A DNA stretch of 64,000 bases from Candidatus Woesearchaeota archaeon (GTDB lineage Archaea > Nanobdellota > Nanobdellia > UBA10117 > ARS21). This document shows, one piece after another, positions 1 to 64,000 of this stretch. The notes under the pieces were generated by a model that worked only from the letters and a program-made list of their open reading frames with translations, was not told the origin of the DNA and ran no database searches. How positions within the stretch are numbered: position 1 is the first letter of the stretch; each line of letters starts with the position of its first letter. The position numbers and the translations under genes were made by a program. Location of the stretch: NCBI GenBank assembly GCA_964344705.1, contig CAYFOG010000001.1, positions 48,984 to 112,983 of the forward strand. The letters run 5' to 3'.

Positions 1-716
1 ACTTTCACATAGTCACCTTTTGGATCTGCTGCAATTGCTACGTTTGAAGGAAGAGTCCAAGGCGTTGTGGTGAATACCAACAGTGATGCGTCATCATTCT
101 TTAAGTTAAACTTTACATAAACTCCAGGATCAGTTTTTTCAGTTTGTTCAATTTCTGCTCCAGCTAAAGAGGTTTCACAATGAGGGCACCAATGGATTGG
201 CTTCTTTCCTTTGTAAACTTGATTTTTGTCAAACATTTGTTTGAACATCCACCAAGCAGATTCCAAGTAAGGATTTTTGTAAGTCAAATAAGGGTCGTCA
301 TCCCAACCTATCCAAGCACCATACTTGTTATAAGTGTCCATCCAAACATCTACGTTTTGATCTGCTAACTTTTTACACTCTCGAGTGAATTTGCTTATAC
401 CATATTTCAGAATGTCACCCTTTCTCTTGAATCCAAGCTTTCGCTCAACCATATTTTCAATTGGCAAACCGTGAGTGTCGAATCCTGCGGTGAACAAAAC
501 CGAACGACCAGTCATCCAAGCATATCGAGTTGACAAGTCTTTGTAGTAAATATTTCTTAAGTGTCCTACATGAGGATCGTTGTTCGCGTATGGCGGTCCT
601 TCGAGCAAGAAATATGGTTTTCCATCTTTGTTTTTCTTTTGTAAAAGTTTTAGGAGATTTATCTTTCTCCACTGTTTATTCATTTCACTTTCTATTTTTT
701 GAAAGTCATATTTCAT
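1..716 (-). CDS. ileS: Isoleucyl-tRNA synthetase, N-terminal part (gene continues beyond window start)
   Basis: Own reverse-strand translation from ATG at 716 has no stop to the window edge. Motifs: GPPYANNDPHVGH (class I HIGH), GFDTHGLPIE, HWCPHCETSLA, TTTPWTLPSNVAIA (IleRS-type). Not in the ORF track because it runs off the edge. Confidence 0.8.
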   Translation of the reverse strand, partial: MKYDFQKIESEMNKQWRKINLLKLLQKKNKDGKPYFLLEGPPYANNDPHVGHLRNIYYKDLSTRYAWMTGRSVLFTAGFDTHGLPIENMVERKLGFKRKGDILKYGISKFTRECKKLADQNVDVWMDTYNKYGAWIGWDDDPYLTYKNPYLESAWWMFKQMFDKNQVYKGKKPIHWCPHCETSLAGAEIEQTEKTDPGVYVKFNLKNDDASLLVFTTTPWTLPSNVAIAADPKGDYVK

Positions 717-884
717 AATGATTTATTCTCCTGAAAATTTATATATGTGCCGTTAGTGGTATCGTTCTTAGAATTGACAAATGGGATAACCACTTCGCAT
801 AGAAGGAGTTAGACTACAGATTTAAAAGAGTTTTGAGCTTGCGGATTGTACAAATATTTAAAAGTCTGGTTGGAACGATTCTTT

Positions 885-1871
885 ATGACTGAGGTTAAAT
901 TCGAAGTCTGGACTGAAAAGTATCGTCCAACAACTTTATCGGAAGTTCGCGGTCAAGATGAAATCATAGATAGATTGAAAGCTTTTGTTTCTAGCAAGAG
1001 TATGCCTCATTTACTTTTTGCAGGAATGCAAGGAACTGGAAAAACGACTTCGTTTCTTGCTTTGGCCAAGGACTTATATGGTGATGAATGGAAAGACAAT
1101 GTTCTTGAGTTGAATGCGTCAGATGACAGAGGTATTAATATTGTTAGAACTTCGATTAAAGATTTTGCACGTACAAAAACAGTATCTGAAAATGTTCCAT
1201 TCAAATTAATCTTTTTAGATGAAGCAGATGCGCTGACTAAAGACGCTCAACATGCACTTCGTCGAACAATGGAAGACTATACTTCAAATGTTCGATTTTG
1301 TTTGAGTTGTAATTATTCTTCTAAAGTTATTCCACCAATTCAGAGCCGATGTGCAATTTTTAGATTCCAACCTCTCAAACGCGAAGTTATTATTCAACTT
1401 TTGAAAGACATTGCAATTCGAGAGAAACTAATAATTCATGAAGATTCGTCTAACTATATTTATGATGCTTCTGAAGGAGATTGTCGTAAAGCAGAAAATA
1501 TATTACAAGCATGTTCCGCAATCGCAGAAAATGTTACTCTTGATGTTGTTAGAGAAGTAGTTTCATTTGCTGAACCGACAGAATTGTATGAAATAATTCA
1601 GCTTGCTTTATCAGGCAAATTCAAAACAGCCAAAGACAAGATGGCGGACGTGTTGGTTAAGTATGGTTTGTCTGGGATGGATGCAATTAGACAAATCCAG
1701 AAACAGATTTGGAATTCTCCCGATTTTGATGATAAGCTAAAAGTTCGTCTGATTAAATTCTGCGGAGAATACGAATTCAGATTAACTGAGGGCGCAAATG
1801 AGTTTGTTCAACTTAATGCATTCTTAGCAGAAGTTGTTTTGATTGGAAACGAAGTGTCTCCTACAAAATAG
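885..1871 (+). CDS. rfcS: Replication factor C small subunit
   Basis: Motifs WTEKYRP, Walker A GMQGTGKTT, DEAD-like LIFLDEADAL, SRC motif SRCAIFRF. The track ORF begins at a TTG at 846; the internal ATG at 885 is preferred. Confidence 0.85.
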   Translation: MTEVKFEVWTEKYRPTTLSEVRGQDEIIDRLKAFVSSKSMPHLLFAGMQGTGKTTSFLALAKDLYGDEWKDNVLELNASDDRGINIVRTSIKDFARTKTVSENVPFKLIFLDEADALTKDAQHALRRTMEDYTSNVRFCLSCNYSSKVIPPIQSRCAIFRFQPLKREVIIQLLKDIAIREKLIIHEDSSNYIYDASEGDCRKAENILQACSAIAENVTLDVVREVVSFAEPTELYEIIQLALSGKFKTAKDKMADVLVKYGLSGMDAIRQIQKQIWNSPDFDDKLKVRLIKFCGEYEFRLTEGANEFVQLNAFLAEVVLIGNEVSPTK

Positions 1872-1934
1872 ATTTCCTGAAATACACTTTAAATTGACAT
1901 AATGTTTTTAATGAATCTTGATTTATTTCTGATT

Positions 1935-2363
1935 ATGCCTGCGCGAGTTAATGATGAGGTAAAATTACATTTTACTGGATTTTTGGAGAATGGTGAAATG
2001 TTTGACACTTCAGAAGGTAAGGATCCATTAAAACTTAAAATTGGTTCTGAAGAAATTATTCCAGGATTTAACAAAGGTCTTGAAGGAATGGAGGTTGGCG
2101 AAGAAAGGCAAATTCAAATTCCACCTGCTTTAGCTTATGGAAATTATCATGATGACTTAATCTGGGAAGTTTCTCGAGATAGTTTGGAAGGTGTAGCAAA
2201 ATCAGGAGATATTGTAACTGGAACTGTCGATGGAGAAGAACTAACTGGAAAAATTATTGAAATTGGAGAAGAAGACGTATTGGTGGACTTCAATCATCCT
2301 TTAGCTGGCCAGACTTTAACTTTTGATGTAAAGCTGTTAGAAATCTCTGGGCAGAATTCTTAA
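1935..2363 (+). CDS. FKBP-type peptidyl-prolyl cis-trans isomerase, short SlyD-like form
   Basis: FKBP fold motifs (FTGFLENGEMFDTSEG, GMEVGEERQIQIPPALAYG, VDFNHPLAGQTL). A box-A-like CTTTAAAT at about 1886 favours the ATG at 1935 over 1902. Confidence 0.75.
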   Translation: MPARVNDEVKLHFTGFLENGEMFDTSEGKDPLKLKIGSEEIIPGFNKGLEGMEVGEERQIQIPPALAYGNYHDDLIWEVSRDSLEGVAKSGDIVTGTVDGEELTGKIIEIGEEDVLVDFNHPLAGQTLTFDVKLLEISGQNS

Positions 2364-2418
2364 TGGACATTGGACAAGTCAGTGCGCGATTTATAATTGT
2401 CTTTATTTTTCTATAATT

Positions 2419-2607
2419 ATGAAAATGATAAAATCTTTTGCAGGAAACTTCCTTAATTCAGGAAGAGGATATGTAGACCTTAGAGAAGTAAAGCAAACCT
2501 TTTTGCCTCGGAAAGCAAATGCTGTTTACAACCTTGAACCTCACCAAATGAATGTTCAAGAAGTTGAAAAAATATTTGGAGAAGTTTTGCGGAGGTTGAG
2601 CTACTGA
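2419..2607 (+). CDS. Hypothetical small protein (62 aa)
   Basis: ORF only; its stop overlaps the next start (TGATG); no recognisable motif. Confidence 0.2.
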   Translation: MKMIKSFAGNFLNSGRGYVDLREVKQTFLPRKANAVYNLEPHQMNVQEVEKIFGEVLRRLSY

Positions 2608-2789
2608 TGGTAACTGTCAATCAAATTCTTAGCTTTGCTAGCGTGAATCGTGATGCTTTTTCAGAAGTAGTTAAGCTTGCCAGTACTGAAGATGACGATG
2701 CATTAATTCAGATTCTTGAGGAGAAAACCCAAGAAATTGGTATGCTTAGACGACAATTGAAAATGCTCAAGGAGAAATTGAATAGTTGA
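2607..2789 (+). CDS. Hypothetical small protein (60 aa), acidic N-half and coiled-coil C-half
   Basis: ORF translationally coupled to the preceding small ORF; no recognisable family. Confidence 0.2.
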   Translation: MVTVNQILSFASVNRDAFSEVVKLASTEDDDALIQILEEKTQEIGMLRRQLKMLKEKLNS

Positions 2790-2834
2790 TTTCTCCATCT
2801 ATATTTATTTAAACTTTGGTAGGTGATTTTTTCC

Positions 2835-3995
2835 ATGCTCATCAAGAAACACGTTCCAAAGAAATTGTCAGAAATTATTGGACAGTATAAAGGAATTGTA
2901 AAGTTTTCCAGATTTGTCAAAGGGCAAAAAAAGAAAGCAGTAATTATCTACGGTGAACCGGGAATTGGAAAGACTTTGGCTGCCAGAGTTTTTGCAGCTG
3001 AACAAGGATTTGAGTTACTTGAGATTCCGCCGTCAGGTACGCGAAACAAACAGGAAATTATTTCTAAGATTGGTGTTGCATCTCAGCAAGCATCTTTGTT
3101 TGGTGGAAACAAAATAATTTTGATAGATGAATTGGAATCATTTGGAGCAGGGCGTCGTGGAGCAATTAGCGCATTGATTGAGGTTATTAAGAAAACAAAA
3201 TATCCAATTGTATTCACTTCAAATGATCCGTGGAATTCTCGATTTAAGACTTTGCGGAAATATTGCGAAATGATTGAATTTGATAAAGTTGATTGGAAAG
3301 ATATTGAACAATATCTTGCGAAAATATGCCAGTCGGAGAAGATTGATGTTGAACCCGTTGTATTGAAGAAGATTGCTGCAAGATCACAAGGTGATGTTCG
3401 TTCAGCAGTTATGGATTTAGATGTTCTCACTAAGAATAAAACTGAAATCAAAAACACAGACTTGTTTGATTTATTTCGTGAACGAGAAGAGAATATTTTC
3501 TATGCAGTTAAGATGGTTCTGAAATCTTTTGATGGTCCGGTCGCACTGGATGCGTTCAATAATGTTAAGATTGATTCGTCTGAATTTTTGATGTGGCTAG
3601 ATCAAAATATGTATCATGAGTATTTGGACCCGATTTCTTTGAAATACGGTTATGATAATGTTTCTCTAAGTGACAAGTTTAATTGCCGAGTTTCTGAAAC
3701 TCAGAATTGGGAACTTGCTTATTATCCAAGTTTTTTCAGTTCAGTTGGAGTTCAGCAAGCAAAAACAAAAGTTACACAAAATCTTTCTAGATATACCCGT
3801 CCAGAGATTTTAATGAAAATATTTACTCTTGCTGCAAAGCGTAGAAAGGCGCGAGGAATTTCTCAACAAATTTCTGGAAAATTGCATGCGTCTGGAAGTG
3901 CTCTGATGAGAGACTTTTATCCGTATTTTAATTTCATTCTTGAGAAAAATCCTGAAATGGGCAAAAAGCTGACTGCTTATTTGGAATCAGAATAA
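2835..3995 (+). CDS. rfcL: Replication factor C large subunit
   Basis: N-terminus KKHVPKKLSEIIGQ, Walker A GEPGIGKT, AAA+ box LIDELE, sensor motifs. The track start is a GTG at 2823; the ATG at 2835 is preceded by the SD-like GGTAGGTGA. Confidence 0.8.
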   Translation: MLIKKHVPKKLSEIIGQYKGIVKFSRFVKGQKKKAVIIYGEPGIGKTLAARVFAAEQGFELLEIPPSGTRNKQEIISKIGVASQQASLFGGNKIILIDELESFGAGRRGAISALIEVIKKTKYPIVFTSNDPWNSRFKTLRKYCEMIEFDKVDWKDIEQYLAKICQSEKIDVEPVVLKKIAARSQGDVRSAVMDLDVLTKNKTEIKNTDLFDLFREREENIFYAVKMVLKSFDGPVALDAFNNVKIDSSEFLMWLDQNMYHEYLDPISLKYGYDNVSLSDKFNCRVSETQNWELAYYPSFFSSVGVQQAKTKVTQNLSRYTRPEILMKIFTLAAKRRKARGISQQISGKLHASGSALMRDFYPYFNFILEKNPEMGKKLTAYLESE

Positions 3996-4001
3996 TAACA
4001 C

Positions 4002-4009
4002 TTTTAAAC
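4002..4009 (+). promoter_or_regulatory. Archaeal box A/TATA-like element (TTTTAAAC) about 22-28 nt upstream of the SRP RNA 5' end
   Basis: The same TTTTAAAC motif recurs upstream of tRNA-His at 47181. Confidence 0.35.
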
Positions 4010-4029
4010 GAGAAATATCCGAATCTAAT

Positions 4030-4290
4030 GGGCTAGACAGGTCGGGTAAGCGCGGCTGTTATCTTGTATGCTGAGATGTCGAAGCTCAAAGGGCGGCATG
4101 GATTGTATGCTTAGTCCCTGGCGTGTGACGTCGAAGCGTTGCCTCCTCTGGCGATTAAAGATGAGAACCTGGTCAGGCGGGGAACCGAGCAGCCATAATT
4201 ATGTTTATTTGTGCTTTGGAGTAGCGGCGTGGAGTTGTTCGTCAGTAAGGCTTTGTATTTTTGAAATGTCCACCTTTGAGCGTGCCCTTT
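4030..4290 (+). ncRNA. ffs: Signal recognition particle RNA (7S/SRP RNA)
   Basis: GC-rich island in an AT-rich genome with no ORF. The 5' end GGGCUAGACAGGUCGGG resembles an archaeal SRP RNA 5' end. The helix 8 motif GGUCAGG-CGG GGAA CCG-AGCAGCC (GNRA tetraloop flanked by conserved internal-loop nucleotides) lies at about 4170-4196. A 3'-proximal GCCC can pair with the 5' GGGC, followed by a U-rich tract. Ends are approximate. Confidence 0.8.
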
Positions 4291-4385
4291 ATATTCTGAA
4301 CTAAGATAAATATTATAATACTGTGATGCGTTTTTAAAATATGAGTTACAAAATTGGAAGCGGATCAATTTTTCCATATATTCAA

Positions 4386-4673
4386 ATGAACAATTATACT
4401 GTTCATATCATGACAAATCTTGATTTGGAACAGAACAAAGAGATGGATATTCATATTGTTTCAGGAAATACTACTTCATTTATTCGGCAAAATGTTCCTC
4501 AAAAAGATTTAGTGGATTTAATTCGGAATGGAGAGATTTATGGCCTATTGAGCAATGCAAAATTAGCAACGATTATAGAAGAGAACCAAAACAAACTTTT
4601 ACACTTCGTGGAAAACCATGATGATTATATGCGAGGACCGCCTTATCCAGACTATGAAAGTATCGAAGAATGA
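4386..4673 (+). CDS. Hypothetical protein
   Basis: ORF 4341-4673. Box A TTTTTAAAAT abuts the first ATG, so the start is placed at the internal ATG 4386. No family recognised. Confidence 0.3.
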   Translation: MNNYTVHIMTNLDLEQNKEMDIHIVSGNTTSFIRQNVPQKDLVDLIRNGEIYGLLSNAKLATIIEENQNKLLHFVENHDDYMRGPPYPDYESIEE

Positions 4674-4819
4674 CTTGGTAAACTTTGGAAACTCGAAGTA
4701 TTTGATTTATGTTTCTATAATTATTGCAATTATTTGGGTACTATTTTTTTAGAAGTGCCAAGGATGAAGATTCTCGCCTTTGGTTAAAGCGAGTCCAAAA
4801 CCATAGATTAAAAATTGAA

Positions 4820-4902
4820 CGCCAAGGACGGGATTTGAACCCGCGACCCCCGAAGGGACAGGATTAGCAATCCTGCGCAATACCAGGCTATGCGACCTTG
4901 GC
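4820..4902 (-). tRNA. tRNA-Ser (anticodon GCU)
   Basis: Cloverleaf built by hand on the reverse strand: acceptor GCCAAGG/CCTTGGC, anticodon loop TTGCTAA, long variable arm GTCCCTTCGGGGGTC, T-loop TTCAAAT, discriminator G. No encoded CCA. A T-run follows as terminator. Confidence 0.85.
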
Positions 4903-4964
4903 AAATATGAACCTTCTCTCCTCGGGGTTTATGAGGGTTGCCGAAGCAACTGAGAGAAGGCAAA
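4903..4964 (-). other. Structured inter-tRNA spacer: 9-bp closing helix (CCUUCUCUC/GAGAGAAGG) enclosing a UUCG-tetraloop hairpin (GUUGC-UUCG-GCAAC) and a second 4-bp hairpin
   Basis: Seen directly in the sequence between tRNA-Phe and tRNA-Ser, on the strand they are transcribed from. Confidence 0.5.
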
Positions 4965-5038
4965 TGGGACTGGCAGGATTTGAACCAGCGACCTTCCGAT
5001 CTTCAGTCGGGCGCTCTCCCAGGCTGAGCTACAGTCCC
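4965..5038 (-). tRNA. tRNA-Phe (anticodon GAA)
   Basis: Reverse-strand cloverleaf: acceptor GGGACTG/CAGTCCC, D-arm GCTC-AGCCTGGGA-GAGC, anticodon loop CTGAAGA, T-loop TTCAAAT, discriminator A. One U-U mismatch in the T-stem. Confidence 0.85.
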
Positions 5039-5060
5039 ATTGAAATCTCGGTTTGAGAGA

Positions 5061-5068
5061 TTTATAAG
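5061..5068 (-). promoter_or_regulatory. TATA/box A-like element (reverse strand CTTATAAA) about 23-30 nt upstream of tRNA-Phe; probable promoter of a Phe-Ser dicistronic tRNA unit
   Basis: Position and AT-box composition. Confidence 0.3.
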
Positions 5069-5116
5069 TGTTTTTGTTAAGGTAATTTATTTATACGGCT
5101 GAGACATTAAGATTAT

Positions 5117-7807
5117 ATGGCGAGCAAGCCGTGGCATACCAATTCAGCTGAGAATATTTACTCAGAGCTGAAGTCTTCCAAAGAAGGTCTAACTTCTGCT
5201 GATGCACAAGTGCGATTGAAGAATTATGGTCCAAATAAACTCATAAAAAGGAAAGATTACACCGTTCTTAAAATTTTGATTGGACAATTCAAGTCTTTTT
5301 TGGTCGGTTTGTTGATTGTGGCAATGTTTGTTTCTTATTTTATTGGAGAACATATTGATGCATATGTTATTGGAACGATTATAGTGCTGAACGCATTGCT
5401 TGGATTTATTCAAGAATATCGAGCAGACAAAGCTGTTGAATCTTTGAAAAAATTGTCGGCCCCAAAGGCTCACGTTATGCGGGACGGTAGAGTTCAAGAG
5501 ATTGATGCTACTCAACTTGTTCCAGGAGATGTTTTAGTTCTTGCAGAAGGAGACAGAATTCCGGCCGATGCGAGATTAATTGAAGCTTTGAGCCTCGAAG
5601 TCAATGAATCCGCACTAACTGGAGAATCAAATCCTGTTGCTAAACAAATTGAAGTTTTAACTGATACAAATCTGACTATTGCAGATAAGAAGAATATGGT
5701 TTTCATGAACACAGTCATTACTCGTGGTCGAGGGACAGCAGTTATTGTTGACACTGGCATGGCTACAGAGATTGGTTTAATTGCTAAAAGTATTTCTGAA
5801 CAAAAATCCCCAGAAACTCCACTCCAAAGAAAGTTGGGAGTGGTTGCAAAGAATCTCGGAATGGGTGCGCTGATTGTTTCAGCTGCAGTTTTTGGTCTTG
5901 GAATTTTCAGAGGTGAACAAGTAGTTGAAATGTTCACTGCTGCAGTTTCTTTGGCAGTAGCAGCAGTTCCTGAAGGATTGCCCGCAGTGGTAACTATAAC
6001 TTTGGCATTGGGATTGAAGAGAATGGCTACTGCTAATGCGCTAATTCGAAAACTTCCAGTGGTTGAAACGCTAGGCAGTGCAACCATTATTTGTTCGGAT
6101 AAAACTGGAACTTTAACTAAAAATGAGATGACTGTTGAACAAATCTACACATCTGGGAATTTGATTAAAGTCTCAGGTCGAGGATACACTCCCGAAGGTG
6201 ATTTCTCATTGGGCGCGAAGAAAATTAATACTTCTAATTCTAAGAGTTTGGCTTTGGCGCTTCGTTCCGGAACTTTGTGTACAACTGCAAATTTGTATAA
6301 GGATGAGTCTAAGGGCTGGTATATCAATGGAGATCCAACTGAAGGTGCATTAGTTGTTTCTGCAAGAAAAGCAGGACTCGATAAGGAGTTATTGAAAACA
6401 GAACACAAATTTATGTCAGAATTACCTTTTGATTCTAATCGCAAAATGATGTCAGTAATTTACGAATTGCACAACAAACGTATTGCGTATATCAAGGGCG
6501 CGCCAGAAATTTTCTTAGAGAAAGTAAGTCATGTTTATACAGATAAAGGTCTTAAAAAATTAACAAAAGCTGAAAAAGAAAAAATCCACAAAATTTTGGA
6601 AGATATGTCAAACGGCGCGTTGAGAGTTTTGGCAATGGGTTACAAATATTTACCTGACAAAGAGAAATATACTCCTAAGGAAGTTGAAACTCAAATTGTT
6701 TTTGTTGGGCTACAGGCAATGATTGATCCTGCGCGTCCGGAAGCCAAACCCGCAATTTCCAAATGTACGACTGCTGGAATTCAAACAGTTATGATTACTG
6801 GAGATCACGCCAGCACTGCATCAGCAATCGCACGCGAGCTTGGAATATTATCTGAAAGAGGAAAAGTCGTTGTTGGAAAGGATTTGGAAAAGATGTCTGA
6901 TGAAGAACTTGAGAAAATCGTTGATACAGTTCAAGTATTTGCAAGAGTTTCACCTCAACACAAACTACGAATCGTTTATGCTCTGAAGAAGAAAGGACAT
7001 ATTGTTGCAATGACTGGAGACGGAGTTAATGATGCTCCGGCTTTGAAAGCTGCAGATATTGGTGTTGCGATGGGAATTAATGGAACAGATGTCGCGAAAG
7101 ATTCTGCAGATATGGTTCTAGCAGATGACAATTTCGCGTCCATTGTTTCAGCAGTAGAAGAAGGTAGAGGAATCTTTGATAATATTAAGCATTTTATCCG
7201 CTATTTACTTTCAAGCAATGTTGGTGAAGTCATGGCTATTTTTGTAGCTATGTTAATTGGTCTACCACTACCATTAATTGCAGTTCAAATTCTTTTGATG
7301 AATTTACTAACTGATGGATTACCAGCACTTGCGCTGGGTGTTGATCCGCCCGTTTCAGGAATCATGAATCGTCCGCCACGCAATCCTAAAGAGGGCGCAA
7401 TTTCAAAAGAAACTTGGATGTTTTCTATACTGGTAGGACTAACAATGATGATCGGAACGGTTGGAGTATTTTGGCTAAATCTTGGCGGAAGCTTAGAACA
7501 TGCACGAACTTTAGCATTTACCACTTTGGTGATGTTCCAAATGTTTAACATATTCAATTCCCGCGCGGAGCGTTCAATCTTTAAAGATACTCATACATTT
7601 TTCAACAACAAATCCTTGCTATTGGCAATACTTGGTTCAATTTCATTACAAGTTTTGATTGTTCATTGGTCAGTTCTTCAGACCTACTTTGAAACGGTGG
7701 GCTTGTCTGTATCAGATTGGATAACTGCAGTATTAATTGGGGCTTCTGTAATATTAGTTGTTGAAGTGAAAAAACTGTTCGTTGTTCAAAAGAGTTTTAA
7801 AGCTTAG
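5117..7807 (+). CDS. Cation-transporting P-type ATPase (type II, SERCA/PMCA-like, probably Ca2+)
   Basis: Phosphorylation motif CSDKTGTLT, TGES, hinge MTGDGVNDAPAL, 896 aa with N- and C-terminal TM bundles. Confidence 0.85.
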   Translation: MASKPWHTNSAENIYSELKSSKEGLTSADAQVRLKNYGPNKLIKRKDYTVLKILIGQFKSFLVGLLIVAMFVSYFIGEHIDAYVIGTIIVLNALLGFIQEYRADKAVESLKKLSAPKAHVMRDGRVQEIDATQLVPGDVLVLAEGDRIPADARLIEALSLEVNESALTGESNPVAKQIEVLTDTNLTIADKKNMVFMNTVITRGRGTAVIVDTGMATEIGLIAKSISEQKSPETPLQRKLGVVAKNLGMGALIVSAAVFGLGIFRGEQVVEMFTAAVSLAVAAVPEGLPAVVTITLALGLKRMATANALIRKLPVVETLGSATIICSDKTGTLTKNEMTVEQIYTSGNLIKVSGRGYTPEGDFSLGAKKINTSNSKSLALALRSGTLCTTANLYKDESKGWYINGDPTEGALVVSARKAGLDKELLKTEHKFMSELPFDSNRKMMSVIYELHNKRIAYIKGAPEIFLEKVSHVYTDKGLKKLTKAEKEKIHKILEDMSNGALRVLAMGYKYLPDKEKYTPKEVETQIVFVGLQAMIDPARPEAKPAISKCTTAGIQTVMITGDHASTASAIARELGILSERGKVVVGKDLEKMSDEELEKIVDTVQVFARVSPQHKLRIVYALKKKGHIVAMTGDGVNDAPALKAADIGVAMGINGTDVAKDSADMVLADDNFASIVSAVEEGRGIFDNIKHFIRYLLSSNVGEVMAIFVAMLIGLPLPLIAVQILLMNLLTDGLPALALGVDPPVSGIMNRPPRNPKEGAISKETWMFSILVGLTMMIGTVGVFWLNLGGSLEHARTLAFTTLVMFQMFNIFNSRAERSIFKDTHTFFNNKSLLLAILGSISLQVLIVHWSVLQTYFETVGLSVSDWITAVLIGASVILVVEVKKLFVVQKSFKA

Positions 7808-7822
7808 TCAGGACTTGGGTTC

Positions 7823-8476
7823 ATGGTTAAAATCAAAAAGGGCGACTTGATTGAATTGGATTTTATAGGAAGATTCAAAGAAACTGGCGAAGTATTTGAC
7901 TTGACTATTGAAGAAGTTGCTAAGAAAGAAAAGCTAAGAAGTCCAGAAAATTTCAAGTTTGGTCCAATGAAAGCGTTTATTGGTTCAGGACAGTTGCTAA
8001 AAGGAATTGACAACAAATTAATTGGATCTGAAGTTGGCTCTGAACAAGAGTTTGATCTGAAAGCTGAGGAAGCGTTTGGGAAACGAAGTCCAAAATTAAT
8101 ACAACTTGTTTCGATTAATAAGCTGAAGAAGCATAATTTGAATCCAGTTGTAGGAATGCAATTAAATGTTGATGGTAGAGTGGCGATAGTACGATCTGTT
8201 ACAGGTGGAAGAGTTATTCTTGACTTTAATCATCCTTTTTCTGGAAAAGAGGTTCATTATTGGATAAAGCCAGTCAAAGTCATTAAAGATATTAAAGAGA
8301 AAGTTGGCCGAGCAATGGAGTTAGTTGGCTTCAAAGCAGACAATGTGAAAGTAGATAAAGGGAAAGTCACGCTTAAACTTGCTAATAAGGACAAGCTAGG
8401 TGATGAATTCTTTAAAGTGATTGAGAAGCAGATTAAATTTATGGTGCCTGAGGTCAAATCTGTTACTGTCGCGTAG
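7823..8476 (+). CDS. FKBP-type peptidyl-prolyl isomerase, long archaeal form with IF and C-terminal domains
   Basis: KGDLIELDFIGRF, FGPMKAFIGSGQLLKGID, ILDFNHPFSGKEVHY; 217 aa. Confidence 0.75.
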   Translation: MVKIKKGDLIELDFIGRFKETGEVFDLTIEEVAKKEKLRSPENFKFGPMKAFIGSGQLLKGIDNKLIGSEVGSEQEFDLKAEEAFGKRSPKLIQLVSINKLKKHNLNPVVGMQLNVDGRVAIVRSVTGGRVILDFNHPFSGKEVHYWIKPVKVIKDIKEKVGRAMELVGFKADNVKVDKGKVTLKLANKDKLGDEFFKVIEKQIKFMVPEVKSVTVA

Positions 8477-8535
8477 TGTTCTTTTAATCGTAATAATGCT
8501 TATAAAAATCTGAGTGATACCTAAGACAAGCTAGA

Positions 8536-9792
8536 ATGGACCCTTATGATGATTATTCAGATAATGTCGATTATAATACTAGCTCAGATACTAATACAGA
8601 TACGAATTATGGCTCGGACGATGGCTATGATTCTTTTGGAACCGATACTTCAAGCACGGACAGTTTTTTGAATGAGCCGGCAGCACCAGCTCAAGATAGT
8701 TTCAGCAGCACAGGATTTGATGCTCCAGCAGATGTTTCAAGCCTGAGCAAAGATGATGAAGAACTTGAAAAAGTTCTTGCAAATCGTAAGGCTCGAATTA
8801 AAGTAGTTGGTTGCGGAGGTGCGGGAAACAACACAATTTCTCGGATTTCTGAAATCGGAGTTACGGGTGCAGAAATTATTGCAATTAACACAGATGCACA
8901 GGATTTACTGAACGCAACGGCAGATAGAAAGTTATTGATTGGAAAAGATTTAACTCAAGGTCTTGGAGCGGGATCCGATCCTAGAATTGGAAAAGATGCT
9001 GCCAAGGAATCTCAGAAAGAAATTAAGGAATCGTTGTCCGATGCGCATATGATATTTATTACTGGTGGACTTGGGGGAGGAACAGGAACTGGATGTATGC
9101 CTGAAGTTGCAAGCATTGCAAAGAAGCTGGGCGTGTTGACTGTTGCTGTTGTCACCCTACCTTTTGAAATGGAAGGAGTTCTTCGACATGAAAATGCGAT
9201 GGTTGGTCTTGAAGAACTTGAAGGTTTGGTAGATACTTTGATTTTGATTCCAAATGACAAGCTGATTGAGCTTGCTCCAGACTTACCGCTTCATACTGCG
9301 TTCAAAGTTGCAGATGAAATTTTAACTAACGCAGTTAAAGGTATTGCGGAATTAATTACGAAACCAGGCTTAATCAATTTAGATTTTGCAGATATTAAGG
9401 CGGTTATGAGTTCGGGAGGAATTGCTATGATTGGACTTGGAGAAAGCGATACTGAAAATAGAGCGATTGAATCTGTTGAGAAAGCACTGAGCAATCCTTT
9501 GCTAGATGTTGAAGTTGGAGGAGCAACCGGTGCTTTGATTAATGTTATTGGTGGTCCAGATATGACTTTAGAAGAAGCCAAGAAAGTTGTTGAGAATGTT
9601 ACTGAACGACTTGACGAGAACGCAAAGATTATTTGGGGTGCACAGCTGAGTCCAGAATTGCAAAGTTCTGTTCGAACGATGCTTGTAGTTGTTGGAGTTA
9701 AATCTCCACAAATTTTTGGTCCAAAGAGAACCATGTCTAAGAAGAAGCAAGAAGACATGGAAGGTAATTTCGGAATTAAATTTATTGACTGA
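8536..9792 (+). CDS. ftsZ: Cell division GTPase FtsZ with an ~85-aa acidic, S/T/D/Y-rich N-terminal extension
   Basis: Tubulin signature [22 protein letters not shown]7 loop region; the low-complexity extension precedes the core. Confidence 0.9.
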
Positions 9793-10127
9793 TGGAATTT
9801 GATGAATATCAAAGTAAAACAAAAGAGACAGCAATTTATCCGCGAGACAATCAAATGACTGCTTTGAGCTATGCAACTTTAGGTCTTGTTGGTGAGGCTG
9901 GTGAGATTGCAAATAAAGTCAAGAAAATTATTAGAGATCAAGGTGGAGAACTCAGCCAAGAGGTCAAAGATAAATTGGGCAAAGAATTAGGTGATGTTTT
10001 GTGGTATGTTTCTGCTTTGGCGACAGAATTGGGAGTGAATTTGAGCGCGGTTGCTAGCGATAATATTGATAAATTGTTTTCCAGAAAAGAGCGCGGAACC
10101 TTGAAAGGAAGTGGTGATAATCGCTAA
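9792..10127 (+). CDS. MazG-like nucleotide pyrophosphohydrolase (small all-alpha NTP-PPase)
   Basis: EEAGEIA-type and ELGDVLWYV motifs; 111 aa. Its start overlaps the ftsZ stop (ATGA). Confidence 0.65.
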
Positions 10128-10170
10128 GTTCACTGGAAAGCTTTATAAATGAAACTTCTCAGTTTTAGGT

Positions 10171-10410
10171 ATGGTTTCACCTATTCAAATTGATGCACCA
10201 GAAATACATATACCAAAACCAAAAGAATGGCCGGGATTGATACAAAGAAAATTTCGAGAGTATAAGAGAGTTTTATCTATCACGAAGAAACCATCTATGG
10301 ATGAGTTCAAGGCAATTGTTAAAGTAACTGGCTTAGGAATGGTAGTTATAGGTCTAGTTGGATTTGCAATTTTCATGATTGTCCAAGGAATGGGAAATTT
10401 AGCAATATGA
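10171..10410 (+). CDS. secE: Protein translocase subunit SecE/Sec61-gamma
   Basis: 79 aa with a single C-terminal TM helix, in the conserved position upstream of spt5 and rpl11. Confidence 0.7.
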   Translation: MVSPIQIDAPEIHIPKPKEWPGLIQRKFREYKRVLSITKKPSMDEFKAIVKVTGLGMVVIGLVGFAIFMIVQGMGNLAI

Positions 10411-10859
10411 CAATATTTACAATAAGAACGGCAATTGGTAGAGAAGAACAAGTAGTTGATTTTCTATCAACTAATGCTGAAAAGGCAGACGGAATTCATG
10501 CTATTTTGAGTCCACACGGGGTTGTTGGATATATCTTTATTGAAGCAGATTCTGTTACTGATGTTCAACATATTTCTTACAGAGTTCCTTATGTTCGAGG
10601 AGTTCTAACAAAACCCGTCACTATTGATTCGATTGATCACTTGATTGAATTCAAACCAGAAAATGTAGATATCCAACTTGGAGATACTGTTGAAATTATT
10701 GGCGGCCCATTTAAAGGTGAAAGAGGAAGAGTTACTCGACTTAAGACAGAAAAGTCTGAAGTTATTGTTGAGTTGCTTGAGGCAGCCGTACCAATTCCGA
10801 TAACTTTAAATCTTGATTCAGTAAAAGTCGTTGGTAAAGAAGGACGAGAGGAAAAATAA
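10407..10859 (+). CDS. spt5: Transcription elongation factor Spt5 (NusG homolog)
   Basis: NGN domain followed by the KOW motif (GDTVEIIGGPFKGERGRV). Position between secE and rpl11. Start overlaps the secE stop. Confidence 0.8.
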   Translation: MTIFTIRTAIGREEQVVDFLSTNAEKADGIHAILSPHGVVGYIFIEADSVTDVQHISYRVPYVRGVLTKPVTIDSIDHLIEFKPENVDIQLGDTVEIIGGPFKGERGRVTRLKTEKSEVIVELLEAAVPIPITLNLDSVKVVGKEGREEK

Positions 10860-11341
10860 TGTCAGAAACAATTGAATTACAAGTCAAAGGCGGACAAGCA
10901 TCTGGAGGTCCACCACTCGGTCCAAAGTTGGGACCAACAGGAATTAATATTCAAGAAGTAGTTGGAGCTATCAATGAAAAAACTGCACCAATGAAAGGCA
11001 TGACTGTGCCAGTCAAAGTTCATATTAATACGGAGGACAAATCCTTTGAAATTGAAATTGGAACACCGCCAACAGCAGGTTTAATTCTAAAGGAGTTAGG
11101 AATCCAAAAAGGTTCAGGCGCTCCAGGAACAGAATTTGTTGCTGATATGACTATTGAACAAGCTTTGAATGTTGCAGATATTAAACTTTCAGGAATTTTA
11201 GCTAAGTCTCGTAGCGCTGCTCTGAAAGAAGTTATTGGAGTCTGTAATTCTATGGGAATTAAAGTTAATGGTGAAGAACCTGATAAAGCTTCTAAACTAA
11301 TTGGTGAAGGCAAGTGGGATAATTTAATTCCTGCTAAGTAA
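10859..11341 (+). CDS. rpl11: 50S ribosomal protein L11
   Basis: N-terminus VKGGQASGGPPLGPKLGP and L11 C-terminal domain; ATAATG overlap with the spt5 stop. Confidence 0.9.
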   Translation: MSETIELQVKGGQASGGPPLGPKLGPTGINIQEVVGAINEKTAPMKGMTVPVKVHINTEDKSFEIEIGTPPTAGLILKELGIQKGSGAPGTEFVADMTIEQALNVADIKLSGILAKSRSAALKEVIGVCNSMGIKVNGEEPDKASKLIGEGKWDNLIPAK

Positions 11342-11551
11342 TTCTCTAAGGTTGTCACAACCACCAATAAATTTTCCATCCAATAAAATTATTGGGACTG
11401 TTTGATGATTATATTTGTCTTTAATTTTTTGAAGCTCATCTGGTTTGTCGTCCATAATATGTTCTTCAACTTCAATATTCTTTTTGATTAGAAGTTTCTT
11501 TGCGTCCTTACAAAACGGACAAAAACTCCACGTCCAAATTTCAGCTTTCAT
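11324..11551 (-). CDS. Glutaredoxin-like protein
   Basis: CPFC active site, and a GGCD motif near the C-terminus. The track start at 11593 is a TTG and would overlap alaS; the ATG at 11551 immediately follows the alaS stop. Confidence 0.6.
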   Translation of the reverse strand: MKAEIWTWSFCPFCKDAKKLLIKKNIEVEEHIMDDKPDELQKIKDKYNHQTVPIILLDGKFIGGCDNLRELLSRN

Positions 11552-14055
11552 TTTCTTTTTGATTTCCTTAATGCTTTTCTTAGTCGTTTCCAAGTTGTAA
11601 ATAGTTCTTCAACTGCTTCGGGAATTGGTTGGACTTTAATTTTTGGAACTGGCTTTTCCAACTTCTTACTCATTTCACGCATTTCTTTTATGAATCGAGC
11701 AATTGTTTTTGGCAAGTGTTCTTTTTGAGCTTTTAATATTGTGGATGCTTCATGAATTTCATCAAGTGTGACGGTTCCAGATCTTGTACCGAATGCTGCG
11801 AGTATTTCTGAACCTAATCTTTTTTCTTCTGTCTCAAGTTGCTTTGCAACTTCGCCAGCGACATATGAAATTCTAATTACACCATCTTGAATTCTTTTTG
11901 AACCAAGAAGTTTTATCTGACCTATTTCTTTTGTATTATCTAAATGTGTTCCACCACATGCTTGGGCGTCGAAACCTTTTACATGAACAACCCGAACATC
12001 GCCCCCGGGAACGAATCCACCTTGATATAATGTAAATCCGAATTTCTTTTCAGCTTGATCTTTTGGAAGAACTACTTTTTCAACTTCGATTTTGTCTTGA
12101 ACTGCTTTGTTTGCAACTTGCTCAATCTTTTTGAGTTGCTTTCCAGTTAGAGAATCAAAATGAGTTATATCCAATCGACCTCTTTCTTCGTTTACATCCG
12201 ATCCTGCTTGCCAAACATGTTTTCCAAGAACTTTACGTGCAGCACCACCAACTACGTGAGTTGCGGTATGATGTTTCATTGTTGTACTTCGACGCTCATC
12301 ATCAATACGACCAATCACTTCATCTCCTTCCTTGAAATCAATGTTTTCAACTTCGTGCATAATGTAGGGTCCTTGATTGAAAGTATTTACAACCGGATTC
12401 ATGTTTAATGAACCGCTATCGAAATTCTGACCGCCACTTGTTGCGTAAAACAAAGTTTTGTCAAGAATTACATATCGATTGTCAATTATTTTCAGAACTT
12501 TTGCGTCAAATTCTCTCGCCCTTTCATCTGCCCAAAATAATTTCAATGTCGGAGGAATTCCTTCAAAAGATAAATCTTTTTCTTCCTCGAATATTGGAGC
12601 ATTTCTTTTTTCGTGCTTTGCAGCTACTTTCATGTAGAAGTCTGCTGGAACCTTTATCTTTCCTTTGGATGCTTCAGAAAGTTCTTCAGGCGTAACTCCA
12701 TGAGAATCATATAATTCAAGTAATTTGTTTTCATTAACAGTTGTTTTGATTACTTTTGAAATTATCCGTTTACTGATTATTTTAGACTGATTGTATTTTC
12801 TTTCTTCAGCTTTCAGAATTTCTTGAACAGATTTTACACTTTTTGATAATTCCGGATATTGAGGTTTTAATTCCTTAGCATGTAAGTCGATAAGTTTTGA
12901 ATAGTCAAGTTTTATATTGTACTTATTTGCAAAATCCATGCTTCTTCGGTAGATGCTTCGAAGATTATACCCTCCACCTGAATTGGACGGAAGTGCACCG
13001 TCTGCTAAGGCGAAAAGCAGTGTTCGAGAATGATCTGCGATTGCGTACAAAGAAGAGACAGGATAAATTTCATCTTTCAATTTGTTCTTAGAATATCCAA
13101 TTTTTCTTGCTGTGCTTGCCCACATTTTTTCAATATCATCAACTTCATCAACATTAAGATTTCCAGACACTGGAACAAATTTTGTCCACAAATTCATATC
13201 GGGTTTTCGTCCTGATTGCTTGTAAAGATATTTAACTGTCTGCGGCATCGTTAATTCGAAATTTATGGGTTTTCCAGAGGTTAGCCAAGGATAACGCTCT
13301 TGACCCGAACCCATATCTAAAACATTAATATCTAAATCTTTGTATCCGGCCGGAGTAACTTTGTAAGTCATATAAACCTGATTACCCAATTCTACTCCAC
13401 GAGAGAAATATTCCAAAGAAGTTCCAAGATTTCCACCTCCGCCCCATTGGTCTTCGTGAAATTGAAGTTCATCCAGAGGAAGTTTTACTCCTTTTGTTAA
13501 CCAAGTAATTATATCTGAAAGATATTTTGCTTTGTCGTAATTTTCTGGAGATTGAAAAGTATGCTGACCTAGATGAAAATGTGTTGAATAGTGTCTCCCA
13601 GTAATTCCAACATTGTCAATGTCATTAAATCTCAAAGACGGTTGAGACATAACTAAAGGATTTGCTGGAGGACTAACCGTTCCCCCAACTACGAAAGGTT
13701 GAAAAGCATAAATTGAAGCTTGAGTAAACCAAGTATCGTCTCTCCAACGTGCAACAGTAGGATATCTCTTGATAGGAGTGTAACCCAATTTTTTCATTGT
13801 TGAAGAGAATTTATCCCAAGTTTCTAAATAACCCAATTTTGATTTTGTTGGAGCATCATTAATGAAGGAATAACCACCACTACACTCAGGTTCGCCACAA
13901 GTTTTTCTTTTCACCACCGACCAAAAGAATGTTCCACATTTAGAACAGCTGGTTCTACTAAACCCATTATCCTTTAGAACTTGAATTGGATAAAACTTCT
14001 CGGGATTCTTACTGGCTTTCCTTTTTAAATCTAGCTTCAGTGTTTTTAGACTCAT
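11548..14055 (-). CDS. alaS: Alanyl-tRNA synthetase (archaeal type)
   Basis: N-terminal Zn motif SCSKCGTFFWS, editing-domain HTATHVV and CGGTH motifs, about 835 aa. The track start at 14064 is a GTG; the ATG is at 14055. Confidence 0.9.
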   Translation of the reverse strand: MSLKTLKLDLKRKASKNPEKFYPIQVLKDNGFSRTSCSKCGTFFWSVVKRKTCGEPECSGGYSFINDAPTKSKLGYLETWDKFSSTMKKLGYTPIKRYPTVARWRDDTWFTQASIYAFQPFVVGGTVSPPANPLVMSQPSLRFNDIDNVGITGRHYSTHFHLGQHTFQSPENYDKAKYLSDIITWLTKGVKLPLDELQFHEDQWGGGGNLGTSLEYFSRGVELGNQVYMTYKVTPAGYKDLDINVLDMGSGQERYPWLTSGKPINFELTMPQTVKYLYKQSGRKPDMNLWTKFVPVSGNLNVDEVDDIEKMWASTARKIGYSKNKLKDEIYPVSSLYAIADHSRTLLFALADGALPSNSGGGYNLRSIYRRSMDFANKYNIKLDYSKLIDLHAKELKPQYPELSKSVKSVQEILKAEERKYNQSKIISKRIISKVIKTTVNENKLLELYDSHGVTPEELSEASKGKIKVPADFYMKVAAKHEKRNAPIFEEEKDLSFEGIPPTLKLFWADERAREFDAKVLKIIDNRYVILDKTLFYATSGGQNFDSGSLNMNPVVNTFNQGPYIMHEVENIDFKEGDEVIGRIDDERRSTTMKHHTATHVVGGAARKVLGKHVWQAGSDVNEERGRLDITHFDSLTGKQLKKIEQVANKAVQDKIEVEKVVLPKDQAEKKFGFTLYQGGFVPGGDVRVVHVKGFDAQACGGTHLDNTKEIGQIKLLGSKRIQDGVIRISYVAGEVAKQLETEEKRLGSEILAAFGTRSGTVTLDEIHEASTILKAQKEHLPKTIARFIKEMREMSKKLEKPVPKIKVQPIPEAVEELFTTWKRLRKALRKSKRK

Positions 14056-14092
14056 GAATAACACTAGAGAGAGAAATTATTAAGAGTTTGTA

Positions 14093-14929
14093 TTACTTTT
14101 TCAACAAACCTTTTTGAAGTTTCAAAATATCATCTTTGCTGAGTTTCTTACCTGTTTTTAGTGCTGCTTTTACATCAGCTTTCAGAGTGTCTTCATTTTT
14201 GTTGAAGATTTCCATTGCAGACTTTCTTGCAGTTTCTGGAAGCTTGGACATATCTTTTAGAACTCCACCGAGTCTAGCATTCATTATGTTAATTTGATCC
14301 TTCAAACCATTTAACACAAGTTTTGCAACATTTCTTTGTCGTTTGATTTTTGAAATTTCACTTGAGAGTTCGGTAAGACGATCAAAAATTTGACTTGACT
14401 CCTTTGCAAGAGTTTGTATTTTATTGTGAGTGGCATCAGCTTCTTTCTTGATTTCCTTTGTTTTCTTTTGAATTTCCTTGAACTCAACAGAAGGTTTCTG
14501 CAAATCTTGATACTCCTTTATCACTTTTTTCAAAGATTTAATTTTAGTCATTATGTCTTTTTCTTTTTTCATACTGACTGCTCCAGTTTCAATTTGAAAT
14601 TCAAGTTGCTGAATTTCAGCTAAAAATTTTTCTTTAGGAATCTTTGGCAGTTTAGCTTTATTCTTTTTATGTTGCAAGCGTAATTGTTTGAGTTTTTTGA
14701 GCCCCTCTCGAACTTCTTTGTTTTTGTTGTTACGTTCTTTCTTCGAAGTTGACAGCTCCTTTTCGATTTCCTTTTTACGAGCGTTTAAATCAACTGCTTC
14801 TTTGATTAGCTTATTAAGAACTCCGCCAAGTTTTGTTTTTTCTCGATATTTTTGCTCTTTCTTGTTTCCTAAATCTCTAAGAGATCCAGTGAGTTCCTTT
14901 GCCTGTGTTTTTAATATATTTATATCCAT
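14093..14929 (-). CDS. Hypothetical K/E-rich coiled-coil protein (278 aa)
   Basis: Heptad-like charged repeats throughout; no enzymatic motif. Confidence 0.4.
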   Translation of the reverse strand: MDINILKTQAKELTGSLRDLGNKKEQKYREKTKLGGVLNKLIKEAVDLNARKKEIEKELSTSKKERNNKNKEVREGLKKLKQLRLQHKKNKAKLPKIPKEKFLAEIQQLEFQIETGAVSMKKEKDIMTKIKSLKKVIKEYQDLQKPSVEFKEIQKKTKEIKKEADATHNKIQTLAKESSQIFDRLTELSSEISKIKRQRNVAKLVLNGLKDQINIMNARLGGVLKDMSKLPETARKSAMEIFNKNEDTLKADVKAALKTGKKLSKDDILKLQKGLLKK

Positions 14930-14978
14930 TTGTATCCTCCTTATTCTGAGGGTTGTTGGTTTAGAGCATCACTCGGAT

Positions 14979-15293
14979 TTAACCGAATAATGCACCAAGA
15001 CCTTCAGAGACGTCTTCTTCAGAAGCTTCTTGTTTTTCTTCTTTTGCTTCTGCTGAACTTTCTTCAGCTGCGTCTGCGCTAGCTGCTGGAGTTGCTGGAG
15101 CTGCACTTGCACTTGCTAGTTGAGTTTCTTCAATTACTTTATTGATATCAACATCTGCAAGAGCTGCGGCAGTTGCCTTAACTCGAGCTTCATCAACGCT
15201 TACGCCAGCTGCAGTTAAAGTCTTTGTAAGTGCGTCAGCACTAACGTCTTTTCCTGCCTTGTTTAGTAACATTGCTGCATATACGTATTCCAT
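14979..15293 (-). CDS. rpl12: 50S ribosomal stalk protein P1 (L12e)
   Basis: N-terminus MEYVYAAMLL, alanine-rich hinge, conserved acidic C-terminus ending GLGALFG. Confidence 0.8.
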   Translation of the reverse strand: MEYVYAAMLLNKAGKDVSADALTKTLTAAGVSVDEARVKATAAALADVDINKVIEETQLASASAAPATPAASADAAEESSAEAKEEKQEASEEDVSEGLGALFG

Positions 15294-15295
15294 TT

Positions 15296-16312
15296 TTATT
15301 CCTTATCAGATTGATTATCTGAAGATGATTCTTCCTCAACTTTTTCCTCTTGAGGATTTTCTGATTCAGTAGCTTCAGCTACCTGTTCTTCTTTTGATTC
15401 GGTTTCTTTTACTTTATCTTCTTTTTGGTCTTCTACTGACGATTCAGTTGGAACATCTCCAACTTTATCCTTTAGTGCTGAAGCAACTGTGTCAGCCTTA
15501 GATAAAACCAAATCTCTTACTTTGTCTGCAAGAATTCCTTGCGCATAAGCAAGTTTCATTGCATCCATTTCTGCATTTCGAAGCATAATTTCTGCTGTTT
15601 CTTTGTTAATTAATCCTGTTCCAACTGCAAGCTTCAATGCGTCAATGTGTAATGCTTTGATTTGTGCGACTACTTCGTCTGAATCTACATCTAATTCAGA
15701 ACGCATAAAGATTGTTCCATCTTCAAGTGCCGCAACTAAATTTAGACCAATCTTCATTGGTTTAATTTCTAGTCTTTCTAGTAATGCTGCAAGTTGTGCT
15801 GAAAGAATATCTCCTTCACTTGCAACTTTTGAGTCTGCCTTTATTTCAATTTTCCCTGCATTAATTCCTGCGCTGATACCAACGTCACCAAGTTCTCCAA
15901 GGATTGGTCCTGGAGCAAAGTTGGTCATTCCTGCCGGAACAACAATATCGAACGGCGCTTCTTGTCCAGCCTTTGCAGCTGCTGAAGACATGTTAGATTT
16001 TAATAATGCCCATAATGAGAATGCATCCAATTCTGAAGTGATTATTGCAGGCATTCCTTTGAAGTGTTGAATAAGTTCTGCTGCTTTATCTTTCCCTGAA
16101 CTTTCAAGAGCTCTAGACATTAGTGTTTTTCTAGACATAAGAATATTCACTTTTGTGTCAATCTTTTCTTTGATAACTTGAAGTTGTCGTGATGGAAGGT
16201 CTTTCATATTCAAAACTGCAACAGTATTTGCGCTTTTAATTTGTTCAGCCATGGAATTGATTAAGTCTTTCTTCCAACTTGCTGCCTTTGTTTTGTATTC
16301 TGTTGCTTCCAT
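15296..16312 (-). CDS. rplP0: 50S ribosomal protein P0 (L10e)
   Basis: L10 N-domain plus a C-terminal acidic, stalk-like tail; located between L1 and P1. Confidence 0.85.
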   Translation of the reverse strand: MEATEYKTKAASWKKDLINSMAEQIKSANTVAVLNMKDLPSRQLQVIKEKIDTKVNILMSRKTLMSRALESSGKDKAAELIQHFKGMPAIITSELDAFSLWALLKSNMSSAAAKAGQEAPFDIVVPAGMTNFAPGPILGELGDVGISAGINAGKIEIKADSKVASEGDILSAQLAALLERLEIKPMKIGLNLVAALEDGTIFMRSELDVDSDEVVAQIKALHIDALKLAVGTGLINKETAEIMLRNAEMDAMKLAYAQGILADKVRDLVLSKADTVASALKDKVGDVPTESSVEDQKEDKVKETESKEEQVAEATESENPQEEKVEEESSSDNQSDKE

Positions 16313-16953
16313 TATAAGTTCACCTTCTTTGACATTGTAGACTTAACATAAACTTTGCCCATGTTGTTTTTTCCGTTTGGCAATGCATGTTCAACTGCAC
16401 CTACAACTTTGATTATGTTTGCTACCAATTCTTCATCTTTTTGATCTTCATATCCAATAGAACATTGGAATACTGGCGCTTTGTTTGCAACCAAACGAAC
16501 AGTATCTCTCAGTTTTGATACAATTGGTTCCAAATTTGCCTTTGGAGGAACGATTGCTCCAGCCCGTGGGCTAGGCATGCGATTAATCGGACCGAAATAT
16601 CGACCGAAAACTTGAGCGATTTGTGGCATCATATCAGCTTGAGCAATGAAATAATCAAATTCTCTAGCCAGTTTTTTAATTTCTCGAGGTTTTTTCCACT
16701 TTTCGAAATTAGAAGATAAAATAACTTTGTCAGCAGCCTTTGCTCCTGCTTCAGATTCATTACCGATCAGAGCGCAAATTTTAGCTTTCTTAGTTTTTCC
16801 TGAAGGAAGTCTGACAAATTCTTCGATTTTTCCTTGTTTATTCATGTCAATATCTTTCAGAGTAATTATAATATCTATGGATTGTGAGAAATTTCTCTTA
16901 GAAGTAATTTTTCTTAGTTCTGTTAATGATTTTTTGATAGATTGTTCATCCAT
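16312..16953 (-). CDS. rpl1: 50S ribosomal protein L1
   Basis: L1 family signature (GKxxKxxxCA, two-domain architecture), directly upstream of P0. Confidence 0.85.
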   Translation of the reverse strand: MDEQSIKKSLTELRKITSKRNFSQSIDIIITLKDIDMNKQGKIEEFVRLPSGKTKKAKICALIGNESEAGAKAADKVILSSNFEKWKKPREIKKLAREFDYFIAQADMMPQIAQVFGRYFGPINRMPSPRAGAIVPPKANLEPIVSKLRDTVRLVANKAPVFQCSIGYEDQKDEELVANIIKVVGAVEHALPNGKNNMGKVYVKSTMSKKVNL

Positions 16954-17021
16954 TTCGCTTTCGCTCCTGCCTAAGCAGTAATATGAGCTAATTATTTGGA
17001 TTTATAAAGATTGTTATTTGA

Positions 17022-19148
17022 TTAAGGTCGCATAGCATAACTTAGTGAATCTAAGTATTTTGTACCTGATTCTGTTACAACTTTGTAGAATGGCAAATAT
17101 GTAAGCTTTTTTGCACGGACTTCAAGTCCTTTAGATTTCAAAAATTCTACTACTTTGCTCTCTGAGATTTTCGGAGCTCTTTTTTCTCCTTGAAGATTGA
17201 GATATTTGGGTTTAAGAATAAAATTCAAGTTTTTTGGATTAAAAGTAGGTTGTGTTGCCGAAATTATTTTGTTTTCAACCTTTATTGCGCCCTGTCTGAC
17301 CAGTGTTTTTAGAATTCCATCAACTTCACTGAATGCCAGGCCCGATTTTACAAACACCTCAGAGAGCGGAGTGTTGGGTTTTTGTTTAACTAAATTCATA
17401 ATTTTTTGTTGATTTCCTGAAAGAGTTGGAGAATCACCTCCAAGACCAATTCGTTTCAATGATCGATTTAGATGTAATGCGCTAAATCTTTCAAGATCAA
17501 AAACTAAATGATAACTTTTTCCTGCCTTTTCACAAATTGTACTAAGAACGGGTTTCATTACAAAGGACAAAGATTTGATTGGAAATTTTTCAATAGTCTC
17601 AATTTCTTTTTTAGAAATTCGAGGTTCAAATATACTTAATTGAGATATTGCTGAAGTTGGTTGAGGCGCACTTCTTGTAACTGAAGTTTGCTGAGTTTTT
17701 GCTGGAACTTGAACTGTTACTTGTTGTCCTTCCTTTGAAATGTCTGCACGCTTTGCTTCAGAAATATCGAATGATTTTGAAGTTCCCCCATGGAGAGATT
17801 TTCTTACACGAATATCTACAAAGATTGGAAAATCTGTTGCACCAATTACCATTGCTTTTCCGATTGGAAGATTCCTGATTTCATTTTCTGCTTCTGCGGT
17901 AACGCCTTCAAACGAACGCGAGATTGCTGCCAAGTCCGAAGGATTAGTAACTTGAAGTGCAATTTGACTGCTGCATTGAGATAGAACTGATTTATCAACT
18001 CTGGCAGGTCTCTGAGAAATTATGCAAACTCCGAGACCAAACTTACGACCTTCCGATGCAATTGTTCTAATTACTCTTGAAGATTTTGCTTCACCGAAAC
18101 CTCGTTCAGGACAATAATTGTGCGCTTCATCAATAATCAAAAAGCCGGGAGGGATTTGCTCCAATTTCCGCTCTTCAAACATATTTGTTAGAAGACTTCT
18201 TGCTACAATTTCTTGAATTTCCTGCGATGCTCCTTTAAAATTTATAATTGTTAGTTGACCTGGTTTGACAATTTCATTGATTGGCGTTGGGTTATGACTG
18301 AACAATCCACTTTGTTCAAGCTGTTGTATTCCTCCAATCAGTCTCCACTTTGCTGTTGATTCTGCAATTTCAAGCTCTTTAATCAATTCGTCAAATTCAA
18401 ATCTGCCCTTTCTTTCCACCAAATCATTTATGACATTGTATAGCAAACCTCTCTGAGCATCAGTTGCTTTGAATGGAAGAGTTTCGGTCAGCGTAAATGG
18501 ATCGTTTGGAATTTTTAGTCTAATTTGATGAGCATCAATGTTTATTGAAGTGTTAACTGCAAATTCCATTAATTTTTCACCGTATGCTTTGGCTTGAATT
18601 CCGTAATGCTCAAAGTAATCCGTTTCCTTTTTGTTGGTATTTGGACTTTTGATGGATGAGTATTCTCCATGAGGATCAATAATTACTACGGGCACACCCA
18701 TATCTAAAATTTCTTCAAGAATTACGCCCACGGCATAAGACTTACCTGCTCCGGATTTGGCTAAAACTGCTAAGTGTTTTGTTATCAGCTTTTTTGGATC
18801 AAGAAAAGCTTTGATTGATTTTCCTTGCAAACGACCGAGATATACACCATTCATTCTTAAATCTAGAATGCTTTTGATGAGGTTATCTTCTGCGATAAAT
18901 ACTTCAGTTCCTGGTGCAAAAGGAGTTCTTGGCTGCCTCAAAAATCCTCGCTCAGTTCTGTGACCAATAATTGCACAACTGGCATAGGTCATGTTGTCTA
19001 CTTTTTCAACTTCGACCACTTGATTCAGCACTGGACCAACTTCGGGATGATTAACTGCAATATAATCCCATTTATTTACAAGACTTTTTACCACAAATTT
19101 GAAGCTAGTAGTTGATGTTCTACCAGAAACGGTACCAATGGCTGCCAT
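17022..19148 (-). CDS. HerA/FtsK-superfamily ATPase (DUF87-like) with an ~230-aa C-terminal extension
   Basis: N-terminal barrel-like domain, Walker A KSGAGKS, IIDPHGEY, Walker B FLIIDEAHNY, 708 aa. No nurA, mre11 or rad50 nearby. Confidence 0.65.
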   Translation of the reverse strand: MAAIGTVSGRTSTTSFKFVVKSLVNKWDYIAVNHPEVGPVLNQVVEVEKVDNMTYASCAIIGHRTERGFLRQPRTPFAPGTEVFIAEDNLIKSILDLRMNGVYLGRLQGKSIKAFLDPKKLITKHLAVLAKSGAGKSYAVGVILEEILDMGVPVVIIDPHGEYSSIKSPNTNKKETDYFEHYGIQAKAYGEKLMEFAVNTSINIDAHQIRLKIPNDPFTLTETLPFKATDAQRGLLYNVINDLVERKGRFEFDELIKELEIAESTAKWRLIGGIQQLEQSGLFSHNPTPINEIVKPGQLTIINFKGASQEIQEIVARSLLTNMFEERKLEQIPPGFLIIDEAHNYCPERGFGEAKSSRVIRTIASEGRKFGLGVCIISQRPARVDKSVLSQCSSQIALQVTNPSDLAAISRSFEGVTAEAENEIRNLPIGKAMVIGATDFPIFVDIRVRKSLHGGTSKSFDISEAKRADISKEGQQVTVQVPAKTQQTSVTRSAPQPTSAISQLSIFEPRISKKEIETIEKFPIKSLSFVMKPVLSTICEKAGKSYHLVFDLERFSALHLNRSLKRIGLGGDSPTLSGNQQKIMNLVKQKPNTPLSEVFVKSGLAFSEVDGILKTLVRQGAIKVENKIISATQPTFNPKNLNFILKPKYLNLQGEKRAPKISESKVVEFLKSKGLEVRAKKLTYLPFYKVVTESGTKYLDSLSYAMRP

Positions 19149-19243
19149 GTATAACTTTTTTGGTAGTTATATAAAAGCGTGTGTATGGAAACGTAGTTAT
19201 TTGCTAAGCAAACAGTTTAATAATTATATTCTCTACTTTTGGT

Positions 19244-19867
19244 ATGATCAAAGTACTGGTTTTTGATTTCTCAGGAGTACTATACGGTTCAAGATTTGAA
19301 ATGCTTACAAAATCTTTGATAAATGTTGTACCTGGATTGGAAAGTGATAAAATTATTGAGACTTTTTATAACAAATACAATGATTATAAATCAGGAACTT
19401 TGACTGAGTCAACTTTTTGGAACGAAGTTTTTTCAATACTTGAAGTTCCTCGAGATAAAGCTTCAAAAATAACCAAGATAATTTTTGACAAAGGAATTTT
19501 CACTGAAAACGAATATTTGCTTGGGCAAATTGAAGAGCTCTCCAAGAAATACAAGATTGCAGTTTTATCAAATAGTTCAAGAGAGATGGAATGGATTTTT
19601 GATGATTCAGAATACCATAAATTTTTTGATGGATTTTTCTGGAGTCATAAATTTGGGGCTCGCAAACCCGATGAAAAATTCTATAACGCAGTTGTGGAAA
19701 AATATAAAGTGAAACCTTCTGAGATTTTATTTTTTGATGACAAAGTGAGAAACACTTCAGCAGCAGATGAACTCGGTTGGAACACTGTAATATTCACTCC
19801 AGAAATTTATAATAGTGAAGATTTGTTCTTGAAAGAATTAGAAAAATTCAGAATTAAATCCAATTAA
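19244..19867 (+). CDS. HAD-superfamily hydrolase
   Basis: Motif I VFDFSGVLY, motif IV FFDDKVRN. Confidence 0.65.
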   Translation: MIKVLVFDFSGVLYGSRFEMLTKSLINVVPGLESDKIIETFYNKYNDYKSGTLTESTFWNEVFSILEVPRDKASKITKIIFDKGIFTENEYLLGQIEELSKKYKIAVLSNSSREMEWIFDDSEYHKFFDGFFWSHKFGARKPDEKFYNAVVEKYKVKPSEILFFDDKVRNTSAADELGWNTVIFTPEIYNSEDLFLKELEKFRIKSN

Positions 19868-20837
19868 CTTTAACTTGATCAGTTCGCCATTTTCCATCAA
19901 CTTCAGTTTCTGAAATTTTTTGACGTTTTCCTGCACTATATTCAACAATTCCTTGCCAGGCAATCATTGCGCCCTGGTCTCCAGAAAGTTCTCGAGGACA
20001 TACTTTAAATTTTACTCCGCGAACTTTACACATTGTTTCAAGCATTTTTGTTAATCTTTTGTTTGCTGCAACACCTCCCGTTAGAAGAACTTCATTTTTC
20101 CCAATATGTGCAACAGCTCTTTCGGTAGCTTCAGTAAGCATTGCGAAAACTGTTTCCTGCGTTGAAAATGCTAAATCTTCATTTGAATATTTTTTTCTTT
20201 CAACTAGTTGTCTTATTTTTGTTTGAATTCCGGCAAATGAGAAATCCATTCCTTTAATGCTGTATGGAATTTCAACATAATTTTTTCCTTTTGATGCGAG
20301 TTTTTCAATTGCTGGACCTCCGGGAAAACCCGTTCCCATAAATCTACCAACCGTGTCTAAGAATTTTCCTACACCGATGTCAAGAGTTTCTCCGAAAACA
20401 CGATATCTGTTTCCGGCGTAAGCGATAATTTGAGTGTTGGCTCCTGAAACATAAAGCGTAACTGGATCTTTCAAACCCGTTTTTTGTTTTCCAATTTCAA
20501 TATGTGCGACACAATGATTTACTCCGACTAAAGGAATGTCCAAAAGTTTGGATAATGTTCTCGCAGTAACTGCGCCAGTTCGGAGAGTTTGCCCCAGTCC
20601 GGGACCTTGAGAAAATGCAATTAAATCAATATCAGAAAGTTTCAGTTTTGCTTCCTTTAATGCGGACTTAATTAGTTCATCGCAAAGAACAACATGATGT
20701 TGGGCTGCTTTGATTGGATGTATTCCTCCCTTTTCCGTAGTGTACATGCTACGTTGGTTTGCTAGAACTTTTCCTTTGTCAGTTACGATACCGATACCAA
20801 AAGTATGGGCTGTTGATTCAATCCCCAAACATATCAT
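19854..20837 (-). CDS. kae1: tRNA N6-adenosine threonylcarbamoyltransferase Kae1 (stand-alone, not fused to Bud32)
   Basis: MICLGIESTAHTFGIGIV, HCVAHIEIG metal-binding motifs. The track start at 20858 is a TTG; the ATG is at 20837. Confidence 0.85.
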   Translation of the reverse strand: MICLGIESTAHTFGIGIVTDKGKVLANQRSMYTTEKGGIHPIKAAQHHVVLCDELIKSALKEAKLKLSDIDLIAFSQGPGLGQTLRTGAVTARTLSKLLDIPLVGVNHCVAHIEIGKQKTGLKDPVTLYVSGANTQIIAYAGNRYRVFGETLDIGVGKFLDTVGRFMGTGFPGGPAIEKLASKGKNYVEIPYSIKGMDFSFAGIQTKIRQLVERKKYSNEDLAFSTQETVFAMLTEATERAVAHIGKNEVLLTGGVAANKRLTKMLETMCKVRGVKFKVCPRELSGDQGAMIAWQGIVEYSAGKRQKISETEVDGKWRTDQVKVNWI

Positions 20838-20860
20838 ATTATTATGAAACTGAGCCAAAT

Positions 20861-21775
20861 TTATAAAATAAGCGGCAAAACCAAAGTTGCATCACCTTCA
20901 ACAGTGATATGATTTGCTTCTTCTTTGACTTTTCCCCAAGAGATTGCTTCTCTTGTTTGTGCTCCGCTTAATGAACCATCATATTCTACTGCTGTGCTAA
21001 CTTGAACAGCGTAATCCAATCCATCTCTGAATTGATTAAACCATATAACGTGATGTTTTGAGATTCCACCACCAAGCATTATTGCTCCAGCTTTTTTTGC
21101 TTCGGTTACTCGGACGTAGAAATCTTGATCATCTTCAAACAAGTTTAGTTTGAAATCTTTGTTCATTTGCCAGTAATTCCAAAGTTGTGCGCCCCAAGCT
21201 CCGTCAAGAGGTCCAGGTAAATATACTGGAATTTTGTTTTTCCAAGCCCAGTAAATTATTGTATCTTCTGCGCCTTTTTCATTTTGGATTGCTTCTCCGA
21301 AAGCCCAAATCAATTCATGAATTGACCATTCTTTTCTTTCTGAGTGAAGCTTTTTGATTATTGGTTGAAGTTTATCTTCCAGAACTTCACCATAACATTC
21401 ATTTGGAATTAATACATTTCCAAGTCGATTGATTCCTTGCTTGTGTAATTCTTTGTCGTCCATCATGAAGGAACCTTGATAATAATCTTTCCACAATCTT
21501 GCTAAGTCGTGATCCAGTGTTCCGCAAGTTGTCATAATTGCGTCAACTTTTTTGTTCTTAACTAAATCTCGAATTATTCCTCTTGTTCCGGTTGAAACAA
21601 TACAGGCAGGATGACTTAGAATTTTGAAACAATCTTTGTCAGATTGCATGTTCTTAATAATTTTTGAAGCCTTTGCAACTTTTGATGCAGAGAAGCCACC
21701 CGCTTCAGAAAATTGATTAATTAATTCTTTGATAGTCGTGTTCTCATTAATGTTTAAATCGTTGACAGTTTTCAT
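20861..21775 (-). CDS. dys: Deoxyhypusine synthase
   Basis: GGGISKHH motif, NAD-binding fold, 304 aa. Confidence 0.8.
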   Translation of the reverse strand: MKTVNDLNINENTTIKELINQFSEAGGFSASKVAKASKIIKNMQSDKDCFKILSHPACIVSTGTRGIIRDLVKNKKVDAIMTTCGTLDHDLARLWKDYYQGSFMMDDKELHKQGINRLGNVLIPNECYGEVLEDKLQPIIKKLHSERKEWSIHELIWAFGEAIQNEKGAEDTIIYWAWKNKIPVYLPGPLDGAWGAQLWNYWQMNKDFKLNLFEDDQDFYVRVTEAKKAGAIMLGGGISKHHVIWFNQFRDGLDYAVQVSTAVEYDGSLSGAQTREAISWGKVKEEANHITVEGDATLVLPLIL

Positions 21776-21781
21776 AATTGT

Positions 21782-21979
21782 TTATTCAGAAGGTTTTTCT
21801 TCTTGTTTTTGAGTGTTAGATTCTGTATGTCCTGTTACACCGCAATGTTTTCTGTCTTTGTGTACAGCCATGAACAGACCGTTATCTTTTGGTGATCGAG
21901 GGTTCTTTCGGATTAGTTGTCCGTCTTTAACTTCGTAAAGCTTCCATCTTTGATATGCTGGTTTCTTTTCTTCTGCCAT
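21782..21979 (-). CDS. rps27ae: 30S ribosomal protein S27ae (Zn-finger cysteines largely lost)
   Basis: YEVKDGQLIRK...GLFMAVHKDRKHCG matches the S27ae core, but only one of the four Zn-ligand Cys is present. Lies downstream of rps24e as in other archaea. Confidence 0.65.
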   Translation of the reverse strand: MAEEKKPAYQRWKLYEVKDGQLIRKNPRSPKDNGLFMAVHKDRKHCGVTGHTESNTQKQEEKPSE

Positions 21980-22407
21980 TATTCAGCTGATTCCTCTTTT
22001 TTTGTTTCTGTAGCTTCTGCCTCAATTACTTCTTCAGCAACAGTCTCTTCTGCTGGTGCTTCGGCTGTAGATTTTTCTTCAGCCTTTTTTGTCTCAGCTT
22101 CTTCAGCAGCTTTCTTTTCTGCTTCGAATGCTTTTTCTCTACGTGCTGCAAAGTGTTTGTTTTCAATTCTTGAAATTACTTCAGCGTTGTCGTAGATGTA
22201 GAATTTCGCTAAACTTTTGTTTGCGCCGAATTCAGTTTTCATTTTCTTTAGAACAATTTGCTCAGCTGGTGCTTTGAATTTTACTGACATGAATTTGTAT
22301 AATTCTGCGCGTGAAGGAGTTTGAGATTTATTATGATCAATTTCTAGATTAATCTCTTTACGTGAGAACAATTTATTTTCTGTTTCTTGTAATACTTTTG
22401 TTTTCAT
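21979..22407 (-). CDS. rps24e: 30S ribosomal protein S24e with an A/E/K-rich C-terminal extension
   Basis: N-terminal S24e fold (ENKLFSRKEINLEIDH...TPSRAEL), conserved neighbourhood spt4-rps24e-rps27ae. Confidence 0.8.
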   Translation of the reverse strand: MKTKVLQETENKLFSRKEINLEIDHNKSQTPSRAELYKFMSVKFKAPAEQIVLKKMKTEFGANKSLAKFYIYDNAEVISRIENKHFAARREKAFEAEKKAAEEAETKKAEEKSTAEAPAEETVAEEVIEAEATETKKEESAE

Positions 22408-22408
22408 T

Positions 22409-22555
22409 TTATCTTAATCCATACTCTCCAGGTTTGGAGATTTTAGCCTTTTTGGCGATTTCTGATTCTTCAGGATGAAATACAACCAGTCGACCTTTCC
22501 AAGTTTCTGATTCTTTCAATCCCTTTGCGATTATTGGTAATTTTTTCTTTGCCAT
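22409..22555 (-). CDS. spt4: Transcription elongation factor Spt4 (RpoE''), apparently zinc-free variant
   Basis: WKGRLVVFHPEESEIAKKAKISKPGEYGL matches the Spt4 core. Position is immediately downstream of rpoE' and upstream of rps24e. The N-terminal Cys4 ligands are absent. The track start is a TTG at 22618; the ATG is at 22555. Confidence 0.6.
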   Translation of the reverse strand: MAKKKLPIIAKGLKESETWKGRLVVFHPEESEIAKKAKISKPGEYGLR

Positions 22556-22556
22556 T

Positions 22557-23117
22557 TTAATTAGTAGTAGCTTTAGACTCAACCTTTCGGATTTCATCAA
22601 GCCACTCCGATTTTCCAAGGTATGGCTGACGCATAGTCATACCAATCTTTGGTTCTTGTGTGTTCTTGATGCTTACGGCAATAATTCTTGCACGTACTTT
22701 ATCTTTAATTTTCAGTACTTTCTTTGAGTCCTTTCCAAGAAGAGTACCTTCTTTGCTGAATGATACGAAGTCGTCCATTGTTTGTGAGATGTGAATCATT
22801 CCCTCAAACGGTCCAAAGTCAACAAACGCTCCGAATTTTGCGATGTCCTTAACTTCACCTTCAACAAGATCATTTGTTTCAGGTAAATAGTGAACAACGT
22901 TGAATGTTACGTTGTGGAATGCTGCTCCATCACCATGGATTATGATTCCATCTTCAATATTTTTAACGTCTTGAATTGCGATTACTCTTCCAAGTTGATC
23001 AATTACTCGGTTTTCGTAATTTTGTCTAAGCTCTTCAGTTACAACTTTCTTTAAATCTTCACTGAATCGACTCGGATCAACTCGTACAACGCCTTCGACT
23101 GCGGATTTGTAATACAT
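22557..23117 (-). CDS. rpoE: DNA-directed RNA polymerase subunit E' (Rpb7 homolog)
   Basis: N-terminal Rpb7 domain plus S1 domain (GEVKDIAKFGAFVDFGPFEGMIH), 186 aa. Confidence 0.85.
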   Translation of the reverse strand: MYYKSAVEGVVRVDPSRFSEDLKKVVTEELRQNYENRVIDQLGRVIAIQDVKNIEDGIIIHGDGAAFHNVTFNVVHYLPETNDLVEGEVKDIAKFGAFVDFGPFEGMIHISQTMDDFVSFSKEGTLLGKDSKKVLKIKDKVRARIIAVSIKNTQEPKIGMTMRQPYLGKSEWLDEIRKVESKATTN

Positions 23118-23144
23118 CGTAGTTTTGATGTGATTGGTAGCTTT

Positions 23145-23522
23145 TTAAACGTTTCTAATCAGTTTTTTACTAATTGTGAATATTTGTACAGATTCGTCCT
23201 TTAGGCGCTTTTTGAGTATTCGGTCATTAGTAAGGACTGCAAAGTTCTTAGATTTTGCAAATTCCAATATTTTGTCATCAGGGTGACCTCTTCCAAGATA
23301 AACTGTATCTACTTTTGAGAATTTGATTATTTGGAGTGCTAATTTTGCTGCATTTTTATCTACACCTTTTTGATTTTTATCATTTTGAATTGATTCCAAT
23401 TCTTTCAAAACTTCTTGTGGAATTATAATTTTTGTGAAGCCCATTTTTTTGAGTTCTGTGATTACATCTACTTTTGCCTTTGCAGCATAAATTAATGAAT
23501 TCGTATCAATTACGATTTGCAT
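23145..23522 (-). CDS. PIN-domain protein (Fcf1/Nob1-like small nuclease fold)
   Basis: IVIDTNSLIYA with conserved acidic positions; the ATG at 23522 is preferred. Confidence 0.6.
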   Translation of the reverse strand: MQIVIDTNSLIYAAKAKVDVITELKKMGFTKIIIPQEVLKELESIQNDKNQKGVDKNAAKLALQIIKFSKVDTVYLGRGHPDDKILEFAKSKNFAVLTNDRILKKRLKDESVQIFTISKKLIRNV

Positions 23523-23570
23523 GAGTATAATTTTCGAATGCCTTATTAAAACGTATTGATATGACTCTTT

Positions 23571-24056
23571 ATGTTGAAAGCCCAAAAAGCAAAAGAGTTG
23601 TATGATAAGACTGCCAAGCTATACAATCCACGATATCGAAGAACTCAATTTGAGAAATACAAAATTGCTCTACATGATCAATTGCTTGATGGAGAGATTT
23701 TAGATTTAGGTTCAGGAACTGGATTGTTGTCTAAATTTTTGGGAAAGAGAATTCATCAAGTTGATGTTTCGAAAGGAATGCTACTTTTGAGTCGCGGACG
23801 CAGAGTTCAAGCAAATATTGAGAAGCTCCCTTTTCGAGCAAACAAATTTGATTATGTTTTGAGTTTCTCTGCTTTAATGAATGCTGAAAATCCTAATGCC
23901 GCCATCAAAGAAGTTAAGAGAGTTTTGAAGCCGGGAGGAACGTTCATTGTAACATACTTGAAAAGTTTTGATTTTTCTGAAGAACTGAGAAGGCATTTCA
24001 AATTAATTGATTCTCGTGACTGTGGAGAAGATGTTTGTTTTATTTTGAAGAACTAA
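23571..24056 (+). CDS. Class I SAM-dependent methyltransferase
   Basis: Motif I ILDLGSGTGLL, motif post-II LKPGGTFIVT. Confidence 0.65.
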   Translation: MLKAQKAKELYDKTAKLYNPRYRRTQFEKYKIALHDQLLDGEILDLGSGTGLLSKFLGKRIHQVDVSKGMLLLSRGRRVQANIEKLPFRANKFDYVLSFSALMNAENPNAAIKEVKRVLKPGGTFIVTYLKSFDFSEELRRHFKLIDSRDCGEDVCFILKN

Positions 24057-24625
24057 ACACGAACAAACAATTTGTATCGGTCACCGTCTTCAAGTTCAAA
24101 CAGAATTCTATCTATGATTGCTTTCTTTGGATTTGGAACTGCTTTAACTCTTTCTGTAATCTCTTCAAAAGATTTGAAAGGTTCAATTGTTCTTTGTTCT
24201 AAAATTTCTCGAGAGTGTCTTTTACCAATTCCTGGAAGTAATTCTAGTTGGTGAGATCTCAATGAAATTGGTCCAGAGTTGTTGTAGAAGTTAATATATT
24301 TCTCTTCGTTTTCTGTAACTAATTTTTCAACCATGAAATTTAATTCTCTCTTTGCTGTTTGAGTTAATTTACTAACTTGTAAAGCCCCTTTAATATAAGC
24401 AATATCTGGACGCTCATCGTCACCAATATAAACTTCATCATGAGGTTTGAAGCTTTTTTCAGGCTTTGGAACAAGCTCTAAAAGTACAAAATGATCTTTT
24501 CCAAGTGCTTGGATTATTGACTCTTTTTGATGAAAAGGTCTAGAATCAGAAGAATAACCGTTCTTGAGAAAATCGAGTACTATTGCATGTTCTTCCTTTG
24601 CTCTTCGTGGTCTTTCTTGATTCAT
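24053..24625 (-). CDS. COG1491/DUF655-like predicted RNA-binding protein with helix-hairpin-helix
   Basis: HhH motif LELLPGIGKRHSREIL; conserved archaeal position downstream of rpl21e-rpoF. Confidence 0.5.
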   Translation of the reverse strand: MNQERPRRAKEEHAIVLDFLKNGYSSDSRPFHQKESIIQALGKDHFVLLELVPKPEKSFKPHDEVYIGDDERPDIAYIKGALQVSKLTQTAKRELNFMVEKLVTENEEKYINFYNNSGPISLRSHQLELLPGIGKRHSREILEQRTIEPFKSFEEITERVKAVPNPKKAIIDRILFELEDGDRYKLFVRV

Positions 24626-24646
24626 TTCGAATTTCTCCTGTGGTTT

Positions 24647-24982
24647 TCATTGGGCTTTTATGATGTCAAGAATCTTTTTGAGATTCTCTTTTGTGACTGT
24701 TATTTGTTTTCCAGCGAATATTGTGTTAAGTTCGCCTTCGTTTTTTGGTAACACGTTTGCGATTTCAACAGTTGCTTCTTCAGTCATTCGAGGGATGTCT
24801 GCTGACTTAAGCTCCTTTACTAGTTTAGCCGCTGAAGCTTTATTAAGCTTATTAAATCGTGTTGCAAAGTCCTTTATCTTTTGCTGACTTCCACTCAATT
24901 CTCCTTTCTTTTCTAGATTGTCAAGTGTTTCTTTGACCTCAGCAATTGTTAGAGGTGTTTTGCTTATGATTTGTACTTCCAT
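24647..24982 (-). CDS. rpoF: DNA-directed RNA polymerase subunit F (Rpb4 homolog)
   Basis: 111-aa helical protein directly downstream of rpl21e (conserved pair); HRDC-like C-terminus. Confidence 0.65.
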   Translation of the reverse strand: MEVQIISKTPLTIAEVKETLDNLEKKGELSGSQQKIKDFATRFNKLNKASAAKLVKELKSADIPRMTEEATVEIANVLPKNEGELNTIFAGKQITVTKENLKKILDIIKAQ

Positions 24983-24983
24983 T

Positions 24984-25292
24984 TTATTTTTGTCTTACTA
25001 AATGTACTGCTCGGGCAATAACTTTTTTAGGTTTATTACCATCTTTGATTTGTAGTAAGTATGAATTTTTCCCTTCTTTTGATAAGATTTTTCCAATCAA
25101 GTTTCGGAATCTTGGATGAGGCATTCCTTTTTGTACTGCAGGTTCTTGGATTATTCTAACTTTTTCTCCGACTTCGAATTTTCTTAAGAGTCGTGAGATA
25201 GTTACTTTTCCATGTGTTCCTGCTTGTTTTCTCAGTTTGCTTCTGGTTCCAGAACGAAATCCGCCCTTTCTTCCAGTTCCTGCTCCTGCCAT
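24984..25292 (-). CDS. rpl21e: 50S ribosomal protein L21e
   Basis: GTRSKLRK...GKVTISRLLRKFEVGEKV matches the L21e signature. Confidence 0.85.
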   Translation of the reverse strand: MAGAGTGRKGGFRSGTRSKLRKQAGTHGKVTISRLLRKFEVGEKVRIIQEPAVQKGMPHPRFRNLIGKILSKEGKNSYLLQIKDGNKPKKVIARAVHLVRQK

Positions 25293-25328
25293 GATTTATC
25301 CTATAATATTGTGTTTTTAAAGGTTTCT

Positions 25329-26687
25329 CTAAAACATTCCTGGCAACTTAGGCATGCCTTTCTTTCCCATCAATTTCTGCATTCTTGCAAATTTTTTAGA
25401 TTGTCCAGAGAATGCTTTCATCATTTTCTTCATTTGCTTATACTGTTTTATTAAATCTCGCATTTCTGATTCGTCTCTACCTGAACCTTTTGCGATTCTT
25501 TGAATTCTTGATTCATTCATTAATGAAGGATTGTCTTTTTCTTTTTGAGTCATTGAATCCATTAAGTATTTCCAAACTTTCATGTTCTCTTCTTGCTCTT
25601 TCAATTGATCCTTTGGAATATTCATTTTTCCCATTCCCGGAATCATGTTTGCAACTTGTCCAAGAGGCCCCATTTTTTTCAGCGCCTCCATTTGATTGTA
25701 CAAATCAGTAAAAGAAATTTCTCCTTTCATGATATTTTTTGCAGCCTTTTCTGCGGTTTCTTGATCAATTGCTTCGCTAGCTTTTTCTAAGAGCGTTTCA
25801 AGATCTCCCATTCCCAAAATTCTGGAAACGAAATTCTTAGGTTTGAATTCTTCAATAGCATCAAGTTTTTCTCCGATTCCAATGAAAGTTACTTTTGCCT
25901 TTGTTGCTGCAGCTGCTGAAAGTGCTCCACCACCTTTTGCGGTACCGTCAAGTTTTGTAACAATAACTCCCGTTACTCCAACTGCTTTGTGGAAAGATTC
26001 AGCTGTTTTTTGAGCTGCTTGTCCTATGTCTCCCGACAGAACTAAAAGTTTAGTTTGAGCTTGAACTGCCTTGTCAATAGATTTGATTTCACTTGTCAAT
26101 TCATCATTTAATGCGTCTCGACCTGCTGTGTCTATAATTACAACTTCATATTTTTCTAAGTCTTTCTTGACTGCGTTGTAAATTTTTGTAGGATTTCTTT
26201 CTTTTGCGTCTCCGTAGAAATCAATTTTCAAAACATCAGCCAATTGTTTTAATTGAGCATAAGCTGCTGGTCTCCAAGTGTCTGTTTGAACAAGTGCGAT
26301 TTTCTTTCCTCGTTTCTTGTATAATTTTGCAAGTTTTCCCGCAGTAGTAGTTTTACCAGAACCGAATAATCCAACTAGCATAATTTTTGTTGGTTTGTTT
26401 TCTGTTGGAATTTCCTCAAATTCCTTTCCTAAAAGATTAGTTAATTCTTCATAAACAATGTTGACAGTATGTTCTCTTGCAGTTAATCCGCCAGCCACTT
26501 TTTCTTTAAGTGCTCGCTTTTCAATATTTTTTGCTATATCTCGAGCAAGTTCAATTGAAACGTCTGCTGAAATCAGAGATTTCTTGATTTCTGAGCAGAG
26601 TTCTTCTACTGCTTCCTTGTCAACTTTACCTGAAGTCAGCTTTTTTAGAGCGTTTTTCAGAGAGTCAGATAACTTATCTAAGACCAT
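25329..26687 (-). CDS. srp54: Signal recognition particle protein SRP54
   Basis: N domain, G domain (GLFGSGKTTTAGKLA, DTAGR) and Met-rich M domain. Confidence 0.9.
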   Translation of the reverse strand: MVLDKLSDSLKNALKKLTSGKVDKEAVEELCSEIKKSLISADVSIELARDIAKNIEKRALKEKVAGGLTAREHTVNIVYEELTNLLGKEFEEIPTENKPTKIMLVGLFGSGKTTTAGKLAKLYKKRGKKIALVQTDTWRPAAYAQLKQLADVLKIDFYGDAKERNPTKIYNAVKKDLEKYEVVIIDTAGRDALNDELTSEIKSIDKAVQAQTKLLVLSGDIGQAAQKTAESFHKAVGVTGVIVTKLDGTAKGGGALSAAAATKAKVTFIGIGEKLDAIEEFKPKNFVSRILGMGDLETLLEKASEAIDQETAEKAAKNIMKGEISFTDLYNQMEALKKMGPLGQVANMIPGMGKMNIPKDQLKEQEENMKVWKYLMDSMTQKEKDNPSLMNESRIQRIAKGSGRDESEMRDLIKQYKQMKKMMKAFSGQSKKFARMQKLMGKKGMPKLPGMF

Positions 26688-26724
26688 ATTTATCTCGGAT
26701 TTTAGGGCTTTTTAAGCGTTTAGA

Positions 26725-27648
26725 TTATAAAATTTGTTTAATTATTTCGTCGGCACTGAATTCTTTCAAATCCTTATATTCTTGACCAATTCCCAAGAAA
26801 AGTATTGGTTTTCCAGTCTCATGCGCTACTGAAATTATTGCTCCGCCTCTTTCGTCAGCGTCAGCTTTTGTTAAAATTACTCCGTCAATACCAATTTTTT
26901 CTCCGAAGAGTTTTGCTTGATCAACTGCGTCATTTCCAGTAAGAGAATCAACAACTAATATTGTAAAATCTGGTTTGGAAACTCGCTTGACTTTTTCAAG
27001 TTCTCGCATTAAGTCTTCATTTGCGTGACTTCTTCCTGCTGTGTCGATTAAAACATAATCCAATTTCTTTGCCTTTGCATGTTCAATTGCGTCGAATGCA
27101 ACTGCTGCCGCGTCTGAACCATAACTGTGTTTGATTAAATTGATTTTAAGTTTGTCAGCATGTTCTTGAATTTGCTCAATCGCTGCTGCTCGGAAAGTAT
27201 CTCCCGCAGCCATAACAACTTTCTTCTTTTTCCTTTGAAGATGTGATGCAAGTTTTGCAAGAGTTGTAGTTTTACCAACACCATTAACTCCGACAAACAT
27301 TATTTTGATTGGCTTGTCGCCTTTGTAAATATCAATTGCTTCTGCTGAGAGAATTTCTTTCAGTTTTTTCTCAAGAGTTTTCTTCAGTTCCTTCGGTTTT
27401 GATTCTTTGATTGTTTCTTTCAATTCTTCAGTTACTGAATAAGCAACATTGTTTACTAGAAGTTCTTCTTCAAGCTCATCCAGAATTTTTCTTAGTTTGG
27501 ATTTTTCTAGATTTTTGATAACATTTAATTTTGATACAAAAGAAGGTTTCTTTTCTTTCTTAGATTTCTCTTCCTTTACTGGTTTTTTTGTTTCCTTTTC
27601 TACGTTTTTCTTTACTTTTGAGAAAACGGATTTCAATCGTCCTAACAT
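26725..27648 (-). CDS. ftsY: SRP receptor FtsY
   Basis: NG domain GVNGVGKTTT, DTAGR, with a K/E-rich N-terminal region. Confidence 0.9.
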   Translation of the reverse strand: MLGRLKSVFSKVKKNVEKETKKPVKEEKSKKEKKPSFVSKLNVIKNLEKSKLRKILDELEEELLVNNVAYSVTEELKETIKESKPKELKKTLEKKLKEILSAEAIDIYKGDKPIKIMFVGVNGVGKTTTLAKLASHLQRKKKKVVMAAGDTFRAAAIEQIQEHADKLKINLIKHSYGSDAAAVAFDAIEHAKAKKLDYVLIDTAGRSHANEDLMRELEKVKRVSKPDFTILVVDSLTGNDAVDQAKLFGEKIGIDGVILTKADADERGGAIISVAHETGKPILFLGIGQEYKDLKEFSADEIIKQIL

Positions 27649-27674
27649 AATTTACCTTTAATTTAGAGTTTAAA

Positions 27675-28064
27675 TTACTTGTTTTCCTGCATAATTTCTT
27701 TTTGTAGTTTTGTTTGAATTTCAACAATTCTTGCTTGGAGTTTGTTTAAATGTTCGACTGTTGTTTTTTCTGCAGCTTCTAAATTCTTTGTTCGTTCTTT
27801 TACAAGTTTTTGAATTTCGGTTTTTGTTTTTTCTACAAAATTTCCCGCACCAATATTAACCATGAATTTTAAATCATCAGTAATTTTTGTGTTGTAATAA
27901 ATTCCCGCTCCAATCGGAGTAAATAGTTTTTGTCCTTTCTTCAAATTATCAATAGTTTCAACTAAATGTTTCACTTCAACTTTTTGTTTTTGAAAATGTT
28001 CTAAATCTGAATGATGTTTTTGCATTTGCTGCTGAATCATCTGAAATTCCATTTGTTCATTCAT
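27675..28064 (-). CDS. pfdA: Prefoldin alpha subunit
   Basis: Coiled coil - beta hairpin - coiled coil, in the conserved position between eif6 and ftsY. The ATG at 28064 abuts the eif6 stop. Confidence 0.7.
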   Translation of the reverse strand: MNEQMEFQMIQQQMQKHHSDLEHFQKQKVEVKHLVETIDNLKKGQKLFTPIGAGIYYNTKITDDLKFMVNIGAGNFVEKTKTEIQKLVKERTKNLEAAEKTTVEHLNKLQARIVEIQTKLQKEIMQENK

Positions 28065-28065
28065 T

Positions 28066-28749
28066 TTATTTACCAATAAATCCTAGGCTTTCGTCAATTC
28101 TACCGATTTCGAAACCTGAAGAGTTAGAGCTTACTAAGAAGCCATTTGAGTTTGCGATTATACCAGAACTTACGATTGAACTTCCAGTACTAACTGTTCC
28201 AATTCCAACTTCAAATTTTAAATATTTCTCAAGCTCTTTTACGCTTGGATTTGAAGTTATTGAACCAAAAATTGCTCCTTTATTTGTCATAACTCCGTAT
28301 GCGCCTGGAACATTACTTTCTGCTATTTTTATTTTTTTGACTTTGACTTTTAACTCAGTTTCAATTTTCTTAGCTTGTGCATCTGAAAAATCATCACTAA
28401 TAATTGCGTATTTATCGTTTGATAGAATTGTGTTTCCTAAAGCAGTATGAACTGTCTTAAATTTTTTAACTTCAACAATTCCTTTTAGTTGTTTTTTTAG
28501 AGATTTAAATTCTTCATCAAAAATTATATCTGGAACCAATAGTGTGTTTTTGTTTGCAACACAGAAAATTCCTGCGAAAGGCGTTCCGTAAATCTTTGAA
28601 GTTATGATTGGAACTCCAAGAACTTCTTTCAATAGTTCTGTTTGCTTCTTGTTTAATTTTTCTCCTAGAAGAACAAAAGAATCTGTTGCTACTGCATACA
28701 GACCAATGTTTGGATCTCCCTTAAAATTTGCTTTATCTACGTGAACCAT
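28066..28749 (-). CDS. eif6: Translation initiation factor 6 (aIF6)
   Basis: Five-fold pseudo-repeat, NIGLYAVATDSFVL and VANKNTLLVP motifs. Confidence 0.85.
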   Translation of the reverse strand: MVHVDKANFKGDPNIGLYAVATDSFVLLGEKLNKKQTELLKEVLGVPIITSKIYGTPFAGIFCVANKNTLLVPDIIFDEEFKSLKKQLKGIVEVKKFKTVHTALGNTILSNDKYAIISDDFSDAQAKKIETELKVKVKKIKIAESNVPGAYGVMTNKGAIFGSITSNPSVKELEKYLKFEVGIGTVSTGSSIVSSGIIANSNGFLVSSNSSGFEIGRIDESLGFIGK

Positions 28750-29214
28750 TTATTCCTTCTTTTTAGATTTAGTTGAGGATGATTTGGTTTTAGTTTTAGT
28801 TGTAGAAGCTTTCTTTACGGCCGGTTTCTTTTTTGTTACAGGCTTTTTTTCAGATTTTGCTTCTTGTTTGACTGGCTTTTCTTCCTTCTTCTCTTTGACT
28901 TTTGCCGGAAGCTTTTCTTCAGTATTTACTTCTTCCTTCTTTGCCTTTCGAGGAAGTTCTGAAAGTTCAACTAATACGTGACTGTCTTCTTTCTTTACAT
29001 TAACTCTTACTCGTGATGGAGGGTTCTTTGCCCCTCGCTTCCAAATTGCTTCGTTAAGCCATCTGCCAACTTTTACATCTTCTGCTTTTGCGTGTTGAAC
29101 TACAAAACTTTTGACTGTGCTAACTGCCTTTTCAGCTCTTCGCCATCGTGGAGTCTTAAGAAATTCCTTTCTCAAAGGAATTGTGTATGTTCGGGTTTCT
29201 CCAGCCTTCATCAT
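28750..29214 (-). CDS. rpl31e: 50S ribosomal protein L31e with a lysine-rich C-terminal tail
   Basis: RTYTIPLRK...VRVN core; downstream of rpl39e. Confidence 0.8.
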   Translation of the reverse strand: MMKAGETRTYTIPLRKEFLKTPRWRRAEKAVSTVKSFVVQHAKAEDVKVGRWLNEAIWKRGAKNPPSRVRVNVKKEDSHVLVELSELPRKAKKEEVNTEEKLPAKVKEKKEEKPVKQEAKSEKKPVTKKKPAVKKASTTKTKTKSSSTKSKKKE

Positions 29215-29216
29215 TT

Positions 29217-29393
29217 TTATCCTCGTTGAATATTACCTTTCCGCCATCTTCGTTTCTTTGATGTTGCTGCAGAAGGATGAACTCTTCGACCTACTCCGAA
29301 TTTCTTTGGAATAATCCAGAATGGTGCCCATCTAGTTTGGCGACCTGCCGTAATTAATCGATTCTTTCGCCCGGATGGTTTTCTTGAACTCAT
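29217..29393 (-). CDS. rpl39e: 50S ribosomal protein L39e (58 aa; below the ORF-track cutoff, found by manual translation)
   Basis: MSSRKPSGRKNRLITAGRQTRWAPFWIIPKKFGVGRRVHP... between rps19e and rpl31e. Confidence 0.7.
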   Translation of the reverse strand: MSSRKPSGRKNRLITAGRQTRWAPFWIIPKKFGVGRRVHPSAATSKKRRWRKGNIQRG

Positions 29394-29818
29394 TTTGCTT
29401 TCCTCATTTGAACTGCAGTCTTGTCAAGTAAAGATTGACCTTTTGGTGAGATAATTCTACCTTTCTTAGCAGTTTGTGATTGTTGAACTAAACCAGCTGT
29501 TTCAAGCTGTTGTGTAATTTTTCTCAGAACATTTCCGGAAGCTTTTGTAAATTTAGAAGGTTTTCGTCCACGGTTCTTGCTTCCACCGTATCGAGAACGC
29601 ATTTTTGAGACACCCACTGGACCGTGATTATAAATATTTTTTAGCACTGATGCAGCTCTAATATGCCACCAATCAGGATTTGCCGGAGGTCTCATTCTAT
29701 GATTTCCACTCTTAACAAATTTTGCCCATTCTGGAGGCGAAATTTCCTTAAGTTTCTTGAGTTCTCCAGCTAGAGCGTTAATTGCTTTTTCTGGGTTAAT
29801 ATCATTGACTGATGTCAT
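29390..29818 (-). CDS. rps19e: 30S ribosomal protein S19e
   Basis: NPDWWHIRAASVLK and GGSKNRG motifs. Confidence 0.85.
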   Translation of the reverse strand: MTSVNDINPEKAINALAGELKKLKEISPPEWAKFVKSGNHRMRPPANPDWWHIRAASVLKNIYNHGPVGVSKMRSRYGGSKNRGRKPSKFTKASGNVLRKITQQLETAGLVQQSQTAKKGRIISPKGQSLLDKTAVQMRKAK

Positions 29819-29840
29819 GGTTATGAACAGGATATCAGTT

Positions 29841-30167
29841 TTAAAAACCTTTTGATAAGAGTCCGGCTACGATGAAAATAAGTGCTTGTGTGTATGCCTG
29901 TTTCAGCGCAATTCGCGGGTTTTGGTTGGTTGTGTTCAACGAAGAATAAATCAGCAATATTGCGAAAATTGTTAGCAAGATTGTGTTGGAAGGATTCGGT
30001 CCGATTGAGATTCCTGCAAGGGTCGCTATGATATATTTGAATCTTCCAAATTCTTGTTTTGTTCTTTTCTGAAACCAAGCAAATTCTTGTCGAGCTATTC
30101 GATTGAGTAAGAATCCCAAGAAATATGCCGTCGAAATTAACAGGATAATTATTACATCATTTAGCAT
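29841..30167 (-). CDS. Hypothetical membrane protein (3 predicted TM helices)
   Basis: Hydrophobic segments only. An alternative-frame ORF at 29821-30078 was rejected. Confidence 0.35.
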   Translation of the reverse strand: MLNDVIIILLISTAYFLGFLLNRIARQEFAWFQKRTKQEFGRFKYIIATLAGISIGPNPSNTILLTIFAILLIYSSLNTTNQNPRIALKQAYTQALIFIVAGLLSKGF

Positions 30168-30200
30168 GTTTTTTATAGAGTACGCAAATTTAAAACAATA

Positions 30201-30725
30201 ATGAAATTGAAGGATTCAGAACATGTGTATTCTCCGCGAGAAGATTCAAAATTACTACAACGCGTTGTTGAGAATTACATGAAAAAATTCAAACCGAAGC
30301 GAGTTTTGGATATGGGAACAGGTTCAGGAATTCAAGCTATTGCTGCAAAGAAAGCTTATTCCGGTGCTGAAGTTTTTGGAGCAGATATTAATCCAATGGC
30401 GATTGACTTGGCTACTGAAAATGCTAAACTTAATGATGTTGAGGTTAAGTTTTTCGTTTCAGATTTGTTTGAACGATTTTATGGTCAAAAGTTTGATTTG
30501 ATTATTTTCAATGCTCCTTATTTGCCTCCAGAACCACCGCTTGATCCCATTTGGAGTGGCGGTGAAAAGTTTATTTTGAAGTTTATTGAGTTAGCTCGAG
30601 AACATCTGAATAACGACGGAAAGATTTTATTTGTTTATTCATCCAAATCTCCAGTTAAATTCGAACATAAAATTATAGTTTCAGAGAAAATATTCTTTGA
30701 AACGCTCTATGTTGCTGAGGCGTGA
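30201..30725 (+). CDS. HemK/Mtq2-like methyltransferase (small MTS domain; N5-glutamine or N6-adenine type)
   Basis: Motif I VLDMGTGSGIQ, motif IV NAPYLP (NPPY variant). Confidence 0.6.
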   Translation: MKLKDSEHVYSPREDSKLLQRVVENYMKKFKPKRVLDMGTGSGIQAIAAKKAYSGAEVFGADINPMAIDLATENAKLNDVEVKFFVSDLFERFYGQKFDLIIFNAPYLPPEPPLDPIWSGGEKFILKFIELAREHLNNDGKILFVYSSKSPVKFEHKIIVSEKIFFETLYVAEA

Positions 30726-30734
30726 TAAGGTTTA

Positions 30735-31075
30735 TATTAAACCTGTGTCTTCTTGATTTAAGAAGACGGGGCTAACCTTGTGAATCACTTAAAGTTAAGT
30801 TTCAACTCTCGCGAGTGAAGCTATAAAGAGTGATACGGGCAATAAGGGCAACTGTTAGTAGCTTGAGACGACGATTGGGATAATAGGCCGCGATATGCGA
30901 ACCCTTTTCGATTCGTTTGATCCCTCACTAGCATCTCTTAATGTCAGAAGAGGCTATTGACCGAGCTGTTTGAGCTGAAGAGTTCATTAAGGATTCATTC
31001 AGGAGGGCAACACTTTGGCCGTGGACCTTTTCCACATGGGCCTATACGTCTTCTGAACTTTTCAAAATTCGAGCC
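30735..31075. ncRNA. Unassigned structured RNA candidate (GC-richer, ORF-free, ~340 nt); RNase P RNA is a possibility but consensus CR-I/CR-V boxes are not convincingly present
   Basis: GC-elevated island with no ORF. Terminal hairpins GUCUUCUU-GAUUU-AAGAAGAC (5') and GGCC-GUGG-ACCUUUU-CCAC-AUG-GGCC (3') followed by a T-rich tract. Box A-like TTTATATTAAAC sits at 30730. Ends CGUCUUCU/AGAAGACG can pair. Strand not resolved. Confidence 0.3.
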
Positions 31076-31108
31076 ATTTTTAAGTTTTAATGCTAAAATC
31101 ATAATCCC

Positions 31109-31354
31109 ATGCTAAACGCATATGTATTAATAAAAACTCGAGCAGGTCAAGAGAAAGACGTTCTTGAGACTTTGAGTGCTGATGAAAGTATTGTAGATGT
31201 AAGTATTGTTTACGGGCAATATGATTTAATTGCAAAAGTTTTCTTAAATGATATGACTGATTTGCCAACATTTATCATGGAAACAATCCGACCAATTAAA
31301 GGAATTACAGAAACTTCTACTTTGCTCGCGGCTTACGACCCTTCGAGTGCTTAA
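31109..31354 (+). CDS. Stand-alone Lrp/AsnC ligand-binding (RAM) domain protein
   Basis: 81 aa, YVLIKTRAGQEKDVLETL...GQYDLIAKV matches an AsnC C-terminal domain without the HTH. Confidence 0.55.
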   Translation: MLNAYVLIKTRAGQEKDVLETLSADESIVDVSIVYGQYDLIAKVFLNDMTDLPTFIMETIRPIKGITETSTLLAAYDPSSA

Positions 31355-31886
31355 TGACGATGTTTTTCATTAAGTAAGAATTCGGTATCATCATGATGTT
31401 TTTGCTGTCCATTGCAATGTATGTGTCAAGCAAATCTATTTTTGTAACTTTTCCGTCAAAATCTTTGAATTTTATGAAATCTCCTTTCTTGATTTTTTTT
31501 GTTCCAATCAGATAAAGTCCTGCAAAAATATTTGGCATGAAATCTCGCAAAGCCAGAGTGAAAGAGATTAACAAAATTCCGCCGAAGATGATTAATATAA
31601 AATTCATAATTGAAATTGCAACTCCGATTTGAATTAATGCTGCAATTACTGCGACACCAATAACTGAATATTTTACAAACTTTTCTGCAAGTTTTCGAGG
31701 CTTAGATTTAATTCCAAGAGCTCTTCTCAAATTTCCATTCAAATTTGCCTTTCCAATTGCGCGGCCTGTTATTTTTCCAAGAATTCTTCCCAACAAAATT
31801 CCAGTTATGATTATTAGAAGCGCTGAACCGAAAGTTGCTAGAATATATAGTGAAACGTTGTATATCAACGTAAGTATTTCATTCAT
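31317..31886 (-). CDS. Small MscS-family mechanosensitive channel-like protein
   Basis: TM helices plus an MscS beta-domain motif (KKGDFIKF.DFDGKVTKIDLLDTYI...MIPNS). Confidence 0.6.
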   Translation of the reverse strand: MNEILTLIYNVSLYILATFGSALLIIITGILLGRILGKITGRAIGKANLNGNLRRALGIKSKPRKLAEKFVKYSVIGVAVIAALIQIGVAISIMNFILIIFGGILLISFTLALRDFMPNIFAGLYLIGTKKIKKGDFIKFKDFDGKVTKIDLLDTYIAMDSKNIMMIPNSYLMKNIVIKHSKGRKPRAK

Positions 31887-31973
31887 TGCTCCTTAAGTCC
31901 AATTCTTGGGAATTTAAAGGTTTTGTTTGTGTTAAATAGCTAAGCTATTAAATCCCGGTTTTTAGAATTAAAT

Positions 31974-32861
31974 ATGCCAATGAATGTTGGGTTTGAGTAT
32001 GTTAATGCTGAACAAGAATACAACGAAGCTAAAACAACTGCTGAAAAAGTTAAGGCTTTGAAGAAGATGTTGTCAATGATTCCTAAACATAAAGGAACTG
32101 AAAAACAGCAAGCTCAAATTAAGAAACAGATCAAGAAACTTCAAGAACAAGTTGAGTTTGAAAAGAAGCAAGGCAAAGGCGCAAAATCTTTTACGATTAA
32201 GAAAGAAGGCGCAGGACAAGTTGCTATCTTTGGAAAAACAAACACTGGAAAGTCAACTCTTTTGAAAATGCTTTCTGGAAAAAATGTAAAGGTTGCAGAT
32301 TATGAATATACTACTTCTGAACCAGTTCATAAAATGATTGCCTTTGAAAATATTAAGATTCAAGGAATTGAAGTTCCGGGAATTTATGAAGGCTTTTATG
32401 ATAGTAAAAATGGTCGCCAATATTTGAGCGTTGTTCGAAATGCTGATATTGTAATTGTTCTTGCGGAGAGCAAAGCAGATTTTGATATGATTGTTTCTGA
32501 GCTTGAAAAAGCCAATATTATTTTGACCAAGACTCGAGAAAGACCTGAAGGGTTTGAAGCCAGAATTCCCTATATCAAATTATCCAAAAATAAATTTTCA
32601 ACAGACTTGATTCCAAAACTTTGGAAGAAGATGAATAAGATTAGAGTTCAGACAAAGACTGATGGAAAGATTGCTCCGAATCCAATTGTTCTTTCTAAAG
32701 GTTCAACTGTTGAAGATGTTGCACGAGCAATTCACCAAGATTTTGTTCGGAAATTTAGGTACGCTAAGATTGAAGGTCCGAGCGCAAAGTTCAAAGGTCA
32801 GCAAGTCGGACTTGAACATAAATGCAAAGACGGCGATATTGTTGAGGTTTTTGTTAAATGA
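31974..32861 (+). CDS. DRG/Obg-family GTPase with C-terminal TGS domain (G3 and G4 motifs look degenerate)
   Basis: Walker A GKTNTGKST, DRG-like C-terminus (KIAPNPIVLSKGSTVEDVARAIHQDF...GDIVEVFVK). EVPG replaces DxxG, and no clear NKxD. Confidence 0.6.
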   Translation: MPMNVGFEYVNAEQEYNEAKTTAEKVKALKKMLSMIPKHKGTEKQQAQIKKQIKKLQEQVEFEKKQGKGAKSFTIKKEGAGQVAIFGKTNTGKSTLLKMLSGKNVKVADYEYTTSEPVHKMIAFENIKIQGIEVPGIYEGFYDSKNGRQYLSVVRNADIVIVLAESKADFDMIVSELEKANIILTKTRERPEGFEARIPYIKLSKNKFSTDLIPKLWKKMNKIRVQTKTDGKIAPNPIVLSKGSTVEDVARAIHQDFVRKFRYAKIEGPSAKFKGQQVGLEHKCKDGDIVEVFVK

Positions 32862-33241
32862 AAGCAAAAGGTTCGAATGCTGAGCGACAACTTGTTGCTA
32901 AATTTTGGGAAGCCGGCTTTGCTTCCATTCGCGTTGCAGGAAGCGGTGTTTCTCGTTTTCCCTGCCCAGATGTTTTGGCTAGCAACGGAACGCGAACTAT
33001 TGCAGTTGAGGCTAAGGCAACTAAGAAAGATGTTCAATATTTCAGAGAGAATCAAATCACAGAACTAATTGAATTTTCAAGAACGTTTGGTGCTGAGCCC
33101 GTTCTTGCTGTCAAGTTTTCAACTCGCTGGGCATTTTTTGAATTATTCAAACTACGACAAACTCCAAATGGAGATTATGCAGTTTCCAAAAAAGATGTTG
33201 AAGAATTGGGAATGAGTTTTGATGAACTAATTTCTGCTTAG
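32858..33241 (+). CDS. hjc: Holliday junction resolvase Hjc
   Basis: GSNAERQLVAKFWEAGFASIRVAGSG...IAVEAKATKK matches the Hjc nuclease core (E-xK motif); 127 aa. Confidence 0.75.
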   Translation: MKAKGSNAERQLVAKFWEAGFASIRVAGSGVSRFPCPDVLASNGTRTIAVEAKATKKDVQYFRENQITELIEFSRTFGAEPVLAVKFSTRWAFFELFKLRQTPNGDYAVSKKDVEELGMSFDELISA

Positions 33242-33484
33242 AAAGTCTGCGATTTCATCAGCAGTTTGCTTTTCACCGACGAAAAGTAACGTCAGAATTA
33301 ATATTAATGCAAAAATTGTTGGCGATGCTATTAAATAAGTCCAGATAACATATCCCGTTCCTTGAACTGTTTGATAAAATACATATGCCATGTATGTAAA
33401 TACGGATAACACCGAAATTCCTGTCAGCATTACTATTGAGTAAACAGCTTTGCTATTTTTCAAGACAGTTTCCTTTAGACTCAT
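33227..33484 (-). CDS. Hypothetical small membrane protein (2 TM helices)
   Basis: Hydrophobicity only. Confidence 0.3.
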   Translation of the reverse strand: MSLKETVLKNSKAVYSIVMLTGISVLSVFTYMAYVFYQTVQGTGYVIWTYLIASPTIFALILILTLLFVGEKQTADEIADFLSRN

Positions 33485-34425
33485 ACTCTCCTCCCCAAAT
33501 CTTTGAAAAACGCGGAGGCAATGGATAAAATTATTGGACCAAGAATTACTCCAATTAAACCAAGCATACTTAATCCTCCAAAGACTCCAATAAAAATTAT
33601 TAGCGGATGAATGTTTGCCTTTCTTCCTAATAATAATGGTCGTGCAGCATAATCTAGAATGCTTCCAAGTACGAATCCATATGCCAATATTCCAATTCCT
33701 GTTGCCATGTTTCCACTAAAAATCAAATATGCTCCTACCGGTGCATAAAGGAAATAAGGACCAACAATTGGAAGCAAGGAAAGCAGTCCGGCCACTGCTC
33801 CGGCGAGGACTGGATAATCTAATCCAAAAATTACGAATCCGACTCCCGCAATTATTGCTTGAATAATTCCAATCAACAGAGTTACATGAACGAAAGCATC
33901 AACATTTTGTCTTACGTGGTTAATGATTTGCATCTTTTTTCTTCTAGGAATTGGTAAGGTTGCTTCGATCCAGTTTGTAAATCTTTCACCGTCTCTCAGA
34001 AAATAAAATAACGAAATAAAGAATATGAAGCTTGCGATGAATAAACTCGGAATCTTGGATACTAGATTAGAAAGTGCAGTTATTATGTTGGTCGCAATGA
34101 AACTAATTATTTCCTGCATATTTGGTCCCAACGTACCTGATGCCCCGGCGACTCCCAAATAAACTTTCCAAACTTCATTTCTAGTGAATGCGACACCATA
34201 ATTCAGAATAACTAACATCAGTGCGCCAAAAAACAGACAAATTGATAGGGCGGAAATATTTCCGCTGAGCTTTCCTTTAAGTTTTAAGTAAGCAGGATAT
34301 GAGAAGTATGCAAGGATTGCTGCAAAGAGTAAGGGAGTAACGAAATTCCAAGCCACAAAAACAGCCAAGATTGCTACGAAAATTGTTAGACCCAACTCTG
34401 CAAGCTTATTGTCACCAATACTCAT
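33481..34425 (-). CDS. AI-2E family transporter (PerM/UPF0118)
   Basis: Eight predicted TM helices with the characteristic family topology and length (314 aa). Confidence 0.7.
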   Translation of the reverse strand: MSIGDNKLAELGLTIFVAILAVFVAWNFVTPLLFAAILAYFSYPAYLKLKGKLSGNISALSICLFFGALMLVILNYGVAFTRNEVWKVYLGVAGASGTLGPNMQEIISFIATNIITALSNLVSKIPSLFIASFIFFISLFYFLRDGERFTNWIEATLPIPRRKKMQIINHVRQNVDAFVHVTLLIGIIQAIIAGVGFVIFGLDYPVLAGAVAGLLSLLPIVGPYFLYAPVGAYLIFSGNMATGIGILAYGFVLGSILDYAARPLLLGRKANIHPLIIFIGVFGGLSMLGLIGVILGPIILSIASAFFKDLGRRV

Positions 34426-34447
34426 GTTTTTATAGCGCCATCAGAAT

Positions 34448-35104
34448 TTATATAAGTTCTGTTAACTCCGATAAATCCTTTACGATTATATCTGGATACT
34501 CTTTGAGAAGATCTTTGTAAGTCCGCGTTCCAACGACCGCAATAGCCATCACGTCATATTCTTTTGCCATCCGAATATCTGTTTCAGTATCTCCAACAAC
34601 TGCTTTGATTTTTGATCCGAGCGCCTTCTCTAATTTTTTAAGAGGTTCAGTACTCGGCTTACGATGTCTTACATTATCCATCCCAACAATGGCTTTGAAA
34701 TATCTTGGATTGACGTTTAGATTTTGAAGCGTTTCTACTATTACTCTATGTTCAGCATTTGAAGCAATTGCCAAAGTGTATTTTTTGTTCAGCTCAACCA
34801 AAGTTTTCACTATATTTGGTTTGGCGGCAGCTTTAGTTATGTCGAGCAATCTGCTTTGATCCTCAGCTATTTTTTGAACTTTTCTTCGGCCTAAAGAAGG
34901 ATAAATTTTGTGAATAATTGTCTCTCGAAACTTTCCAAGGTGTCTCTTAATCATGCGCGCAGGAACTTTGTATAAATTATTCTTAGTAAATGATTCATTG
35001 TAAGCATCAACAATTTCTTTGGATGAGTCAACAAGTGTTCCGTCGAAATCGAATACAATAATTTCCTTTTTTCCCGCCCTAACTTTGCTTTCCATTTTAT
35101 TCAA
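34448..35104 (-). CDS. HAD-superfamily hydrolase (phosphoglycolate phosphatase-like)
   Basis: Motif I VFDFDGTLVDS, motif IV VGDTETD. Confidence 0.65.
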   Translation of the reverse strand: MNKMESKVRAGKKEIIVFDFDGTLVDSSKEIVDAYNESFTKNNLYKVPARMIKRHLGKFRETIIHKIYPSLGRRKVQKIAEDQSRLLDITKAAAKPNIVKTLVELNKKYTLAIASNAEHRVIVETLQNLNVNPRYFKAIVGMDNVRHRKPSTEPLKKLEKALGSKIKAVVGDTETDIRMAKEYDVMAIAVVGTRTYKDLLKEYPDIIVKDLSELTELI

Positions 35105-36146
35105 ACTTATATCTCAGTTTAGCTATAATGCCTTTCAATCCATTTAACTTTTTGCCCGCTGGACTAGACGATGAAATAAGGTTAACAATGCCGCCGCCGC
35201 TTTCAACATGCTCAATTAGTTCTTTAATTTCGTCAGAGCCATCGAGTCGAGAATCAGAGATTAAAATTGATTCTACTGCACCGACCTCAGCAGCAGCCTT
35301 TGTTTTTGAGATACCGTAAATTATTAACTCTGAATTTTTTGCTATCAATTGAAGAGCCTCATTAACTAAATCTTCCTCGCGGCTTAGCTGACTATTTTTG
35401 ATAATCTTGTCAAGTGCGTTTCCGCTGATTAACTCACGAATTCCATCTTCTCCACCCGAAGATACATCTTCGAGCTTGACTTTTTTGGCAGTATCCGGAA
35501 AATCTTCTTCCAATTGTTTTTTTACAATTTCTTTCCAGAAAAGAGGACTTCCAAGAATTATTACTTCAACTTTTTTGTCGTTGAATTTGTCATTAATTTC
35601 TCTGGTGACTCTTTGAATATCTTTGTAGCCTTGATTTTTTTGCTCCTCGTACCGCTTTTTTGATAGACGAAGAGAAATGCCTCCGAGTTTTGTGTAGCCC
35701 GCAGCAGTGATGTGCGCGAAGTTGGCCTGCTCGTCGTCTAAGACGCAAACGAGTGCTTTTGGGGCTTTTGATGCTGCTTCAGCATCCTTTACCATTTGAA
35801 TTTGATATTGTTTCCATTTGCCTTTTTCCACTTCCAATTCAGTTCCAAGTCCTGCTTCGATTGAGTGTGCAGAGTGCATGGCAATACCTTCAATTTCGCT
35901 TTCAACTGTGCCATGAACTCTCAGAAACCGGTCAAAATCAAGTTTTGTGACCTTAATTGTAATTTTGAAGCTCTTTTTTACAGATTTTTGCCTTCCAGTA
36001 GCTTCACCTAACTTGATTTTTCTATAAGTTAATCCGCGGACTGCGTCTCCCGGCTCAATAATTTGCTTTAGAAATAATAGATCATCAAGGCTGTCTATTC
36101 TGAGGTTCAGACGGTTGTTTTTGAGGTCTAGTCGCTGGACTATCAT
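35097..36146 (-). CDS. pelA: Pelota/Dom34 (mRNA surveillance, aRF1-like)
   Basis: Three-domain eRF1-like architecture, N-terminal Sm-like domain, 349 aa. Confidence 0.8.
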   Translation of the reverse strand: MIVQRLDLKNNRLNLRIDSLDDLLFLKQIIEPGDAVRGLTYRKIKLGEATGRQKSVKKSFKITIKVTKLDFDRFLRVHGTVESEIEGIAMHSAHSIEAGLGTELEVEKGKWKQYQIQMVKDAEAASKAPKALVCVLDDEQANFAHITAAGYTKLGGISLRLSKKRYEEQKNQGYKDIQRVTREINDKFNDKKVEVIILGSPLFWKEIVKKQLEEDFPDTAKKVKLEDVSSGGEDGIRELISGNALDKIIKNSQLSREEDLVNEALQLIAKNSELIIYGISKTKAAAEVGAVESILISDSRLDGSDEIKELIEHVESGGGIVNLISSSSPAGKKLNGLKGIIAKLRYKFE

Positions 36147-36193
36147 ACGTTTTTGAACAAAAACTATATATTAAAAGCTTGTTAGTGTTTATC

Positions 36194-37354
36194 ATGTCTA
36201 TAGGCCGAAAAGGGAAGTCGGAAGTAAGCCCTACGGGTGCCGTAGTTTTGCTAGTTTTGCTCGCAGGATTTTTGCTATTTATCCTATCTCTTCCTCAAGG
36301 GGATCGAGATGATTTACTGAATCAATTAGAATCTGTTACTGTAGAAGTTCTTTTCGAAGAAGTTCCAGGAGACGTTCAGTCGGAAACAGGTTCTAGTAGC
36401 ACAACGCGCTATGACCTCACAAATTTCAAATTAGATTCAGAAATGAGTTCAAGAGATTCAGTATTAGATAGCAGTTTAGAACTATCTTCGACAGTTTTTA
36501 ATGATGATGCTGCAACTTATTCTTTTGTGCCAGTTTGGAATTCAAATACCATTGGAATGAGTTTTAATGCATTTGTTCAGAATTATGCAGGCAACGGAAA
36601 AATTGCTGTTTTGCTAAATGGAGCTCAAATATATTCGGGAACTCCTGTTGTTGGGAATGTGCTTAAAGTTCCACTTCCAGTTTCAGGAATGTTTCAAGGA
36701 ACTAATACTTTGGAAATAGTACTAGATAAACAAGGTGCTAATATTTTCAGTTCTACGAAAATTGGATTAACTGAAGTTCTGCTGAGAACGGACTCTACAG
36801 GGAAAGATTTGATGAGCACCTTTAGTTTTGAAGTTGAACGTGGAGAAATAGTTTCAGGAACTTATACCGCAATTGTTAGAAAATCTGGTGCAGCAGTTCC
36901 ACTTAAAATTGAGTTGAATGAAGAGAATATTTATTCTGAAGTTCCGCTATCAACCATATTAACTGTTCCAATTTCGGCTGGTTTGTTTAGAGTAGGAGAT
37001 AATTTACTATCATTCAGCATTGGTGAAGGAGTGTCCTACGAAATTCTTTATTCAGATTTGATTGTTAAAACTCGTGCTATTGAAGATGCCAGAGAGTATT
37101 TCTTTAGAATTGATAGAGATCAGGCTAGACGAATAATTAATGGCCGAGCAGACTGTCTTCTTGAGATTTCCAAAGACAGCGGAGCGTCTGATGAAGTTGT
37201 TGTTGATTTGAATGGATTTGTTAGCACGCACTCCGTTCGCTCTGGAGAAGTTTCGTTTGAGGTTTGCGACAGACTGGTTTATGGAGGGAATACAATTTCA
37301 TTTGCTTCTGATGAAGAGTTAAGTCTCAGTTCGGCAAGCTTGACTTTGAGTTAA
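36194..37354 (+). CDS. Hypothetical N-terminally membrane-anchored extracellular protein (first gene of a 4-gene surface operon)
   Basis: N-terminus MSIGRKGKSEVSPTGAVVLLVLLAGFLLFIL (basic residues then a hydrophobic anchor), S/T-rich extracellular part. The track start at 36179 is a TTG. TATA-like AAACTATATATTAAAAG lies about 20 nt upstream of the ATG (leaderless). Confidence 0.5.
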   Translation: MSIGRKGKSEVSPTGAVVLLVLLAGFLLFILSLPQGDRDDLLNQLESVTVEVLFEEVPGDVQSETGSSSTTRYDLTNFKLDSEMSSRDSVLDSSLELSSTVFNDDAATYSFVPVWNSNTIGMSFNAFVQNYAGNGKIAVLLNGAQIYSGTPVVGNVLKVPLPVSGMFQGTNTLEIVLDKQGANIFSSTKIGLTEVLLRTDSTGKDLMSTFSFEVERGEIVSGTYTAIVRKSGAAVPLKIELNEENIYSEVPLSTILTVPISAGLFRVGDNLLSFSIGEGVSYEILYSDLIVKTRAIEDAREYFFRIDRDQARRIINGRADCLLEISKDSGASDEVVVDLNGFVSTHSVRSGEVSFEVCDRLVYGGNTISFASDEELSLSSASLTLS

Positions 37355-37355
37355 G

Positions 37356-39269
37356 ATGGCAGATAATTCTGGTACAACAACCAATAAAGAGAAATGGATT
37401 GAGATTGGGAGTGCGCCGAAGGCTATTTTCAAAGCAGGAATATATGTATTAGTTATTTTCTTCTTTGCGGTTTTAGGTTATAATACTGGAGCCCCATTAA
37501 TCTGGTTTACTTATGTAGCAAACTTTTTTTGGGATATATTTAATTTGATTGCAAGAACAATTGGTGTTCCTGGAATTTCTCCTTTTTTTCTTGACTTTGC
37601 CTATGTTGCGGTAAAGAATGGAACGGGTTTTATTTTGAATGGTCTGTTTGGTTGGTGGCTCGTTCAAAATTTTTATCAAGGCACAAATAAAGTGGCCGGT
37701 GCTAAAAAATTAACAAGTAGCCTGTTCAATTTGGTCATAATTTTTCCATTAATTTGGATTTTTCTGAGTTTAATTATTACAACAGTTTACACAGGTTATG
37801 TTCCTTTTACAGACACAACAATGAGTCCATCACTTTGTGATTTTCAAAATTCAGCTCAACAAGCTGTTGGCTTGAGTCCGGTGTCTTGTGATATTTCTTC
37901 AATAACTGCGTCTATTGAGAGACAAGAAGAAGAAGCAGAATTTACAGCGACGACGGGAACGGGAATTTTAGGAAGGCTGTTTTCTCCAGTTATAGAGTCG
38001 ACGGGCGTTGGAAAAGTATTCAAATCTCGAGATGTGACGGATGAGAATGTTATTAATGCAGACGCAGGTTCAACTCTAACTGATTTGCGTGCTCCGAAAT
38101 TAAGTTATACTGCAAATGATAGAGTTGCAGAAGATATTAAGATATTAGCAAATATTGAGGCCAAGAATTTGTTCTTAAATCAACCAGGTAGTTCCAAGAT
38201 TGAAGTCAAGATTGAGCCAAGCATTTCAGATGCTCAATGTAGTAGTTGTTCAGGATTTAGCTGTTTGGCTGAAGAAGTTAATCTGCCGTTCTATGCTTTT
38301 GATCCTCTAGAAGATAATTCTATTGAATTTAATGCGGAAAATATTGAAGGTTGGTGTGATGAAGATGAGCAGGGCGGAAAGTGGACTTGCGGAATTAGTG
38401 GAATTTCTGAAGAAGATAGAATTGCTCCAAACACTTTCAATTTAGGAAGCGGATTCCACCAAGAGATTACTTGCATACATCCTGGACTTTCCTTGAGCGA
38501 AGAAGTGTTTGTTGATGGAGATGATGTAAAATATGATGGTCTTGGTAAACCGTTCTATGTTGATGTTGATTTCTCATATGATGGAACCGCCGCAGCAAAC
38601 AAACAATTGTTTGTGATTGACAAGAATGTTGCTCGTCAGGAAGAAGACCCGCTAACGGCACTGAGCTTACAAGATTACATAATTTCCAATTCTTATAATG
38701 ATGGAAGAGTAACTTTGGGAATTGGAACTGACACTTTGTATGAGTTTGTTACTCCAACTTATGATGAAGATTTCTCTTCAGATGTACTTGAACTTGCGTT
38801 AAGTTTCAAAGTAAATAGATATCCCGGTGGATATAAAGCAGAAGTCAACAAAGTTACTTTATGGGTCCAAGTTTTGGATGAATCTGTGGGATTCGTTTGC
38901 GGAAATGAAGGATTACCGAAGAAAGTTGATGGAAAATGGCAAATTGATAATCCTTGCGAAGTCGGCGAGCGAAGCGGAAACTTCCATTATGAAGGAACTG
39001 ATGAAACTGAAAGCTATCACAAGTTTGTTATGAATGCAGAGAATGCAACTGAGCTTGGTGCCAAGACGGAGTTGAATGTTGGGCAGTTTGCAAATTATGA
39101 TATTGATATGTTTATTCCTTCAGAAGTGCTGGCTGGAGCCAGTTATCAAGGTATTTTAATAGAGGCCGAGGTTGATTACACTTACACTACTCGAGACGAT
39201 ATATTAGTTAGAGTGACGCACGATGAATTTATTTCAGACGGAGCATCAGACATTGAACAGAACATATAA
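37356..39269 (+). CDS. Hypothetical polytopic membrane protein (about 4 N-terminal TM helices) with a large Cys-rich extracellular domain
   Basis: 637 aa. Multiple Cys clusters (CSSCSGFSC, WCDEDEQGGKWTCGISG, VCGNEGLP...NPCEVG). The start is 1 nt after the previous stop. Confidence 0.5.
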   Translation: MADNSGTTTNKEKWIEIGSAPKAIFKAGIYVLVIFFFAVLGYNTGAPLIWFTYVANFFWDIFNLIARTIGVPGISPFFLDFAYVAVKNGTGFILNGLFGWWLVQNFYQGTNKVAGAKKLTSSLFNLVIIFPLIWIFLSLIITTVYTGYVPFTDTTMSPSLCDFQNSAQQAVGLSPVSCDISSITASIERQEEEAEFTATTGTGILGRLFSPVIESTGVGKVFKSRDVTDENVINADAGSTLTDLRAPKLSYTANDRVAEDIKILANIEAKNLFLNQPGSSKIEVKIEPSISDAQCSSCSGFSCLAEEVNLPFYAFDPLEDNSIEFNAENIEGWCDEDEQGGKWTCGISGISEEDRIAPNTFNLGSGFHQEITCIHPGLSLSEEVFVDGDDVKYDGLGKPFYVDVDFSYDGTAAANKQLFVIDKNVARQEEDPLTALSLQDYIISNSYNDGRVTLGIGTDTLYEFVTPTYDEDFSSDVLELALSFKVNRYPGGYKAEVNKVTLWVQVLDESVGFVCGNEGLPKKVDGKWQIDNPCEVGERSGNFHYEGTDETESYHKFVMNAENATELGAKTELNVGQFANYDIDMFIPSEVLAGASYQGILIEAEVDYTYTTRDDILVRVTHDEFISDGASDIEQNI

Positions 39270-39293
39270 AAATGAGGGAGGGCTTCATAGATT

Positions 39294-40274
39294 ATGAAGA
39301 AACTTCATGTAATCATGCTTATTCTAGTAGTATTTCTGAGTGGATGTACTGCTGATGAGTCTATTGAGGTTCCAGTAGCTTCTAATTATGTTGGATTGGT
39401 TACAAGCGTTTATGCAGATTCTTTACCAAGTTCATTATATGAAGGAGATGCAATTTATTTGCAGTTACAGGTTGAAAATCAAGGAGATCATGATGTTGCT
39501 ACAAGTGAGTATTATCTGAACATAAAAGGAATTAATCCTGGAGCTTTTGAGGGTTTGGATGAGACCGATCTAACCAAAACTTCTAGCACGAATTTAGCGT
39601 CATTAGGTGCTTTTGGTAATGACACAATTGTTCGAGGTCAAGAAATATTTACTCTTGGTGAATCATTTACTTATTGTAATGATATTGATAATGACTTACC
39701 TTTGAATCTTCATGCTAAATCTTGTTATGATTACGGAACAACTTCAGAAATATCTGCGTGCTTTATTGAATCAACCGCAAGTATTGATGGAGAAATTTGT
39801 ACGGTTTCAGAATTTAAGCCAGTAACAAACAGTATTGCGCCGATAGTGATTACTGAAATTGCAGAGAGCGTTGCAGGAGCATCAGATGTTCGATTTAGAG
39901 TAAAAGTTGAGAACCTTGGAGACGGAACAGTATTTGACAAATATGCTTTGGGAACTGAGACAGATACTATTGTTGGTTGCGATAATTTGGTTCGAGGAAC
40001 AAGCAACCTGGTGTATATTGAGAAAATAACTTTGGATGGAATACCTATGAATTTGAGATATGAAGGAGGTGTTGAAACTACTTCAGATGGAAGAAACAGA
40101 TTTAGACTTGATTCAACGGGCGCGGGAAGATTCTCTTTTGTGACTGGAACAACAGGTCTTGAATTTGTTGGTAATGTTGAGATTGAGTTAAGTTATGGTT
40201 ACACTGAGACAGACGTCTTTAGCTCAACAATCAAAGCACTTCCAGACTTTAGCCCGACGTGTAGTGTTGCCTAA
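39294..40274 (+). CDS. Hypothetical lipoprotein (lipobox LSGC), paralog of the next gene
   Basis: Signal peptide plus the lipobox VFLSGC. Conserved Cys pattern shared with the 40277 protein. SD GGAGGG upstream. Confidence 0.55.
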   Translation: MKKLHVIMLILVVFLSGCTADESIEVPVASNYVGLVTSVYADSLPSSLYEGDAIYLQLQVENQGDHDVATSEYYLNIKGINPGAFEGLDETDLTKTSSTNLASLGAFGNDTIVRGQEIFTLGESFTYCNDIDNDLPLNLHAKSCYDYGTTSEISACFIESTASIDGEICTVSEFKPVTNSIAPIVITEIAESVAGASDVRFRVKVENLGDGTVFDKYALGTETDTIVGCDNLVRGTSNLVYIEKITLDGIPMNLRYEGGVETTSDGRNRFRLDSTGAGRFSFVTGTTGLEFVGNVEIELSYGYTETDVFSSTIKALPDFSPTCSVA

Positions 40275-40276
40275 AA

Positions 40277-41263
40277 ATGAACATTCGAAAAGCAATTATT
40301 GTGGTTTTGTTAATATTTGTTAGCGGATGCGTTCATGGAGCGCAAACTACTTCTAGCGGAGATATTGGAAGCGGACTGATTGGCACAAATAACGGAATCA
40401 TTTTTGAAATGTCAGAAATTCCACCAGCGATCAGTTCAGGTCAAGCATTTGGTTTAGAAGTTTCAGCGACAAATGCTGGTTCATATTCTGTAAATCCAGG
40501 AGACGTCAGAGTTTCATTAAGCAATTCAAAATCCTTCAATTTTTTATTGAATGAAGATTTTCAGCAAGTGATAGTTGGGGAAAACGGTTTAACTAATAAT
40601 AATGTTTTGCTTAAGTCTTTGGACGCAGATGTTCTTGGAGATTCAGCAATTTTCTTGTTTGATGATTTGTCTTACAAAACTAAACCTACTCAAGATATTC
40701 AAGTTCCGCTTACAATTGATACTTGTTATTATTATTCCTCTGTTGCGTCCGTAAATATTTGTGTTGCAAAAGATACGTCAAGCGAAATTTGCAGTTCAAA
40801 CGAAGCTAAGTCTGTTGTAAATCACGGAGCTCCAATAAAGGTTTCAGGATTTGAACAAATAAGTAGTTTGGGCAACAAAGAAGTAATTACATCAAATATT
40901 CGGATCGATGTTGATGCTGTTGGAGATGGCAAATTTGAATCTTATTCCACTCCAAAGCCAACATTGGATTGTACTGCTCCAGCAAGCGATATTATTCTTA
41001 ACTCAGTAAGATTGAAATCTATTCAAGTTGGAAGTCAAGCAATAATTGAAGGAGATGATATTGACAGCGTTTGCGAAGTTTCTCAAGATGGCGGAATTAT
41101 TAATTTGGATGCTGATGGAAAAGGTTCAATCGTTTGTAATGGTGTTAGACTTTATGGACAATATACAGAATCAATTGGTGATTTTGAAGAAAGAATGGTA
41201 ATTACTTTGGATTATTTGAATTCAGACAGCATTACTGGAAATTTGAAGGTTCTATCAAATTAG
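40277..41263 (+). CDS. Hypothetical lipoprotein (lipobox VSGC), paralog of the preceding gene
   Basis: Signal peptide plus the lipobox IFVSGC. Shared C-x(8-10)-C-x9-C region and similar length (328 vs 326 aa). Confidence 0.55.
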   Translation: MNIRKAIIVVLLIFVSGCVHGAQTTSSGDIGSGLIGTNNGIIFEMSEIPPAISSGQAFGLEVSATNAGSYSVNPGDVRVSLSNSKSFNFLLNEDFQQVIVGENGLTNNNVLLKSLDADVLGDSAIFLFDDLSYKTKPTQDIQVPLTIDTCYYYSSVASVNICVAKDTSSEICSSNEAKSVVNHGAPIKVSGFEQISSLGNKEVITSNIRIDVDAVGDGKFESYSTPKPTLDCTAPASDIILNSVRLKSIQVGSQAIIEGDDIDSVCEVSQDGGIINLDADGKGSIVCNGVRLYGQYTESIGDFEERMVITLDYLNSDSITGNLKVLSN

Positions 41264-41296
41264 AAAGCTTATAACTTTTGTTTGAGCAAGTAGTTT

Positions 41297-41875
41297 ATGT
41301 ATTCGCTGGAAAATCTTCCGAACTGTACTTTGTGTAATGAGCTTGCTTTGACTAGAGCACAAGTGGTTGTTGGAGATGGATTCACAAATAATCCAAAAAT
41401 TGTTTTTGTTGGCGAGGCGCCCGGGTCAAATGAAGATATTCAAGGCAAACCGTTTGTTGGCAAATCTGGACAGATTTTGCGCAAGACTTTGGAAGCTCTT
41501 GGATTTTCAGAAAAAGATTACTATATTACAAATGTTGTAAAGTGCCGACCTCCAGGTAATCGCGACCCAAAGTTTGAAGAAGCTAAAAATTGTTTCCCCT
41601 ATTTACAAATGCAATTAGAGAAATTTAAGCCTAGAATTATTTGCTCTCTTGGAGCTCATGCGACAAAGTACTTGATTTCCAATGGTGATTTTGAAAATGT
41701 AAACAAAAAAACAATTTCTGAAAACCGAGGCAAGATAGTTGACATTAAACTTGGTAGTAAGTCTTACAAATTAATGCCTTGTTATCATCCTGCTGCAACA
41801 ATTTATAATCAAAAATTAAGAGACACCTTTGTTGGAGATTTGAAAAAACTCAAAGAAATTGCTTATCCAATATAA
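41297..41875 (+). CDS. udg: Uracil-DNA glycosylase, family 4
   Basis: VFVGEAPGSNEDIQGKPFVGKSGQIL and HPAA motifs, with Fe-S cysteine ligands. Confidence 0.75.
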   Translation: MYSLENLPNCTLCNELALTRAQVVVGDGFTNNPKIVFVGEAPGSNEDIQGKPFVGKSGQILRKTLEALGFSEKDYYITNVVKCRPPGNRDPKFEEAKNCFPYLQMQLEKFKPRIICSLGAHATKYLISNGDFENVNKKTISENRGKIVDIKLGSKSYKLMPCYHPAATIYNQKLRDTFVGDLKKLKEIAYPI

Positions 41876-42636
41876 CTCATGTCTCCAGATTTTCCAGACA
41901 TTCGTTTTACTGTTTTTGTAAGAACTTTGTTTCCTTTTTCCCGCTCCTTTTCTTCTTGAATAATTTCTTCATCCAATTCCTTTAGATCAAGATCTAAATC
42001 AAGCAATTCTTTCAAAACTTTAAGCAGAGATTTTGCTTCTTTTAATCCTATGTGGAATTGATGTCCAAAAGTTTCAACAATTAGTCCAACACCTTCAATG
42101 TCATTTAATTTTCCAATTCCAAGAAGTAATCCGGTTGCACCGACAATTGCGTCAGCTTTTGTTTTGTTAAAAATAATATTCTTACTTTTTTCACCAAAAT
42201 CTGTTTTTATTTCTTTAGAAGTTGCAGCTCCGTAGACTTTCGGATTTTTAGGTTCTGACATTGTTCCAATTCCGCCGAGAGTTATCATTTTTTTACAACC
42301 CAATTCTTTAACTTTCTCAACAATTAAATTACTAAATTGATAACTTGCTTCTTCATCAACCGGTTGTACGTCTCCAGCAAGCAGAAGCAAATCTTGATTA
42401 TTGACCTTTGCTGCAAATATTTTAACTGCAGGCATTTCAACTAAATTACTATCATTTACAAAAACAGAATGTGGAAAACTTGTTGAATATATTTCACAAA
42501 TTGGTGTTGGTTCGAATTTGTCAATCAGAAAATCCACGGCAATCTTACCAACATTTCCCACTCCAGGAAGACCTTCGATTAGGATTGGATTTTTCAATTT
42601 TGGCGAGTTCAAAGTCTTTACTAAGTAACGCTCCAT
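41863..42636 (-). CDS. PAC2-family proteasome assembly chaperone-like protein
   Basis: IEGLPGVGNVGKIAVDFL motif, with an acidic coiled-coil C-terminus. Confidence 0.6.
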   Translation of the reverse strand: MERYLVKTLNSPKLKNPILIEGLPGVGNVGKIAVDFLIDKFEPTPICEIYSTSFPHSVFVNDSNLVEMPAVKIFAAKVNNQDLLLLAGDVQPVDEEASYQFSNLIVEKVKELGCKKMITLGGIGTMSEPKNPKVYGAATSKEIKTDFGEKSKNIIFNKTKADAIVGATGLLLGIGKLNDIEGVGLIVETFGHQFHIGLKEAKSLLKVLKELLDLDLDLKELDEEIIQEEKEREKGNKVLTKTVKRMSGKSGDMSYIG

Positions 42637-43418
42637 TATTTTATCTCCACAGACTCAATTGTTCCCTTGGCCTTATTTAATTGTTTAGATAAAGAATCGA
42701 ATAACTCTTCAACAATTTTACTTGCACCTTTTTGATCCGGATGCTTAAATTCAAAACGATAAATTGGAGCTCCAATATATTTCACTGTAAGTTCTCCATC
42801 CTTCTCTTCGACAAATTTGATTGCATCTTTGACAGTCTTTTTAACAATTTCAAGACCGTTTGAAGCCTTAGATTCCAGAGTAACTTTGAATTTCAGATTA
42901 GCAGTTTTTACCTTAATTCTTCCTTGTACAACTGAAAGCAAACTTTCTCTGAGCTTTTTGTCAAGCTTTAACTCATTCAGTAAGGAATTATCAGAGATAA
43001 CTTCTGAAAAGAAGGGAAATATTAATCCATATTTGTCCAATAAAGGTTTTCCAATTTTTTTGAATGCTTTTTCATAATCTAAATCTGCTTGTTTTGCCAC
43101 GAAGCTAATTATTTCATCAGCAATTTTTTCATTTTTCCATTCTTCTTCTTTAGTTCGCTCTTGAGATACGCCCACTTTACGAATAGATAAGTCAATACCT
43201 GTTGAATCAGATTTTATTACTTTACCAACAATTTTTCTGCCGATTTTGAAGAAAACTTTAAGCGTTCTAACTTGCTTTCGATGCATTTCTGAGGTGTTTA
43301 GAACTGCCTTTAAATCCCTGTATTCATCGAGAGTTAATTCAACTCTGTGCGGTGATACACTAATTACTGTCGCTATTACAAAATCTCCAACTTCAGGTAG
43401 TCCGTCTTTCAAATACAT
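42636..43418 (-). CDS. eif2a: Translation initiation factor 2 alpha subunit (aIF2-alpha)
   Basis: N-terminal S1 domain (LPEVGDFVIATV...), helical and alpha-beta domains. Conserved cluster with rps27e and rpl44e. Confidence 0.8.
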   Translation of the reverse strand: MYLKDGLPEVGDFVIATVISVSPHRVELTLDEYRDLKAVLNTSEMHRKQVRTLKVFFKIGRKIVGKVIKSDSTGIDLSIRKVGVSQERTKEEEWKNEKIADEIISFVAKQADLDYEKAFKKIGKPLLDKYGLIFPFFSEVISDNSLLNELKLDKKLRESLLSVVQGRIKVKTANLKFKVTLESKASNGLEIVKKTVKDAIKFVEEKDGELTVKYIGAPIYRFEFKHPDQKGASKIVEELFDSLSKQLNKAKGTIESVEIK

Positions 43419-43426
43419 GAGTGTGA

Positions 43427-43609
43427 TTACAGTTCCTTAATTACTTTAGCAATTAATTTGGCTTTACCACCTGTTGACTTTGCTAGAATTTCTTTGCAAA
43501 CTGAGCAATTTACATTGCCAGCTGCTTTTTCGAAGATAATTTGCTCATTCTTACATTTAGAACATTTAACCTTCAGGAACTTTGATTTGGTTACTTTTAA
43601 GTTTGCCAT
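43427..43609 (-). CDS. rps27e: 30S ribosomal protein S27e
   Basis: C4 zinc finger FLKVKCSKCKNEQIIF...VNCSVCKEILAKSTGGKAKL. Confidence 0.8.
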   Translation of the reverse strand: MANLKVTKSKFLKVKCSKCKNEQIIFEKAAGNVNCSVCKEILAKSTGGKAKLIAKVIKEL

Positions 43610-43905
43610 TATACTTGAGTTGCCTTCTTCAGTCTATTGAAAGACCGTGGTTGAGACTTACCACATTTTTCGCAAGTTAATAGGAATGTCGGCTTTGTAG
43701 TTTGTTTGTGTTTAGTAGCAGCTTTAGCTCTTGGCATTCCGCCATATCCTGCCATAATTTTGAAAACTCTTCGAGCTCCTTTATTCAGTGCGTTTTTCTT
43801 TGTCTTCGGACGTGGTTTGTTTTTCATCAGTTTCATTGAGTGTTCCTGATGTTTTCTGCAATCCTTCGCAGGACAATATGTTCGAACTGTTTTTGGAAAT
43901 TTCAT
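43609..43905 (-). CDS. rpl44e: 50S ribosomal protein L44e
   Basis: N-terminus MKFPKTVRTYCP; C-terminus CEKCGK. Confidence 0.8.
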   Translation of the reverse strand: MKFPKTVRTYCPAKDCRKHQEHSMKLMKNKPRPKTKKNALNKGARRVFKIMAGYGGMPRAKAATKHKQTTKPTFLLTCEKCGKSQPRSFNRLKKATQV

Positions 43906-44689
43906 TGTTTTGTATAACTTCTGAAGTGTTTATAACTTCTTCGGTATCGCTGCTTTCCGGTGCTACGAATGTTATTTCATCAGTGATTTCAGCAGGTTCG
44001 TTGGCTGGTTTTTGCGCATCTAGAATTTCAATTACTTCATCAGGAAGTTTAACTTTTTGACCGGCAGTAAAGGGTCCATATTTTTCCATATTTGGGCCGT
44101 AGAATTCAGGAGTATTGTTTGTTACTGTATAATCTTTCATAGCTACGGATTTATTTTTTTCCACTTGTGTAGCTATGGCCTTTTTGAGTTCTTTTTTAGC
44201 AGTTGCTCTTCCTTCTTTGAAGTGTTTTTTTACATCAATGTCTTCTCGAAGTTTCAAAGGCTGCATTATCTGATTTGGATAATTACCGTCGTTGTCAATT
44301 GTTGCTGTAAACCCTTTCCTAAATCTTTTTAGAACAAATATTAACTGGTCATACAATTCTTCTTCAACTTCAAGCATATTACTTGTGTCTCTAATTGAAT
44401 TTTCAACTCTGCTGTTGAACACTGCGCGATTGATTAATTTCCGTTCCCGTTTTTCAAGCAAATCTTTAATGACTCTGCTCGCGTTACCTATTTCAATTTG
44501 AACTTTGGCTCTATTGTGTGTGGCAAATAAGTTTGTGGATTGGTTTTGACCTTGTGTTGCCTTCTCCTTTTCTTTGAAATACTCTTTAATTTTTCTAAGG
44601 TCTTCTTTTGTCAGTTCTTGCAAGTCTGAGGAGAATTTTTCATTTCTAGAAATTTCATATATGTCCTCATAATTAAATGTCTCAACCAT
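43781..44689 (-). CDS. Probable GINS subunit (Gins51-like) with a long acidic, S/T-rich C-terminal tail
   Basis: Helical A-domain pattern (LQELTKEDLRKIKEYF...ASRVIKDLLEKRERKLINRAVF), directly downstream of priS. The tail overlaps the rpl44e 5' end by about 125 nt in another frame. Confidence 0.5.
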   Translation of the reverse strand: MVETFNYEDIYEISRNEKFSSDLQELTKEDLRKIKEYFKEKEKATQGQNQSTNLFATHNRAKVQIEIGNASRVIKDLLEKRERKLINRAVFNSRVENSIRDTSNMLEVEEELYDQLIFVLKRFRKGFTATIDNDGNYPNQIMQPLKLREDIDVKKHFKEGRATAKKELKKAIATQVEKNKSVAMKDYTVTNNTPEFYGPNMEKYGPFTAGQKVKLPDEVIEILDAQKPANEPAEITDEITFVAPESSDTEEVINTSEVIQNNEISKNSSNILSCEGLQKTSGTLNETDEKQTTSEDKEKRTE

Positions 44690-44723
44690 CAATTAAATTT
44701 TGGGTTCAGATTTAAGTATATTG

Positions 44724-46022
44724 TTATGATTGAGTGGAAGATTTCTTTTTCTTTGGTTTTTCAACTTTTACACTTACATAAGTCAGCGGATTCTTAATTC
44801 TCTTGCAAGTTGAATCTGGAAAACATACGCCGATTCCAATGTAATGTTCTTTGCAGTTTGGAGGAGGTACGGTTTTAGCTTGACGTCTGTGCCAAATTAA
44901 TTGACTTCTTATGTAGCCTCTTTTTAGCGGCGGAGAATTTTTCTTGTTCCATTCATATATTTCATTTTCAAGTTCCGTCCAATCCATGTCAAAATTTTTG
45001 TAAAAGTTTATTAGTGCGAGCAAAGCTCGTTTTCGCCCATCTTCAAGTCCGTTATGAATCCGTTTCATACAAGGAGGAAACAAATCTTTATTCATCTTCA
45101 ATTTTACACGCTCAAATGAACGCTTGAAAGTTCGAGTTTCCTGCTCTTCAATTTCTTCCACACTAATTCCTGCAAAAAGTTTTTTTGCTTCCCCAACCTC
45201 GGCTTGAGCTCTCTTGAAAAAAGGTTTAGTATCTTTTATGTTATCCAATTTTGCAAAGTCTTTTTTGAAACTTGAAAGATCTTCAGGTTCAATCACAACT
45301 GATGCAAGTCCAGATTTTTCGTGCAGACTGTAAGGACTTCTGATTAAGTGTCTCGGACTCGCCATTGCTAAATCAATATCCATTAATTTTAGATAATCAA
45401 CTTTACCATCAACAGTAATTTCTTCTCTAGCCTTTCCCGTTTTTTTCAAAAGTGCGTTAAAATCTTTTTCATAATATTGCGGGTTTGAATTGTTTAAATA
45501 TTCGTTCAATTCATTTTTCAATTTTGTCAAGAATCTTTCAAGCAAAATTGGAAAAGATTTTCGAACTATATATTTCCCCCTAAGAATTTTTTCTGGAAAT
45601 GCTTCATGCGGTACCGAAATATGCCATCCTTTGTTTCCCGAAAATTTTAATCCAATTGAATTGACTTCATGACTTTTTAGATATTCAATTATCAGTTGTG
45701 CTGTCTTTACTGAATAGTCAAACCAAGGGCAATCAATGTCAATTATTAAATCCCAACCCTCTCGTAATTCGTTAAGCTGACCTTCTGTGGTTTCTGAAGA
45801 AAGTTTAAGAGGATCTGAAAAATTTTCCACGGAAATGTGGAATGAAGTTGTACCTCTTCTGGCGAATTCTTTTACATCGGCAGGAAATTGTAATATTTGC
45901 GGACGTTTTCCGAAACCACCTTTGTTAAGCAAAATTGCGACTTCCTTATTTTCAGCAGACTGAGATATTGCTAACGCGATTTCAGGTCGAGAATACCATC
46001 TGATAACGTCAGATTGTTTCAT
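44724..46022 (-). CDS. priS: DNA primase small (catalytic) subunit PriS
   Basis: Catalytic motifs DLIIDIDCPWFD and KFSGNKGWHISVPH, plus a C-terminal Cys cluster. Confidence 0.75.
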   Translation of the reverse strand: MKQSDVIRWYSRPEIALAISQSAENKEVAILLNKGGFGKRPQILQFPADVKEFARRGTTSFHISVENFSDPLKLSSETTEGQLNELREGWDLIIDIDCPWFDYSVKTAQLIIEYLKSHEVNSIGLKFSGNKGWHISVPHEAFPEKILRGKYIVRKSFPILLERFLTKLKNELNEYLNNSNPQYYEKDFNALLKKTGKAREEITVDGKVDYLKLMDIDLAMASPRHLIRSPYSLHEKSGLASVVIEPEDLSSFKKDFAKLDNIKDTKPFFKRAQAEVGEAKKLFAGISVEEIEEQETRTFKRSFERVKLKMNKDLFPPCMKRIHNGLEDGRKRALLALINFYKNFDMDWTELENEIYEWNKKNSPPLKRGYIRSQLIWHRRQAKTVPPPNCKEHYIGIGVCFPDSTCKRIKNPLTYVSVKVEKPKKKKSSTQS

Positions 46023-46047
46023 AGAATTTTCTACGAGTGAAAGGTTA

Positions 46048-47046
46048 TTAATTCTTCTTTAGTGAATAGGTAGTAAATTCATTTCCACCAACTCGTTTTT
46101 CTGGAGGAATTAGTTTGAGTTCAAGAAGATTGTAGACTGATTTTTCTGTTTTTGTTGGAATTTGCTTGTTTGTTTCTCTGTCAAAGACGCCCCATTCTGA
46201 AAGTTTGTAACCTTTCTTGATTGCTATTTTTCTGAGCATAATGTTATGTTCAATGCTTCCAGTGAAATATTGAGCTGCCGCACCATAAGATTCTGGCGGA
46301 ACGACTCTGAGATCAATTTGTAGAAAGCCATCAAAAAGGATTGAGCTTTTTGTTTCTCCCTTTACAAGAGTTCTTACTGATTCAGGCATTTTTGTGAAGA
46401 AATTCATAACTTGTTTTGGTTTTGTTGAGGAAACTAAGATGTCAATATCTCCAATTGTTGATTTTTTTCTCCTTAGTGAGCCCATATAATTCACTTTTTG
46501 AACTTCCTTTAGTTTTTTCAGGCGAGAAACAATTTTAGTCGCAATTGGAAGTGCCTCAGTTCTCGGAATTCTATTTTGAAATTTCTTTTTCCGTTCAATG
46601 TTACTGAGAATTTCTTTTTCTGATTTTTTCCCGAAACCTTCAAGCGCTTGAATTTTTCCGTTCTTTGCTGCAGATTTTAATTTGGCCAAAGAATTTATTC
46701 CGAGTTCTTGGTAAAGTCGCTTTACCTTTTTTGGACCCATTCCAGGAATTTGTAGAATGTCAAGAACTCCTTTCGAAACTTCTTTTGTCAAGCTGTTGAA
46801 CTTGTCAGATTTTCCTTTATATTTGAGCATGTATTCAATATTCTCAGAAATGGTTTTTCCGACTCCGTCAATATCTCTCAGCGCTTTAATTCCTTCGAGT
46901 TTGTATAATTCCGCTAAGTCTTGAGATTCATCTTCAACAGAACGTGCTGCTCTTCGGTATGCTATTGGTTCATAACGAACATCCATAATTTCCAATAAGT
47001 CGGCAATTTGATACAATTTCTCCGCCACTTTCTTATTGGTGACCAT
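46048..47046 (-). CDS. DNA polymerase X-family (Pol beta-like) polymerase domain only (no PHP domain)
   Basis: HhH motifs (GVGKTISENI, IPGMGPKKVKRL) and the nucleotidyltransferase motif GSLRRKKSTIGDIDILV; 332 aa. Confidence 0.65.
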   Translation of the reverse strand: MVTNKKVAEKLYQIADLLEIMDVRYEPIAYRRAARSVEDESQDLAELYKLEGIKALRDIDGVGKTISENIEYMLKYKGKSDKFNSLTKEVSKGVLDILQIPGMGPKKVKRLYQELGINSLAKLKSAAKNGKIQALEGFGKKSEKEILSNIERKKKFQNRIPRTEALPIATKIVSRLKKLKEVQKVNYMGSLRRKKSTIGDIDILVSSTKPKQVMNFFTKMPESVRTLVKGETKSSILFDGFLQIDLRVVPPESYGAAAQYFTGSIEHNIMLRKIAIKKGYKLSEWGVFDRETNKQIPTKTEKSVYNLLELKLIPPEKRVGGNEFTTYSLKKN

Positions 47047-47180
47047 GTAATTGTATTGTGTTGGGAGTTAATTAAAGTTACCCCAAGGCTTTTAAACCAA
47101 GAATTTGACGGAAAAGTATGAAACGAGTTGATTATCCCCACGTTCGGGAATGATTTTTCTAGCTCGAGTTCTAGTAAGTT

Positions 47181-47188
47181 TTTTAAAC
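47181..47188 (+). promoter_or_regulatory. Box A/TATA-like element TTTTAAAC 24 nt upstream of tRNA-His
   Basis: Same octamer as upstream of the SRP RNA. Confidence 0.35.
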
Positions 47189-47211
47189 GGAACAAATTAG
47201 ACATAGATAGT

Positions 47212-47286
47212 GGAGAAGGTGGGGTAGCTTGGTTATCCTCTCTGCCTGTGGCGCGGAGGACCCGTGTTCAAATCACGGCCTTCTCC
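47212..47286 (+). tRNA. tRNA-His (anticodon GUG) with genomically encoded G-1
   Basis: Hand-built cloverleaf: G-1:C73 extra pair, acceptor GAGAAGG/CCTTCTC, U8, anticodon loop CTGTGGC, 4-nt variable loop, T-arm CCGTG-TTCAAAT-CACGG. No CCA encoded. Confidence 0.85.
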
Positions 47287-47321
47287 CTTTTACTAAGTTT
47301 TAATAAGTTTGGAGGTATCTA

Positions 47322-48548
47322 TTGATTATGCAAACTCCTAAAGGTACTAGAGATTATTTTGGTTCTGATGCTAAGAAATTTAGTACAATTATTTCATCTT
47401 TCAAGAATGCGTTTCAAGTTTTTGGCTTTGATAAAGTAAATACTCCTACTTTTGAGTACTCCAAACTTTTGAAAGGTAAATATGGTGAGGATGAAAAGCT
47501 AATTTATGAATTTAAAGATCGAGCAGGAAGAGGTTTGGCTCTGAGATATGATTTAACTGTTCCTCTTGCGCGACTTGCTGGAAGCAATCAATTTCCTTTG
47601 CCAGCTAAATTCTACAATATTGGTAAGGTATTTAGATATGATAATCCTCAAAAAGGACGGAAGCGAGAATTTGTTCAGGCAGATATAGATGTTCTAGGTT
47701 CTAAGTCTGCTCTTTGCGATGCTGAACTAATTGCATGTATGAGCTATGGATTTTATGGTGTGGGAATTAAACCAATTTTTAGAGTTAATAATCGAACAGT
47801 TATGAATCAAATCTTTTCAGAGTTGGGTTATCGAGAAAAAGACTTTGTTACAATCTTACGAGCAATCGATAAGCTTGACAAAATTGGTGTTACTGGAGTT
47901 AAGCGAGAACTTGAAAGAAAAGGATTGAAAAATGTTTCAAAACTTCTGAAGCTGATTAGATTCCGAGGTTCTTTAACTTCTTTGAAGAGTGCCTTGAAAG
48001 GAATGAATGTTGATTTGAGTCAGTTTGAAAGTTTAAGCTCAGACATAAGAATTTTACAGCTGAATCCAACGCGGGTTGAGTTCGATTTAAGTCTTGCTCG
48101 TGGTCTTGACTATTATACGGGAAATGTTTATGAGATTGACATTGGAAAAGGAATGAGTGTCGGAGGAGGAGGGCGTTATGATTCTTTGGTTCAAAATCTT
48201 ACTGGAAAAGATTTGACAGGTGTAGGAATATCTGTTGGAATTACTCGTTTGTTTGATTTGGTGTCTGACAAAATTAGAGTCAGTGATTCAAAAGTCTCGG
48301 TTGTCGGAATTAACACAAATCCGCTTGCAGTAGTTAGTACTTTGAGGCAGAACGGAGTTTCCACAAATTATGATTTAAATGCCCGGAATCTACGAAGTGC
48401 GATGAATTACGCAAACAAAACCGGTTCAGCTTATGCAATTTTTGTCGGAGAACGAGAATTAAAATCAAAACGCTTTGTTCTTAGGAATATGTCCAATGGT
48501 AAAGAAGAGAAATTAACTATTAATCAAATAATCTCAAAGCTTAAATAA
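47322..48548 (+). CDS. hisS: Histidyl-tRNA synthetase
   Basis: Class II motifs TPKGTRDYF, LRYDLTVPLAR, VFRYDNPQKGRKREFVQADIDVLG; C-terminal anticodon-binding domain. Confidence 0.9.
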   Translation: MIMQTPKGTRDYFGSDAKKFSTIISSFKNAFQVFGFDKVNTPTFEYSKLLKGKYGEDEKLIYEFKDRAGRGLALRYDLTVPLARLAGSNQFPLPAKFYNIGKVFRYDNPQKGRKREFVQADIDVLGSKSALCDAELIACMSYGFYGVGIKPIFRVNNRTVMNQIFSELGYREKDFVTILRAIDKLDKIGVTGVKRELERKGLKNVSKLLKLIRFRGSLTSLKSALKGMNVDLSQFESLSSDIRILQLNPTRVEFDLSLARGLDYYTGNVYEIDIGKGMSVGGGGRYDSLVQNLTGKDLTGVGISVGITRLFDLVSDKIRVSDSKVSVVGINTNPLAVVSTLRQNGVSTNYDLNARNLRSAMNYANKTGSAYAIFVGERELKSKRFVLRNMSNGKEEKLTINQIISKLK

Positions 48549-48562
48549 AATCTTTGACAGGT

Positions 48563-49153
48563 ATGTTCATGGTTAAAACTAAGAAACCTCGAAGACTGCT
48601 TCAAGCTAGACTTCCTGGAAAACAACCTTACACTCACAAAAAAGTTGGCAGAGCTGGAACTGTTGCCTCAATTAATACAATCTTTGATATTGATGAGATA
48701 ATTAATGCTTTGAAATTTTGGGTTGATCGTAATGCTTATGTAGGATTTACTGTTGAAAATTTTACTGAAGAGATTCGGAAAGATGGAAAATATTATTATT
48801 CAGGAAAGATTACTTTCAAGCGTAACAGAGATTTTTATTTAAGGCAGAAATTTGAAGTAAATTTTAAAATCAAAGGTGCAGAGAAAGTTCAAGTTGAAGG
48901 ACCAAATGGAGAGATTAGGAATTTGATGAAAGGGTTGATTGGATTTGAAACTAACACGGGGCTAGATTTGGATTATGAAGATGTGTTCAAAGGTTCAAAA
49001 GGATTTTGGAGAGTTATACACCATATTTTCTTTGAGTATATTTATTATCGAACTTATGAAAATTATAAGTATGAGCACGGCGTGGACACAGGAAAGATTC
49101 ACTCATTACTAAAAAATCAAGTTGATTCATTCAAAAAATATAAGGAAAGTTAA
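48563..49153 (+). CDS. Hypothetical protein
   Basis: ORF; the track start at 48554 is a TTG, and the ATG at 48563 is preferred. No family recognised (Y/F-rich C-terminal region). Confidence 0.35.
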   Translation: MFMVKTKKPRRLLQARLPGKQPYTHKKVGRAGTVASINTIFDIDEIINALKFWVDRNAYVGFTVENFTEEIRKDGKYYYSGKITFKRNRDFYLRQKFEVNFKIKGAEKVQVEGPNGEIRNLMKGLIGFETNTGLDLDYEDVFKGSKGFWRVIHHIFFEYIYYRTYENYKYEHGVDTGKIHSLLKNQVDSFKKYKES

Positions 49154-50085
49154 AGCCACTTTCTTCTTTTGAAATATAGAAAAGTTAAGAATACTGAACC
49201 TGCCATCAATCCCAGAGAGAATAAATATCCATATTCCCAATATAATTCAGGCATGTTCCAAGGTCCAGCATCAATTTTAAAGTTCATACCATAAATGCTT
49301 GCAATTAAAGTAGGCAATAGAATGAATGAACCAATAATTGTTACTCGTTTCATAATGTGATTGATTTGATTGGATATCTTTGAATTGTAAATTTCAATTG
49401 CATTGCTTATGATCTCTCTGTATATTTTTATGCTATCACTCACTTGAATTAAATCCGTATGAATTTCAGTCATCTCAAATTTTTCAAGTTTGTTTAGATT
49501 AAATGCTTCAGGATGTAATGCTAAATGAGAAATAACTTCTCTATTCCCAGTTATGGCTTTGTTCAAATATATCAATTTTTTTCTTATTTTAAAGAAATCT
49601 TTAATTAAGTCCTTTGAGCTGTTTTTGTGAATTCGTTCTTCAACTTTATCGATTTCTTCTTCAATTTCTTCAGCTCTTTTGTAGAAGACTTCGTTGAGTT
49701 CTTCAAGCAATCGAATAAATATTGTGTGTTCTGAATTTGGAAGCGCGTCTGAGCTGTTGACAATGTTTGTAACCATTTTGCAAGTCTTTTCGTGAATGCT
49801 GATTAGAGTTTTACCTTTTAAGAACAACCCAATTGTAAGCATTTCGTCAGACTTTGTGGCTGGAATGTTCATCAGAACCATATTGTATCCATCCCGAGTC
49901 GCTATTCTGGAACGCTGACCGCGATCAATAGCTAGTTTGTAGTCATTTCGACTGATTCCAAATTCTGAAACTTTTTTGAATTCTTCCGGAGTTGCATTGT
50001 CTATATGAATCCAGCGAGGCTTAGTTTTTGTTTTATCTGTTCCGCGAACCAGTTTTCCATTTTTGAGTCCGAAGGTCTTTAGCAT
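49150..50085 (-). CDS. corA: CorA-family Mg2+/Co2+ transporter
   Basis: Signature YGMNF before the two C-terminal TM helices; 311 aa. Confidence 0.8.
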   Translation of the reverse strand: MLKTFGLKNGKLVRGTDKTKTKPRWIHIDNATPEEFKKVSEFGISRNDYKLAIDRGQRSRIATRDGYNMVLMNIPATKSDEMLTIGLFLKGKTLISIHEKTCKMVTNIVNSSDALPNSEHTIFIRLLEELNEVFYKRAEEIEEEIDKVEERIHKNSSKDLIKDFFKIRKKLIYLNKAITGNREVISHLALHPEAFNLNKLEKFEMTEIHTDLIQVSDSIKIYREIISNAIEIYNSKISNQINHIMKRVTIIGSFILLPTLIASIYGMNFKIDAGPWNMPELYWEYGYLFSLGLMAGSVFLTFLYFKRRKWL

Positions 50086-50141
50086 CACTTTGATTTGTCA
50101 AGTATATTATAAAATATTAAGTTATAATTGAGTAGTAGTGA

Positions 50142-52811
50142 CTAATTGAGGTAGATTCCCGGTTTGCCGAATTTCGCCTTTGAAGCTTTGTTATCTGGAT
50201 CAATTCTGTTTTTATCATTTGAGGCAAAGATTTGTACGTTTGTGTTGAAAATACTAGTAAGGAAATCTTCAGCCTCTTTGTATTTCTTAAGTTCTGGAGG
50301 AATTACGTAAATGTAAATGTTTTTGGCAGACTTTTTGTTTGTAATCTGAAGTATTTGATTTATGTCAGACATTGTTTTTTGAATTGTTTTTTCTGACTCT
50401 TCAATTTCTTTGTTTATTTTATTCTTGTTGAATTTTGGCCACTTGCTTGTTGACACGAAACCCTTTCCTTTGAATTTTTCCCATAATTCTTCTGCGATAT
50501 GTGGGATTGCTGGAGAAACAGAAATTACCCAATCCTTTGCAATTTTTTCTACTCCGTCAAGATTTCCATTGTTTCGTTTTATGAAGTATTGAACATCATT
50601 CATCATATCGTAAAACATTGACTGGAAATAATGTCGCGGATTATCATTTTCTAAACTTGTTTGAGCTTTTTCTAAGTTTGTGTGGAAGCGAGACTCCAAC
50701 CAATTTGTGTCAACTTTCTTTGCTTTATTTTTCGAAACCTTATTCATCAATTCATAGAATTGATTAAGTTTTGACCTAAGTGCTTGTACATCTTGTTCTC
50801 TCCAGTCTAATAGAGAAGATAGATCTGCTGCGTAAACGCAGTATGCTCTGAATAGATCTACAAAATATTTGTCTTGTAATTGAGCAACAGGAATTACGTT
50901 TCCTAAAGATTTTGACATTTTTTTCCCATCTCGAATTAACATATCATTAAGAGTAATTTTTCTTGGAACTTTCTTTGCTCCAAAGATTGCTTCGTGGTTG
51001 AATATCATCATAGTTAGATGATTTGAAATATGCGCAATTGCAGTATGTCTTTGATCAAGAGGATACCAGTATTCAAATTCAGATTTCATAGAATCCAGAA
51101 GTTTTGCTGAAATTCCAGTGTTCTTTGAAACGCTTCTGACTGTTCCCTTTCCTAGGAAAATGTAGTCCCAGAAATCAAGAGTTAGTTGAGTTGGTTTGAT
51201 TTTATTTTTTCTAATAGTATTGATTACTGTGTAGAGGGCCATGTAAATTGTTGAATCTGAAAGACTTTCAATTATCCATTGTTTGTCAAAAGGTAATTGT
51301 GTTCCAAGACCTCGTTTTCTTGCGACCGGCTTTTTGTCAAGCCATTCAATCGTGTTGTCAAAAAGTTTTCGATAATGTTCAGGAACGATTTCAATTTTTT
51401 TGAATGCGTCTCTTGTCCTGTTTTTCCATTTTTCGTTCCCATAATGAAGGAACCATTGTCCTGAAAGCACTGCAACACTTACTTTACTTTTTGATCGAGT
51501 GACTGCTTTTCTACTCGTTTCGTAGAATGTGAAACCGTTGTCGTCAGCGAGTAATCTTTCAATTATTATTGGTTTTGCTTCAGAGACTTTCATTCCAGAA
51601 AAATCCATACAATTTTCATTCATTACTCCTTTGTGGAATTCTGCGGCGTAAATTTCTTTTGTTATATGGTTTATTGATTCCAATTCTGTTTGTTCTTGAA
51701 TGTCATTTTTTTCTGAGAGTTCCTTTGCAGGAGTGTTTGTGTATCCCTCCATTTTTATAATTGGAATTGGCTTAATCGATTTGTACAAACCTGCCCGTTG
51801 TAAATCTCTCAAACCTAAAAAGTCAAAAGGTGCTGATGCTGGAACACTATAAACTACTCCAGTACCTACCCCCTCATCAACAAAATGGGCCGGTAAAATT
51901 GAGACTTTTTTGCCAGTTATTGGTGCGATGACTTCTTGATCAATTATATCATCAACATCAACTTTAGTGATTGTGTCTATCGTTAATTTCTGATATTTTA
52001 GTTTTTCAGCAGCTTCTTTGCTTACAATCCATTCTTCATTCCCAACTTTTAGATTTACGTAATTCTCTTTAGGGTTTATCCATAAATTCGTTAGACCAAA
52101 TAGCGTTTCTGGACGAAGTGTTGCTGCAACAATGTATTTGTGTTGTTCATTTTTGAATCTGAATTTTATTGTGGTAAATTCGCTAATTTCGACAGGATCA
52201 GTGTCTCCATCTTTGATATCATCTTCACCAACCGCATTTTGATCTTCCACAGAATATAAAAGTGGGAAATCTCCTTGAGTTAGATAATGTTTTTCATTAA
52301 GATGATTGAATTGCCATTCAATGAATTTGTTGTAATCTTTGTCAGTAGTGGTAAATTGCCTACTGAAATCCATGGCGTATCCAGCAAACTTGAAATCATT
52401 GAGCAGGGTTTTTGAGAAATACTTCATTACATTTTCTGGTTCTTCAAAACTTTTCAAAATCTTGCTGATTTTCGTTCTATCTTTTTCGTGATATCCAATA
52501 TAATGTTTGTATAGCTCCAAAGTTTTAGGATCTTTATTTTTTATTTGCTGAGCAACTGCAAGAACCGGTGTTCCAGTCACATGCCAAGCCATTGGAAATA
52601 GAACATTATATCCTTGTAATCTTCTAAATCTTGCAAAAGTGTCAGAAACTGTGTAAGTTCTTCCGTGACCTATATGTAATGGCGCATTCGCATAAGGATA
52701 TGGAACGGTAATAAAATATTTCTTTTTACTTTTATCAGGTTTTGCATCAAATATTTTTTCATTGTACCATCGTCGCTGCCACTTCTTTTCAATCTTTACG
52801 AAATCGACCAT
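50142..52811 (-). CDS. leuS: Leucyl-tRNA synthetase (archaeal type)
   Basis: YPYANAPLHIGH (HIGH), FPMAWHVTGTPV, KMSKS (KMSKSLGN), CP1 editing region. Confidence 0.9.
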   Translation of the reverse strand: MVDFVKIEKKWQRRWYNEKIFDAKPDKSKKKYFITVPYPYANAPLHIGHGRTYTVSDTFARFRRLQGYNVLFPMAWHVTGTPVLAVAQQIKNKDPKTLELYKHYIGYHEKDRTKISKILKSFEEPENVMKYFSKTLLNDFKFAGYAMDFSRQFTTTDKDYNKFIEWQFNHLNEKHYLTQGDFPLLYSVEDQNAVGEDDIKDGDTDPVEISEFTTIKFRFKNEQHKYIVAATLRPETLFGLTNLWINPKENYVNLKVGNEEWIVSKEAAEKLKYQKLTIDTITKVDVDDIIDQEVIAPITGKKVSILPAHFVDEGVGTGVVYSVPASAPFDFLGLRDLQRAGLYKSIKPIPIIKMEGYTNTPAKELSEKNDIQEQTELESINHITKEIYAAEFHKGVMNENCMDFSGMKVSEAKPIIIERLLADDNGFTFYETSRKAVTRSKSKVSVAVLSGQWFLHYGNEKWKNRTRDAFKKIEIVPEHYRKLFDNTIEWLDKKPVARKRGLGTQLPFDKQWIIESLSDSTIYMALYTVINTIRKNKIKPTQLTLDFWDYIFLGKGTVRSVSKNTGISAKLLDSMKSEFEYWYPLDQRHTAIAHISNHLTMMIFNHEAIFGAKKVPRKITLNDMLIRDGKKMSKSLGNVIPVAQLQDKYFVDLFRAYCVYAADLSSLLDWREQDVQALRSKLNQFYELMNKVSKNKAKKVDTNWLESRFHTNLEKAQTSLENDNPRHYFQSMFYDMMNDVQYFIKRNNGNLDGVEKIAKDWVISVSPAIPHIAEELWEKFKGKGFVSTSKWPKFNKNKINKEIEESEKTIQKTMSDINQILQITNKKSAKNIYIYVIPPELKKYKEAEDFLTSIFNTNVQIFASNDKNRIDPDNKASKAKFGKPGIYLN

Positions 52812-52850
52812 GGTTTGGTGAGAAGTCTAATATTTTTAAGAGTTGGGTTA

Positions 52851-52925
52851 CGGATCCGAAGGGATTTGAACCCTCGACCTACAGCTTAGAAGGCTGCCGC
52901 TCTATCCAGACTGAGCTACGGATCC
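52851..52925 (-). tRNA. tRNA-Arg (anticodon UCU)
   Basis: Reverse-strand cloverleaf: acceptor GGATCCG/CGGATCC, D-arm GCTC-AGTCTGGATA-GAGC, anticodon loop CTTCTAA, T-loop TTCAAAT. TATA-like element at about 52951-52957 upstream. Confidence 0.85.
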
Positions 52926-53088
52926 TCTGATTAAGTGGTGTTTTATTGCTTTTATATGTCTTTCGTACAATGTTATAATTAGAGAAATAGGTGATTTTCT
53001 AGATTATAGAAGGTCATTTCATTAGGTTTAAAAGTATTACTAACTAGTAGAGAATTACATAGTGTCATGACTATGTAGTGTACACAAA

Positions 53089-55212
53089 ATGGTAAACATG
53101 AAAAAAATGATATCAGTTGCCCTTATGGTGCTGATTGGACTAACTTCTTTGTCAGTAGCTTTTGCTGCGACAAGTACTAATGGCGACTTTACTGCTGTTG
53201 AAGATACAAATGCATTAACTATTGCTCACGGTCAATCTGTGAGCGGAACTATAACTCTAACTAATAATATTGGTACGGGTGCTGCTATGATTTATGATCT
53301 TAGTCTAACGGGACTACCTGCTTGGATGACAGTTACTTTTTATGAGAGCGGAAGTCTAATTACTCAGACAAGTTCAGTTGCTGATGGAGCATCTTTAACA
53401 ATTACTTATACTGCAAGTGTTACAGCAAATACTGCTGCAACTACAACACCTCAAGCATTCAACATTGTGGCTAGTGAAAATGGAGCAGCTACAGCAAACA
53501 CTGCTACAATCGCAATGACTGCTGAGGTTCCAAGCGATCCTTCACGAGTTATCACTCAAGATACAGTTGTATCAACTGTTGCTCGAGAAAGCTCAGTAGA
53601 AATTACTGTTGAAGTTGATAACACAGGAAATGAAAACGTTGTTGTTTCTCAAACTCTCGGAAGTTTGGCAAACGCAGCAACTGATAACACTTATTTGGAT
53701 ATTGGAGCTTTGACTTTGAATTGGAATGATGGAAGAACTCTTTCAACCACTGGAGCAACTGTAGCTCCTGAAACTGGTGGATCAAATACAATTATTCCAG
53801 GAAGCTCTCAAAATTTCGTAATTACTATACCTACTGTAGCAACAGATAGATATGGAGTGTACACCGGAACTTTGAGTCTTATGGATAATTCAAATCCAGC
53901 AATTTCAAAAGATACATCTGCTTTGACAATTAATCTTGTTGATGTAAACAACGAAGCAGGATTAAAGATTAATGATGGTCCGAAGGATGGCGAATTCAAT
54001 GACGTATCTGCGGATGATTCAAGAACTTATCCTGGAGACAATATTGAAATAATCGATGTAACAATTGATAACGAAGTTGGTAAAGATTTAGAAAATGTAT
54101 TCGTTACAATTTCTGTTTACAGTCAAGTCGATGGAGATAAAATAATTAATGAATTCGAATCAGATTATTCAGATATTGATGACAATAGAGATGATCAATT
54201 TGATTACGCATTCCAATTACCTTTTGATATTATTGAAGGAACATATGTAATTGAATATGTTGTAGAGGCTGAAGATGTAGATGGAAATTTATCAACTGCG
54301 ATGGCTTATGACACATTTACAGTTGAACAAGATAGTGATCACTTGGCTGTAGAATCAATTACAATTGGAGAATACTGTGCGGGTGAAACTGCAGAATTTG
54401 AAGTAAAGATTGCAAATATCGGAACAACACGAATGGATGATACTGATGATATTCAAGTTAAAATGACAATTGGAAATTTCAATTTTGATGAAATAATTAG
54501 ATGGACTGAGGACTTCAGGTCCGGAGATTCAGAATTATTTACATTTAATGTAGATATTCCAACAGACGCAACAAGTCCAAACCTTATAGAAGTTGCTGTA
54601 TTCCATGATCGGGATACAGATTCCGGAGATGACGGTGCAACAAGCGCTCAAACATATACTTTGTCAACAGAGAATTGTGCTGAAGCTGAAGGTGCTGACG
54701 TACATGGAATAATTACTGGAACATCTGTTGCAGATGGAGCGGTTGGAACTCCGGCACGATATGATCTGACAATCATGAACACTGGTTCAAGTCTGGCAGA
54801 ATATGATTTGGAAGTTTCAGGAATATCTGGATGGGGAACATCACAAGTTGAACCTGCAGGAACAATTACTGTTGGCGCAGGAGAAACAGCAACTGTGTAT
54901 GTTTACTTAACTCCAAACGATAACGCGGCTGAAAGCAATGCTGCGGTAATAACTTTGAAATCTGGAGCAAACGTAATTCAGACAAAAACAGTAACAATGA
55001 ATGTTGCTGGAGCTTCAATTTCAACATATACAAATGCTTTACTCGGTTCAAGTATTGTTGACTTGGGCGCAGACCAACAAGGTTTGATTACTCTGTTGTC
55101 TCTGGCCACAATCTTGTTTGTAACTGTGGGAACACTTTACACAGCTACACAACCAACAAGAAGTTCAGCAAAGAAAAAGAAGAAGCGAGCAACAAAAAAG
55201 GAGCGTAGATAA
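53089..55212 (+). CDS. Large secreted surface protein with CARDB/DUF11-like repeats and a C-terminal TM anchor plus K-rich tail
   Basis: Signal peptide MKKMISVALMVLIGLTSLSVAFA, T/D/E-rich beta-repeat regions, C-terminus LLSLATILFVTVGTLYTA-TQPTRSSAKKKKKRATKKERR. Confidence 0.55.
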   Translation: MVNMKKMISVALMVLIGLTSLSVAFAATSTNGDFTAVEDTNALTIAHGQSVSGTITLTNNIGTGAAMIYDLSLTGLPAWMTVTFYESGSLITQTSSVADGASLTITYTASVTANTAATTTPQAFNIVASENGAATANTATIAMTAEVPSDPSRVITQDTVVSTVARESSVEITVEVDNTGNENVVVSQTLGSLANAATDNTYLDIGALTLNWNDGRTLSTTGATVAPETGGSNTIIPGSSQNFVITIPTVATDRYGVYTGTLSLMDNSNPAISKDTSALTINLVDVNNEAGLKINDGPKDGEFNDVSADDSRTYPGDNIEIIDVTIDNEVGKDLENVFVTISVYSQVDGDKIINEFESDYSDIDDNRDDQFDYAFQLPFDIIEGTYVIEYVVEAEDVDGNLSTAMAYDTFTVEQDSDHLAVESITIGEYCAGETAEFEVKIANIGTTRMDDTDDIQVKMTIGNFNFDEIIRWTEDFRSGDSELFTFNVDIPTDATSPNLIEVAVFHDRDTDSGDDGATSAQTYTLSTENCAEAEGADVHGIITGTSVADGAVGTPARYDLTIMNTGSSLAEYDLEVSGISGWGTSQVEPAGTITVGAGETATVYVYLTPNDNAAESNAAVITLKSGANVIQTKTVTMNVAGASISTYTNALLGSSIVDLGADQQGLITLLSLATILFVTVGTLYTATQPTRSSAKKKKKRATKKERR

Positions 55213-55230
55213 ACTCGCTCCCTCATACTC

Positions 55231-55255
55231 TCACCTGAGGTACCTCAGGAGGTGA
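55231..55255 (+). promoter_or_regulatory. Intergenic hairpin (palindrome CCTGAGGTACCTCAGG with flanks) overlapping the SD-like GGAGGTGA of the next gene
   Basis: Perfect 7-bp stem CCUGAGG/CCUCAGG with a 2-nt loop. GGAGGUGA lies 8 nt before the ATG at 55264. Confidence 0.35.
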
Positions 55256-55263
55256 AAAACAAA

Positions 55264-56841
55264 ATGAACAAAATAACAAAAAATTTGATTAGTTTGCTTT
55301 TGGTAACATTAGCATTACTAGCACCAGTAAGTGCAGCAACTCCTGCATTGGAAATTAGTCATACTAACTCTAATGGAGACAGTGCAACAGCACGACTTGT
55401 AACCTCTAATCTGGTGATGACACAAGGAGGAGTTCTAAGCATCCCTGTTGATGTATTGAATACTCTTTCAACTGACTACACATTAGAAGTTATTGTAACT
55501 GGAGACGGAATTGACAACACAAAGTCAGAAACATTGAACATTGAAGCAAATCTAGGTTCTATTTCAGAAACTAGAACTGCAGAATTTGTTCTAGACAGTG
55601 TTCTGACAGAAGGACAACACAGTATAAATGTACAATTGAATCTTCACGATATGACTCAACAACAAGCTACTGGGTCACTAGCAATGGATTTAACTGTTAA
55701 CCCTGAAATTCCAGCACTTCCAATAAACTATGAACCAAACTTGGTTACAGCAAAATTGGATAAAAGTGACTTGAATCCTGGTGATAACGTAGAAATTGAA
55801 ATTGATCTTGAAAATGGTTTAACTGATTACGATGATGTAACTGTTGAAGCTAAAATTGTTGATTCAAACAATGAAAGAGTTGGAGATAAAGTTGAAGTAG
55901 ATGTCGGTCACTTAGAAGCTGAATTCGACAAAACTGTAACTATGTCTATAGCACTTCCATCTGATTTGGACACTGGAGCATACGCAGTTGAAATTATTGT
56001 AACTGGAGACGTTGAAACTAGTTCAACTGTTCAATTAATGAACACACAACTAGACGCAGCAACTCTAAACTTCGATGTTGAAAGACACGAACACAGTTTG
56101 ACTATTGAATCAGTTACACATAATCCAAATGCACAAGCAGGTGACACATATAGTGTTGCAGTTAGTGTTATGAATAATGGATTAAACTATGAAGAAGATG
56201 TTGTAATTACTGTTTCTATGGCAGGAACAACTCAAACTTCAGCAACTTTCGCAATTGATCAAGACGAAGAAATTGTTCAATACTTTAACTTAGCTATCCC
56301 AAGTGATGCACAAAGTTCAGAAGTATTGGCTGTGTTAGTAAATGGAGAAGATTCTTCAGCAAGATACACTGCTGAAGTAAATGTTGGCGCAAGCGCAACT
56401 GTAAGCTCTGCTGGATTATCAGCAACTGTTGATTCAGTTTCCAAGACTGTTGGAAGCGAAGGAACAGCATATATGATAACTCTAGTAAACAACGATGATT
56501 TAACAAGAACTGTCGGTGTTTCCGTTGGCGGAGTACAAGGTTGGGCAGATGCTACAATTACACCTGCAACTCTAACATTGACTCCAGGGTCAAGTGGAAT
56601 TGCAAGCGTATACATTAACCCATCAGATAATGCTGAAGGGACAAACGCTTTCACTGTTTATGTAAGTGAAGGAAACCAAGTTGTTTCAAGCGTAGGTCTA
56701 ACAGCTACTGTTGATGATGCAGTTGATGTAATGAATTGGGCTTTAGCAGCAATTGCTTTGGTTCTAGCAGCATTCGCATACAACCAACGATCTCGTCCAG
56801 CAACAAAAGGACGAAGAAGATCAAAGAGAGTCTACTACTAA
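55264..56841 (+). CDS. Secreted surface protein with CARDB/DUF11-like repeats and a C-terminal TM anchor plus basic tail
   Basis: Signal peptide LLLVTLALLAPVSAA, C-terminus WALAAIALVLAAFAYNQRSRPATKGRRRSKRVYY. The track start at 55252 is a GTG; the ATG at 55264 has an SD. Confidence 0.55.
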   Translation: MNKITKNLISLLLVTLALLAPVSAATPALEISHTNSNGDSATARLVTSNLVMTQGGVLSIPVDVLNTLSTDYTLEVIVTGDGIDNTKSETLNIEANLGSISETRTAEFVLDSVLTEGQHSINVQLNLHDMTQQQATGSLAMDLTVNPEIPALPINYEPNLVTAKLDKSDLNPGDNVEIEIDLENGLTDYDDVTVEAKIVDSNNERVGDKVEVDVGHLEAEFDKTVTMSIALPSDLDTGAYAVEIIVTGDVETSSTVQLMNTQLDAATLNFDVERHEHSLTIESVTHNPNAQAGDTYSVAVSVMNNGLNYEEDVVITVSMAGTTQTSATFAIDQDEEIVQYFNLAIPSDAQSSEVLAVLVNGEDSSARYTAEVNVGASATVSSAGLSATVDSVSKTVGSEGTAYMITLVNNDDLTRTVGVSVGGVQGWADATITPATLTLTPGSSGIASVYINPSDNAEGTNAFTVYVSEGNQVVSSVGLTATVDDAVDVMNWALAAIALVLAAFAYNQRSRPATKGRRRSKRVYY

Positions 56842-56955
56842 GTAGACTTTCTTCTTTTCTTTTTTCTTATCTTTAAAATATGCTATTAAATAGCTAAATC
56901 TTTTTATATAAAGTTCCGACGGTAGAGCAAGGTAGAACTACCTTAGGATGATAAT

Positions 56956-59490
56956 ATGATGAAGAAACTTTTCATGACTCTTGCAGTTTTGGTGCTAGTT
57001 ATGCAACCAGCTTTTGCGTTTACGCTTTCTTCAGCTGATCAAAGTGTTTCAACATGTCCGAGTAATACTGGATTGTTTGTTGCGCAAGTTGGAAATACTG
57101 GAAGTTCTACAGAGATTTACACACTAGGATTATCGGGCGCAGCAAGCGGTTGGGCAAGCGTTGCTCCAGCAGGATTTGCTCTTGGTCCGGGACAATCTCA
57201 AGACGTTTATGTTTATGTTACTCCTTCTTCAAATGCACAAGTCGGCAATTATCCTTTAACTTTAACTGTTTCTTCTGGCACGTCAAGCCAGAATTTGGCT
57301 TTTGATTATACTGTGGAGTCTTGTCATGATATTTCACTTACGGCTCAAACCAATGAGCTATCCGTTTGTTCAGGAAATTCAGCAAGCTATGTTTTAAATT
57401 TGAGAAATGACGGTCAGTGGGAGGATACATTTGACTTAGCAGTCTCTGGAGAAGCAGGAATTTGGTCGAGCTTGAGCCGGAATTCTGTTTCACTTGCGCC
57501 AGGAGAGTCCGAACAATTAAGTGTAGTTGTTACACCGCCAAGAAACGAGGTTGGAGTTTATTCGCTAGCAGTATCTGCCACATCTCAGAGTGCTGGAGTC
57601 GTGGTTGCTCAATCATTAACAATCGCCTCAAGATCATGCTATGATTTTGACATGGTTGCCTCAGAAAACTATGTCTCATTTTGTGATAATTCTGAAGCGA
57701 AAGTTCCAGTAACAATTACTAATTCAGGTTCAGAAAACGATGTTTACAGTTTAGATTTGAATGGGAATAGTTGGTCTGTTCTTGATAGAGATTCAATTAG
57801 CGTTCCTGCGGGAGCCAGTGCAGCATTCAATTTAATATTAACTCCAGGATTTGGAGATGTTGGAACAAGTGTTTTCAATATTGAAGCTGAAGCCACTACT
57901 GGAGACACATCAGATTCAGTAACAATTAATGCAAATGTCTTAACATGTAGAGATACAAGTTTGGATATTGAGAGTTCAAGTATTGAGCTTTGTCCTGGAA
58001 CAAGTGAAACTGTTAATGTAATGCTGACAAATGCGGGACAGTTCCAAGAGAGTTATTCTTTGACGGTTGATGGTCCAAGTTGGGTTAATTTGGATAGAAA
58101 CTCAGTAATTCTTGCTTCAGGCGAATCAGCAACAATGCAATTATCTTTATCACCGCAAACGAATGCGGGTTTGATTTATGAAGATGTTACTGTCAGTGCA
58201 AAATCTCAAAATGTAGGAAATACTCAAGACTCTGATTCAATTAGAGTAAATGTTCCAGTAAGAGCGGCTTGTTATAATGTTGACGTCTCGACTGAACACA
58301 GGGCTGTCACCGTTGCTTATGGTGAAGGAGCGTTAGTTCCAATTGTTGTTCAAAATATAGGTTCTCAAAGCAATACTTATGAATTTACTGTGTCTGGAGA
58401 TGGCGCACAATTTGCGCAGATTAATCCTGGAGCAATTGAAGTTGAAGGCAATACTGTTGAAGAAGCTTACTTATATATTTCAGTTCCACGAGATGCAGCA
58501 AAAACTTCGTATACGATTGCAGTGGCTGCGCAATCTGGAGATTTAAGAGATTCAACCGCAGTTATTCTGACCGTTTCAGATGAAGAACCTAAATTTATTG
58601 GAGCCGTACCAGAAAGTTTGAAAGATGCTGGTTCTGGCGCAGTTTCATCAGTTTGGAGTGGCCTAGTTAGTTTATATTCCGTCACCTCTAATTTTGTTAT
58701 AAATTATTGGTATATATTTCCAGCACTATTGGCACTGTTGGTTGTGCTTTATGGACTCGGACGAGTTCGTGATTCTGAATCTTGGATGAAAGATTTGGAA
58801 CTTCTTGAGCAAGAGTTAGAACTTTCTGAAAAGAAAGAGATACCTAAACCTAAGAAGACACAACCATCATTGCTAAAGCGTTTCTCAGATTGGTTAATGG
58901 AAGAAGATGAAGTTAAAGTTGTAACTAAATCTAAACCTCCAGTGAAATCTGAAACAAAAGTGAAAAAAGAACCGGGAAGGTTCCAACGTTTCTCAGATTG
59001 GTTAATGGAAGAAAACGTACCAAAGGCTAAGCCGAAAGCCAAACCTACCCCTAGACCTAAACCTAAGAAGACACAACCATCACTACTAAAACGATTTTCT
59101 GACTGGTTAATGGAAGATGATGAAGTAGTTCAAGTAACTCGTAAACCTGGGAAATCATTATTAGAACAAGCAAAAGAATTTCTTTTTGAAGAAGTTCCAG
59201 TTACTGAAGAGAAAGTTAGAAAACCTAAACCAAAGAAAAAGGAAAAAGGACTTTGGCAAAAATTCATTGATTGGTTAGAGGAAGAAGATGAATCTAAACC
59301 AAAGCCCAAATCACGTTCAAGATCGACGCCAAAACCAAAAACCAAGAAAGAACCAGGACTATTACAAAAATTCTCAGATTGGTTAATGGAAGAAGATGAC
59401 AAACCTAAGACTAAACCAAAACCTAAACCAAAGAAAAAGGAAAAAGGTATTTGGCAAAAATTCATTGATTGGTTAGAAGAGGAAGATTAA
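56956..59490 (+). CDS. Large surface protein: signal peptide, five ~105-aa Cys-bounded CARDB/DUF11-like repeats, a single TM helix, and a ~250-aa cytoplasmic tail with six K-F-S/I-D-W-L-M/E-E-E-D-E motif repeats
   Basis: Repeats start CPSN.., CHDISL.., CYDFDM.., CRDTSL.., CYNVDV... TM segment YIFPALLALLVVLYGLG. Tail motifs LLKRFSDWLMEEDE, FQRFSDWLMEEN, LLKRFSDWLMEDDE, LWQKFIDWLEEEDE, LLQKFSDWLMEEDD, IWQKFIDWLEEED, separated by K/P-rich linkers. Confidence 0.55.
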   Translation: MMKKLFMTLAVLVLVMQPAFAFTLSSADQSVSTCPSNTGLFVAQVGNTGSSTEIYTLGLSGAASGWASVAPAGFALGPGQSQDVYVYVTPSSNAQVGNYPLTLTVSSGTSSQNLAFDYTVESCHDISLTAQTNELSVCSGNSASYVLNLRNDGQWEDTFDLAVSGEAGIWSSLSRNSVSLAPGESEQLSVVVTPPRNEVGVYSLAVSATSQSAGVVVAQSLTIASRSCYDFDMVASENYVSFCDNSEAKVPVTITNSGSENDVYSLDLNGNSWSVLDRDSISVPAGASAAFNLILTPGFGDVGTSVFNIEAEATTGDTSDSVTINANVLTCRDTSLDIESSSIELCPGTSETVNVMLTNAGQFQESYSLTVDGPSWVNLDRNSVILASGESATMQLSLSPQTNAGLIYEDVTVSAKSQNVGNTQDSDSIRVNVPVRAACYNVDVSTEHRAVTVAYGEGALVPIVVQNIGSQSNTYEFTVSGDGAQFAQINPGAIEVEGNTVEEAYLYISVPRDAAKTSYTIAVAAQSGDLRDSTAVILTVSDEEPKFIGAVPESLKDAGSGAVSSVWSGLVSLYSVTSNFVINYWYIFPALLALLVVLYGLGRVRDSESWMKDLELLEQELELSEKKEIPKPKKTQPSLLKRFSDWLMEEDEVKVVTKSKPPVKSETKVKKEPGRFQRFSDWLMEENVPKAKPKAKPTPRPKPKKTQPSLLKRFSDWLMEDDEVVQVTRKPGKSLLEQAKEFLFEEVPVTEEKVRKPKPKKKEKGLWQKFIDWLEEEDESKPKPKSRSRSTPKPKTKKEPGLLQKFSDWLMEEDDKPKTKPKPKPKKKEKGIWQKFIDWLEEED
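58850..59490 (+). repeat. Imperfect tandem DNA repeats (~60-70 nt units) encoding the FSDWLMEEDE-motif tail
   Basis: Near-identical DNA stretches, e.g. aagacacaaccatca(t/c)t(g/a)ctaaa(g/a)cg(t/a)tt(c/t)tc(a/t)ga(t/c)tggttaatggaaga at 58856 and 59066, and gaaaaagg(a/t)(c/a)tttggcaaaaattcattgattggttaga at 59244 and 59443. Confidence 0.6.
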
Positions 59491-60218
59491 TGCCTTTTTT
59501 GGATGACATTTTGGACTATAAGTATTCTTTATCTCAGTGGCATATCAACAATGAAGATTTTAATAATATTGAATTTGCGCCACTGTATTTCAGTCTAGAT
59601 AAAGATTCCATGACTCAATTTGCAAAAGAAGGAAGAGGATATTCAACAGAAGATGGTCGGGCCCGCGCCAGAAGAAATAAAGATGACCGATTAATCATCC
59701 GAAGACCTTTTGATGGAATAATAAAACGACTTAGGAGAATTAATGAGTTGGAATATGCGGTTTTGGGTGATAGAATTATTTGGAAGGAAAGAATTCCTCC
59801 AGAGAAGGCAATGTTTAATTTTCGTTCTACTGAGCATGAATATGTTTTGGACATGGATATTCGTTCCGATGCAAACTTCAATAATTTATTGAGTGCGCTT
59901 TCATCAACAGAACCAAATCCACAATTATTAGAAGCAACGCTTCAAAAAAGAAAAAGATTTGCTAAAGAAATTATTTCAGAAAATGAAATTTTTATGATTG
60001 ATGTAACAAACAAATATTGGAGTTCAAAATCAAATAAACATTCTTGGTTTGAAATTTTCTATATGCTTCCAAGAGACTCTGAAAATTGCGATTTAGCTTT
60101 GAGAAGAGTAATTGAAGCAAATCTTGATGGTCCATCACACAAACGTCGAGCAAAATATCAGGAAAGACGTGCGCTTCAAATGTTGGCCGAGTATGAAGCA
60201 GAACATTCTAAATCTTAA
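59490..60218 (+). CDS. Hypothetical protein (242 aa); its start overlaps the stop of the preceding surface-protein gene (TAATG)
   Basis: ORF 59469-60218; ATG at 59490; R/K-rich; no family recognised. Confidence 0.35.
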   Translation: MPFLDDILDYKYSLSQWHINNEDFNNIEFAPLYFSLDKDSMTQFAKEGRGYSTEDGRARARRNKDDRLIIRRPFDGIIKRLRRINELEYAVLGDRIIWKERIPPEKAMFNFRSTEHEYVLDMDIRSDANFNNLLSALSSTEPNPQLLEATLQKRKRFAKEIISENEIFMIDVTNKYWSSKSNKHSWFEIFYMLPRDSENCDLALRRVIEANLDGPSHKRRAKYQERRALQMLAEYEAEHSKS

Positions 60219-61116
60219 TTTCCATAAAATCTTTAGCCATAGTTATTTTTCCCTTGAATGCGGATTTGGCTTCTTCTTTCAGTTCTTTTGTTGAGCGATA
60301 TCTCTGCGAAAAGTGAGTCAGAACTAAGTGTTTTACTTTTGCTTGTTTGCCGAGCCGTGCAGCTTCTTTAGTTGTCATGTGTCCGCCTTTTTCTGCTGAA
60401 CTTTTTACTTTATTTGAAAATGTTGCTTCGCAGACAAAGACATCTGAATCTTTTACAAGTTCAACAATTGGAGCATAGTAAGCAGTATCAATAGTTATTG
60501 CAAATTTCTTTCCGTGACGAGCATAGGTTGCGAGTTTAGCGCTTATTTTCTTACCGTCAATAGTAACATCTTTTCCTCTTTGCAATCGTTTTAATCCTGG
60601 ATGCTGTGTAGGAATTCCTTTGGATTTCAGATAGTCAGTATTAACTCTGAGTCGAGTTTTTTCTTGGAATGAATATCCGAAACAAGGAATTGGATGCTTA
60701 AGCTTTAGTGCATTAATTTTGTATTTGTCCGTTTCACAAATTGTTTTGAGTTTTATGTTTGAAAGTTCTTTGACAATTAATCTGTAACTAAGTTTTTCGT
60801 GCTCGTAAGCTTTCATAATTGCTGAGATTTTTGCACCAGTTCCTTTTGGTCCGTAAATTTCCAAAGGATTTTTTCTTTGATTCATAGCCATACTCATTAA
60901 CAAACCTGGAAGTCCTAGAACGTGATCTCCGTGCCAGTGAGAAATGAAAATCTTTGTAATTTTTTGCGGGTTTTCTTTTGCAATTCTGATTTGCCTTTGT
61001 GTTCCTTCGCCACAATCAAACAAAAAAGATTCTCCAGCATAGGTAAAAAGTGCCGCAGTCTGATTCCTGTCTTTAGTTGGGAAAGCTGAAGACGTTCCCA
61101 AGATTCTTAGCTTCAT
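60208..61116 (-). CDS. rnz: Ribonuclease Z (tRNA 3' endonuclease)
   Basis: Metallo-beta-lactamase motif HWHGDH, N-terminus MKLRILGTSSAFP, 302 aa. Confidence 0.85.
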   Translation of the reverse strand: MKLRILGTSSAFPTKDRNQTAALFTYAGESFLFDCGEGTQRQIRIAKENPQKITKIFISHWHGDHVLGLPGLLMSMAMNQRKNPLEIYGPKGTGAKISAIMKAYEHEKLSYRLIVKELSNIKLKTICETDKYKINALKLKHPIPCFGYSFQEKTRLRVNTDYLKSKGIPTQHPGLKRLQRGKDVTIDGKKISAKLATYARHGKKFAITIDTAYYAPIVELVKDSDVFVCEATFSNKVKSSAEKGGHMTTKEAARLGKQAKVKHLVLTHFSQRYRSTKELKEEAKSAFKGKITMAKDFMEIKI

Positions 61117-61216
61117 GTTGATACATAATCCTTTTAATGTATAAAAGAATAACTTTTTTACACGAAGACTCTAACTTCTTGAGCAGTAGTTCGGAAGGGG
61201 TACTTCTTGAAAAACA

Positions 61217-61708
61217 ATGGAAAAAGGAACCCTGATTGGAAATAAGGTTGTACTTAGCACGAACTCTTTATTTAATCGCAGTGCTTTTGGGATTTTGAAC
61301 AAGCAAGGTGGAGTTGAATTGAGCTCTGAAGAAGCACTTTATCTTGTAGAGAAGAAAAAAATTGATGTGGAGGTCAGTTTTGATAATCTGCGTCGAAGAT
61401 TTAACCGAAGCAATAAGAATTTTGATGAGAGATATTCTGTATTTCGAGATTTGCGTAATAGAGGATACATTCCTAAGAGCGGTTTGAAGTTTGGATGCGA
61501 CTTTAGAGTTTATGGCAAAGGTTCAAGACCTGGAAAAACTCATGCGAAGTGGTTAGTTTTTGCCACTCGAGAAAATTCTAAATCGTCTTGGAAAGATATG
61601 TCTGGAATGGCACGAGTTGCAAATTCAACTAAGAAGAGTGTTTTGGTGGGAATTGTAGATTCAGAAAACGGCGTTAGTTATTTTGAGGTATCTTGGAGAC
61701 GGCCATGA
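61217..61708 (+). CDS. endA: tRNA-splicing endonuclease catalytic subunit EndA (short, ~163 aa)
   Basis: Catalytic-domain motifs GYIPKSGLKFGCDFRVY and a conserved His/Lys. Confidence 0.8.
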   Translation: MEKGTLIGNKVVLSTNSLFNRSAFGILNKQGGVELSSEEALYLVEKKKIDVEVSFDNLRRRFNRSNKNFDERYSVFRDLRNRGYIPKSGLKFGCDFRVYGKGSRPGKTHAKWLVFATRENSKSSWKDMSGMARVANSTKKSVLVGIVDSENGVSYFEVSWRRP

Positions 61709-61911
61709 GCTTTTATCTTGGATGGGTCTGTAAGAATTGTAAACGGGCAATGAACTCTGAACGGCGTTCTCTTAGAGTTAAGTCAAGATTGAAGTGTAAG
61801 ATTTGTGGAAAAACTCAATCTTTTGATGAAAGCATTCATTCTGGAATTTCAGAGGATGCTTTAGTAATTACTGAGTGGGTTAAGCAATGGAATTCTCAAA
61901 AATTACATTAA
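61705..61911 (+). CDS. Small zinc-ribbon protein (C-x2-C-x18-C-x2-C), translationally coupled to endA
   Basis: CKNCKR...CKICGK. The track start at 61693 is a TTG; the ATG at 61705 overlaps the endA stop (ATGA). Confidence 0.4.
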   Translation: MSFYLGWVCKNCKRAMNSERRSLRVKSRLKCKICGKTQSFDESIHSGISEDALVITEWVKQWNSQKLH

Positions 61912-62226
61912 TTCCCGAGCTTCTTTGATTAATTTTTCAATTTGCTCCAATTTATGTCTCAATTCTCGTTTCTTCCCGAAATTAAATAAGTCTGCAAGTA
62001 TGTTTTTGAATACTTTGTCATCCTTTGTTTTCTTTGCTTCTTCGTATTGTTCAGGATCGTCATGACGCATGTATTCTGCGGCGATTTTCTGAGCCACAAT
62101 CATTTCATCATCAGTAAAATCAAGGTCTGAAAACAGTTCTTCCAGAGATTGCTCATCTTGCTCTTTTTTGACCTTCTTCTTAGCCATATTTTGACTAGTT
62201 TTGTCTATTTTTATTGATTTGTTCAA
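61903..62226 (-). CDS. Hypothetical acidic coiled-coil protein
   Basis: ORF only. Confidence 0.25.
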   Translation of the reverse strand: MNKSIKIDKTSQNMAKKKVKKEQDEQSLEELFSDLDFTDDEMIVAQKIAAEYMRHDDPEQYEEAKKTKDDKVFKNILADLFNFGKKRELRHKLEQIEKLIKEARELM

Positions 62227-62230
62227 TAGA

Positions 62231-62824
62231 TTAAATACTGAGTCTGAACTGATTTCTTTTGAGCCAAGCTTTATGTTTTTTGAAATCGGGACATCTTTCT
62301 TGAACCAATCTCCAGAATTCTTTGGAGTGATTCATCTCAATTCTGTGGCAAAGTTCATGAATAACTACATATTCTATTACTTCAGTTGGAGCCATGGCTA
62401 ATCGCCAATTAAAATTCAAATTTCCTTCTGAAGAACAGGAACCCCAACGGGTCTTTTGATTCTTTATGAACACTTGGTTTATATTGTATTTATTGTCTTC
62501 ATTGTGGATTTCAAGCAAACCTTCAATAATTCTTCGAGTTTCGTCTTTGTAGAAGTTTTCCAAATTGATATTTTCAAAAAATTCAAGCGGTTTTAGCTCT
62601 CCAAGATGCAAACACCCATCTTCTTTCAGGACTAACTCATATTTTCGCCACTGCTTGTTAATCCAAGCAGATTTTTTTTGTACAAACTTTTCAATTTCAG
62701 TAGTAGGTATATGTTTTCCTGCGTTAATTCTCAAACCCGCTTCATCAACTCTTAGAGAGATTCGATTAGAACGCGTTCGTCGTTTTAGAACAGCAGGCAT
62801 GCTTAATTGGTCCAAAAATTCCAT
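62231..62824 (-). CDS. YgjP-like metal-dependent hydrolase (DUF45/M48 family)
   Basis: WGSC...NWRL...P...YVVIHELCH...NHS motif set. Confidence 0.65.
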   Translation of the reverse strand: MEFLDQLSMPAVLKRRTRSNRISLRVDEAGLRINAGKHIPTTEIEKFVQKKSAWINKQWRKYELVLKEDGCLHLGELKPLEFFENINLENFYKDETRRIIEGLLEIHNEDNKYNINQVFIKNQKTRWGSCSSEGNLNFNWRLAMAPTEVIEYVVIHELCHRIEMNHSKEFWRLVQERCPDFKKHKAWLKRNQFRLSI

Positions 62825-62828
62825 TTTA

Positions 62829-63224
62829 CTAGAATGGCAGATATCCTGAGATTAGTGGCCAAATGAATGGCGAAGCAGCAACTAAAATACCAATCACAAT
62901 ACTGTGAATCCAAGTTTCATGTGTTCCCGGACCTCTAGATCTGGCAAATACTGCTGATTTTGCATGAACTATTGCTGCTGCGATAAGCGCTAAAATTGCT
63001 AGAACTGCGATTTGATTTTGAAAGAAAGTTGGAAGAAATCCGGAATTTGTCGCTAACTCAATATTAAATGCAACAAAGGACAAACCAATCAAATAGCCCA
63101 TTGCTCCAAGACCATGACTTATGGTTGACTTTGCATCTCCAGACAAATCTTTGACCATGAATGCAATATCGACGAGTCCAATTAGGGTCCCCATAATGAT
63201 TGGTGCGAATACTTCTAGCGCCAT
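62829..63224 (-). CDS. Hypothetical membrane protein (4 TM helices)
   Basis: Hydrophobicity only. Confidence 0.35.
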   Translation of the reverse strand: MALEVFAPIIMGTLIGLVDIAFMVKDLSGDAKSTISHGLGAMGYLIGLSFVAFNIELATNSGFLPTFFQNQIAVLAILALIAAAIVHAKSAVFARSRGPGTHETWIHSIVIGILVAASPFIWPLISGYLPF

Positions 63225-63300
63225 ATAACTTAATTCTCGCGATTCTATTTAAGTATTTTGGAGAAGAAACGCTTTAATAGATTATTGTTTACTAAGAATT

Positions 63301-64000
63301 ATGCCAAGAGACGTATCTTCTTTTGCCAAGAAGAATGGTTTCATATGGGGACCTGAGCCGGAAATTTACAACGGTTTAGCTGGTTTTTACACATATGGGC
63401 CAATGGGAAAAGCTCTTAAGACAAATGTTGAAGATTTACTTAGAGCGATTTTTGATGCTCAAGAATTCTGGGAAGTCGAGACGCCAATAATCGCACCATC
63501 ACCAGTTTGGAAAGCTTCTGGACATCTTGCAGGTTTTACTGATCCTTTAATTCGGGATGAGAAGAATAATATTTTCCGAGCCGATAAATTGATTGAAGAA
63601 TATATGCTTGAGAATGGAATGAATCCTGATGAAGAAAATGTTGGTTCATTGAATGCTGAAGCACTACTTAAGTTGATTAAGAAGTACAATATTAAATCTC
63701 CAAATGGCAAAGAGTTGAAGATGAATATTGAGAATCACAATTTGATGATGAAGACAACGATTGGTACGGACATTGAAGCTTATTCGCGACCGGAAACTGC
63801 AACAATGACATATCTTCCCTTCAAAAATTATTTTGAGTATTTCAGGAAAAAAATGCCGATGAAAATTTATCAAGTTGGCAAGTCTTTCAGGAATGAAATT
63901 TCTCCGCGACAGAATGTTATTCGTGGTCGAGAGTTTACGCAATTTGAATCACAATTATTTTTGTTTGAAAGCATGAAACATGAGTTTGAAGATTTTGAAA
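63301..64000 (+). CDS. glyS: Glycyl-tRNA synthetase (archaeal/eukaryotic type), 5' part; continues beyond the window end
   Basis: Own translation from the ATG at 63301: GFIWGPEPEIYNGLAGFYTYGPMG, WEVETPII, SRPETATMTY, IYQVGKSFRNEISPRQ. Open to the window edge, which is why the ORF track lacks it. Confidence 0.85.
   Translation, partial: MPRDVSSFAKKNGFIWGPEPEIYNGLAGFYTYGPMGKALKTNVEDLLRAIFDAQEFWEVETPIIAPSPVWKASGHLAGFTDPLIRDEKNNIFRADKLIEEYMLENGMNPDEENVGSLNAEALLKLIKKYNIKSPNGKELKMNIENHNLMMKTTIGTDIEAYSRPETATMTYLPFKNYFEYFRKKMPMKIYQVGKSFRNEISPRQNVIRGREFTQFESQLFLFESMKHEFEDFE

Follow-up and report, generated by a model that had tools for sequence, protein, structure and literature searches.

A HerA-clade ATPase with a winged-helix-containing C-terminal module before the L1-P0-P1 genes of a Woesearchaeota archaeon: an unnamed archaeal group and a candidate FtsK analogue

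A gene for a HerA-like ATPase lying just before the genes of the ribosomal proteins L1, P0 and P1 in a Woesearchaeota archaeon raises the question of what such a motor does there: whether it is the HerA of double-strand break (DSB) resection, separated from its partners, whether its place before the ribosomal genes has a meaning, and what its long C-terminal extension could be for. Here we describe this gene within the whole 64-kb stretch of DNA that was analysed (hereafter the window), together with its homologs and their loci.

17022..19148, minus strand: whole gene, stop codon included, for a 708-aa HerA-clade ATPase with a C-terminal module

The reading frame starts with ATG and, since homologs align over 100% of its 708-aa product with E = 0, it is not a chance ORF. 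Furthermore, the architecture of an ATPase followed by a C-terminal extension is kept in more than 100 homologs, which excludes the frameshift or fused-ORF artefact that an earlier note on this DNA had named as a possible refutation. The motor part is composed of the following elements:

18864..19148, minus strand: N-terminal domain, aa 1-95, presumed HAS barrel, aligned with family members that match PF09378
17784..18845, minus strand: HerA central domain and RecA-like ATPase core, aa 102-455 (PF01935, E = 2.2e-35; PDB 9x1l and 4d2i, HerA)
18738..18761, minus strand: Walker A P-loop AKSGAGKS, aa 130-137 (motif reading and family alignment)
18120..18143, minus strand: Walker B FLIIDEAH, aa 336-343 (motif reading and family alignment)
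17991..18053, minus strand: EGRKFGLGVCIISQRPARVDK block, aa 366-386, signature of the FtsK-HerA superfamily with a conserved Gln and Arg (family alignment)

The HerA central domain (PF01935, DUF87) scores 123.2 bits in the window protein (cut-off 23.2) and is recognized in 40 of 40 aligned family members. As the earlier note had proposed, the Walker A and B motifs are of the HerA type and intact, and their core residues, as well as those of the QRP block, are invariant in the 40 members. This last block reads EGRKFG...SQRPARVD, with E366-G371, Q379 and R380 invariant; from what is known of the superfamily, we take its Gln and Arg to be an arginine finger or sensor. The core ends at HGG 453-455 and also contains the most hydrophobic 19-aa stretch of the protein (aa 139-157, mean 1.97). 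In homologs, inteins are inserted at no fewer than five catalytic-motif sites, most commonly the Walker A P-loop. The barrel domain, which had been called clear, holds at the level of the family only: PF09378 recognizes 12 of the 40 members (best E 1.5e-4) as well as the majority of Methanosarcinales orthologs. The window protein itself gives no PF09378 match at E <= 0.1. G5 and T13 are invariant in this domain, and aa 1-95 would thus correspond to a HAS barrel. In PDB searches the window protein matches 9x1l (6.6e-36) and 4d2i (7.8e-29); the family profile finds HerA-type chains only, with no FtsK, VirB4 or TrwB chain among its matches. Judged from its sequence, the product is a HerA-clade P-loop ATPase with all catalytic motifs intact.

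Is it, then, the repair HerA? The likeness is considerable. Both have the HerA central domain and the RecA-like ATPase, with Walker A, Walker B and QRP elements in common, the N-terminal HAS barrel of the repair enzyme has a presumed counterpart in the window protein (supported at family level), and the repair enzyme (MlaA; Sulfolobus HerA, 4d2i; the "DNA helicase" 9x1l) is the best sequence match among solved structures. Nevertheless, the window protein lies far below the NCBIfam equivalog cut-offs, with 141.5 bits against 970 for NF040819 and 112.2 against 800 for NF040937, and so does the ortholog of Methanohalophilus (153 bits against 970). In turn, core orthologs at 40-48% identity are found across Methanosarcinales, ANME-1, Hydrothermarchaeota, Altiarchaeales, Thermoplasmata, Halobacteriales, Bathyarchaeia, Micrarchaeota, Nanohaloarchaeota and Aenigmatarchaeota, and score 550-990 bits with the family profile, whereas the solved HerAs score 164-182. 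From these scores we infer that the group is paralogous to canonical HerA. Members are present in the cultured methanogens Methanococcoides, Methanolobus and Methanohalophilus, and public names are limited to "ATP-binding protein", "DUF87" and "helicase HerA domain-containing protein". In the literature on HerA and DUF87 in DPANN and other archaea, on FtsK, and on segregation and division, no description of this group was found. Altogether, sequence comparison places the window protein in an unnamed, archaea-wide orthologous group distinct from the NurA-partnered repair HerA; by the same comparison, it is wrong to see the gene as a canonical HerA deprived of its partners.

The gene context points in the same direction. 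No NurA, Mre11 or Rad50 gene was recognized in the 64-kb window, either by Pfam scans of 35 other ORFs or by reading the remaining ORFs of at least 120 aa by eye, so that the earlier description of a HerA-type ATPase lacking these genes nearby, in a neighbourhood unlike the canonical repair operon, is borne out. The ORFs read by eye are mostly translation genes, e.g., AlaRS, LeuRS, HisRS and SRP54. When five genes on each side were clustered over 82 related loci, no neighbour recurred in more than 10 of them and no nuclease partner was recognized among the recurrent ones.

An ordinary DSB-resection HerA, with NurA and Mre11-Rad50 encoded elsewhere and a C-terminal module acting as an accessory DNA-binding domain, is nonetheless the best of the alternatives. 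For the window protein, repair HerAs come out on top in both NCBIfam (NF040819, 141 bits) and PDB (the two structures above), and in Sulfolobus the surface that contacts NurA is the HAS barrel (PMC3326311). The herA-nurA-mre11-rad50 operon is known from thermophilic archaea, which makes unlinked genes plausible in mesophiles, and repair is retained in this genome, the window itself encoding Hjc, UDG and PolX. Against this reading stand the scores far under the equivalog cut-offs, an identity across phyla that is closer than to any solved HerA, the 82 loci with no adjacent nuclease gene recognized, and the names other than HerA given by RefSeq to the cultured orthologs. We consider it unlikely, though deserving of real weight. 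A second DUF87 paralog occurs on a Woesearchaeota contig (L031, 11670-12992), with neighbours that carry no Pfam families, and is thus evidence neither for nor against a separate HerA-NurA pair.

The window protein also differs from repair HerA in the part that follows the core, a linker and a 205-aa C-terminal module that are absent from HerA:

17640..17783, minus strand: variable, poorly conserved linker with many Ser, Thr, Gln and Pro residues, aa 456-503
17439..17639, minus strand: first half of the C-terminal scaffold, aa 504-570, one helix and a four-stranded meander (AF2 model, pLDDT 92.9; alignments A1 and A4)
17253..17426, minus strand: winged helix-turn-helix inserted in the scaffold, aa 575-632
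17040..17231, minus strand: second half of the C-terminal scaffold, aa 640-703, a helix and a long beta hairpin

The extension, previously put at 230 aa, is real but larger, about 253 aa, of which 48 belong to the linker and 205 to the folded module. The linker has a Ser+Thr+Gln+Pro fraction of 0.50 and, over aa 461-500, an alignment occupancy of about 0.6; in the tail, occupancy is at least 0.94 nearly throughout and falls only in the last ~30 residues, which are missing from shorter homologs. At a net charge of +17 the module is basic, and two AF2 models of the tail reach pLDDT values of 92.9 and 93.9. Among 1.84 billion cluster representatives the tail is present in 270, where it almost always forms the C-terminal end, the proteins being 630-700 aa long, or 1100-1340 aa when they bear inteins. 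Linker and module together are found in the Nanoarchaeota/Woesearchaeota/Pacearchaeota lineage and, weakly, in Aenigmatarchaeota.

The isolated module has no Pfam match, and a structure search found no match to the scaffold fold in PDB or BFVD. According to the models, it is thus an alpha/beta scaffold, structurally orphan with respect to these two databases, into which a winged helix is inserted. The possible winged helix of the earlier note is therefore present: the inserted domain has the three-helix bundle and the beta-hairpin wing of a wHTH. HTH_IclR gives 14.6 bits on the window protein, under its cut-off of 22, and the TrmB family is matched by 7 of the 40 members. Its recognition helix bears a conserved Glu, with no basic residue conserved in the N-terminal half of that helix, and the net charge of the winged helix varies from -4 to +8 across members, which makes it unlike a reader of DNA sequence; its ligand may be a protein and not DNA. 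In comparison with MarR/TrmB/ArsR-type and RPA32C-type winged-helix domains, it occurs as a single copy inside another domain and not as a dimeric regulator. The residues of its recognition helix further separate it from these types, as does its dispensability, since natural variants without the winged helix exist (e.g., P0209).

Outside the lineages that carry this module, orthologs end in other ways, and the type of tail differs by lineage. Behind a disordered linker, non-DPANN orthologs terminate in peptides such as GGFLKKVFSRG, GGLFKKIFGSEK or RGLLRKIFGG, which resemble the membrane-targeting sequence of Escherichia coli MinD (C-terminus KGFLKRLFGG), although here the peptide sits on a HerA-type motor and in MinD on a ParA/MinD ATPase. 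A hydrophobic pair, two residues and a second hydrophobic pair occur within the last 14 residues of 24 of the 38 orthologs without the DPANN module (2.0 expected) and of 118 of the 120 Methanosarcinales-type orthologs (0.8 expected). By analogy with MinD, this amphipathic peptide is predicted to be a membrane tether, and it could alternatively serve in binding PCNA or another protein. The resection complex has no place for such MinD-like peptides, a further point against the repair reading. In other lineages the tail is an EndoIII-like Fe-S loop, seen by eye in the pattern of cysteines and, in Thermoplasmata, in sub-threshold Pfam matches (E 0.0065 and 0.042); the loop of Thermoplasmata and Halobacteriales orthologs is a predicted DNA binder. 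As different devices occupy the same position in different lineages, the tail looks like an exchangeable localisation device. The window protein itself has no amphipathic C-terminal peptide, so the argument for a membrane tether is borrowed from its orthologs.

These data lead us to lean, if only slightly, towards a HerA-clade hexameric DNA translocase that is positioned by a lineage-specific tail and would be a candidate archaeal analogue of FtsK. The motor would be a hexameric P-loop ring, with an N-terminal HAS barrel followed by the RecA-like ATPase, threading double-stranded DNA through its pore in the manner of HerA and FtsK. A flexible linker of ~45-48 residues would tether the basic C-terminal module of ~205 aa to the motor, and the six tethered tails would place or load it on DNA or on a partner. 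For the window protein we infer the hexamer, the DNA substrate, the function of the tail and the cellular role alike.

The comparison with FtsK/SpoIIIE cuts both ways. The window protein and FtsK/SpoIIIE are ring motors of one superfamily, FtsK-HerA, in each the motor is followed by a long flexible linker and by a module that contains a winged helix, and a predicted membrane-anchoring element exists at the C-terminal end of orthologs of the window protein. On the other hand, the FtsK_SpoIIIE family (PF01580) is matched only weakly, by 3 of the 40 members (best E 7.8e-4), the window protein lacks an N-terminal membrane domain and, unlike the C-terminal gamma winged helix with which FtsK/SpoIIIE reads polarity sequences, its own lies in another scaffold and has no conserved DNA-reading residues. 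An FtsK-like role in pumping chromosomes is possible by analogy, and a segregation or division role of the orthologous group is offered as a hypothesis, to which the membrane-targeting-like and DNA-binding-like tails of orthologs give indirect support. A bolder form, to which we assign a low probability, would make the whole group the archaeal counterpart of FtsK, a HerA-type pump clearing or segregating DNA at the FtsZ division site and anchored to membrane or chromosome by an exchangeable C-terminal device: a MinD-like amphipathic helix in methanogens and their relatives, an Fe-S loop in Thermoplasmata and Halobacteriales, and a winged-helix domain of new fold in DPANN.

The archaea that divide with FtsZ are not known to have an assigned FtsK-like DNA translocase. 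HerA itself was reportedly proposed in an FtsK-like role by Iyer and colleagues in 2004, but the HerA that was studied proved to be a NurA-coupled resection enzyme. A 2024 review of the archaeal cell cycle treats FtsK for bacteria only and does not include HerA. What is new here is a second archaea-wide group of HerA type, with no linked nuclease gene recognized and with tails that resemble localisation devices, which provides a testable candidate for a counterpart of FtsK; the DPANN tail, in addition, is a confidently predicted domain without PDB or BFVD match. Should the idea of segregation be wrong, a clean annotation would still be gained, that of a conserved housekeeping HerA paralog whose ribosomal adjacency is incidental.

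The ortholog tails that resemble membrane-targeting sequences would also suit a membrane ring ATPase of the HerA/VirB4 type whose substrate is not the chromosome of the cell itself, serving DNA uptake or export (CedB/CedD, TdtA) or the secretion of proteins or pili, with the tail docked to a membrane complex. Weak matches to CedD (82 bits), to TrwB_AAD_bind (20 of the 40 members), to AAA_10 and to T4SS families are consistent with it, as is the host contact on which DPANN cells depend. Nevertheless, HerA models always outscore the Ced and T4SS ones, the 82 loci show no conserved neighbouring gene for a membrane or pilus partner, and orthologs exist in free-living methanogens. We regard such a membrane role as quite improbable, though less so than the two readings below, and return to the DNA translocase with an exchangeable tail as the preferred one.

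There remains the ribosomal neighbourhood, which the earlier note had pointed out:

14979..16953, minus strand: downstream L1-P0-P1 genes, given as context (L1 16312-16953, P0 15296-16312, P1 14979-15293)
19168..19175, minus strand: TATA-like box TTTATATA, 19 nt before the ATG of the HerA-like gene (by-eye reading)
17001..17008, minus strand: TATA-like box TTTATAAA in the 68-nt spacer, belonging to L1, conserved in loci L004 and L002

The HerA-like gene does share its strand with the ribosomal genes, as had been stated, and the spacer to L1 is 68 nt rather than 69. A co-transcribed ATPase assembling or remodelling ribosomes could be imagined from this arrangement, all the more as translation-related genes recur beside orthologs elsewhere (Kae1, Sua5, S8e, Cbf5, Dph5 and AspRS). 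The L1-P0-P1 adjacency, however, occurs in only 3 of the 82 loci, those of the window and of the related lineages L002 and L004, and in all three L1 is preceded by a TATA-like box of its own and by a conserved 5'UTR hairpin. The HerA-like gene has a separate box, also found upstream of the L004 ortholog, whose position predicts a leaderless or near-leaderless transcript (all these boxes being read by eye). With a TATA-like box for each gene and so few loci concerned, the adjacency carries no evident functional meaning, and the gene order marks it as a lineage-specific local synteny with no evident functional coupling. Moreover, no RNA-binding or ribosome-binding domain was found in the protein, and small archaeal genomes devote so much of their content to translation that neighbours of this kind are expected. 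A link to the ribosome is, in our view, very improbable, even though a role on DNA does not explain why so many of the recurrent neighbours (Kae1, Sua5, Cbf5, S8e, Dph5, L1) are translation-related.

An ATPase of anti-virus defence (Sir2-HerA or DUF4297-HerA type) or of an integrated mobile element, the least probable reading of all, is suggested by PADLOC HerA models (up to 154 bits) and by NCBIfam anti-phage HerA models (99 and 91 bits), and was rejected on scores and gene context: these matches express generic HerA similarity far under the cut-offs (99 against 800, 91 against 850), no conserved adjacent effector gene was seen over the 82 loci, nor a patchy defence-island distribution, and the neighbouring genes are housekeeping ones in a stable context, with orthologs in many archaeal lineages.

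The gene encodes an ATPase of the HerA clade. With Pfam, the protein scores 123 bits (cut-off 23) for the HerA central domain, and it matches HerA_C more weakly. Its landmarks are as follows:

17022..19148, minus strand: HerA-clade ATPase gene, 708 aa
aa 130-137: Walker A, AKSGAGKS
aa 336-343: Walker B, FLIIDEAH

An EGRKFG...SQRPARVD block is also present, and when 40 family members are aligned the core residues of all three elements are invariant, which bears out the HerA-type Walker motifs read in the earlier note. The best homologs, 91-93% identical, bear the names of the DHVE6 group, Woesearchaeota and Nanoarchaeota, which places the window in a DPANN archaeon. Furthermore, homologs carry inteins at no fewer than, i.e., at least, five sites, all inside catalytic motifs (with / marking the site: GAGK/S in the P-loop, DEAHNY/C, TIA/SEGRKF, CI/ISQRP and VDK/SVLSQ), and all of these inteins end in HN/S or HN/C. 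It is due to them that many family members reach 1100-1340 aa (related proteins P0049, P0071, P0123, P0124, P0129, P0132, P0135, P0137, P0143, P0150, P0161, P0163 and P0164). Their location at catalytic motifs is consistent with strong constraint on a highly conserved protein.

Against the NCBIfam curated HerA equivalogs, the product misses widely, with 141 bits for a cut-off of 970 and 112 bits for a cut-off of 800; the Methanohalophilus ortholog is also below (153 bits, cut-off 970), and the scores with the anti-phage HerA and CedD models are lower than those with the equivalogs. A scan of one genome per GTDB species yielded at least 584 stretches with relatives. Over the 457-aa core, identity is 40-48% in Methanosarcinales, ANME-1, Syntrophoarchaeum, Hydrothermarchaeota, Altiarchaeales and Thermoplasmata, as it is in Aciduliprofundum, Halobacteriales, Bathyarchaeia, Micrarchaeota, Nanohaloarchaeota and Aenigmatarchaeota. 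The family profile gives these orthologs 550-990 bits, versus 164-182 bits for solved HerAs, and cultured orthologs go by no more specific name than "ATP-binding protein", "DUF87" or "helicase HerA domain-containing protein". On the basis of these sub-cut-off scores, core identities, the profile-score gap and the naming, we conclude that the gene would represent a distinct, uncharacterised, archaea-wide orthologous group inside the HerA clade. A second, shorter DUF87 ATPase of 440 aa, with no HAS-barrel match and with neighbours devoid of Pfam families, is encoded on a Woesearchaeota contig at 3.4 kb from the ortholog (related locus L031, 11670-12992, minus strand).

The main rival is a canonical HerA whose NurA is unlinked. 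Pfam scans of 35 other ORFs of the window recognised no NurA, Mre11 or Rad50, so that the gene does stand without these partners nearby, as previously noted; moreover, no nuclease partner was recognised among clustered neighbours (five genes on each side, 82 loci). We consider this rival unlikely, and a distinct orthologous group remains our preferred reading.

What is new about this gene is its tail, i.e., everything past the HGG motif (aa 453-455) that ends the ATPase core, and the orphan fold therein, with no match in PDB or BFVD; the motor itself is of a known kind. A variable, Ser/Thr/Gln/Pro-rich stretch (aa 456-503) leads to a module of about 205 aa, predicted to be an alpha/beta scaffold with an inserted winged helix. 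Alignments with homologs of 650-715 aa span 97-100% of the query at identities down to 36-39%, and alignment occupancy over residues 500-700 is at least 0.94 across nearly the whole module, falling only in the last 30 or so residues. The extension is thus genuine, and the frameshift or fused ORF that had been contemplated as its origin is excluded. Of 1.84 billion cluster representatives, no more than 270 matched the module profile, nearly all at the C-terminal end of 630-700-aa proteins or of the 1100-1340-aa intein-bearing ones. In the window the module is strongly basic (net charge +17). The recognition helix of its winged helix has a conserved Glu, and the N-terminal half of that helix is devoid of conserved basic residues, which makes sequence-specific DNA reading doubtful.

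The tail depends on the lineage. In Nanoarchaeota, Woesearchaeota and Pacearchaeota it consists of scaffold and winged helix, weakly so in Aenigmatarchaeota. Nanohaloarchaeota tails gave no clear match to the module; by eye they show two scaffold-like units, without a winged helix in loci L055 and L056. Tails of Methanosarcinales, Hydrothermarchaeota, Altiarchaeales and ANME-1 type comprise a charged disordered linker followed by a short C-terminal peptide, e.g., GGFLKKVFSRG, EGLLKKLFSRY, GGLFKKIFGSEK or KSMLARLLFE. A motif defined as a hydrophobic pair, two other residues and a second hydrophobic pair within the last 14 residues occurs in 24 of the 38 orthologs without the DPANN module (2.0 expected by shuffling) and in 118/120 Methanosarcinales-type orthologs (0.8 expected). 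These peptides resemble the end of E. coli MinD, KGFLKRLFGG, the membrane-targeting helix of that protein; such MinD-like amphipathic ends are found outside DPANN in loci L045, L047, L049, L052, L053, L060, L063, L064, L068, L073, L075 and L084-L086, and in proteins P0266-P0385. Alternatively, the peptides could represent a PCNA-binding motif or some other peptide motif. Thermoplasmata and Halobacteriales tails (L066, L072, L087) show cysteines in a C-x6-C-x2-C-x5-C pattern, similar to that of the EndoIII Fe-S loop, with Pfam matches only below threshold.

In this family, the HerA-clade motor is intact and is joined through a flexible linker to a C-terminal device that is exchangeable and specific to the lineage. 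A hexameric ring of the product would translocate dsDNA, and six tethered tails might position it on DNA, membrane or a partner. FtsK, with its motor, linker, winged helix and membrane anchor, follows the same architectural logic with different parts; the FtsK_SpoIIIE motor domain is matched only weakly, by 3 of 40 family members, the protein has no N-terminal membrane anchor, and we regard an FtsK-like cellular role as a minority possibility. As a possible chromosome pump of archaea, the archaea-wide family is a candidate open to test. A membrane-associated ATPase for DNA exchange or secretion seems distinctly improbable.

Past a 68-nt spacer, L1, P0 and P1 follow the gene on the same strand. 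The relevant elements are:

19 nt before the ATG of the gene: TATA-like box, TTTATATA
spacer before L1: TATA-like box of L1, TTTATAAA
16967-16978, minus strand: L1 5'UTR hairpin between TATA-like box and ATG, CTGC-TTAG-GCAG
8111-8122 of related locus L004: same hairpin, CTGAC-TA-GTCAG
10611-10622 of related locus L002: same hairpin, CTGC-TTCG-GCAG

The co-directional, adjoining placement described in the earlier note stands, with a spacer of 68 rather than 69 nt; it has no evident functional meaning. The order Kae1-(Sua5)-gene-L1-P0-P1-DUF7121-AlaRS is kept in L004 (64% identity) and L002 (51%), and orthologs of 41-44% identity have unrelated housekeeping surroundings. Among the 82 loci no neighbour family is conserved in more than 10, and L1-P0-P1 lies downstream in only three. 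Both TATA-like boxes are conserved in related loci, from which we infer that gene and L1 would have separate promoters without functional coupling, their adjacency being incidental. The hairpin stem is maintained through a compensatory change in L004 and may be an L1 autoregulatory site. With context and scores against it, a ribosome-linked role is very hard to sustain, and a defence or mobile-element role, opposed on both grounds too, is harder still. Other local syntenies are Sua5-S8e-gene-AspRS in an ANME-1-like group and Dph5-gene-DUF357 in Methanosarcinales, Thermoplasmata and Halobacteriales (loci of both, as listed: L050, L058, L061, L065, L074, L079; L066, L068, L070, L084, L087); the lineage of the window likewise has Sua5 and Kae1 upstream of the gene.

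The Pfam scans of 35 other ORFs revealed FtsZ, both RFC subunits, a fused PriS-PriL primase, GINS51, PolX, Hjc and UDG:

8536-9792, plus strand: FtsZ, then Spt5/NusG and L11 on the same strand
43781-44692: GINS51, flanking the primase
44724-46022, minus strand: fused primase, 432-aa ORF matching both the PriS (small) and PriL (large) subunit families
46048-47046: PolX, flanking the primase
36179-41263, plus strand: four consecutive ORFs (391, 637, 326, 328 aa) with hydrophobic N-termini
53089-59490, plus strand: three large proteins in a row (707, 529, 844 aa), each with a hydrophobic N-terminus resembling a signal sequence, and with repeats of Ig-like or FixG_C-type domains

The usual ribosomal order is L11-L1-L10-L12. 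This cluster is split and inverted here, since L11 is on the plus strand, L1-P0-P1 are on the minus strand, and AlaRS and a DUF7121 coiled-coil protein separate the two (8536-16953). The four ORFs, with no Pfam match or a single marginal one, may form a lineage-specific envelope cluster, and the three large proteins are probably surface proteins.

Follow-up and report, generated by a model that had tools for sequence, protein, structure and literature searches.

What is encoded in the gap at 30726-31108 of this DNA? In the window, by which we mean the whole stretch of 64,000 nucleotides that was analysed, the gap is bordered upstream by a HemK2/MTQ2-type methyltransferase gene (30201-30725) and downstream by a RAM/AsnC-domain gene (31109-31354). 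A preliminary description of the locus had left three options, namely a highly reduced RNase P RNA, a different, undescribed structured RNA, and a structured leader of the RAM gene. Its starting observations stand: no ORF in the gap exceeds 52 aa, and its GC content (0.456) is above that of the whole window (0.363) and of each flanking gene (0.354). We show here that the gap holds a stand-alone gene, on the + strand, for a non-coding structured RNA, which has a TATA box and a T-run terminator of its own. The strand, promoter layout, secondary structure and bulge-helix-bulge (BHB) geometry of this gene are established, as are the complementarity and covariation of two of its loops, the presence of an EndA gene and the lack of any Rfam match. 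Taken as a whole, the locus probably encodes a previously undescribed, trans-acting structured RNA, in which an hBHBh' stem would be processed by EndA and RtcB into a circle with a kissing loop.

The gene and its homologs

The helices described below contain 220 G.U cells and 33 A.C cells, which identifies the + strand as the RNA; a CR-I-like string on the reverse strand, to which attention had been drawn earlier, is therefore irrelevant. The TATA box TTTATATT (30731-30738, + strand), rightly picked out in the preliminary description as a box A-like element, is identical in eight close homologs, and transcription is predicted to start at about 30760/30761. In most of the other clades a TATA-like box lies 16-23 nt 5' of helix h, the outer helix of the terminal stem, and the spacing from TATA box to helix h is that of the window's four tRNA genes. 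T-runs follow the 3' strand of helix h at 31060-31063 and 31079-31083, and a T-run, read directly from the sequences, is found 0-15 nt from helix h in all clades.

About 30 distinct homologs with one common fold were found on contigs of Woesearchaeota (DPANN), with identities down to about 49%. They sit at the same locus, 3' of an MTQ2-type methyltransferase gene, in Woesearchaeota MAGs and metagenomes, and so far the RNA is confined to a sub-clade of Woesearchaeota (DPANN archaea). The searches used nhmmer profiles in place of a full-length covariance model. A gapped pattern run on metagenomes returned 120 loci, 20 of which are true homologs; this pattern fixed TAGGCC and GGGCCTA, and those positions are tested only by the loci derived from synteny. 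The identity of the RNA is 67-96%, as against 53-90% for the methyltransferase protein, and the gene is present as a single copy, with fixed synteny, in a neighbourhood of translation genes. Strong conservation, single copy, own promoter and this neighbourhood together point to a putative role as a housekeeping RNP scaffold or ribozyme, and its conservation in Woesearchaeota, whose genomes are tiny and poor in genes, implies that the role is an important one. Literature searches on RNase P and on circular or structured ncRNAs in DPANN/Woesearchaeota turned up no account of it.

Secondary structure and the bulge-helix-bulge stem

The fold was modelled with 96 base pairs. Across 18 sequences, 90.9% of the cells are paired, as against 40-47% in slid controls, and compensatory changes occur at 52 of the 96 pairs, a level reached by none of 500 shuffles. 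RNAalifold finds 19 compensatory pairs in an alignment of eight sequences. The structure is supported by covariation at homologous loci in both alignments, and the option of a different, undescribed structured RNA is the one borne out. The folding energy of the single sequence is marginal (z = -1.95 on the + strand); it is covariation that provides the evidence for structure. In nine clade representatives, circular MFE folding yields one and the same four-arm architecture; the apical part of arm D-E-F, which is mis-paired by single-sequence MFE, was set by hand from covariation.

All elements lie on the + strand. Helix B, or h' (CCUUGUG, 30776-30782, with CACAUGG, 31033-31039), is 97% paired, with compensatory changes at four of six pairs. 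It is followed by hairpin C (30784-30834), which has a lower stem AUCACUU/GAGUGAU, an upper stem UUUCA../..UGAAG and a palindrome in its apical loop; by eye and from the covariation table, the lower stem of the window corresponds to AUUGUCU/GGGCAAU in L006, and the palindrome NUCGCGAN takes the form CUCGCGAG (that of the window), UUCGCGAA or AUCGCGAU depending on the clade. The long arm D-E-F (30838-30945) comprises helix D (30838-30858/30928-30945) with an invariant internal loop GCAAC, helix E (30866-30873/30909-30918) and helix F (30877-30879/30902-30904), and ends in the loop AUAGGC (30883-30888), directly 3' of which stands a mini-hairpin CGC-GAUAU-GCG (30889-30899). Its helices are 89-98% paired, and 16 of 28 pairs show compensatory changes. 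The other long arm, G-H (30947-31032), is built in two parts, helix G (GAAGAGGCU, 30947-30955, with GGACCUUUUC, 31023-31032) and an upper part (30959-31019) with a conserved UUUGAG and an apical hairpin of variable length; here the helix is 94% paired, with compensatory changes at 15 of 21 pairs. Inspection by eye revealed no consistent K-turn, C/D-box, H/ACA or sarcin-ricin motif, and a comparison of the conserved loops with tRNA T-loops and rRNA segments gave no convincing complementarity.

Two hairpins proposed earlier fare differently against this model. The 3' hairpin GGCC-GUGG...CCAC...GGCC is not supported: at 77% paired it barely exceeds the shuffle and slide controls, and the model places its bases elsewhere, in helices G and B and in either helix H or the pseudoknot. 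The hairpin at the 5' end is present and 93.8% paired in the eight close sequences, but it does not terminate the RNA. Its first arm falls in the stretch from the TATA box to the predicted start, and its second arm coincides with the 5' strand of helix h, for which it is a predicted, conserved alternative pairing.

The termini of the RNA do pair, as had been suggested, with AGAAGACG (30761-30768) opposite CGUCUUCU (31047-31054) and compensatory changes at five of the eight pairs across clades. The stem that they form, however, is not an RNase P P1/P2 but a BHB stem, consisting of the 8-bp helix h, a 3-nt bulge, the 4-bp helix H (GGGC, 30769-30772, with GCCU, 31040-31043), a second 3-nt bulge and helix B. 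By its predicted pairing it is a canonical archaeal hBHBh' BHB motif. This geometry had been overlooked in the first reading of the locus. Helix H retains four of four pairs in every homolog and is 100% paired in the 18-sequence alignment, through changes of G.U to A-U (L013), C-G to U.G (L109/L110) and G.U to G-C (L137/L144). The bulges, UAA (30773-30775) and AUA (31044-31046), are both exactly 3 nt long in all 25 sequences scored and in L137 and L144; they lie on opposite strands, each 3' of its H strand, which is the polarity of pre-tRNA and rRNA BHBs. The 3-nt/4-bp/3-nt geometry stays constant although the sequences diverge by about 50% and the helices on either side covary freely. Helix h' measures 7-9 bp in nearly all sequences and reaches 2 bp in L109/L110 under strict scoring. 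Helix h measures 7-13 bp in most clades and 0-5 bp in L011, L137, L144, L021 and L079. In four of these (L021, L144, L011, L137) the promoter is about 16-24 nt from H, and with helix h weak or near-absent the outer helix at the 3' bulge would be wanting. The enzyme expected to cut the BHB is the tRNA-splicing endonuclease EndA, and its gene lies in the same window (61217-61708, + strand; 163 aa, alpha4-sized), with Pfam matches to tRNA_int_endo PF01974 (E 7e-29) and tRNA_int_endo_N PF02778. No RtcB gene was found within the 64-kb window.

Predicted circle and loop-loop pairing

In the pathway that we propose, transcription would start about 22 nt past the TATA box, at the base of the leader/trailer stem. 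Leader (the 5' strand of helix h, predicted to be removed) and trailer (its 3' strand) would pair as hBHBh', with bulge 1 on the 3' strand, helix H, and bulge 2 on the 5' strand. EndA would then cut both bulges, at 30774|30775 and 31045|31046; the position within the bulges follows canonical BHB processing and holds to +/-1 nt. RtcB ligase would close the ends into a circle of 271 nt (30775-31045), with 31045 joined to 30775 at a predicted junction GGGCCUAU|ACCUUGUG; equivalent boundaries give circles of 235-273 nt in the homologs. In the folded circle, the short stem B, hairpin C and the long arms D-E-F and G-H would meet in a four-way junction, with stem B closed by the junction loop. As the motif at its flanks is the one cut by the tRNA-splicing enzyme, the RNA is probably excised and joined into a circle; cleavage, circularisation and the order of the conformational change are inferred.

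Circularisation would have a consequence for the fold. The bases GCCUAU (31040-31045) include, in the precursor, the 3' strand of helix H (GCCU), and in the circle they fall in the 7-nt junction loop GCCUAUA, which is complementary to the invariant loop AUAGGC at the tip of arm D-E-F. The pairings of GCCU with GGGC and with AUAGGC are mutually exclusive. Because excision would take away GGGC, the junction loop would become free to pair with AUAGGC, and since it is freed only by excision, the mature tertiary fold would be licensed by processing. The AUAGGC/GCCUAU pairing is 98.3% paired, as against 2-42% in slid controls, and was equalled by 2 of 500 shuffles. Compensatory changes occur at two of its pairs, A-U to U-A (L011/L137/L144) and A-U to G-C (L137/L144), in homologs outside the selection by the search pattern; in L137 and L144, which were found by synteny only, the strands read UUGGGCC/GGCCCAA. 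Five of the six pairs are invariant in most sequences, and the sixth is a U.U in L109/L110. The locus may offer a clean case for testing whether RNA folding can be gated by processing, as one set of six bases would serve in the BHB and later in a kissing loop. We give even chances to the broader proposal of a new class of DPANN housekeeping RNA, made circular by the tRNA-splicing machinery and with a kissing fold gated by processing.

Alternative readings and known RNAs

The terminal stem could instead be a plain closing stem of a structured RNA, its 3-4-3 element unused by EndA and the mature RNA linear with paired ends. Such pairing of termini is common among stable RNAs, some clades (L021, L144) have a poor helix h, and cleavage is so far a prediction. 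We nevertheless consider this unlikely: the exact bulge geometry is kept, with correct polarity, between flanks that vary; between the strand that excision would free and an invariant loop, complementarity is perfect and there is covariation; in a linear RNA helix H, once formed, would block that pairing; and EndA is encoded in the window. There is only a slim chance that the RNA is a permuted or fragmented copy of a known RNA (SRP RNA or part of an rRNA), or else a mobile or viroid-like element that has been domesticated, although permuted SRP RNA flanked by a BHB is known from archaea, as are rRNAs in circular or permuted form. A complete SRP RNA is encoded elsewhere in the window, as had been stated (4026-4291, 89.1 bits), the archaeal SRP RNA model RF01857 has no match on the region or on seven divergent homologs, and at E<=10 neither region nor homologs match partial SRP RNA, LSU/SSU rRNA or intron models. 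Single copy and fixed synteny also speak against a copy or mobile element, as does a relaxed pattern search of viral contigs, whose 120 matches are all due to chance, with no true homolog. Slimmer still is the chance that the element acts in cis, as a 5' leader or riboswitch of the RAM gene or as a 3' UTR of the methyltransferase gene. Its position between two genes of the same strand and the tight synteny with the methyltransferase gene would suit such a role, but it has a conserved promoter and terminator of its own, and the RAM gene has a TATA-like box about 25 nt 5' of its ATG. Moreover, loci from which the RAM gene is missing (L011-L014, L144) or in which it is replaced (L137) keep the RNA, which contradicts the leader put forward in the preliminary description. 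In L137 an additional ORF lies between the RNA and the methyltransferase gene, and orthologs of the methyltransferase occur without the RNA (L015, L139-L141).

An RNase P RNA of this lineage, extremely derived, P1-less and circular, is a doubtful alternative, somewhat less probable than the linear RNA. In this scheme P2 would correspond to helix B, P3 to hairpin C and P4 to the loop-loop pairing, with the specificity domain lost or replaced. The size is about right, the gene is a single copy of housekeeping style, and among the universal RNAs of about 300 nt it is RNase P RNA alone that is not found elsewhere in the window. If D-E-F is ignored, the order of B 5' strand, C, pseudoknot 5' strand, B 3' strand and pseudoknot 3' strand mirrors P2-P3-P4...P2'-P4'; like archaeal RNase P RNA (RF00373; A/M, Pyrobaculum type T and reduced Nanopusillaceae forms), the RNA has a closing helix followed by a hairpin, and a long-range pseudoknot whose 3' strand adjoins the 3' strand of the closing helix. 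Reduced RNase P RNAs are present in the related Nanopusillaceae (PMC4919917, PMC12974513), and a circular one is known from Thermococcus. One homolog (L009) contains GAGGAAAAUAGGCC, which resembles CR-I GAGGAAAGUCC. The conserved CR-I-like loop is at the tip of a covariation-supported arm and does not lie between P3 and P5. Against RNase P, cmsearch with the Rfam models gave no RNase P or other family at this RNA: nothing at the gathering threshold over the whole window, no RNase P match at E<=5 over the window, and no family at E<=10 in 30650-31150 or at the seven divergent homolog loci. The universal elements CR-I (GNAANNUCNGNG) and CR-V (ACNNNANNNNGNNUA), reportedly described by Chen and Pace in 1997, are said to form P4 and its flanks. 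A regex scan of 11 clade representatives, circularised, found no match to full or relaxed CR-I and none to CR-V, in line with the earlier failure to find CR-V; both elements are thus missing in 11 of 11 clades even when circular permutation is allowed, and relaxed CR-V matches and CR-IV-like strings occur without positional conservation. The covarying pseudoknot of 6-7 bp is loosely analogous to P4 in position. It has no bulged U and no J2/4, the A/U-rich linker 5' of it is not conserved, and its 5' strand sits in an apical hairpin loop that helices D-E-F enclose and that tips a long arm with 16 compensatory pairs. J3/4 and S-domain motifs are lacking as well, and none of the RNase P proteins (Pop5/Rpp29/Rpp30/Rpp21) is found among the approximately 60 proteins of the window. 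The highly reduced RNase P RNA suggested earlier is thus not supported, and annotators are cautioned not to label the locus RNase P RNA.

Two individual strings were considered as RNase P elements and rejected. GUCAGAAGAGGCUAUUG, a candidate CR-V, forms the 5' side of helix G, a helix that covaries (GAAGAGG/CCUUUUC vs GUCGAGG/CCUUGAC), and the linker of GGGAUAAUAGGCCGCG, a candidate CR-I, is not conserved.

The tRNA genes of the window bear on the same question. In four of four, 22-25 nt separate the TATA box from the mature 5' end. This spacing suggests that the tRNAs are leaderless, a layout like that of Nanoarchaeum, which is free of RNase P and has leaderless tRNA genes (PMC3491384). At 29 related loci no further tRNA genes are present. 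These leaderless-looking genes, which also count against an RNase P RNA here, raise together with the new RNA the question whether some Woesearchaeota, like Nanoarchaeum, dispense with canonical RNase P. In its boldest version, our reading would make the RNA a catalytic or RNP core that assumed, or descends from, an RNase-P-like function.

To return to the preferred reading of a processed, trans-acting RNA, this is a new RNA family with a predicted biogenesis of a known type. Large, intricately folded RNAs without an assigned function are rare and have repeatedly opened new biology. OLE, GOLLD, ROOL and HEARO are large orphan ncRNAs, mostly bacterial or from phages, restricted in lineage and without an assigned role at discovery. 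The Woesearchaeota RNA shares their long, intricate, covariation-supported structure, but it is archaeal (DPANN) and predicted to be BHB-processed; all models of large orphan ncRNAs held by Rfam were searched and none matches.

The closest parallel in biogenesis is the permuted SRP RNA of Thermoproteus, in which a BHB formed by leader and trailer is cut by EndA and circularisation creates a functional loop (Plagens et al. 2015, PMC4731332). Both are stand-alone ncRNA genes with a TATA promoter and a leader/trailer BHB, and in both, here as a prediction, RtcB-type ligation gives a circle and makes a loop needed for the functional fold. The Thermoproteus RNA can be recognised as an SRP RNA and has known protein partners. 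The Woesearchaeota RNA, in contrast, has no matching family, and its genome encodes an unpermuted SRP RNA elsewhere. The junction loop also differs, being a protein-binding tip in Thermoproteus and one side of a proposed kissing interaction here. If the proposal is true, the moonlighting of the splicing endonuclease and ligase would be extended, with a new stand-alone RNA joining tRNA, rRNA and the SRP RNA of Thermoproteus among their substrates. The BHB stems of 16S/23S pre-rRNA and of pre-tRNA introns share with it the hBHBh' layout, the 3-nt bulges, the 4-bp helix, the enzymes expected to act and, as predicted for the Woesearchaeota RNA, circularisation of the excised part. Unlike those stems, however, it lies outside any rRNA operon or tRNA, and whereas they yield an intermediate or a discarded intron, here the excised RNA would be the conserved product. 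Its flanking 'exons' are short and variable, and are probably waste.

A structured RNA gene downstream of a HemK2/MTQ2-type methyltransferase

A HemK2/MTQ2-type methyltransferase gene (30201-30725, +) and a gene for an 81-aa RAM/AsnC-ligand-domain protein (31109-31354) border the gap at 30726-31108. In agreement with its preliminary description as an ORF-free, GC-richer island, the gap contains no ORF longer than 52 aa, and its G+C content of 0.456 exceeds that of the window (0.363) and of either neighbouring gene (0.354). Given that the single-sequence folding energy of the gap is only marginally below that of shuffles (z = -1.95 on the + strand, -1.18 on the - strand), the case for an RNA depends on comparative evidence. 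The DNA comes from a Woesearchaeote (GTDB Nanoarchaeota; DPANN), and the element is syntenic across seven species-level genomes in the order S19e, small ORF, methyltransferase, RNA, RAM gene, MscS-like channel and DRG GTPase, with 67-96% identity in the element versus 53-90% in the methyltransferase protein of the same genomes. Further copies came from the loci of distant methyltransferase orthologs, collected independently of any sequence pattern (L009-L014, L137, L138 and L142-L144; L numbers denote homologous or orthologous loci), and from a single gapped-pattern metagenome scan, in which 20 of 120 returned loci were confirmed by nhmmer. The full set comprises about 30 distinct sequences from at least seven clades, with identity down to about 49%. 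The RNA is single-copy within the window and absent from the viral contigs searched. It is also absent at the locus of methyltransferase orthologs no more than 53% identical (L015/16, L139, L140, L141), and thus the family seems to be restricted to a sub-clade, or mobile. The locus itself is plastic: in L137 the RNA is set apart from the methyltransferase gene by an extra 86-aa ORF of unrecognised family (L137:2557-2817), and L141, where the RNA is absent, carries two opposite-strand RAM-domain genes (L141:1300-1804).

RNAalifold applied to eight sequences gave 19 compensatory pairs. A 96-pair model, hand-curated wherever single-sequence folding misled and scored on 18 sequences, has 90.9% of cells paired versus 40-47% in slid controls and two-sided changes in 52 pairs versus 14-28, and none of 500 shuffles matched it on any measure. 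Circular MFE folds made independently for nine clade representatives share one architecture, in which a short stem B, a hairpin C (30784-30834) and two long arms, D-E-F (30838-30945) and G-H (30947-31032), meet at a four-way junction. Since the helix cells hold 220 G.U but 33 A.C, the RNA is encoded on the + strand. The apical loop of hairpin C (30806-30816) keeps an 8-nt palindrome whose outer pairs differ between clades (CUCGCGAG in the window, UUCGCGAA in L006, L009, L011 and L137, AUCGCGAU in L109) and which is absent from the L013 clade; it represents either a CGCG tetraloop closed by a 2-bp stem or a self-complementary RNA dimerisation site.

The box A-like element noted in the preliminary description is a TATA box, TTTATATT (30731-30738), invariant among close homologs. 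Most clades have a TATA-like box 16-23 nt 5' of the terminal helix, and in all clades T-runs, as read from the sequences, occur 0-15 nt beyond its 3' strand. The suggestion that the element is a structured leader of the RAM gene does not hold, because the RNA is kept where that gene is missing (L011-L014, L144) or replaced (L137); moreover, a separate TATA-like box lies about 25 nt upstream of the RAM gene's ATG. Within the window, Rfam 15 at gathering thresholds matched the SRP RNA and three tRNAs but gave no hit at the RNA locus, nor did a match to the RNA appear in the whole window at E<=5, in a 501-nt slice around it at E<=10, or in seven divergent homolog loci at E<=10. The proposal of an undescribed structured RNA is supported, and we regard the locus as almost certainly a real, new structured RNA gene. 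We found no publication describing it in the literature searched; the RNA lies outside all described families and is a new structured RNA family whose maturation is probably dependent on a bulge-helix-bulge (BHB) motif.

A bulge-helix-bulge motif and a predicted circular product

The termini were correctly described as able to pair (AGAAGACG/CGUCUUCU), and five of the eight pairs covary. Between the outer leader/trailer helix h and the inner helix B (h') lies a 4-bp helix H (GGGC 30769-30772 with GCCU 31040-31043, +), flanked on the 5' strand by a 3-nt bulge, UAA (30773-30775, +), with helix B next inward, and on the 3' strand by a 3-nt bulge, AUA (31044-31046, +). Both strands read helix, H, bulge, helix. 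This hBHBh' polarity marks substrates of the archaeal tRNA-splicing endonuclease (EndA) in pre-tRNAs and rRNA processing stems, and the motif has been described (PMC4731332). In all 25 scored sequences H is paired at four of four positions and both bulges are 3 nt long, while h and h' covary freely; variants of H stay paired (A-U in L013, U.G in L109/110, G-C in L137/L144). The window encodes an alpha4-sized EndA (61217-61708, +), a size class reported from DPANN lineages (PMC5829648). The proposed biogenesis is already known in kind; its closest precedent is the Thermoproteus SRP RNA, in which leader and trailer form a BHB cut by EndA and circularisation creates a functional loop (PMC4731332). 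In L011, L137, L144, L021 and L079 helix h is short or barely present, a weakness that counts against the 3' cut in these clades. Maturation of the RNA by BHB processing is in our view probable.

The hairpins described at the two ends fared differently. That at the 3' end is not conserved. That at the 5' end is conserved in close clades, where 93.8% is paired and two pairs are compensatory, but is not a terminal hairpin: one arm falls 3' of the TATA box yet before the predicted start, and the other coincides with the 5' strand of helix h. The first arm, GUCUUCUU, just 5' of the predicted start and within 30747-30767, is complementary to that strand and covaries with it in close clades. This alternative pairing may reflect composition (a pyrimidine tract opposite a purine tract; slid controls reach 75%), may block BHB formation in read-through transcripts, or may be a DNA-level feature.

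In canonical BHB processing each bulge is cut after its second nucleotide, +/-1 nt. Cleavage within both bulges would release 30775-31045, and ligation would close these 271 nt (235-273 nt among the homologs) into a circle in which stem B is capped by a 7-nt junction loop, GCCUAUA. The RNA's most conserved unpaired stretch, AUAGGC (30883-30888) in the apical loop of arm D-E-F, is the exact complement of six of these bases. In the precursor GCCU would be held by GGGC in helix H, and because GGGC would be lost by excision, the loop-loop pairing would be possible only afterwards. It can form in all sequences: the outer pair is mostly A-U, with U-A in L011, L137 and L144, G.U in L021 and U.U in L109/110, and in L137 and L144, found through synteny outside the metagenome search pattern, loop UUGGGCC faces GGCCCAA, a core A-U to G-C exchange. 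Among ten clade representatives it is 98.3% paired (2-42% in slid controls) and shows two compensatory pairs; 2 of 500 shuffles equal its score. The support for the pairing is real, though the events behind it are few. We consider circularity and the kissing loop likely, somewhat less firmly than BHB processing.

Relation to RNase P RNA and the window tRNAs

The preliminary description put forward RNase P RNA as a candidate, and this hypothesis merits attention: among RNAs of about 300 nt it is the one conspicuously lacking, and reduced RNase P RNAs do exist in the related Nanopusillaceae (PMC4919917, PMC12974513). A circular RNase P RNA is moreover known from Thermococcus, and once helices D-E-F are set aside the strand order resembles P2-P3-P4...P2'-P4'. 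However, the defining features tested speak against it. RNase P covariance models give no match at E<=10 in the slice or the seven homolog loci, or at E<=5 in the window. CR-I and CR-V occur in none of the 11 clades, even with circularised sequence included, and CR-IV-like strings occur at inconsistent positions across clades. The bulged U and J2/4 are both absent, an A/U linker that is not conserved occupies the place expected for J3/4, and the 5' strand of the predicted pseudoknot lies inside an arm carrying 16 compensatory pairs.

Independently of these features, the tRNA genes may also weigh against this identity. In all four, 4819-4903(-), 4964-5039(-), 47212-47287(+) and 52851-52925(-), a TATA-like 8-mer ends 22-25 nt 5' of the mature end, measured for tRNA-His from the encoded G-1 (47212), which suggests leaderless transcripts. 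The same layout is shown by the leaderless tRNAs of Nanoarchaeum equitans, which is free of RNase P (PMC3491384). No RNase P protein was found among the roughly 60 window proteins. As the tRNA and protein evidence spans 64 kb and four tRNAs, we retain RNase P RNA of this lineage as an improbable alternative to a new family.

Other features of the window

The tRNA-His(GUG) gene (47213-47287, +) was found by ARAGORN and missed by the Rfam tRNA model at both gathering and E<=5, and the 60-nt spacer between tRNA-Phe and tRNA-Ser (4903-4964) contains an inverted repeat, CCTTCTCTC...GAGGAGAGAAGG, flanking a small GC hairpin, GTTGCTTCGGCAAC. A complete SRP RNA occupies 4026-4291(+) and scores 89.1 bits, whereas Archaea_SRP requires 96.5 for gathering; a search at gathering thresholds returns just the core (4138-4234), under the name Bacteria_small_SRP. 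Default annotation would mislabel this divergent archaeal SRP RNA. The EndA gene is divergently adjoined by a tRNase Z-like metallo-beta-lactamase gene (60208-61116, -), making two tRNA-processing enzymes neighbours. MTQ2 methylates the release factor in other organisms, and a gene encoding the full set of three eRF1 domains (aRF1 or Pelota-like; 35097-36146, -) lies about 4.5 kb from the methyltransferase gene. Pfam gives no significant match for four consecutive large ORFs at 36179-41263 (391, 637, 326 and 328 aa), and three large proteins with repeated Ig-like/FixG_C-type domains (53089-59490) are probably located at the cell surface.

Follow-up and report, generated by a model that had tools for sequence, protein, structure and literature searches.

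A conserved, repeated peptide motif in the predicted cytoplasmic tail of an Ig-like surface protein from a Woesearchaeota-like DPANN archaeon

Background

A tiny, Woesearchaeota-like DPANN archaeon has a surface protein in whose tail we found a previously undescribed peptide motif, G-x-W-x-K-F-x-D-W-L-E-E-E; the six to eight copies of this motif most likely act as a multi-site docking strip. The tail is modelled as an intrinsically disordered extension of an Ig-like surface protein. The reading that we prefer, tentatively, is that each motif is a docking peptide for one cytoplasmic protein and that the array is multivalent.

Almost nothing is known about the link between envelope and cytoplasm in uncultivated DPANN archaea, which depend on contact with the surface of a host. 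Disordered tails with arrays of short linear motifs characterise eukaryotic receptors; to our knowledge no archaeal example has been described. The present array, which is conserved, can expand and is found solely in the tail of a single surface-protein family, provides a concrete handle on this link, and the 13-residue peptide could be used as bait for whatever sits under the membrane. Concerted evolution and changes in copy number can also be seen at this locus, within a repeat that is coding and lies in a reduced genome.

Architecture of the surface protein and topology of its tail

The motif-bearing gene, its parts and its neighbours are listed in Table 1, with positions in the window (the whole 64-kb stretch of DNA that was analysed). 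Pfam matches in the ectodomain, given as bits versus the gathering threshold, were obtained with FixG_C (PF11614; 69.2 vs 25.6), the HYDIN/VesB/CFA65-like (ASH-like) Ig domain (PF22544; 49.2 vs 25.5), Cep192_D3 (PF22067; 39 vs 27) and NPCBM_assoc/NEW3 (PF10633; 35.9 vs 24.4), and the Foldseek matches of the ectodomain model were tandem ASH/Ig arrays. The N-terminal domain matched NCBIfam choice-of-anchor T (NF041740) with 62.4 bits, under the cut-off of 70, and N-glycosylation sequons were absent from the ectodomain. The succession of signal peptide, Ig-like domains and C-terminal transmembrane (TM) helix is suggestive of an archaeal S-layer protein.

Just two hydrophobic segments, those of the signal peptide and the TM helix, occur in the protein. 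The tail of about 240 aa that follows the TM helix is basic and K/P-rich (60 K+R in 238 aa, with many KPKPK runs) and has a pI of 9.4 and no Cys, versus a pI of 4.05 and 8 Cys for the ectodomain. Both the number of hydrophobic segments and this contrast would place the tail on the cytoplasmic side, in line with the preliminary description. At its outer end the TM helix carries an aromatic belt, NYWY[IV]FP, which is kept in orthologues, and on the inner side it is followed by a heptad-like juxtamembrane helix.

Table 1. Features of the motif-bearing gene and of the adjacent genes in the window
Feature	Position	Strand	Residues (aa)	Description and evidence
Upstream paralogous Ig-like surface protein	53089..55212	+	707 in total	short basic tail; ORF, Pfam
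Upstream paralogous Ig-like surface protein	55252..56841	+	529 in total	short tail; ORF, Pfam
Motif-bearing gene	56956..59490	+	844 in total	type-I surface protein; translated ORF, Pfam Ig-like matches, orthologues
Signal peptide	56956..57018	+	1-21	MMKK...PAFA; hydrophobic segment aa 4-27; AF2 helix aa 3-15
Ectodomain	57019..58578	+	22-541	five Ig-like beta-sandwich domains; AF2 pLDDT about 85-95; Foldseek
Single TM helix	58705..58773	+	584-606	Kyte-Doolittle peak aa 579-605; AF2 helix aa 587-606
Juxtamembrane helix	58780..58830	+	609-625	SWMKDLELLEQELELSE; AF2 helix aa 609-625; kept in both close clades
Copy 1, unit type A	58870..58908	+	639-651	LLKRFSDWLMEED; AF2 helix 640-647; DNA repeat
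Copy 2, unit type C	58978..59016	+	675-687	RFQRFSDWLMEEN; AF2 helix 676-683; DNA repeat
Copy 3, unit type A	59083..59121	+	710-722	LLKRFSDWLMEDD; AF2 helix 710-718; DNA repeat
Degenerate seventh (central) copy	59158..59196	+	735-747	LLEQAKEFLFEEV; AF2 helix 735-743; kept in orthologues
Copy 4, unit type B	59251..59289	+	766-778	LWQKFIDWLEEED; AF2 helix 766-775; DNA repeat
Copy 5, unit type C	59359..59397	+	802-814	LLQKFSDWLMEED; AF2 helix 802-810; DNA repeat
Copy 6, exact C-terminus	59449..59487	+	832-844	IWQKFIDWLEEED; AF2 helix 832-842; DNA repeat
Downstream orphan gene	59490..60218	+	242 in total	overlap TAATG; syntenic only in close clade; candidate partner

Copies of the motif in the tail

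In the translated tail, x-x-x-[KR]-F-[SI]-D-W-L-[ME]-E-[ED]-x is clearly present six times, the number announced in the preliminary description, to which we add the degenerate seventh copy and possibly an eighth. The first position, [LF], of the consensus proposed there is missed by copy 2 (R-F-Q-R-F), which is a trivial deviation. The degenerate copy is an F-L variant resembling the DFLEEE of single-copy homologues, and the juxtamembrane segment SWMKDLELLEQELE (aa 609-622) might be the eighth, highly diverged copy. Best conserved is copy 6, with the terminal peptide KKKEKGIWQKFIDWLEEED.

Around the core G-x-[WL]-x-[KR]-F-x-[DN]-W-L-x-E-[ED], every copy is preceded by a polybasic, K-rich stretch of +3 to +6 and followed by an acidic cluster, and the charge blocks are strongly segregated in all units. 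AF2 places one short helix on each of seven copies (pLDDT 50-64) and models the linkers (below 50) as disordered; such predicted helices amid disordered linkers are a pattern typical of binding motifs in disordered regions. AF2 confidence on the motif helices is only moderate, a point against docking. The tail contains the minimal core F-x-D-W-L 6 times. Of 20,000 shuffled tails, just 32 contained it, each a single time. No further match to the motif was found outside the tail in all six frames of the 64-kb window.

Repeat structure and history of the array

At the DNA level, a repeat search distinguished three unit types in the order A-C-A-x-B-C-B, with type A repeats at 58839 and 59052, type C repeats at 58952 and 59333, and type B repeats, 93% identical, at 59220 and 59418. 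The type A and type B pairs match the DNA repeat pairs that had been pointed out beforehand. Tandem Repeats Finder, applied to 58600-59600, did not call the array and returned just 6-9-nt micro-repeats, because the spacing of the units is irregular (90-213 nt). The copies are therefore interspersed direct repeats: the repeats first reported as tandem are real, but they do not form a regular tandem array. Two antisense ORFs (58749-59042 and 59130-59465) were set aside as by-products of the codon composition of the repeat.

Orthologues were recovered via the neighbouring gene, the ectodomain and an exhaustive profile search, while a tail-only protein search gave 4 fragments. The exhaustive profile search of 1.84 billion proteins produced 13 matches, and all full-length ones were homologues of the same architecture. 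Among the 1.84 billion representatives, no protein outside this family appears to use such a docking site, which one would hardly expect of a general adaptor system and which speaks against docking. One protein, P0003, was considered as a soluble four-copy form and rejected, its N-terminus resembling the end of a TM segment and its contig measuring 1.4 kb.

Far from being absent from orthologues, the motif is kept in orthologues and homologues down to about 35% identity. Between 1 and 7 copies are present in the family as a whole, and orthologues with 84-87% identity have 4-7 of them; in one close orthologue, a 36-aa segment has been duplicated in tandem, exactly and recently. In distant homologues a single copy is found, which usually forms the very end of the protein (…GGFWKKIEDFLEEE); in these single-copy forms the tail measures 27-35 aa and has a short basic stretch, and the motif lies 25-35 residues from the TM helix. 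Practically every family member has the terminal copy, and in nearly invariant form. Since distant homologues have one copy and close orthologues 4-7, an old single motif has been expanded, with the number still varying. The six-copy layout is common to relatives whose neighbouring gene is just 67% identical, so the array is not mainly recent. The recent duplication and copy-number variation suggested at the outset are borne out by the 4-7 copies and the fresh 36-aa duplication, but they do not extend to the array as a whole, which is mainly not recent, or to the motif, which is ancient.

The units undergo gene conversion: units 4 and 6 vary together within a genome, and in this lineage copy 3 derives by conversion from copy 1. 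Starting with a single ancestral copy at the C-terminus, the array grew through duplication of units, gene conversion keeping the copies alike. Known multivalent motif arrays change in copy number and undergo conversion in this manner, and we count both in favour of docking.

The tails might instead associate with each other, which we consider rather improbable: the basic block, aromatic helix and acidic block of neighbouring tails would bind each other through electrostatic zippers and W/F/L contacts and so form a meshwork or condensate in the cytoplasm, beneath the surface lattice, with oligomerisation driven by the juxtamembrane helix. The segregated charge blocks of every unit, the alternation of aromatic 'stickers' with flexible 'spacers', and the conservation and heptad-spaced leucines of the juxtamembrane SWMKDLELLEQELE are consistent with this, and the lack of need for an external partner fits the restriction to one family. 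Single-copy homologues nevertheless keep the motif on their short tails, where networking would be weak, and the AF2 scores (coordinates aside) give no sign of helix packing, the helices being low-scoring and lying in disordered linkers.

Conservation within the motif: protein docking or membrane binding

Position information content was calculated from about 149 distinct motif instances of 32 family members, which gave 3.7 bits for L+1, 3.5 for W0, 3.4 for E+3 and 2.9 for E+4, followed by F-3 (2.7), K/R-4 (2.4), G-8 (2.3) and D/N-1 (2.2). Leu or Ile follows the W in 147 of the 149 instances. Charged positions are conserved as strongly as hydrophobic ones, and the conservation of the motif is more specific than generic amphipathicity needs. 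The linkers remain basic and Pro-rich, although they vary in length and sequence through indels and turnover while the cores are kept.

This division between linkers and cores bears on a role of the tail as a nucleic-acid tether, in which the K/P-rich linkers would be the functional part and would attach DNA, RNA or ribosomes to the membrane, leaving to the acidic helices a role as intramolecular regulators or spacers. The abundance of K, R and KPKPK runs makes the linkers comparable to histone H1 or TonB-type KP repeats, and their basic character is constant across the family. We regard such a tether as very unlikely, given that the linkers are the least conserved part of the tail and the acidic-aromatic cores the most conserved, and that single-copy homologues have just a short basic stretch.

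A possible, though less probable, alternative to docking is that the polybasic, W/F-rich helices lie in the inner-leaflet interface and stitch the tail to anionic lipids, thereby stiffening or organising the membrane of a small cell, without a protein partner. Segments that bind peripherally to anionic membranes classically show the same signature, a W/F-rich amphipathic helix after a polybasic stretch, which weighs against docking. The six copies have a hydrophobic moment of 0.66-0.80 and a mean hydrophobicity of 0.64-0.76, and the targeting helix of E. coli FtsA gave a moment of 0.84 with the same script. The maximum moment is, however, not above that of shuffled tails (mean maximum 0.70, 95th percentile 0.81). 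Further points for membrane binding are that Trp and Phe are typical interfacial residues, that a K-rich stretch precedes every copy, that the one protein with the motif has a membrane tether already, and that single-copy forms carry the motif 25-35 residues from the TM helix. Against this, the helix core windows have z = -2 to +1 and are followed by the conserved EEE[DE] cluster, which anionic archaeal lipids should repel, and generic membrane helices tolerate exchanges at acidic and basic positions that are here conserved like the hydrophobic face. Should the helices prove to bind lipid, such a multi-anchor design would still be unusual in a very small cell.

Because conservation is as strong at the charged as at the hydrophobic positions, we favour protein docking over membrane-surface amphipathic helices. 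The near-invariant terminal copy, the cores kept amid changing linkers and the cytoplasmic side predicted for the tail also count in its favour. Each peptide would be a short linear motif that folds into an amphipathic helix on binding a cytoplasmic protein, the K/P-rich linkers would act as extended spacers, and the array would provide high-avidity, multivalent recruitment of the partner to the inner membrane face, beneath a heteromeric surface complex. What the data show is the architecture, the helix propensity, the conservation, the history of expansion and the restriction to one family; the topology, the binding of a protein and multivalency as the selected property are inferred.

Neighbouring genes and a candidate partner

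A cytoskeletal, ESCRT or ATPase component, as proposed in the preliminary description, would be a conceivable partner of the tail. The product of the co-translated downstream orphan gene, the neighbour suggested there, has a presumably novel fold and an invariant N-terminus, M-x-F-L-D-D, that echoes the core of the motif. In distant motif-bearing family members the orphan gene is replaced by unrelated genes; those downstream of the distant L010, L011 and L013 were unrelated to it by BLAST and, for L010, also by hhalign. Not being conserved in distant family members, it is therefore not a general partner, and its lack of conservation beyond the close clade is a further point against docking. 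Orthologues of the 529-aa upstream paralogue adjoin the motif-bearing gene in distant relatives.

A more specific proposal, which we put forward as a speculation with a smaller chance of being correct than docking as such, is a lineage-specific outside-to-inside coupling in DPANN archaea: a conserved cluster of Ig-like surface proteins would contain one subunit with a tunable array of 1-8 copies of a helical W-L-acidic docking motif that recruits a cytoplasmic protein to the membrane, in this clade perhaps the translationally coupled product of 59490-60218.

Comparison with known systems

In agreement with the initial impression that described archaeal systems do not include this motif, searches of the whole protein against Pfam and NCBIfam gave no match in the tail, a profile of 20 motif units gave no match among all PDB sequences at E<=10, and full-text literature searches for DWLEEE, DWLEEED, FSDWLMEE and FIDWLEEE returned no paper. 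Neither did literature searches on DPANN/Woesearchaeota surface proteins, S-layers, cytoplasmic tails and archaeal short linear motifs turn up a description of it. Viral mimicry was rejected, the tail having no relative in IMG/VR, as was a likeness to the C-terminal peptides of the ribosomal stalk or FtsZ, nothing similar being present in the window's genes for P0 and FtsZ. FFAT, LIR, clathrin box, PIP box and W-acidic motifs were ruled out by sequence register.

The PCNA-interacting PIP box, Q-x-x-[LIM]-x-x-[FY]-[FY] or, more broadly, Q-x-x-[LIM]-x-x-[FYW]-[FYW], is often C-terminal in archaea and resembles the C-terminal Q-K-F-I-D-W-L, with its aromatics and subsequent charged residues. The register is off by one, however, the aromatic pair being needed at positions 7-8 where W-L is found here at 6-7; position 4 is Ser in copies 1, 2, 3 and 5, copies 1 and 3 have no Gln, and PCNA binding is implausible in the context of a membrane protein.

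With PGF-CTERM/archaeosortase substrates and 'choice-of-anchor' proteins the protein shares secretion, Ig-like domains and a C-terminal TM helix with basic residues after it. A PGF-CTERM sorting signal was rejected: SNFVINYWYIFP, preceding the TM helix, contains neither PGF nor another signature motif, and the tail has 240 aa rather than 3-8 basic residues.

The C-terminal membrane-targeting helices of FtsA and MinD and the polybasic-aromatic segments of the MARCKS type are net basic and poorly conserved in sequence. The terminal motif shares with them a C-terminal amphipathic helix with Trp, Phe and Leu on one face, a comparable moment and an adjacent polybasic stretch. While a high moment with an apolar face is found here, a net positive helix charge is not (-2 to +1), the basic charge of the motif units being confined to the preceding linker. 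Unlike in FtsA and MinD, the helix is neutral to acidic, runs into the EEE[DE] cluster, is conserved residue by residue and occurs in up to eight copies, on a protein with a TM anchor of its own.

EspFU/TccP, a secreted bacterial effector, recruits N-WASP multivalently through tandem units of an amphipathic helix and a proline-rich linker. Both systems combine helix-forming peptides with Pro-rich spacers, vary in copy number between strains and maintain near-identical units by recombination. In EspFU, however, the units are 47 aa long, regular and almost identical, whereas here three unit types are spaced by 90-213 nt in an integral archaeal membrane protein, and there is no sequence similarity between the two.

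The tail of calsyntenin-1 reportedly carries two W-acidic copies that bind the TPR domain of kinesin light chain. The W-acidic consensus [LM]-x-W-[DE], of which the core is also given as [LMTIFV]-x-W-[DE], is eukaryotic. Here the W is followed by Leu, the motif would form an amphipathic helix of 10-12 residues after a polybasic stretch, and it occurs in DPANN archaea; all copies read D-W-L and do not match the W-acidic core, so that the resemblance is one of function and not of membership. Both are nevertheless type-I membrane proteins with an Ig/cadherin-like ectodomain and a disordered tail in which repeated motifs are centred on an invariant Trp in an acidic context, and in both, multivalency would raise avidity. 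The proposed coupling device would accordingly be a functional analogue of the motif-bearing tails of eukaryotic adhesion receptors.

Architecture of the surface protein and motif copies in its tail

The open reading frame at 56956-59490 (+) encodes a surface protein of 844 aa that possesses only two hydrophobic segments, a signal peptide and a single transmembrane (TM) helix (see table). In Pfam, the region between both segments matches FixG_C, HYDIN/ASH-like Ig, Cep192_D3 and NPCBM_assoc above threshold. In an AlphaFold2 model, computed from a family alignment of 32 sequences, this ectodomain consists of five beta-sandwich domains (pLDDT about 85-95) which in Foldseek match generic tandem ASH/Ig arrays and nothing else. 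It is acidic (pI 4.05, 8 Cys) and does not contain any N-x-S/T sequon for N-glycosylation. A PGF-type sorting signal is absent from the protein, and its score for choice-of-anchor T membership lies below the cut-off. An aromatic belt, N-Y-W-Y-[IV]-F-P (58693-58725), is conserved at the outer end of the TM helix and occurs family-wide in varied form (YWY, NWLW, HWYW). The tail of 238 aa is basic (pI 9.4, 60 K+R, 48 D+E, 26 Pro, 9 Trp, 0 Cys) and, given the cleavable N-terminal signal combined with one TM helix, would be located in the cytoplasm according to topology rules, as the preliminary description had proposed.

Features of the 844-aa surface protein, with predicted helices
Feature	Residues (aa)	Strand	Prediction
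Signal peptide, N-terminal	4-27	+	hydrophobic segment
Single TM helix	579-605	+	hydrophobic segment
Motif copy 1	639-651	+	AlphaFold2 helix 640-647
Motif copy 2	675-687	+	AlphaFold2 helix 676-683
Motif copy 3	710-722	+	AlphaFold2 helix 710-718
Degenerate seventh copy, LLEQAKEFLFEEV	735-747	+	AlphaFold2 helix 735-743
Motif copy 4	766-778	+	AlphaFold2 helix 766-775
Motif copy 5	802-814	+	AlphaFold2 helix 802-810
Motif copy 6	832-844	+	AlphaFold2 helix 832-842

All six copies of the motif x-x-x-[KR]-F-[SI]-D-W-L-[ME]-E-[ED]-x reported earlier were recovered in the tail, together with the degenerate copy, which had been overlooked and which shares its register with W-Q-K-F-I-D-W-L-E-E-E-D. The core F-x-D-W-L is present six times in the tail and never more than once per shuffle in 20,000 tail shuffles, and no further motif match was found in any frame of the 64 kb window. 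The seven copy helices are modelled with a pLDDT of 50-64 and every linker with a value below 50. The juxtamembrane segment is also helical in the model, and SWMKDLELLEQELE (aa 609-622) possibly represents one more, diverged copy. Copies 1 and 3 are each followed by a second conserved element, E-[VI]-x-[VI]-[VI]-T-[KR]-[KS]-x-P (58909-58935 and 59122-59157), which reads EIEIID in the distant members P0037, P0069, P0073 and P0003, and may represent an additional, beta-strand-type motif. Two antisense ORFs, 58749-59042 (-) of 97 aa and 59130-59465 (-) of 111 aa, cross the repeat region; their translations (FFFGLGF/SSSINQSE-type) mirror the K/E/W codons of the tail. They are almost certainly not genes.

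Genomic context

The window is archaeal and carries RFC, FtsZ, P0, HerA, Kae1, aRF1, GINS, primase, EndA and RNase Z; the genomes most closely related to it are MAGs with the labels Woesearchaeota, Nanoarchaeota or DHVE6. Among the close MAGs the tail gene is followed by an overlapping orphan gene of 231-243 aa, RNase Z (minus strand) and EndA. Tail gene and orphan overlap at TAATG, the stop codon of the former and the start of the latter, and a GAGG Shine-Dalgarno-like sequence lies within the last E-E-E-D codons of the tail gene (59469-59492). A longer, TTG-initiated orphan ORF (59469) probably does not represent the real start, since all orthologues begin with M-x-F-L-D. Upstream, the tail gene closes a row of three consecutive paralogous Ig-like surface-protein genes (53089-59490; 707, 529 and 844 aa). 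The orthologue of the 529-aa paralogue also adjoins the motif-bearing gene in distant relatives (loci L011-L013), which points to a conserved surface-protein cluster with a long tail in only one subunit. This arrangement suggests that the proteins form a conserved heteromeric complex at the surface or are candidates for an S-layer.

Elsewhere in the window, an archaeal SRP RNA at 4026-4291 (+) scores 89.1 bits, just below the Rfam gathering score of 96.5; with the default gathering threshold only the S-domain (4138-4234) is reported, as 'Bacteria_small_SRP', a misleading label in an archaeal genome. The ribosomal stalk protein P0 (15296-16312, -) ends in ...EEKVEEESSSDNQSDKE, without the hydrophobic C-terminal tip by which archaeal P0/P1 usually bind translation GTPases. 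FtsZ (8536-9792, +) has an unusual Asp/Ser/Thr-rich N-terminal extension of about 80 aa ahead of the GTPase domain and a short C-terminal peptide, ...NFGIKFID. For four consecutive ORFs at 36179-41263 (+), of 391, 637, 326 and 328 aa, Pfam gives no match at E<=1e-5.

Distribution and evolution of the array

A profile of 29 positions, built from 20 motif units and searched exhaustively with HMMER against 1.84 billion cluster representatives (E<=0.001), yielded 13 proteins only, and every full-length match combines a signal peptide, a homologous Ig-like ectodomain, a TM helix and a motif-bearing tail. An ectodomain-based search returned 38 homologues, among which the motif is kept in orthologues at 84-87% identity (4-7 strict copies; P0051, for instance, has 5), in P0063 at about 65% (7 copies) and, as one copy each, in homologues at 35-38%, and is absent below about 30%. 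Three of the single-copy homologues (P0066, P0067, P0070) have a tail of 27-35 aa ending in ...KGGFWKKIEDFLEEE, and in P0071, P0072, P0074 and P0047 the single copy lies near the TM helix. In one close clade (the window and L002-L005) the central variant is accompanied by six copies; the other clade (L001, L007-L009) has three or four. From this distribution the motif is old and defines a family, with probably one copy as the ancestral state, and the arrays arose through expansion. P0003 (L010, 210-791), on a contig of 1.4 kb, is called as a protein of 193 aa that has an acidic N-terminus, lacks a TM helix and bears four copies; it may be a soluble form or else only part of a frameshifted gene.

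At the DNA level the units belong to three types in the order A-C-A-x-B-C-B, with 93% identity over 74 nt between the two B units. The repeat pairs noticed previously are thus present, but they do not form a regular tandem array: Tandem Repeats Finder reported none over the motif units because the spacing is irregular (90-213 nt). Comparison of 69-nt units with those of L004 showed 97% identity for units 1 and 6 and 90% for unit 4, whereas unit 3 shares only 67% with its L004 counterpart but 88% with the window's own unit 1 and has been converted; unit 5 is nearer to L004 unit 3 (81%) than to L004 unit 5 (72%). Units 4 and 6 co-vary per genome (both WKKF in L002, GLW in L003, GIW in L004). Between both tail genes DNA identity is about 75-90% gene-wide, with indels concentrated in the tail linkers. 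P0054, with an 86% identical ectodomain, has 4 strict copies; here a unit of 36 aa (EIKIITKSKPKVKSETKVKKEPGMLQRFSDWLMEED) is duplicated exactly and in tandem and two later units are lost, which is a very recent change in copy number. The earlier suggestion of recent duplication and copy-number variation is consequently right in kind, though the six-copy layout itself predates the divergence from relatives with only 67% identity in the neighbouring gene.

Proposed function of the tail

The consensus K-K-[KE]-[KP]-G-[LI]-[WL]-[QK]-[KR]-F-x-[DN]-W-L-[EM]-E-E-[DE] was derived from a position table of about 149 distinct instances, including about 19 off-register matches of the loose filter. Information is highest at L+1 (3.7 bits), W0 (3.5), E+3 (3.4) and E+4 (2.9), followed by F-3 (2.7), K/R-4 (2.4), G-8 (2.3) and D/N-1 (2.2). 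On a helical wheel, positions -7, -6, -3, 0 and +1 lie together on a single apolar face, and each helix is preceded by a K/P-rich stretch of +3 to +6 and followed by an acidic cluster.

We tentatively favour a multivalent docking array, in which every unit would serve as a short linear motif that turns helical when it binds a protein of the cytoplasm, with the K/P linkers as extended spacers and with avidity tuned through copy number. This is argued for by charged positions as strongly conserved as hydrophobic ones, an invariant terminal copy with a free acidic C-terminus, helix islands predicted in disorder, and units that evolve in concert while their number turns over. The main rival, in which polybasic-plus-aromatic helices sit in the inner-leaflet interface, is somewhat less probable: the hydrophobic moment of 0.66-0.80 and the basic flank fit, but this moment is no higher than in shuffled tails, the helix charge is neutral to negative, and conservation acts at the residue level and includes the EEE cluster. 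That the block-charged units self-associate is improbable, and that the linkers tether nucleic acid more so still.

The tail has no match in Pfam, NCBIfam or PDB sequences and no paper containing the motif strings was found in literature full text, in line with the initial impression of an undescribed motif. The array is thus a real, conserved and previously undescribed element of a DPANN surface-protein tail, with a clear history and a function that we can only infer, and is of interest mainly because it offers experimental access to the coupling of envelope and cytoplasm in DPANN archaea.

Comparison with known systems

A PIP box was rejected with its register off by one, and a W-acidic motif since the residue following W is Leu instead of Asp or Glu. 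None of the systems considered is a family match; in working principle, the closest to the array include the eukaryotic W-acidic motifs of calsyntenin-type tails and the EspFU-type repeats of helix and proline linker, and the closest to the inner-leaflet alternative are the membrane-binding segments of the FtsA/MinD/MARCKS type.
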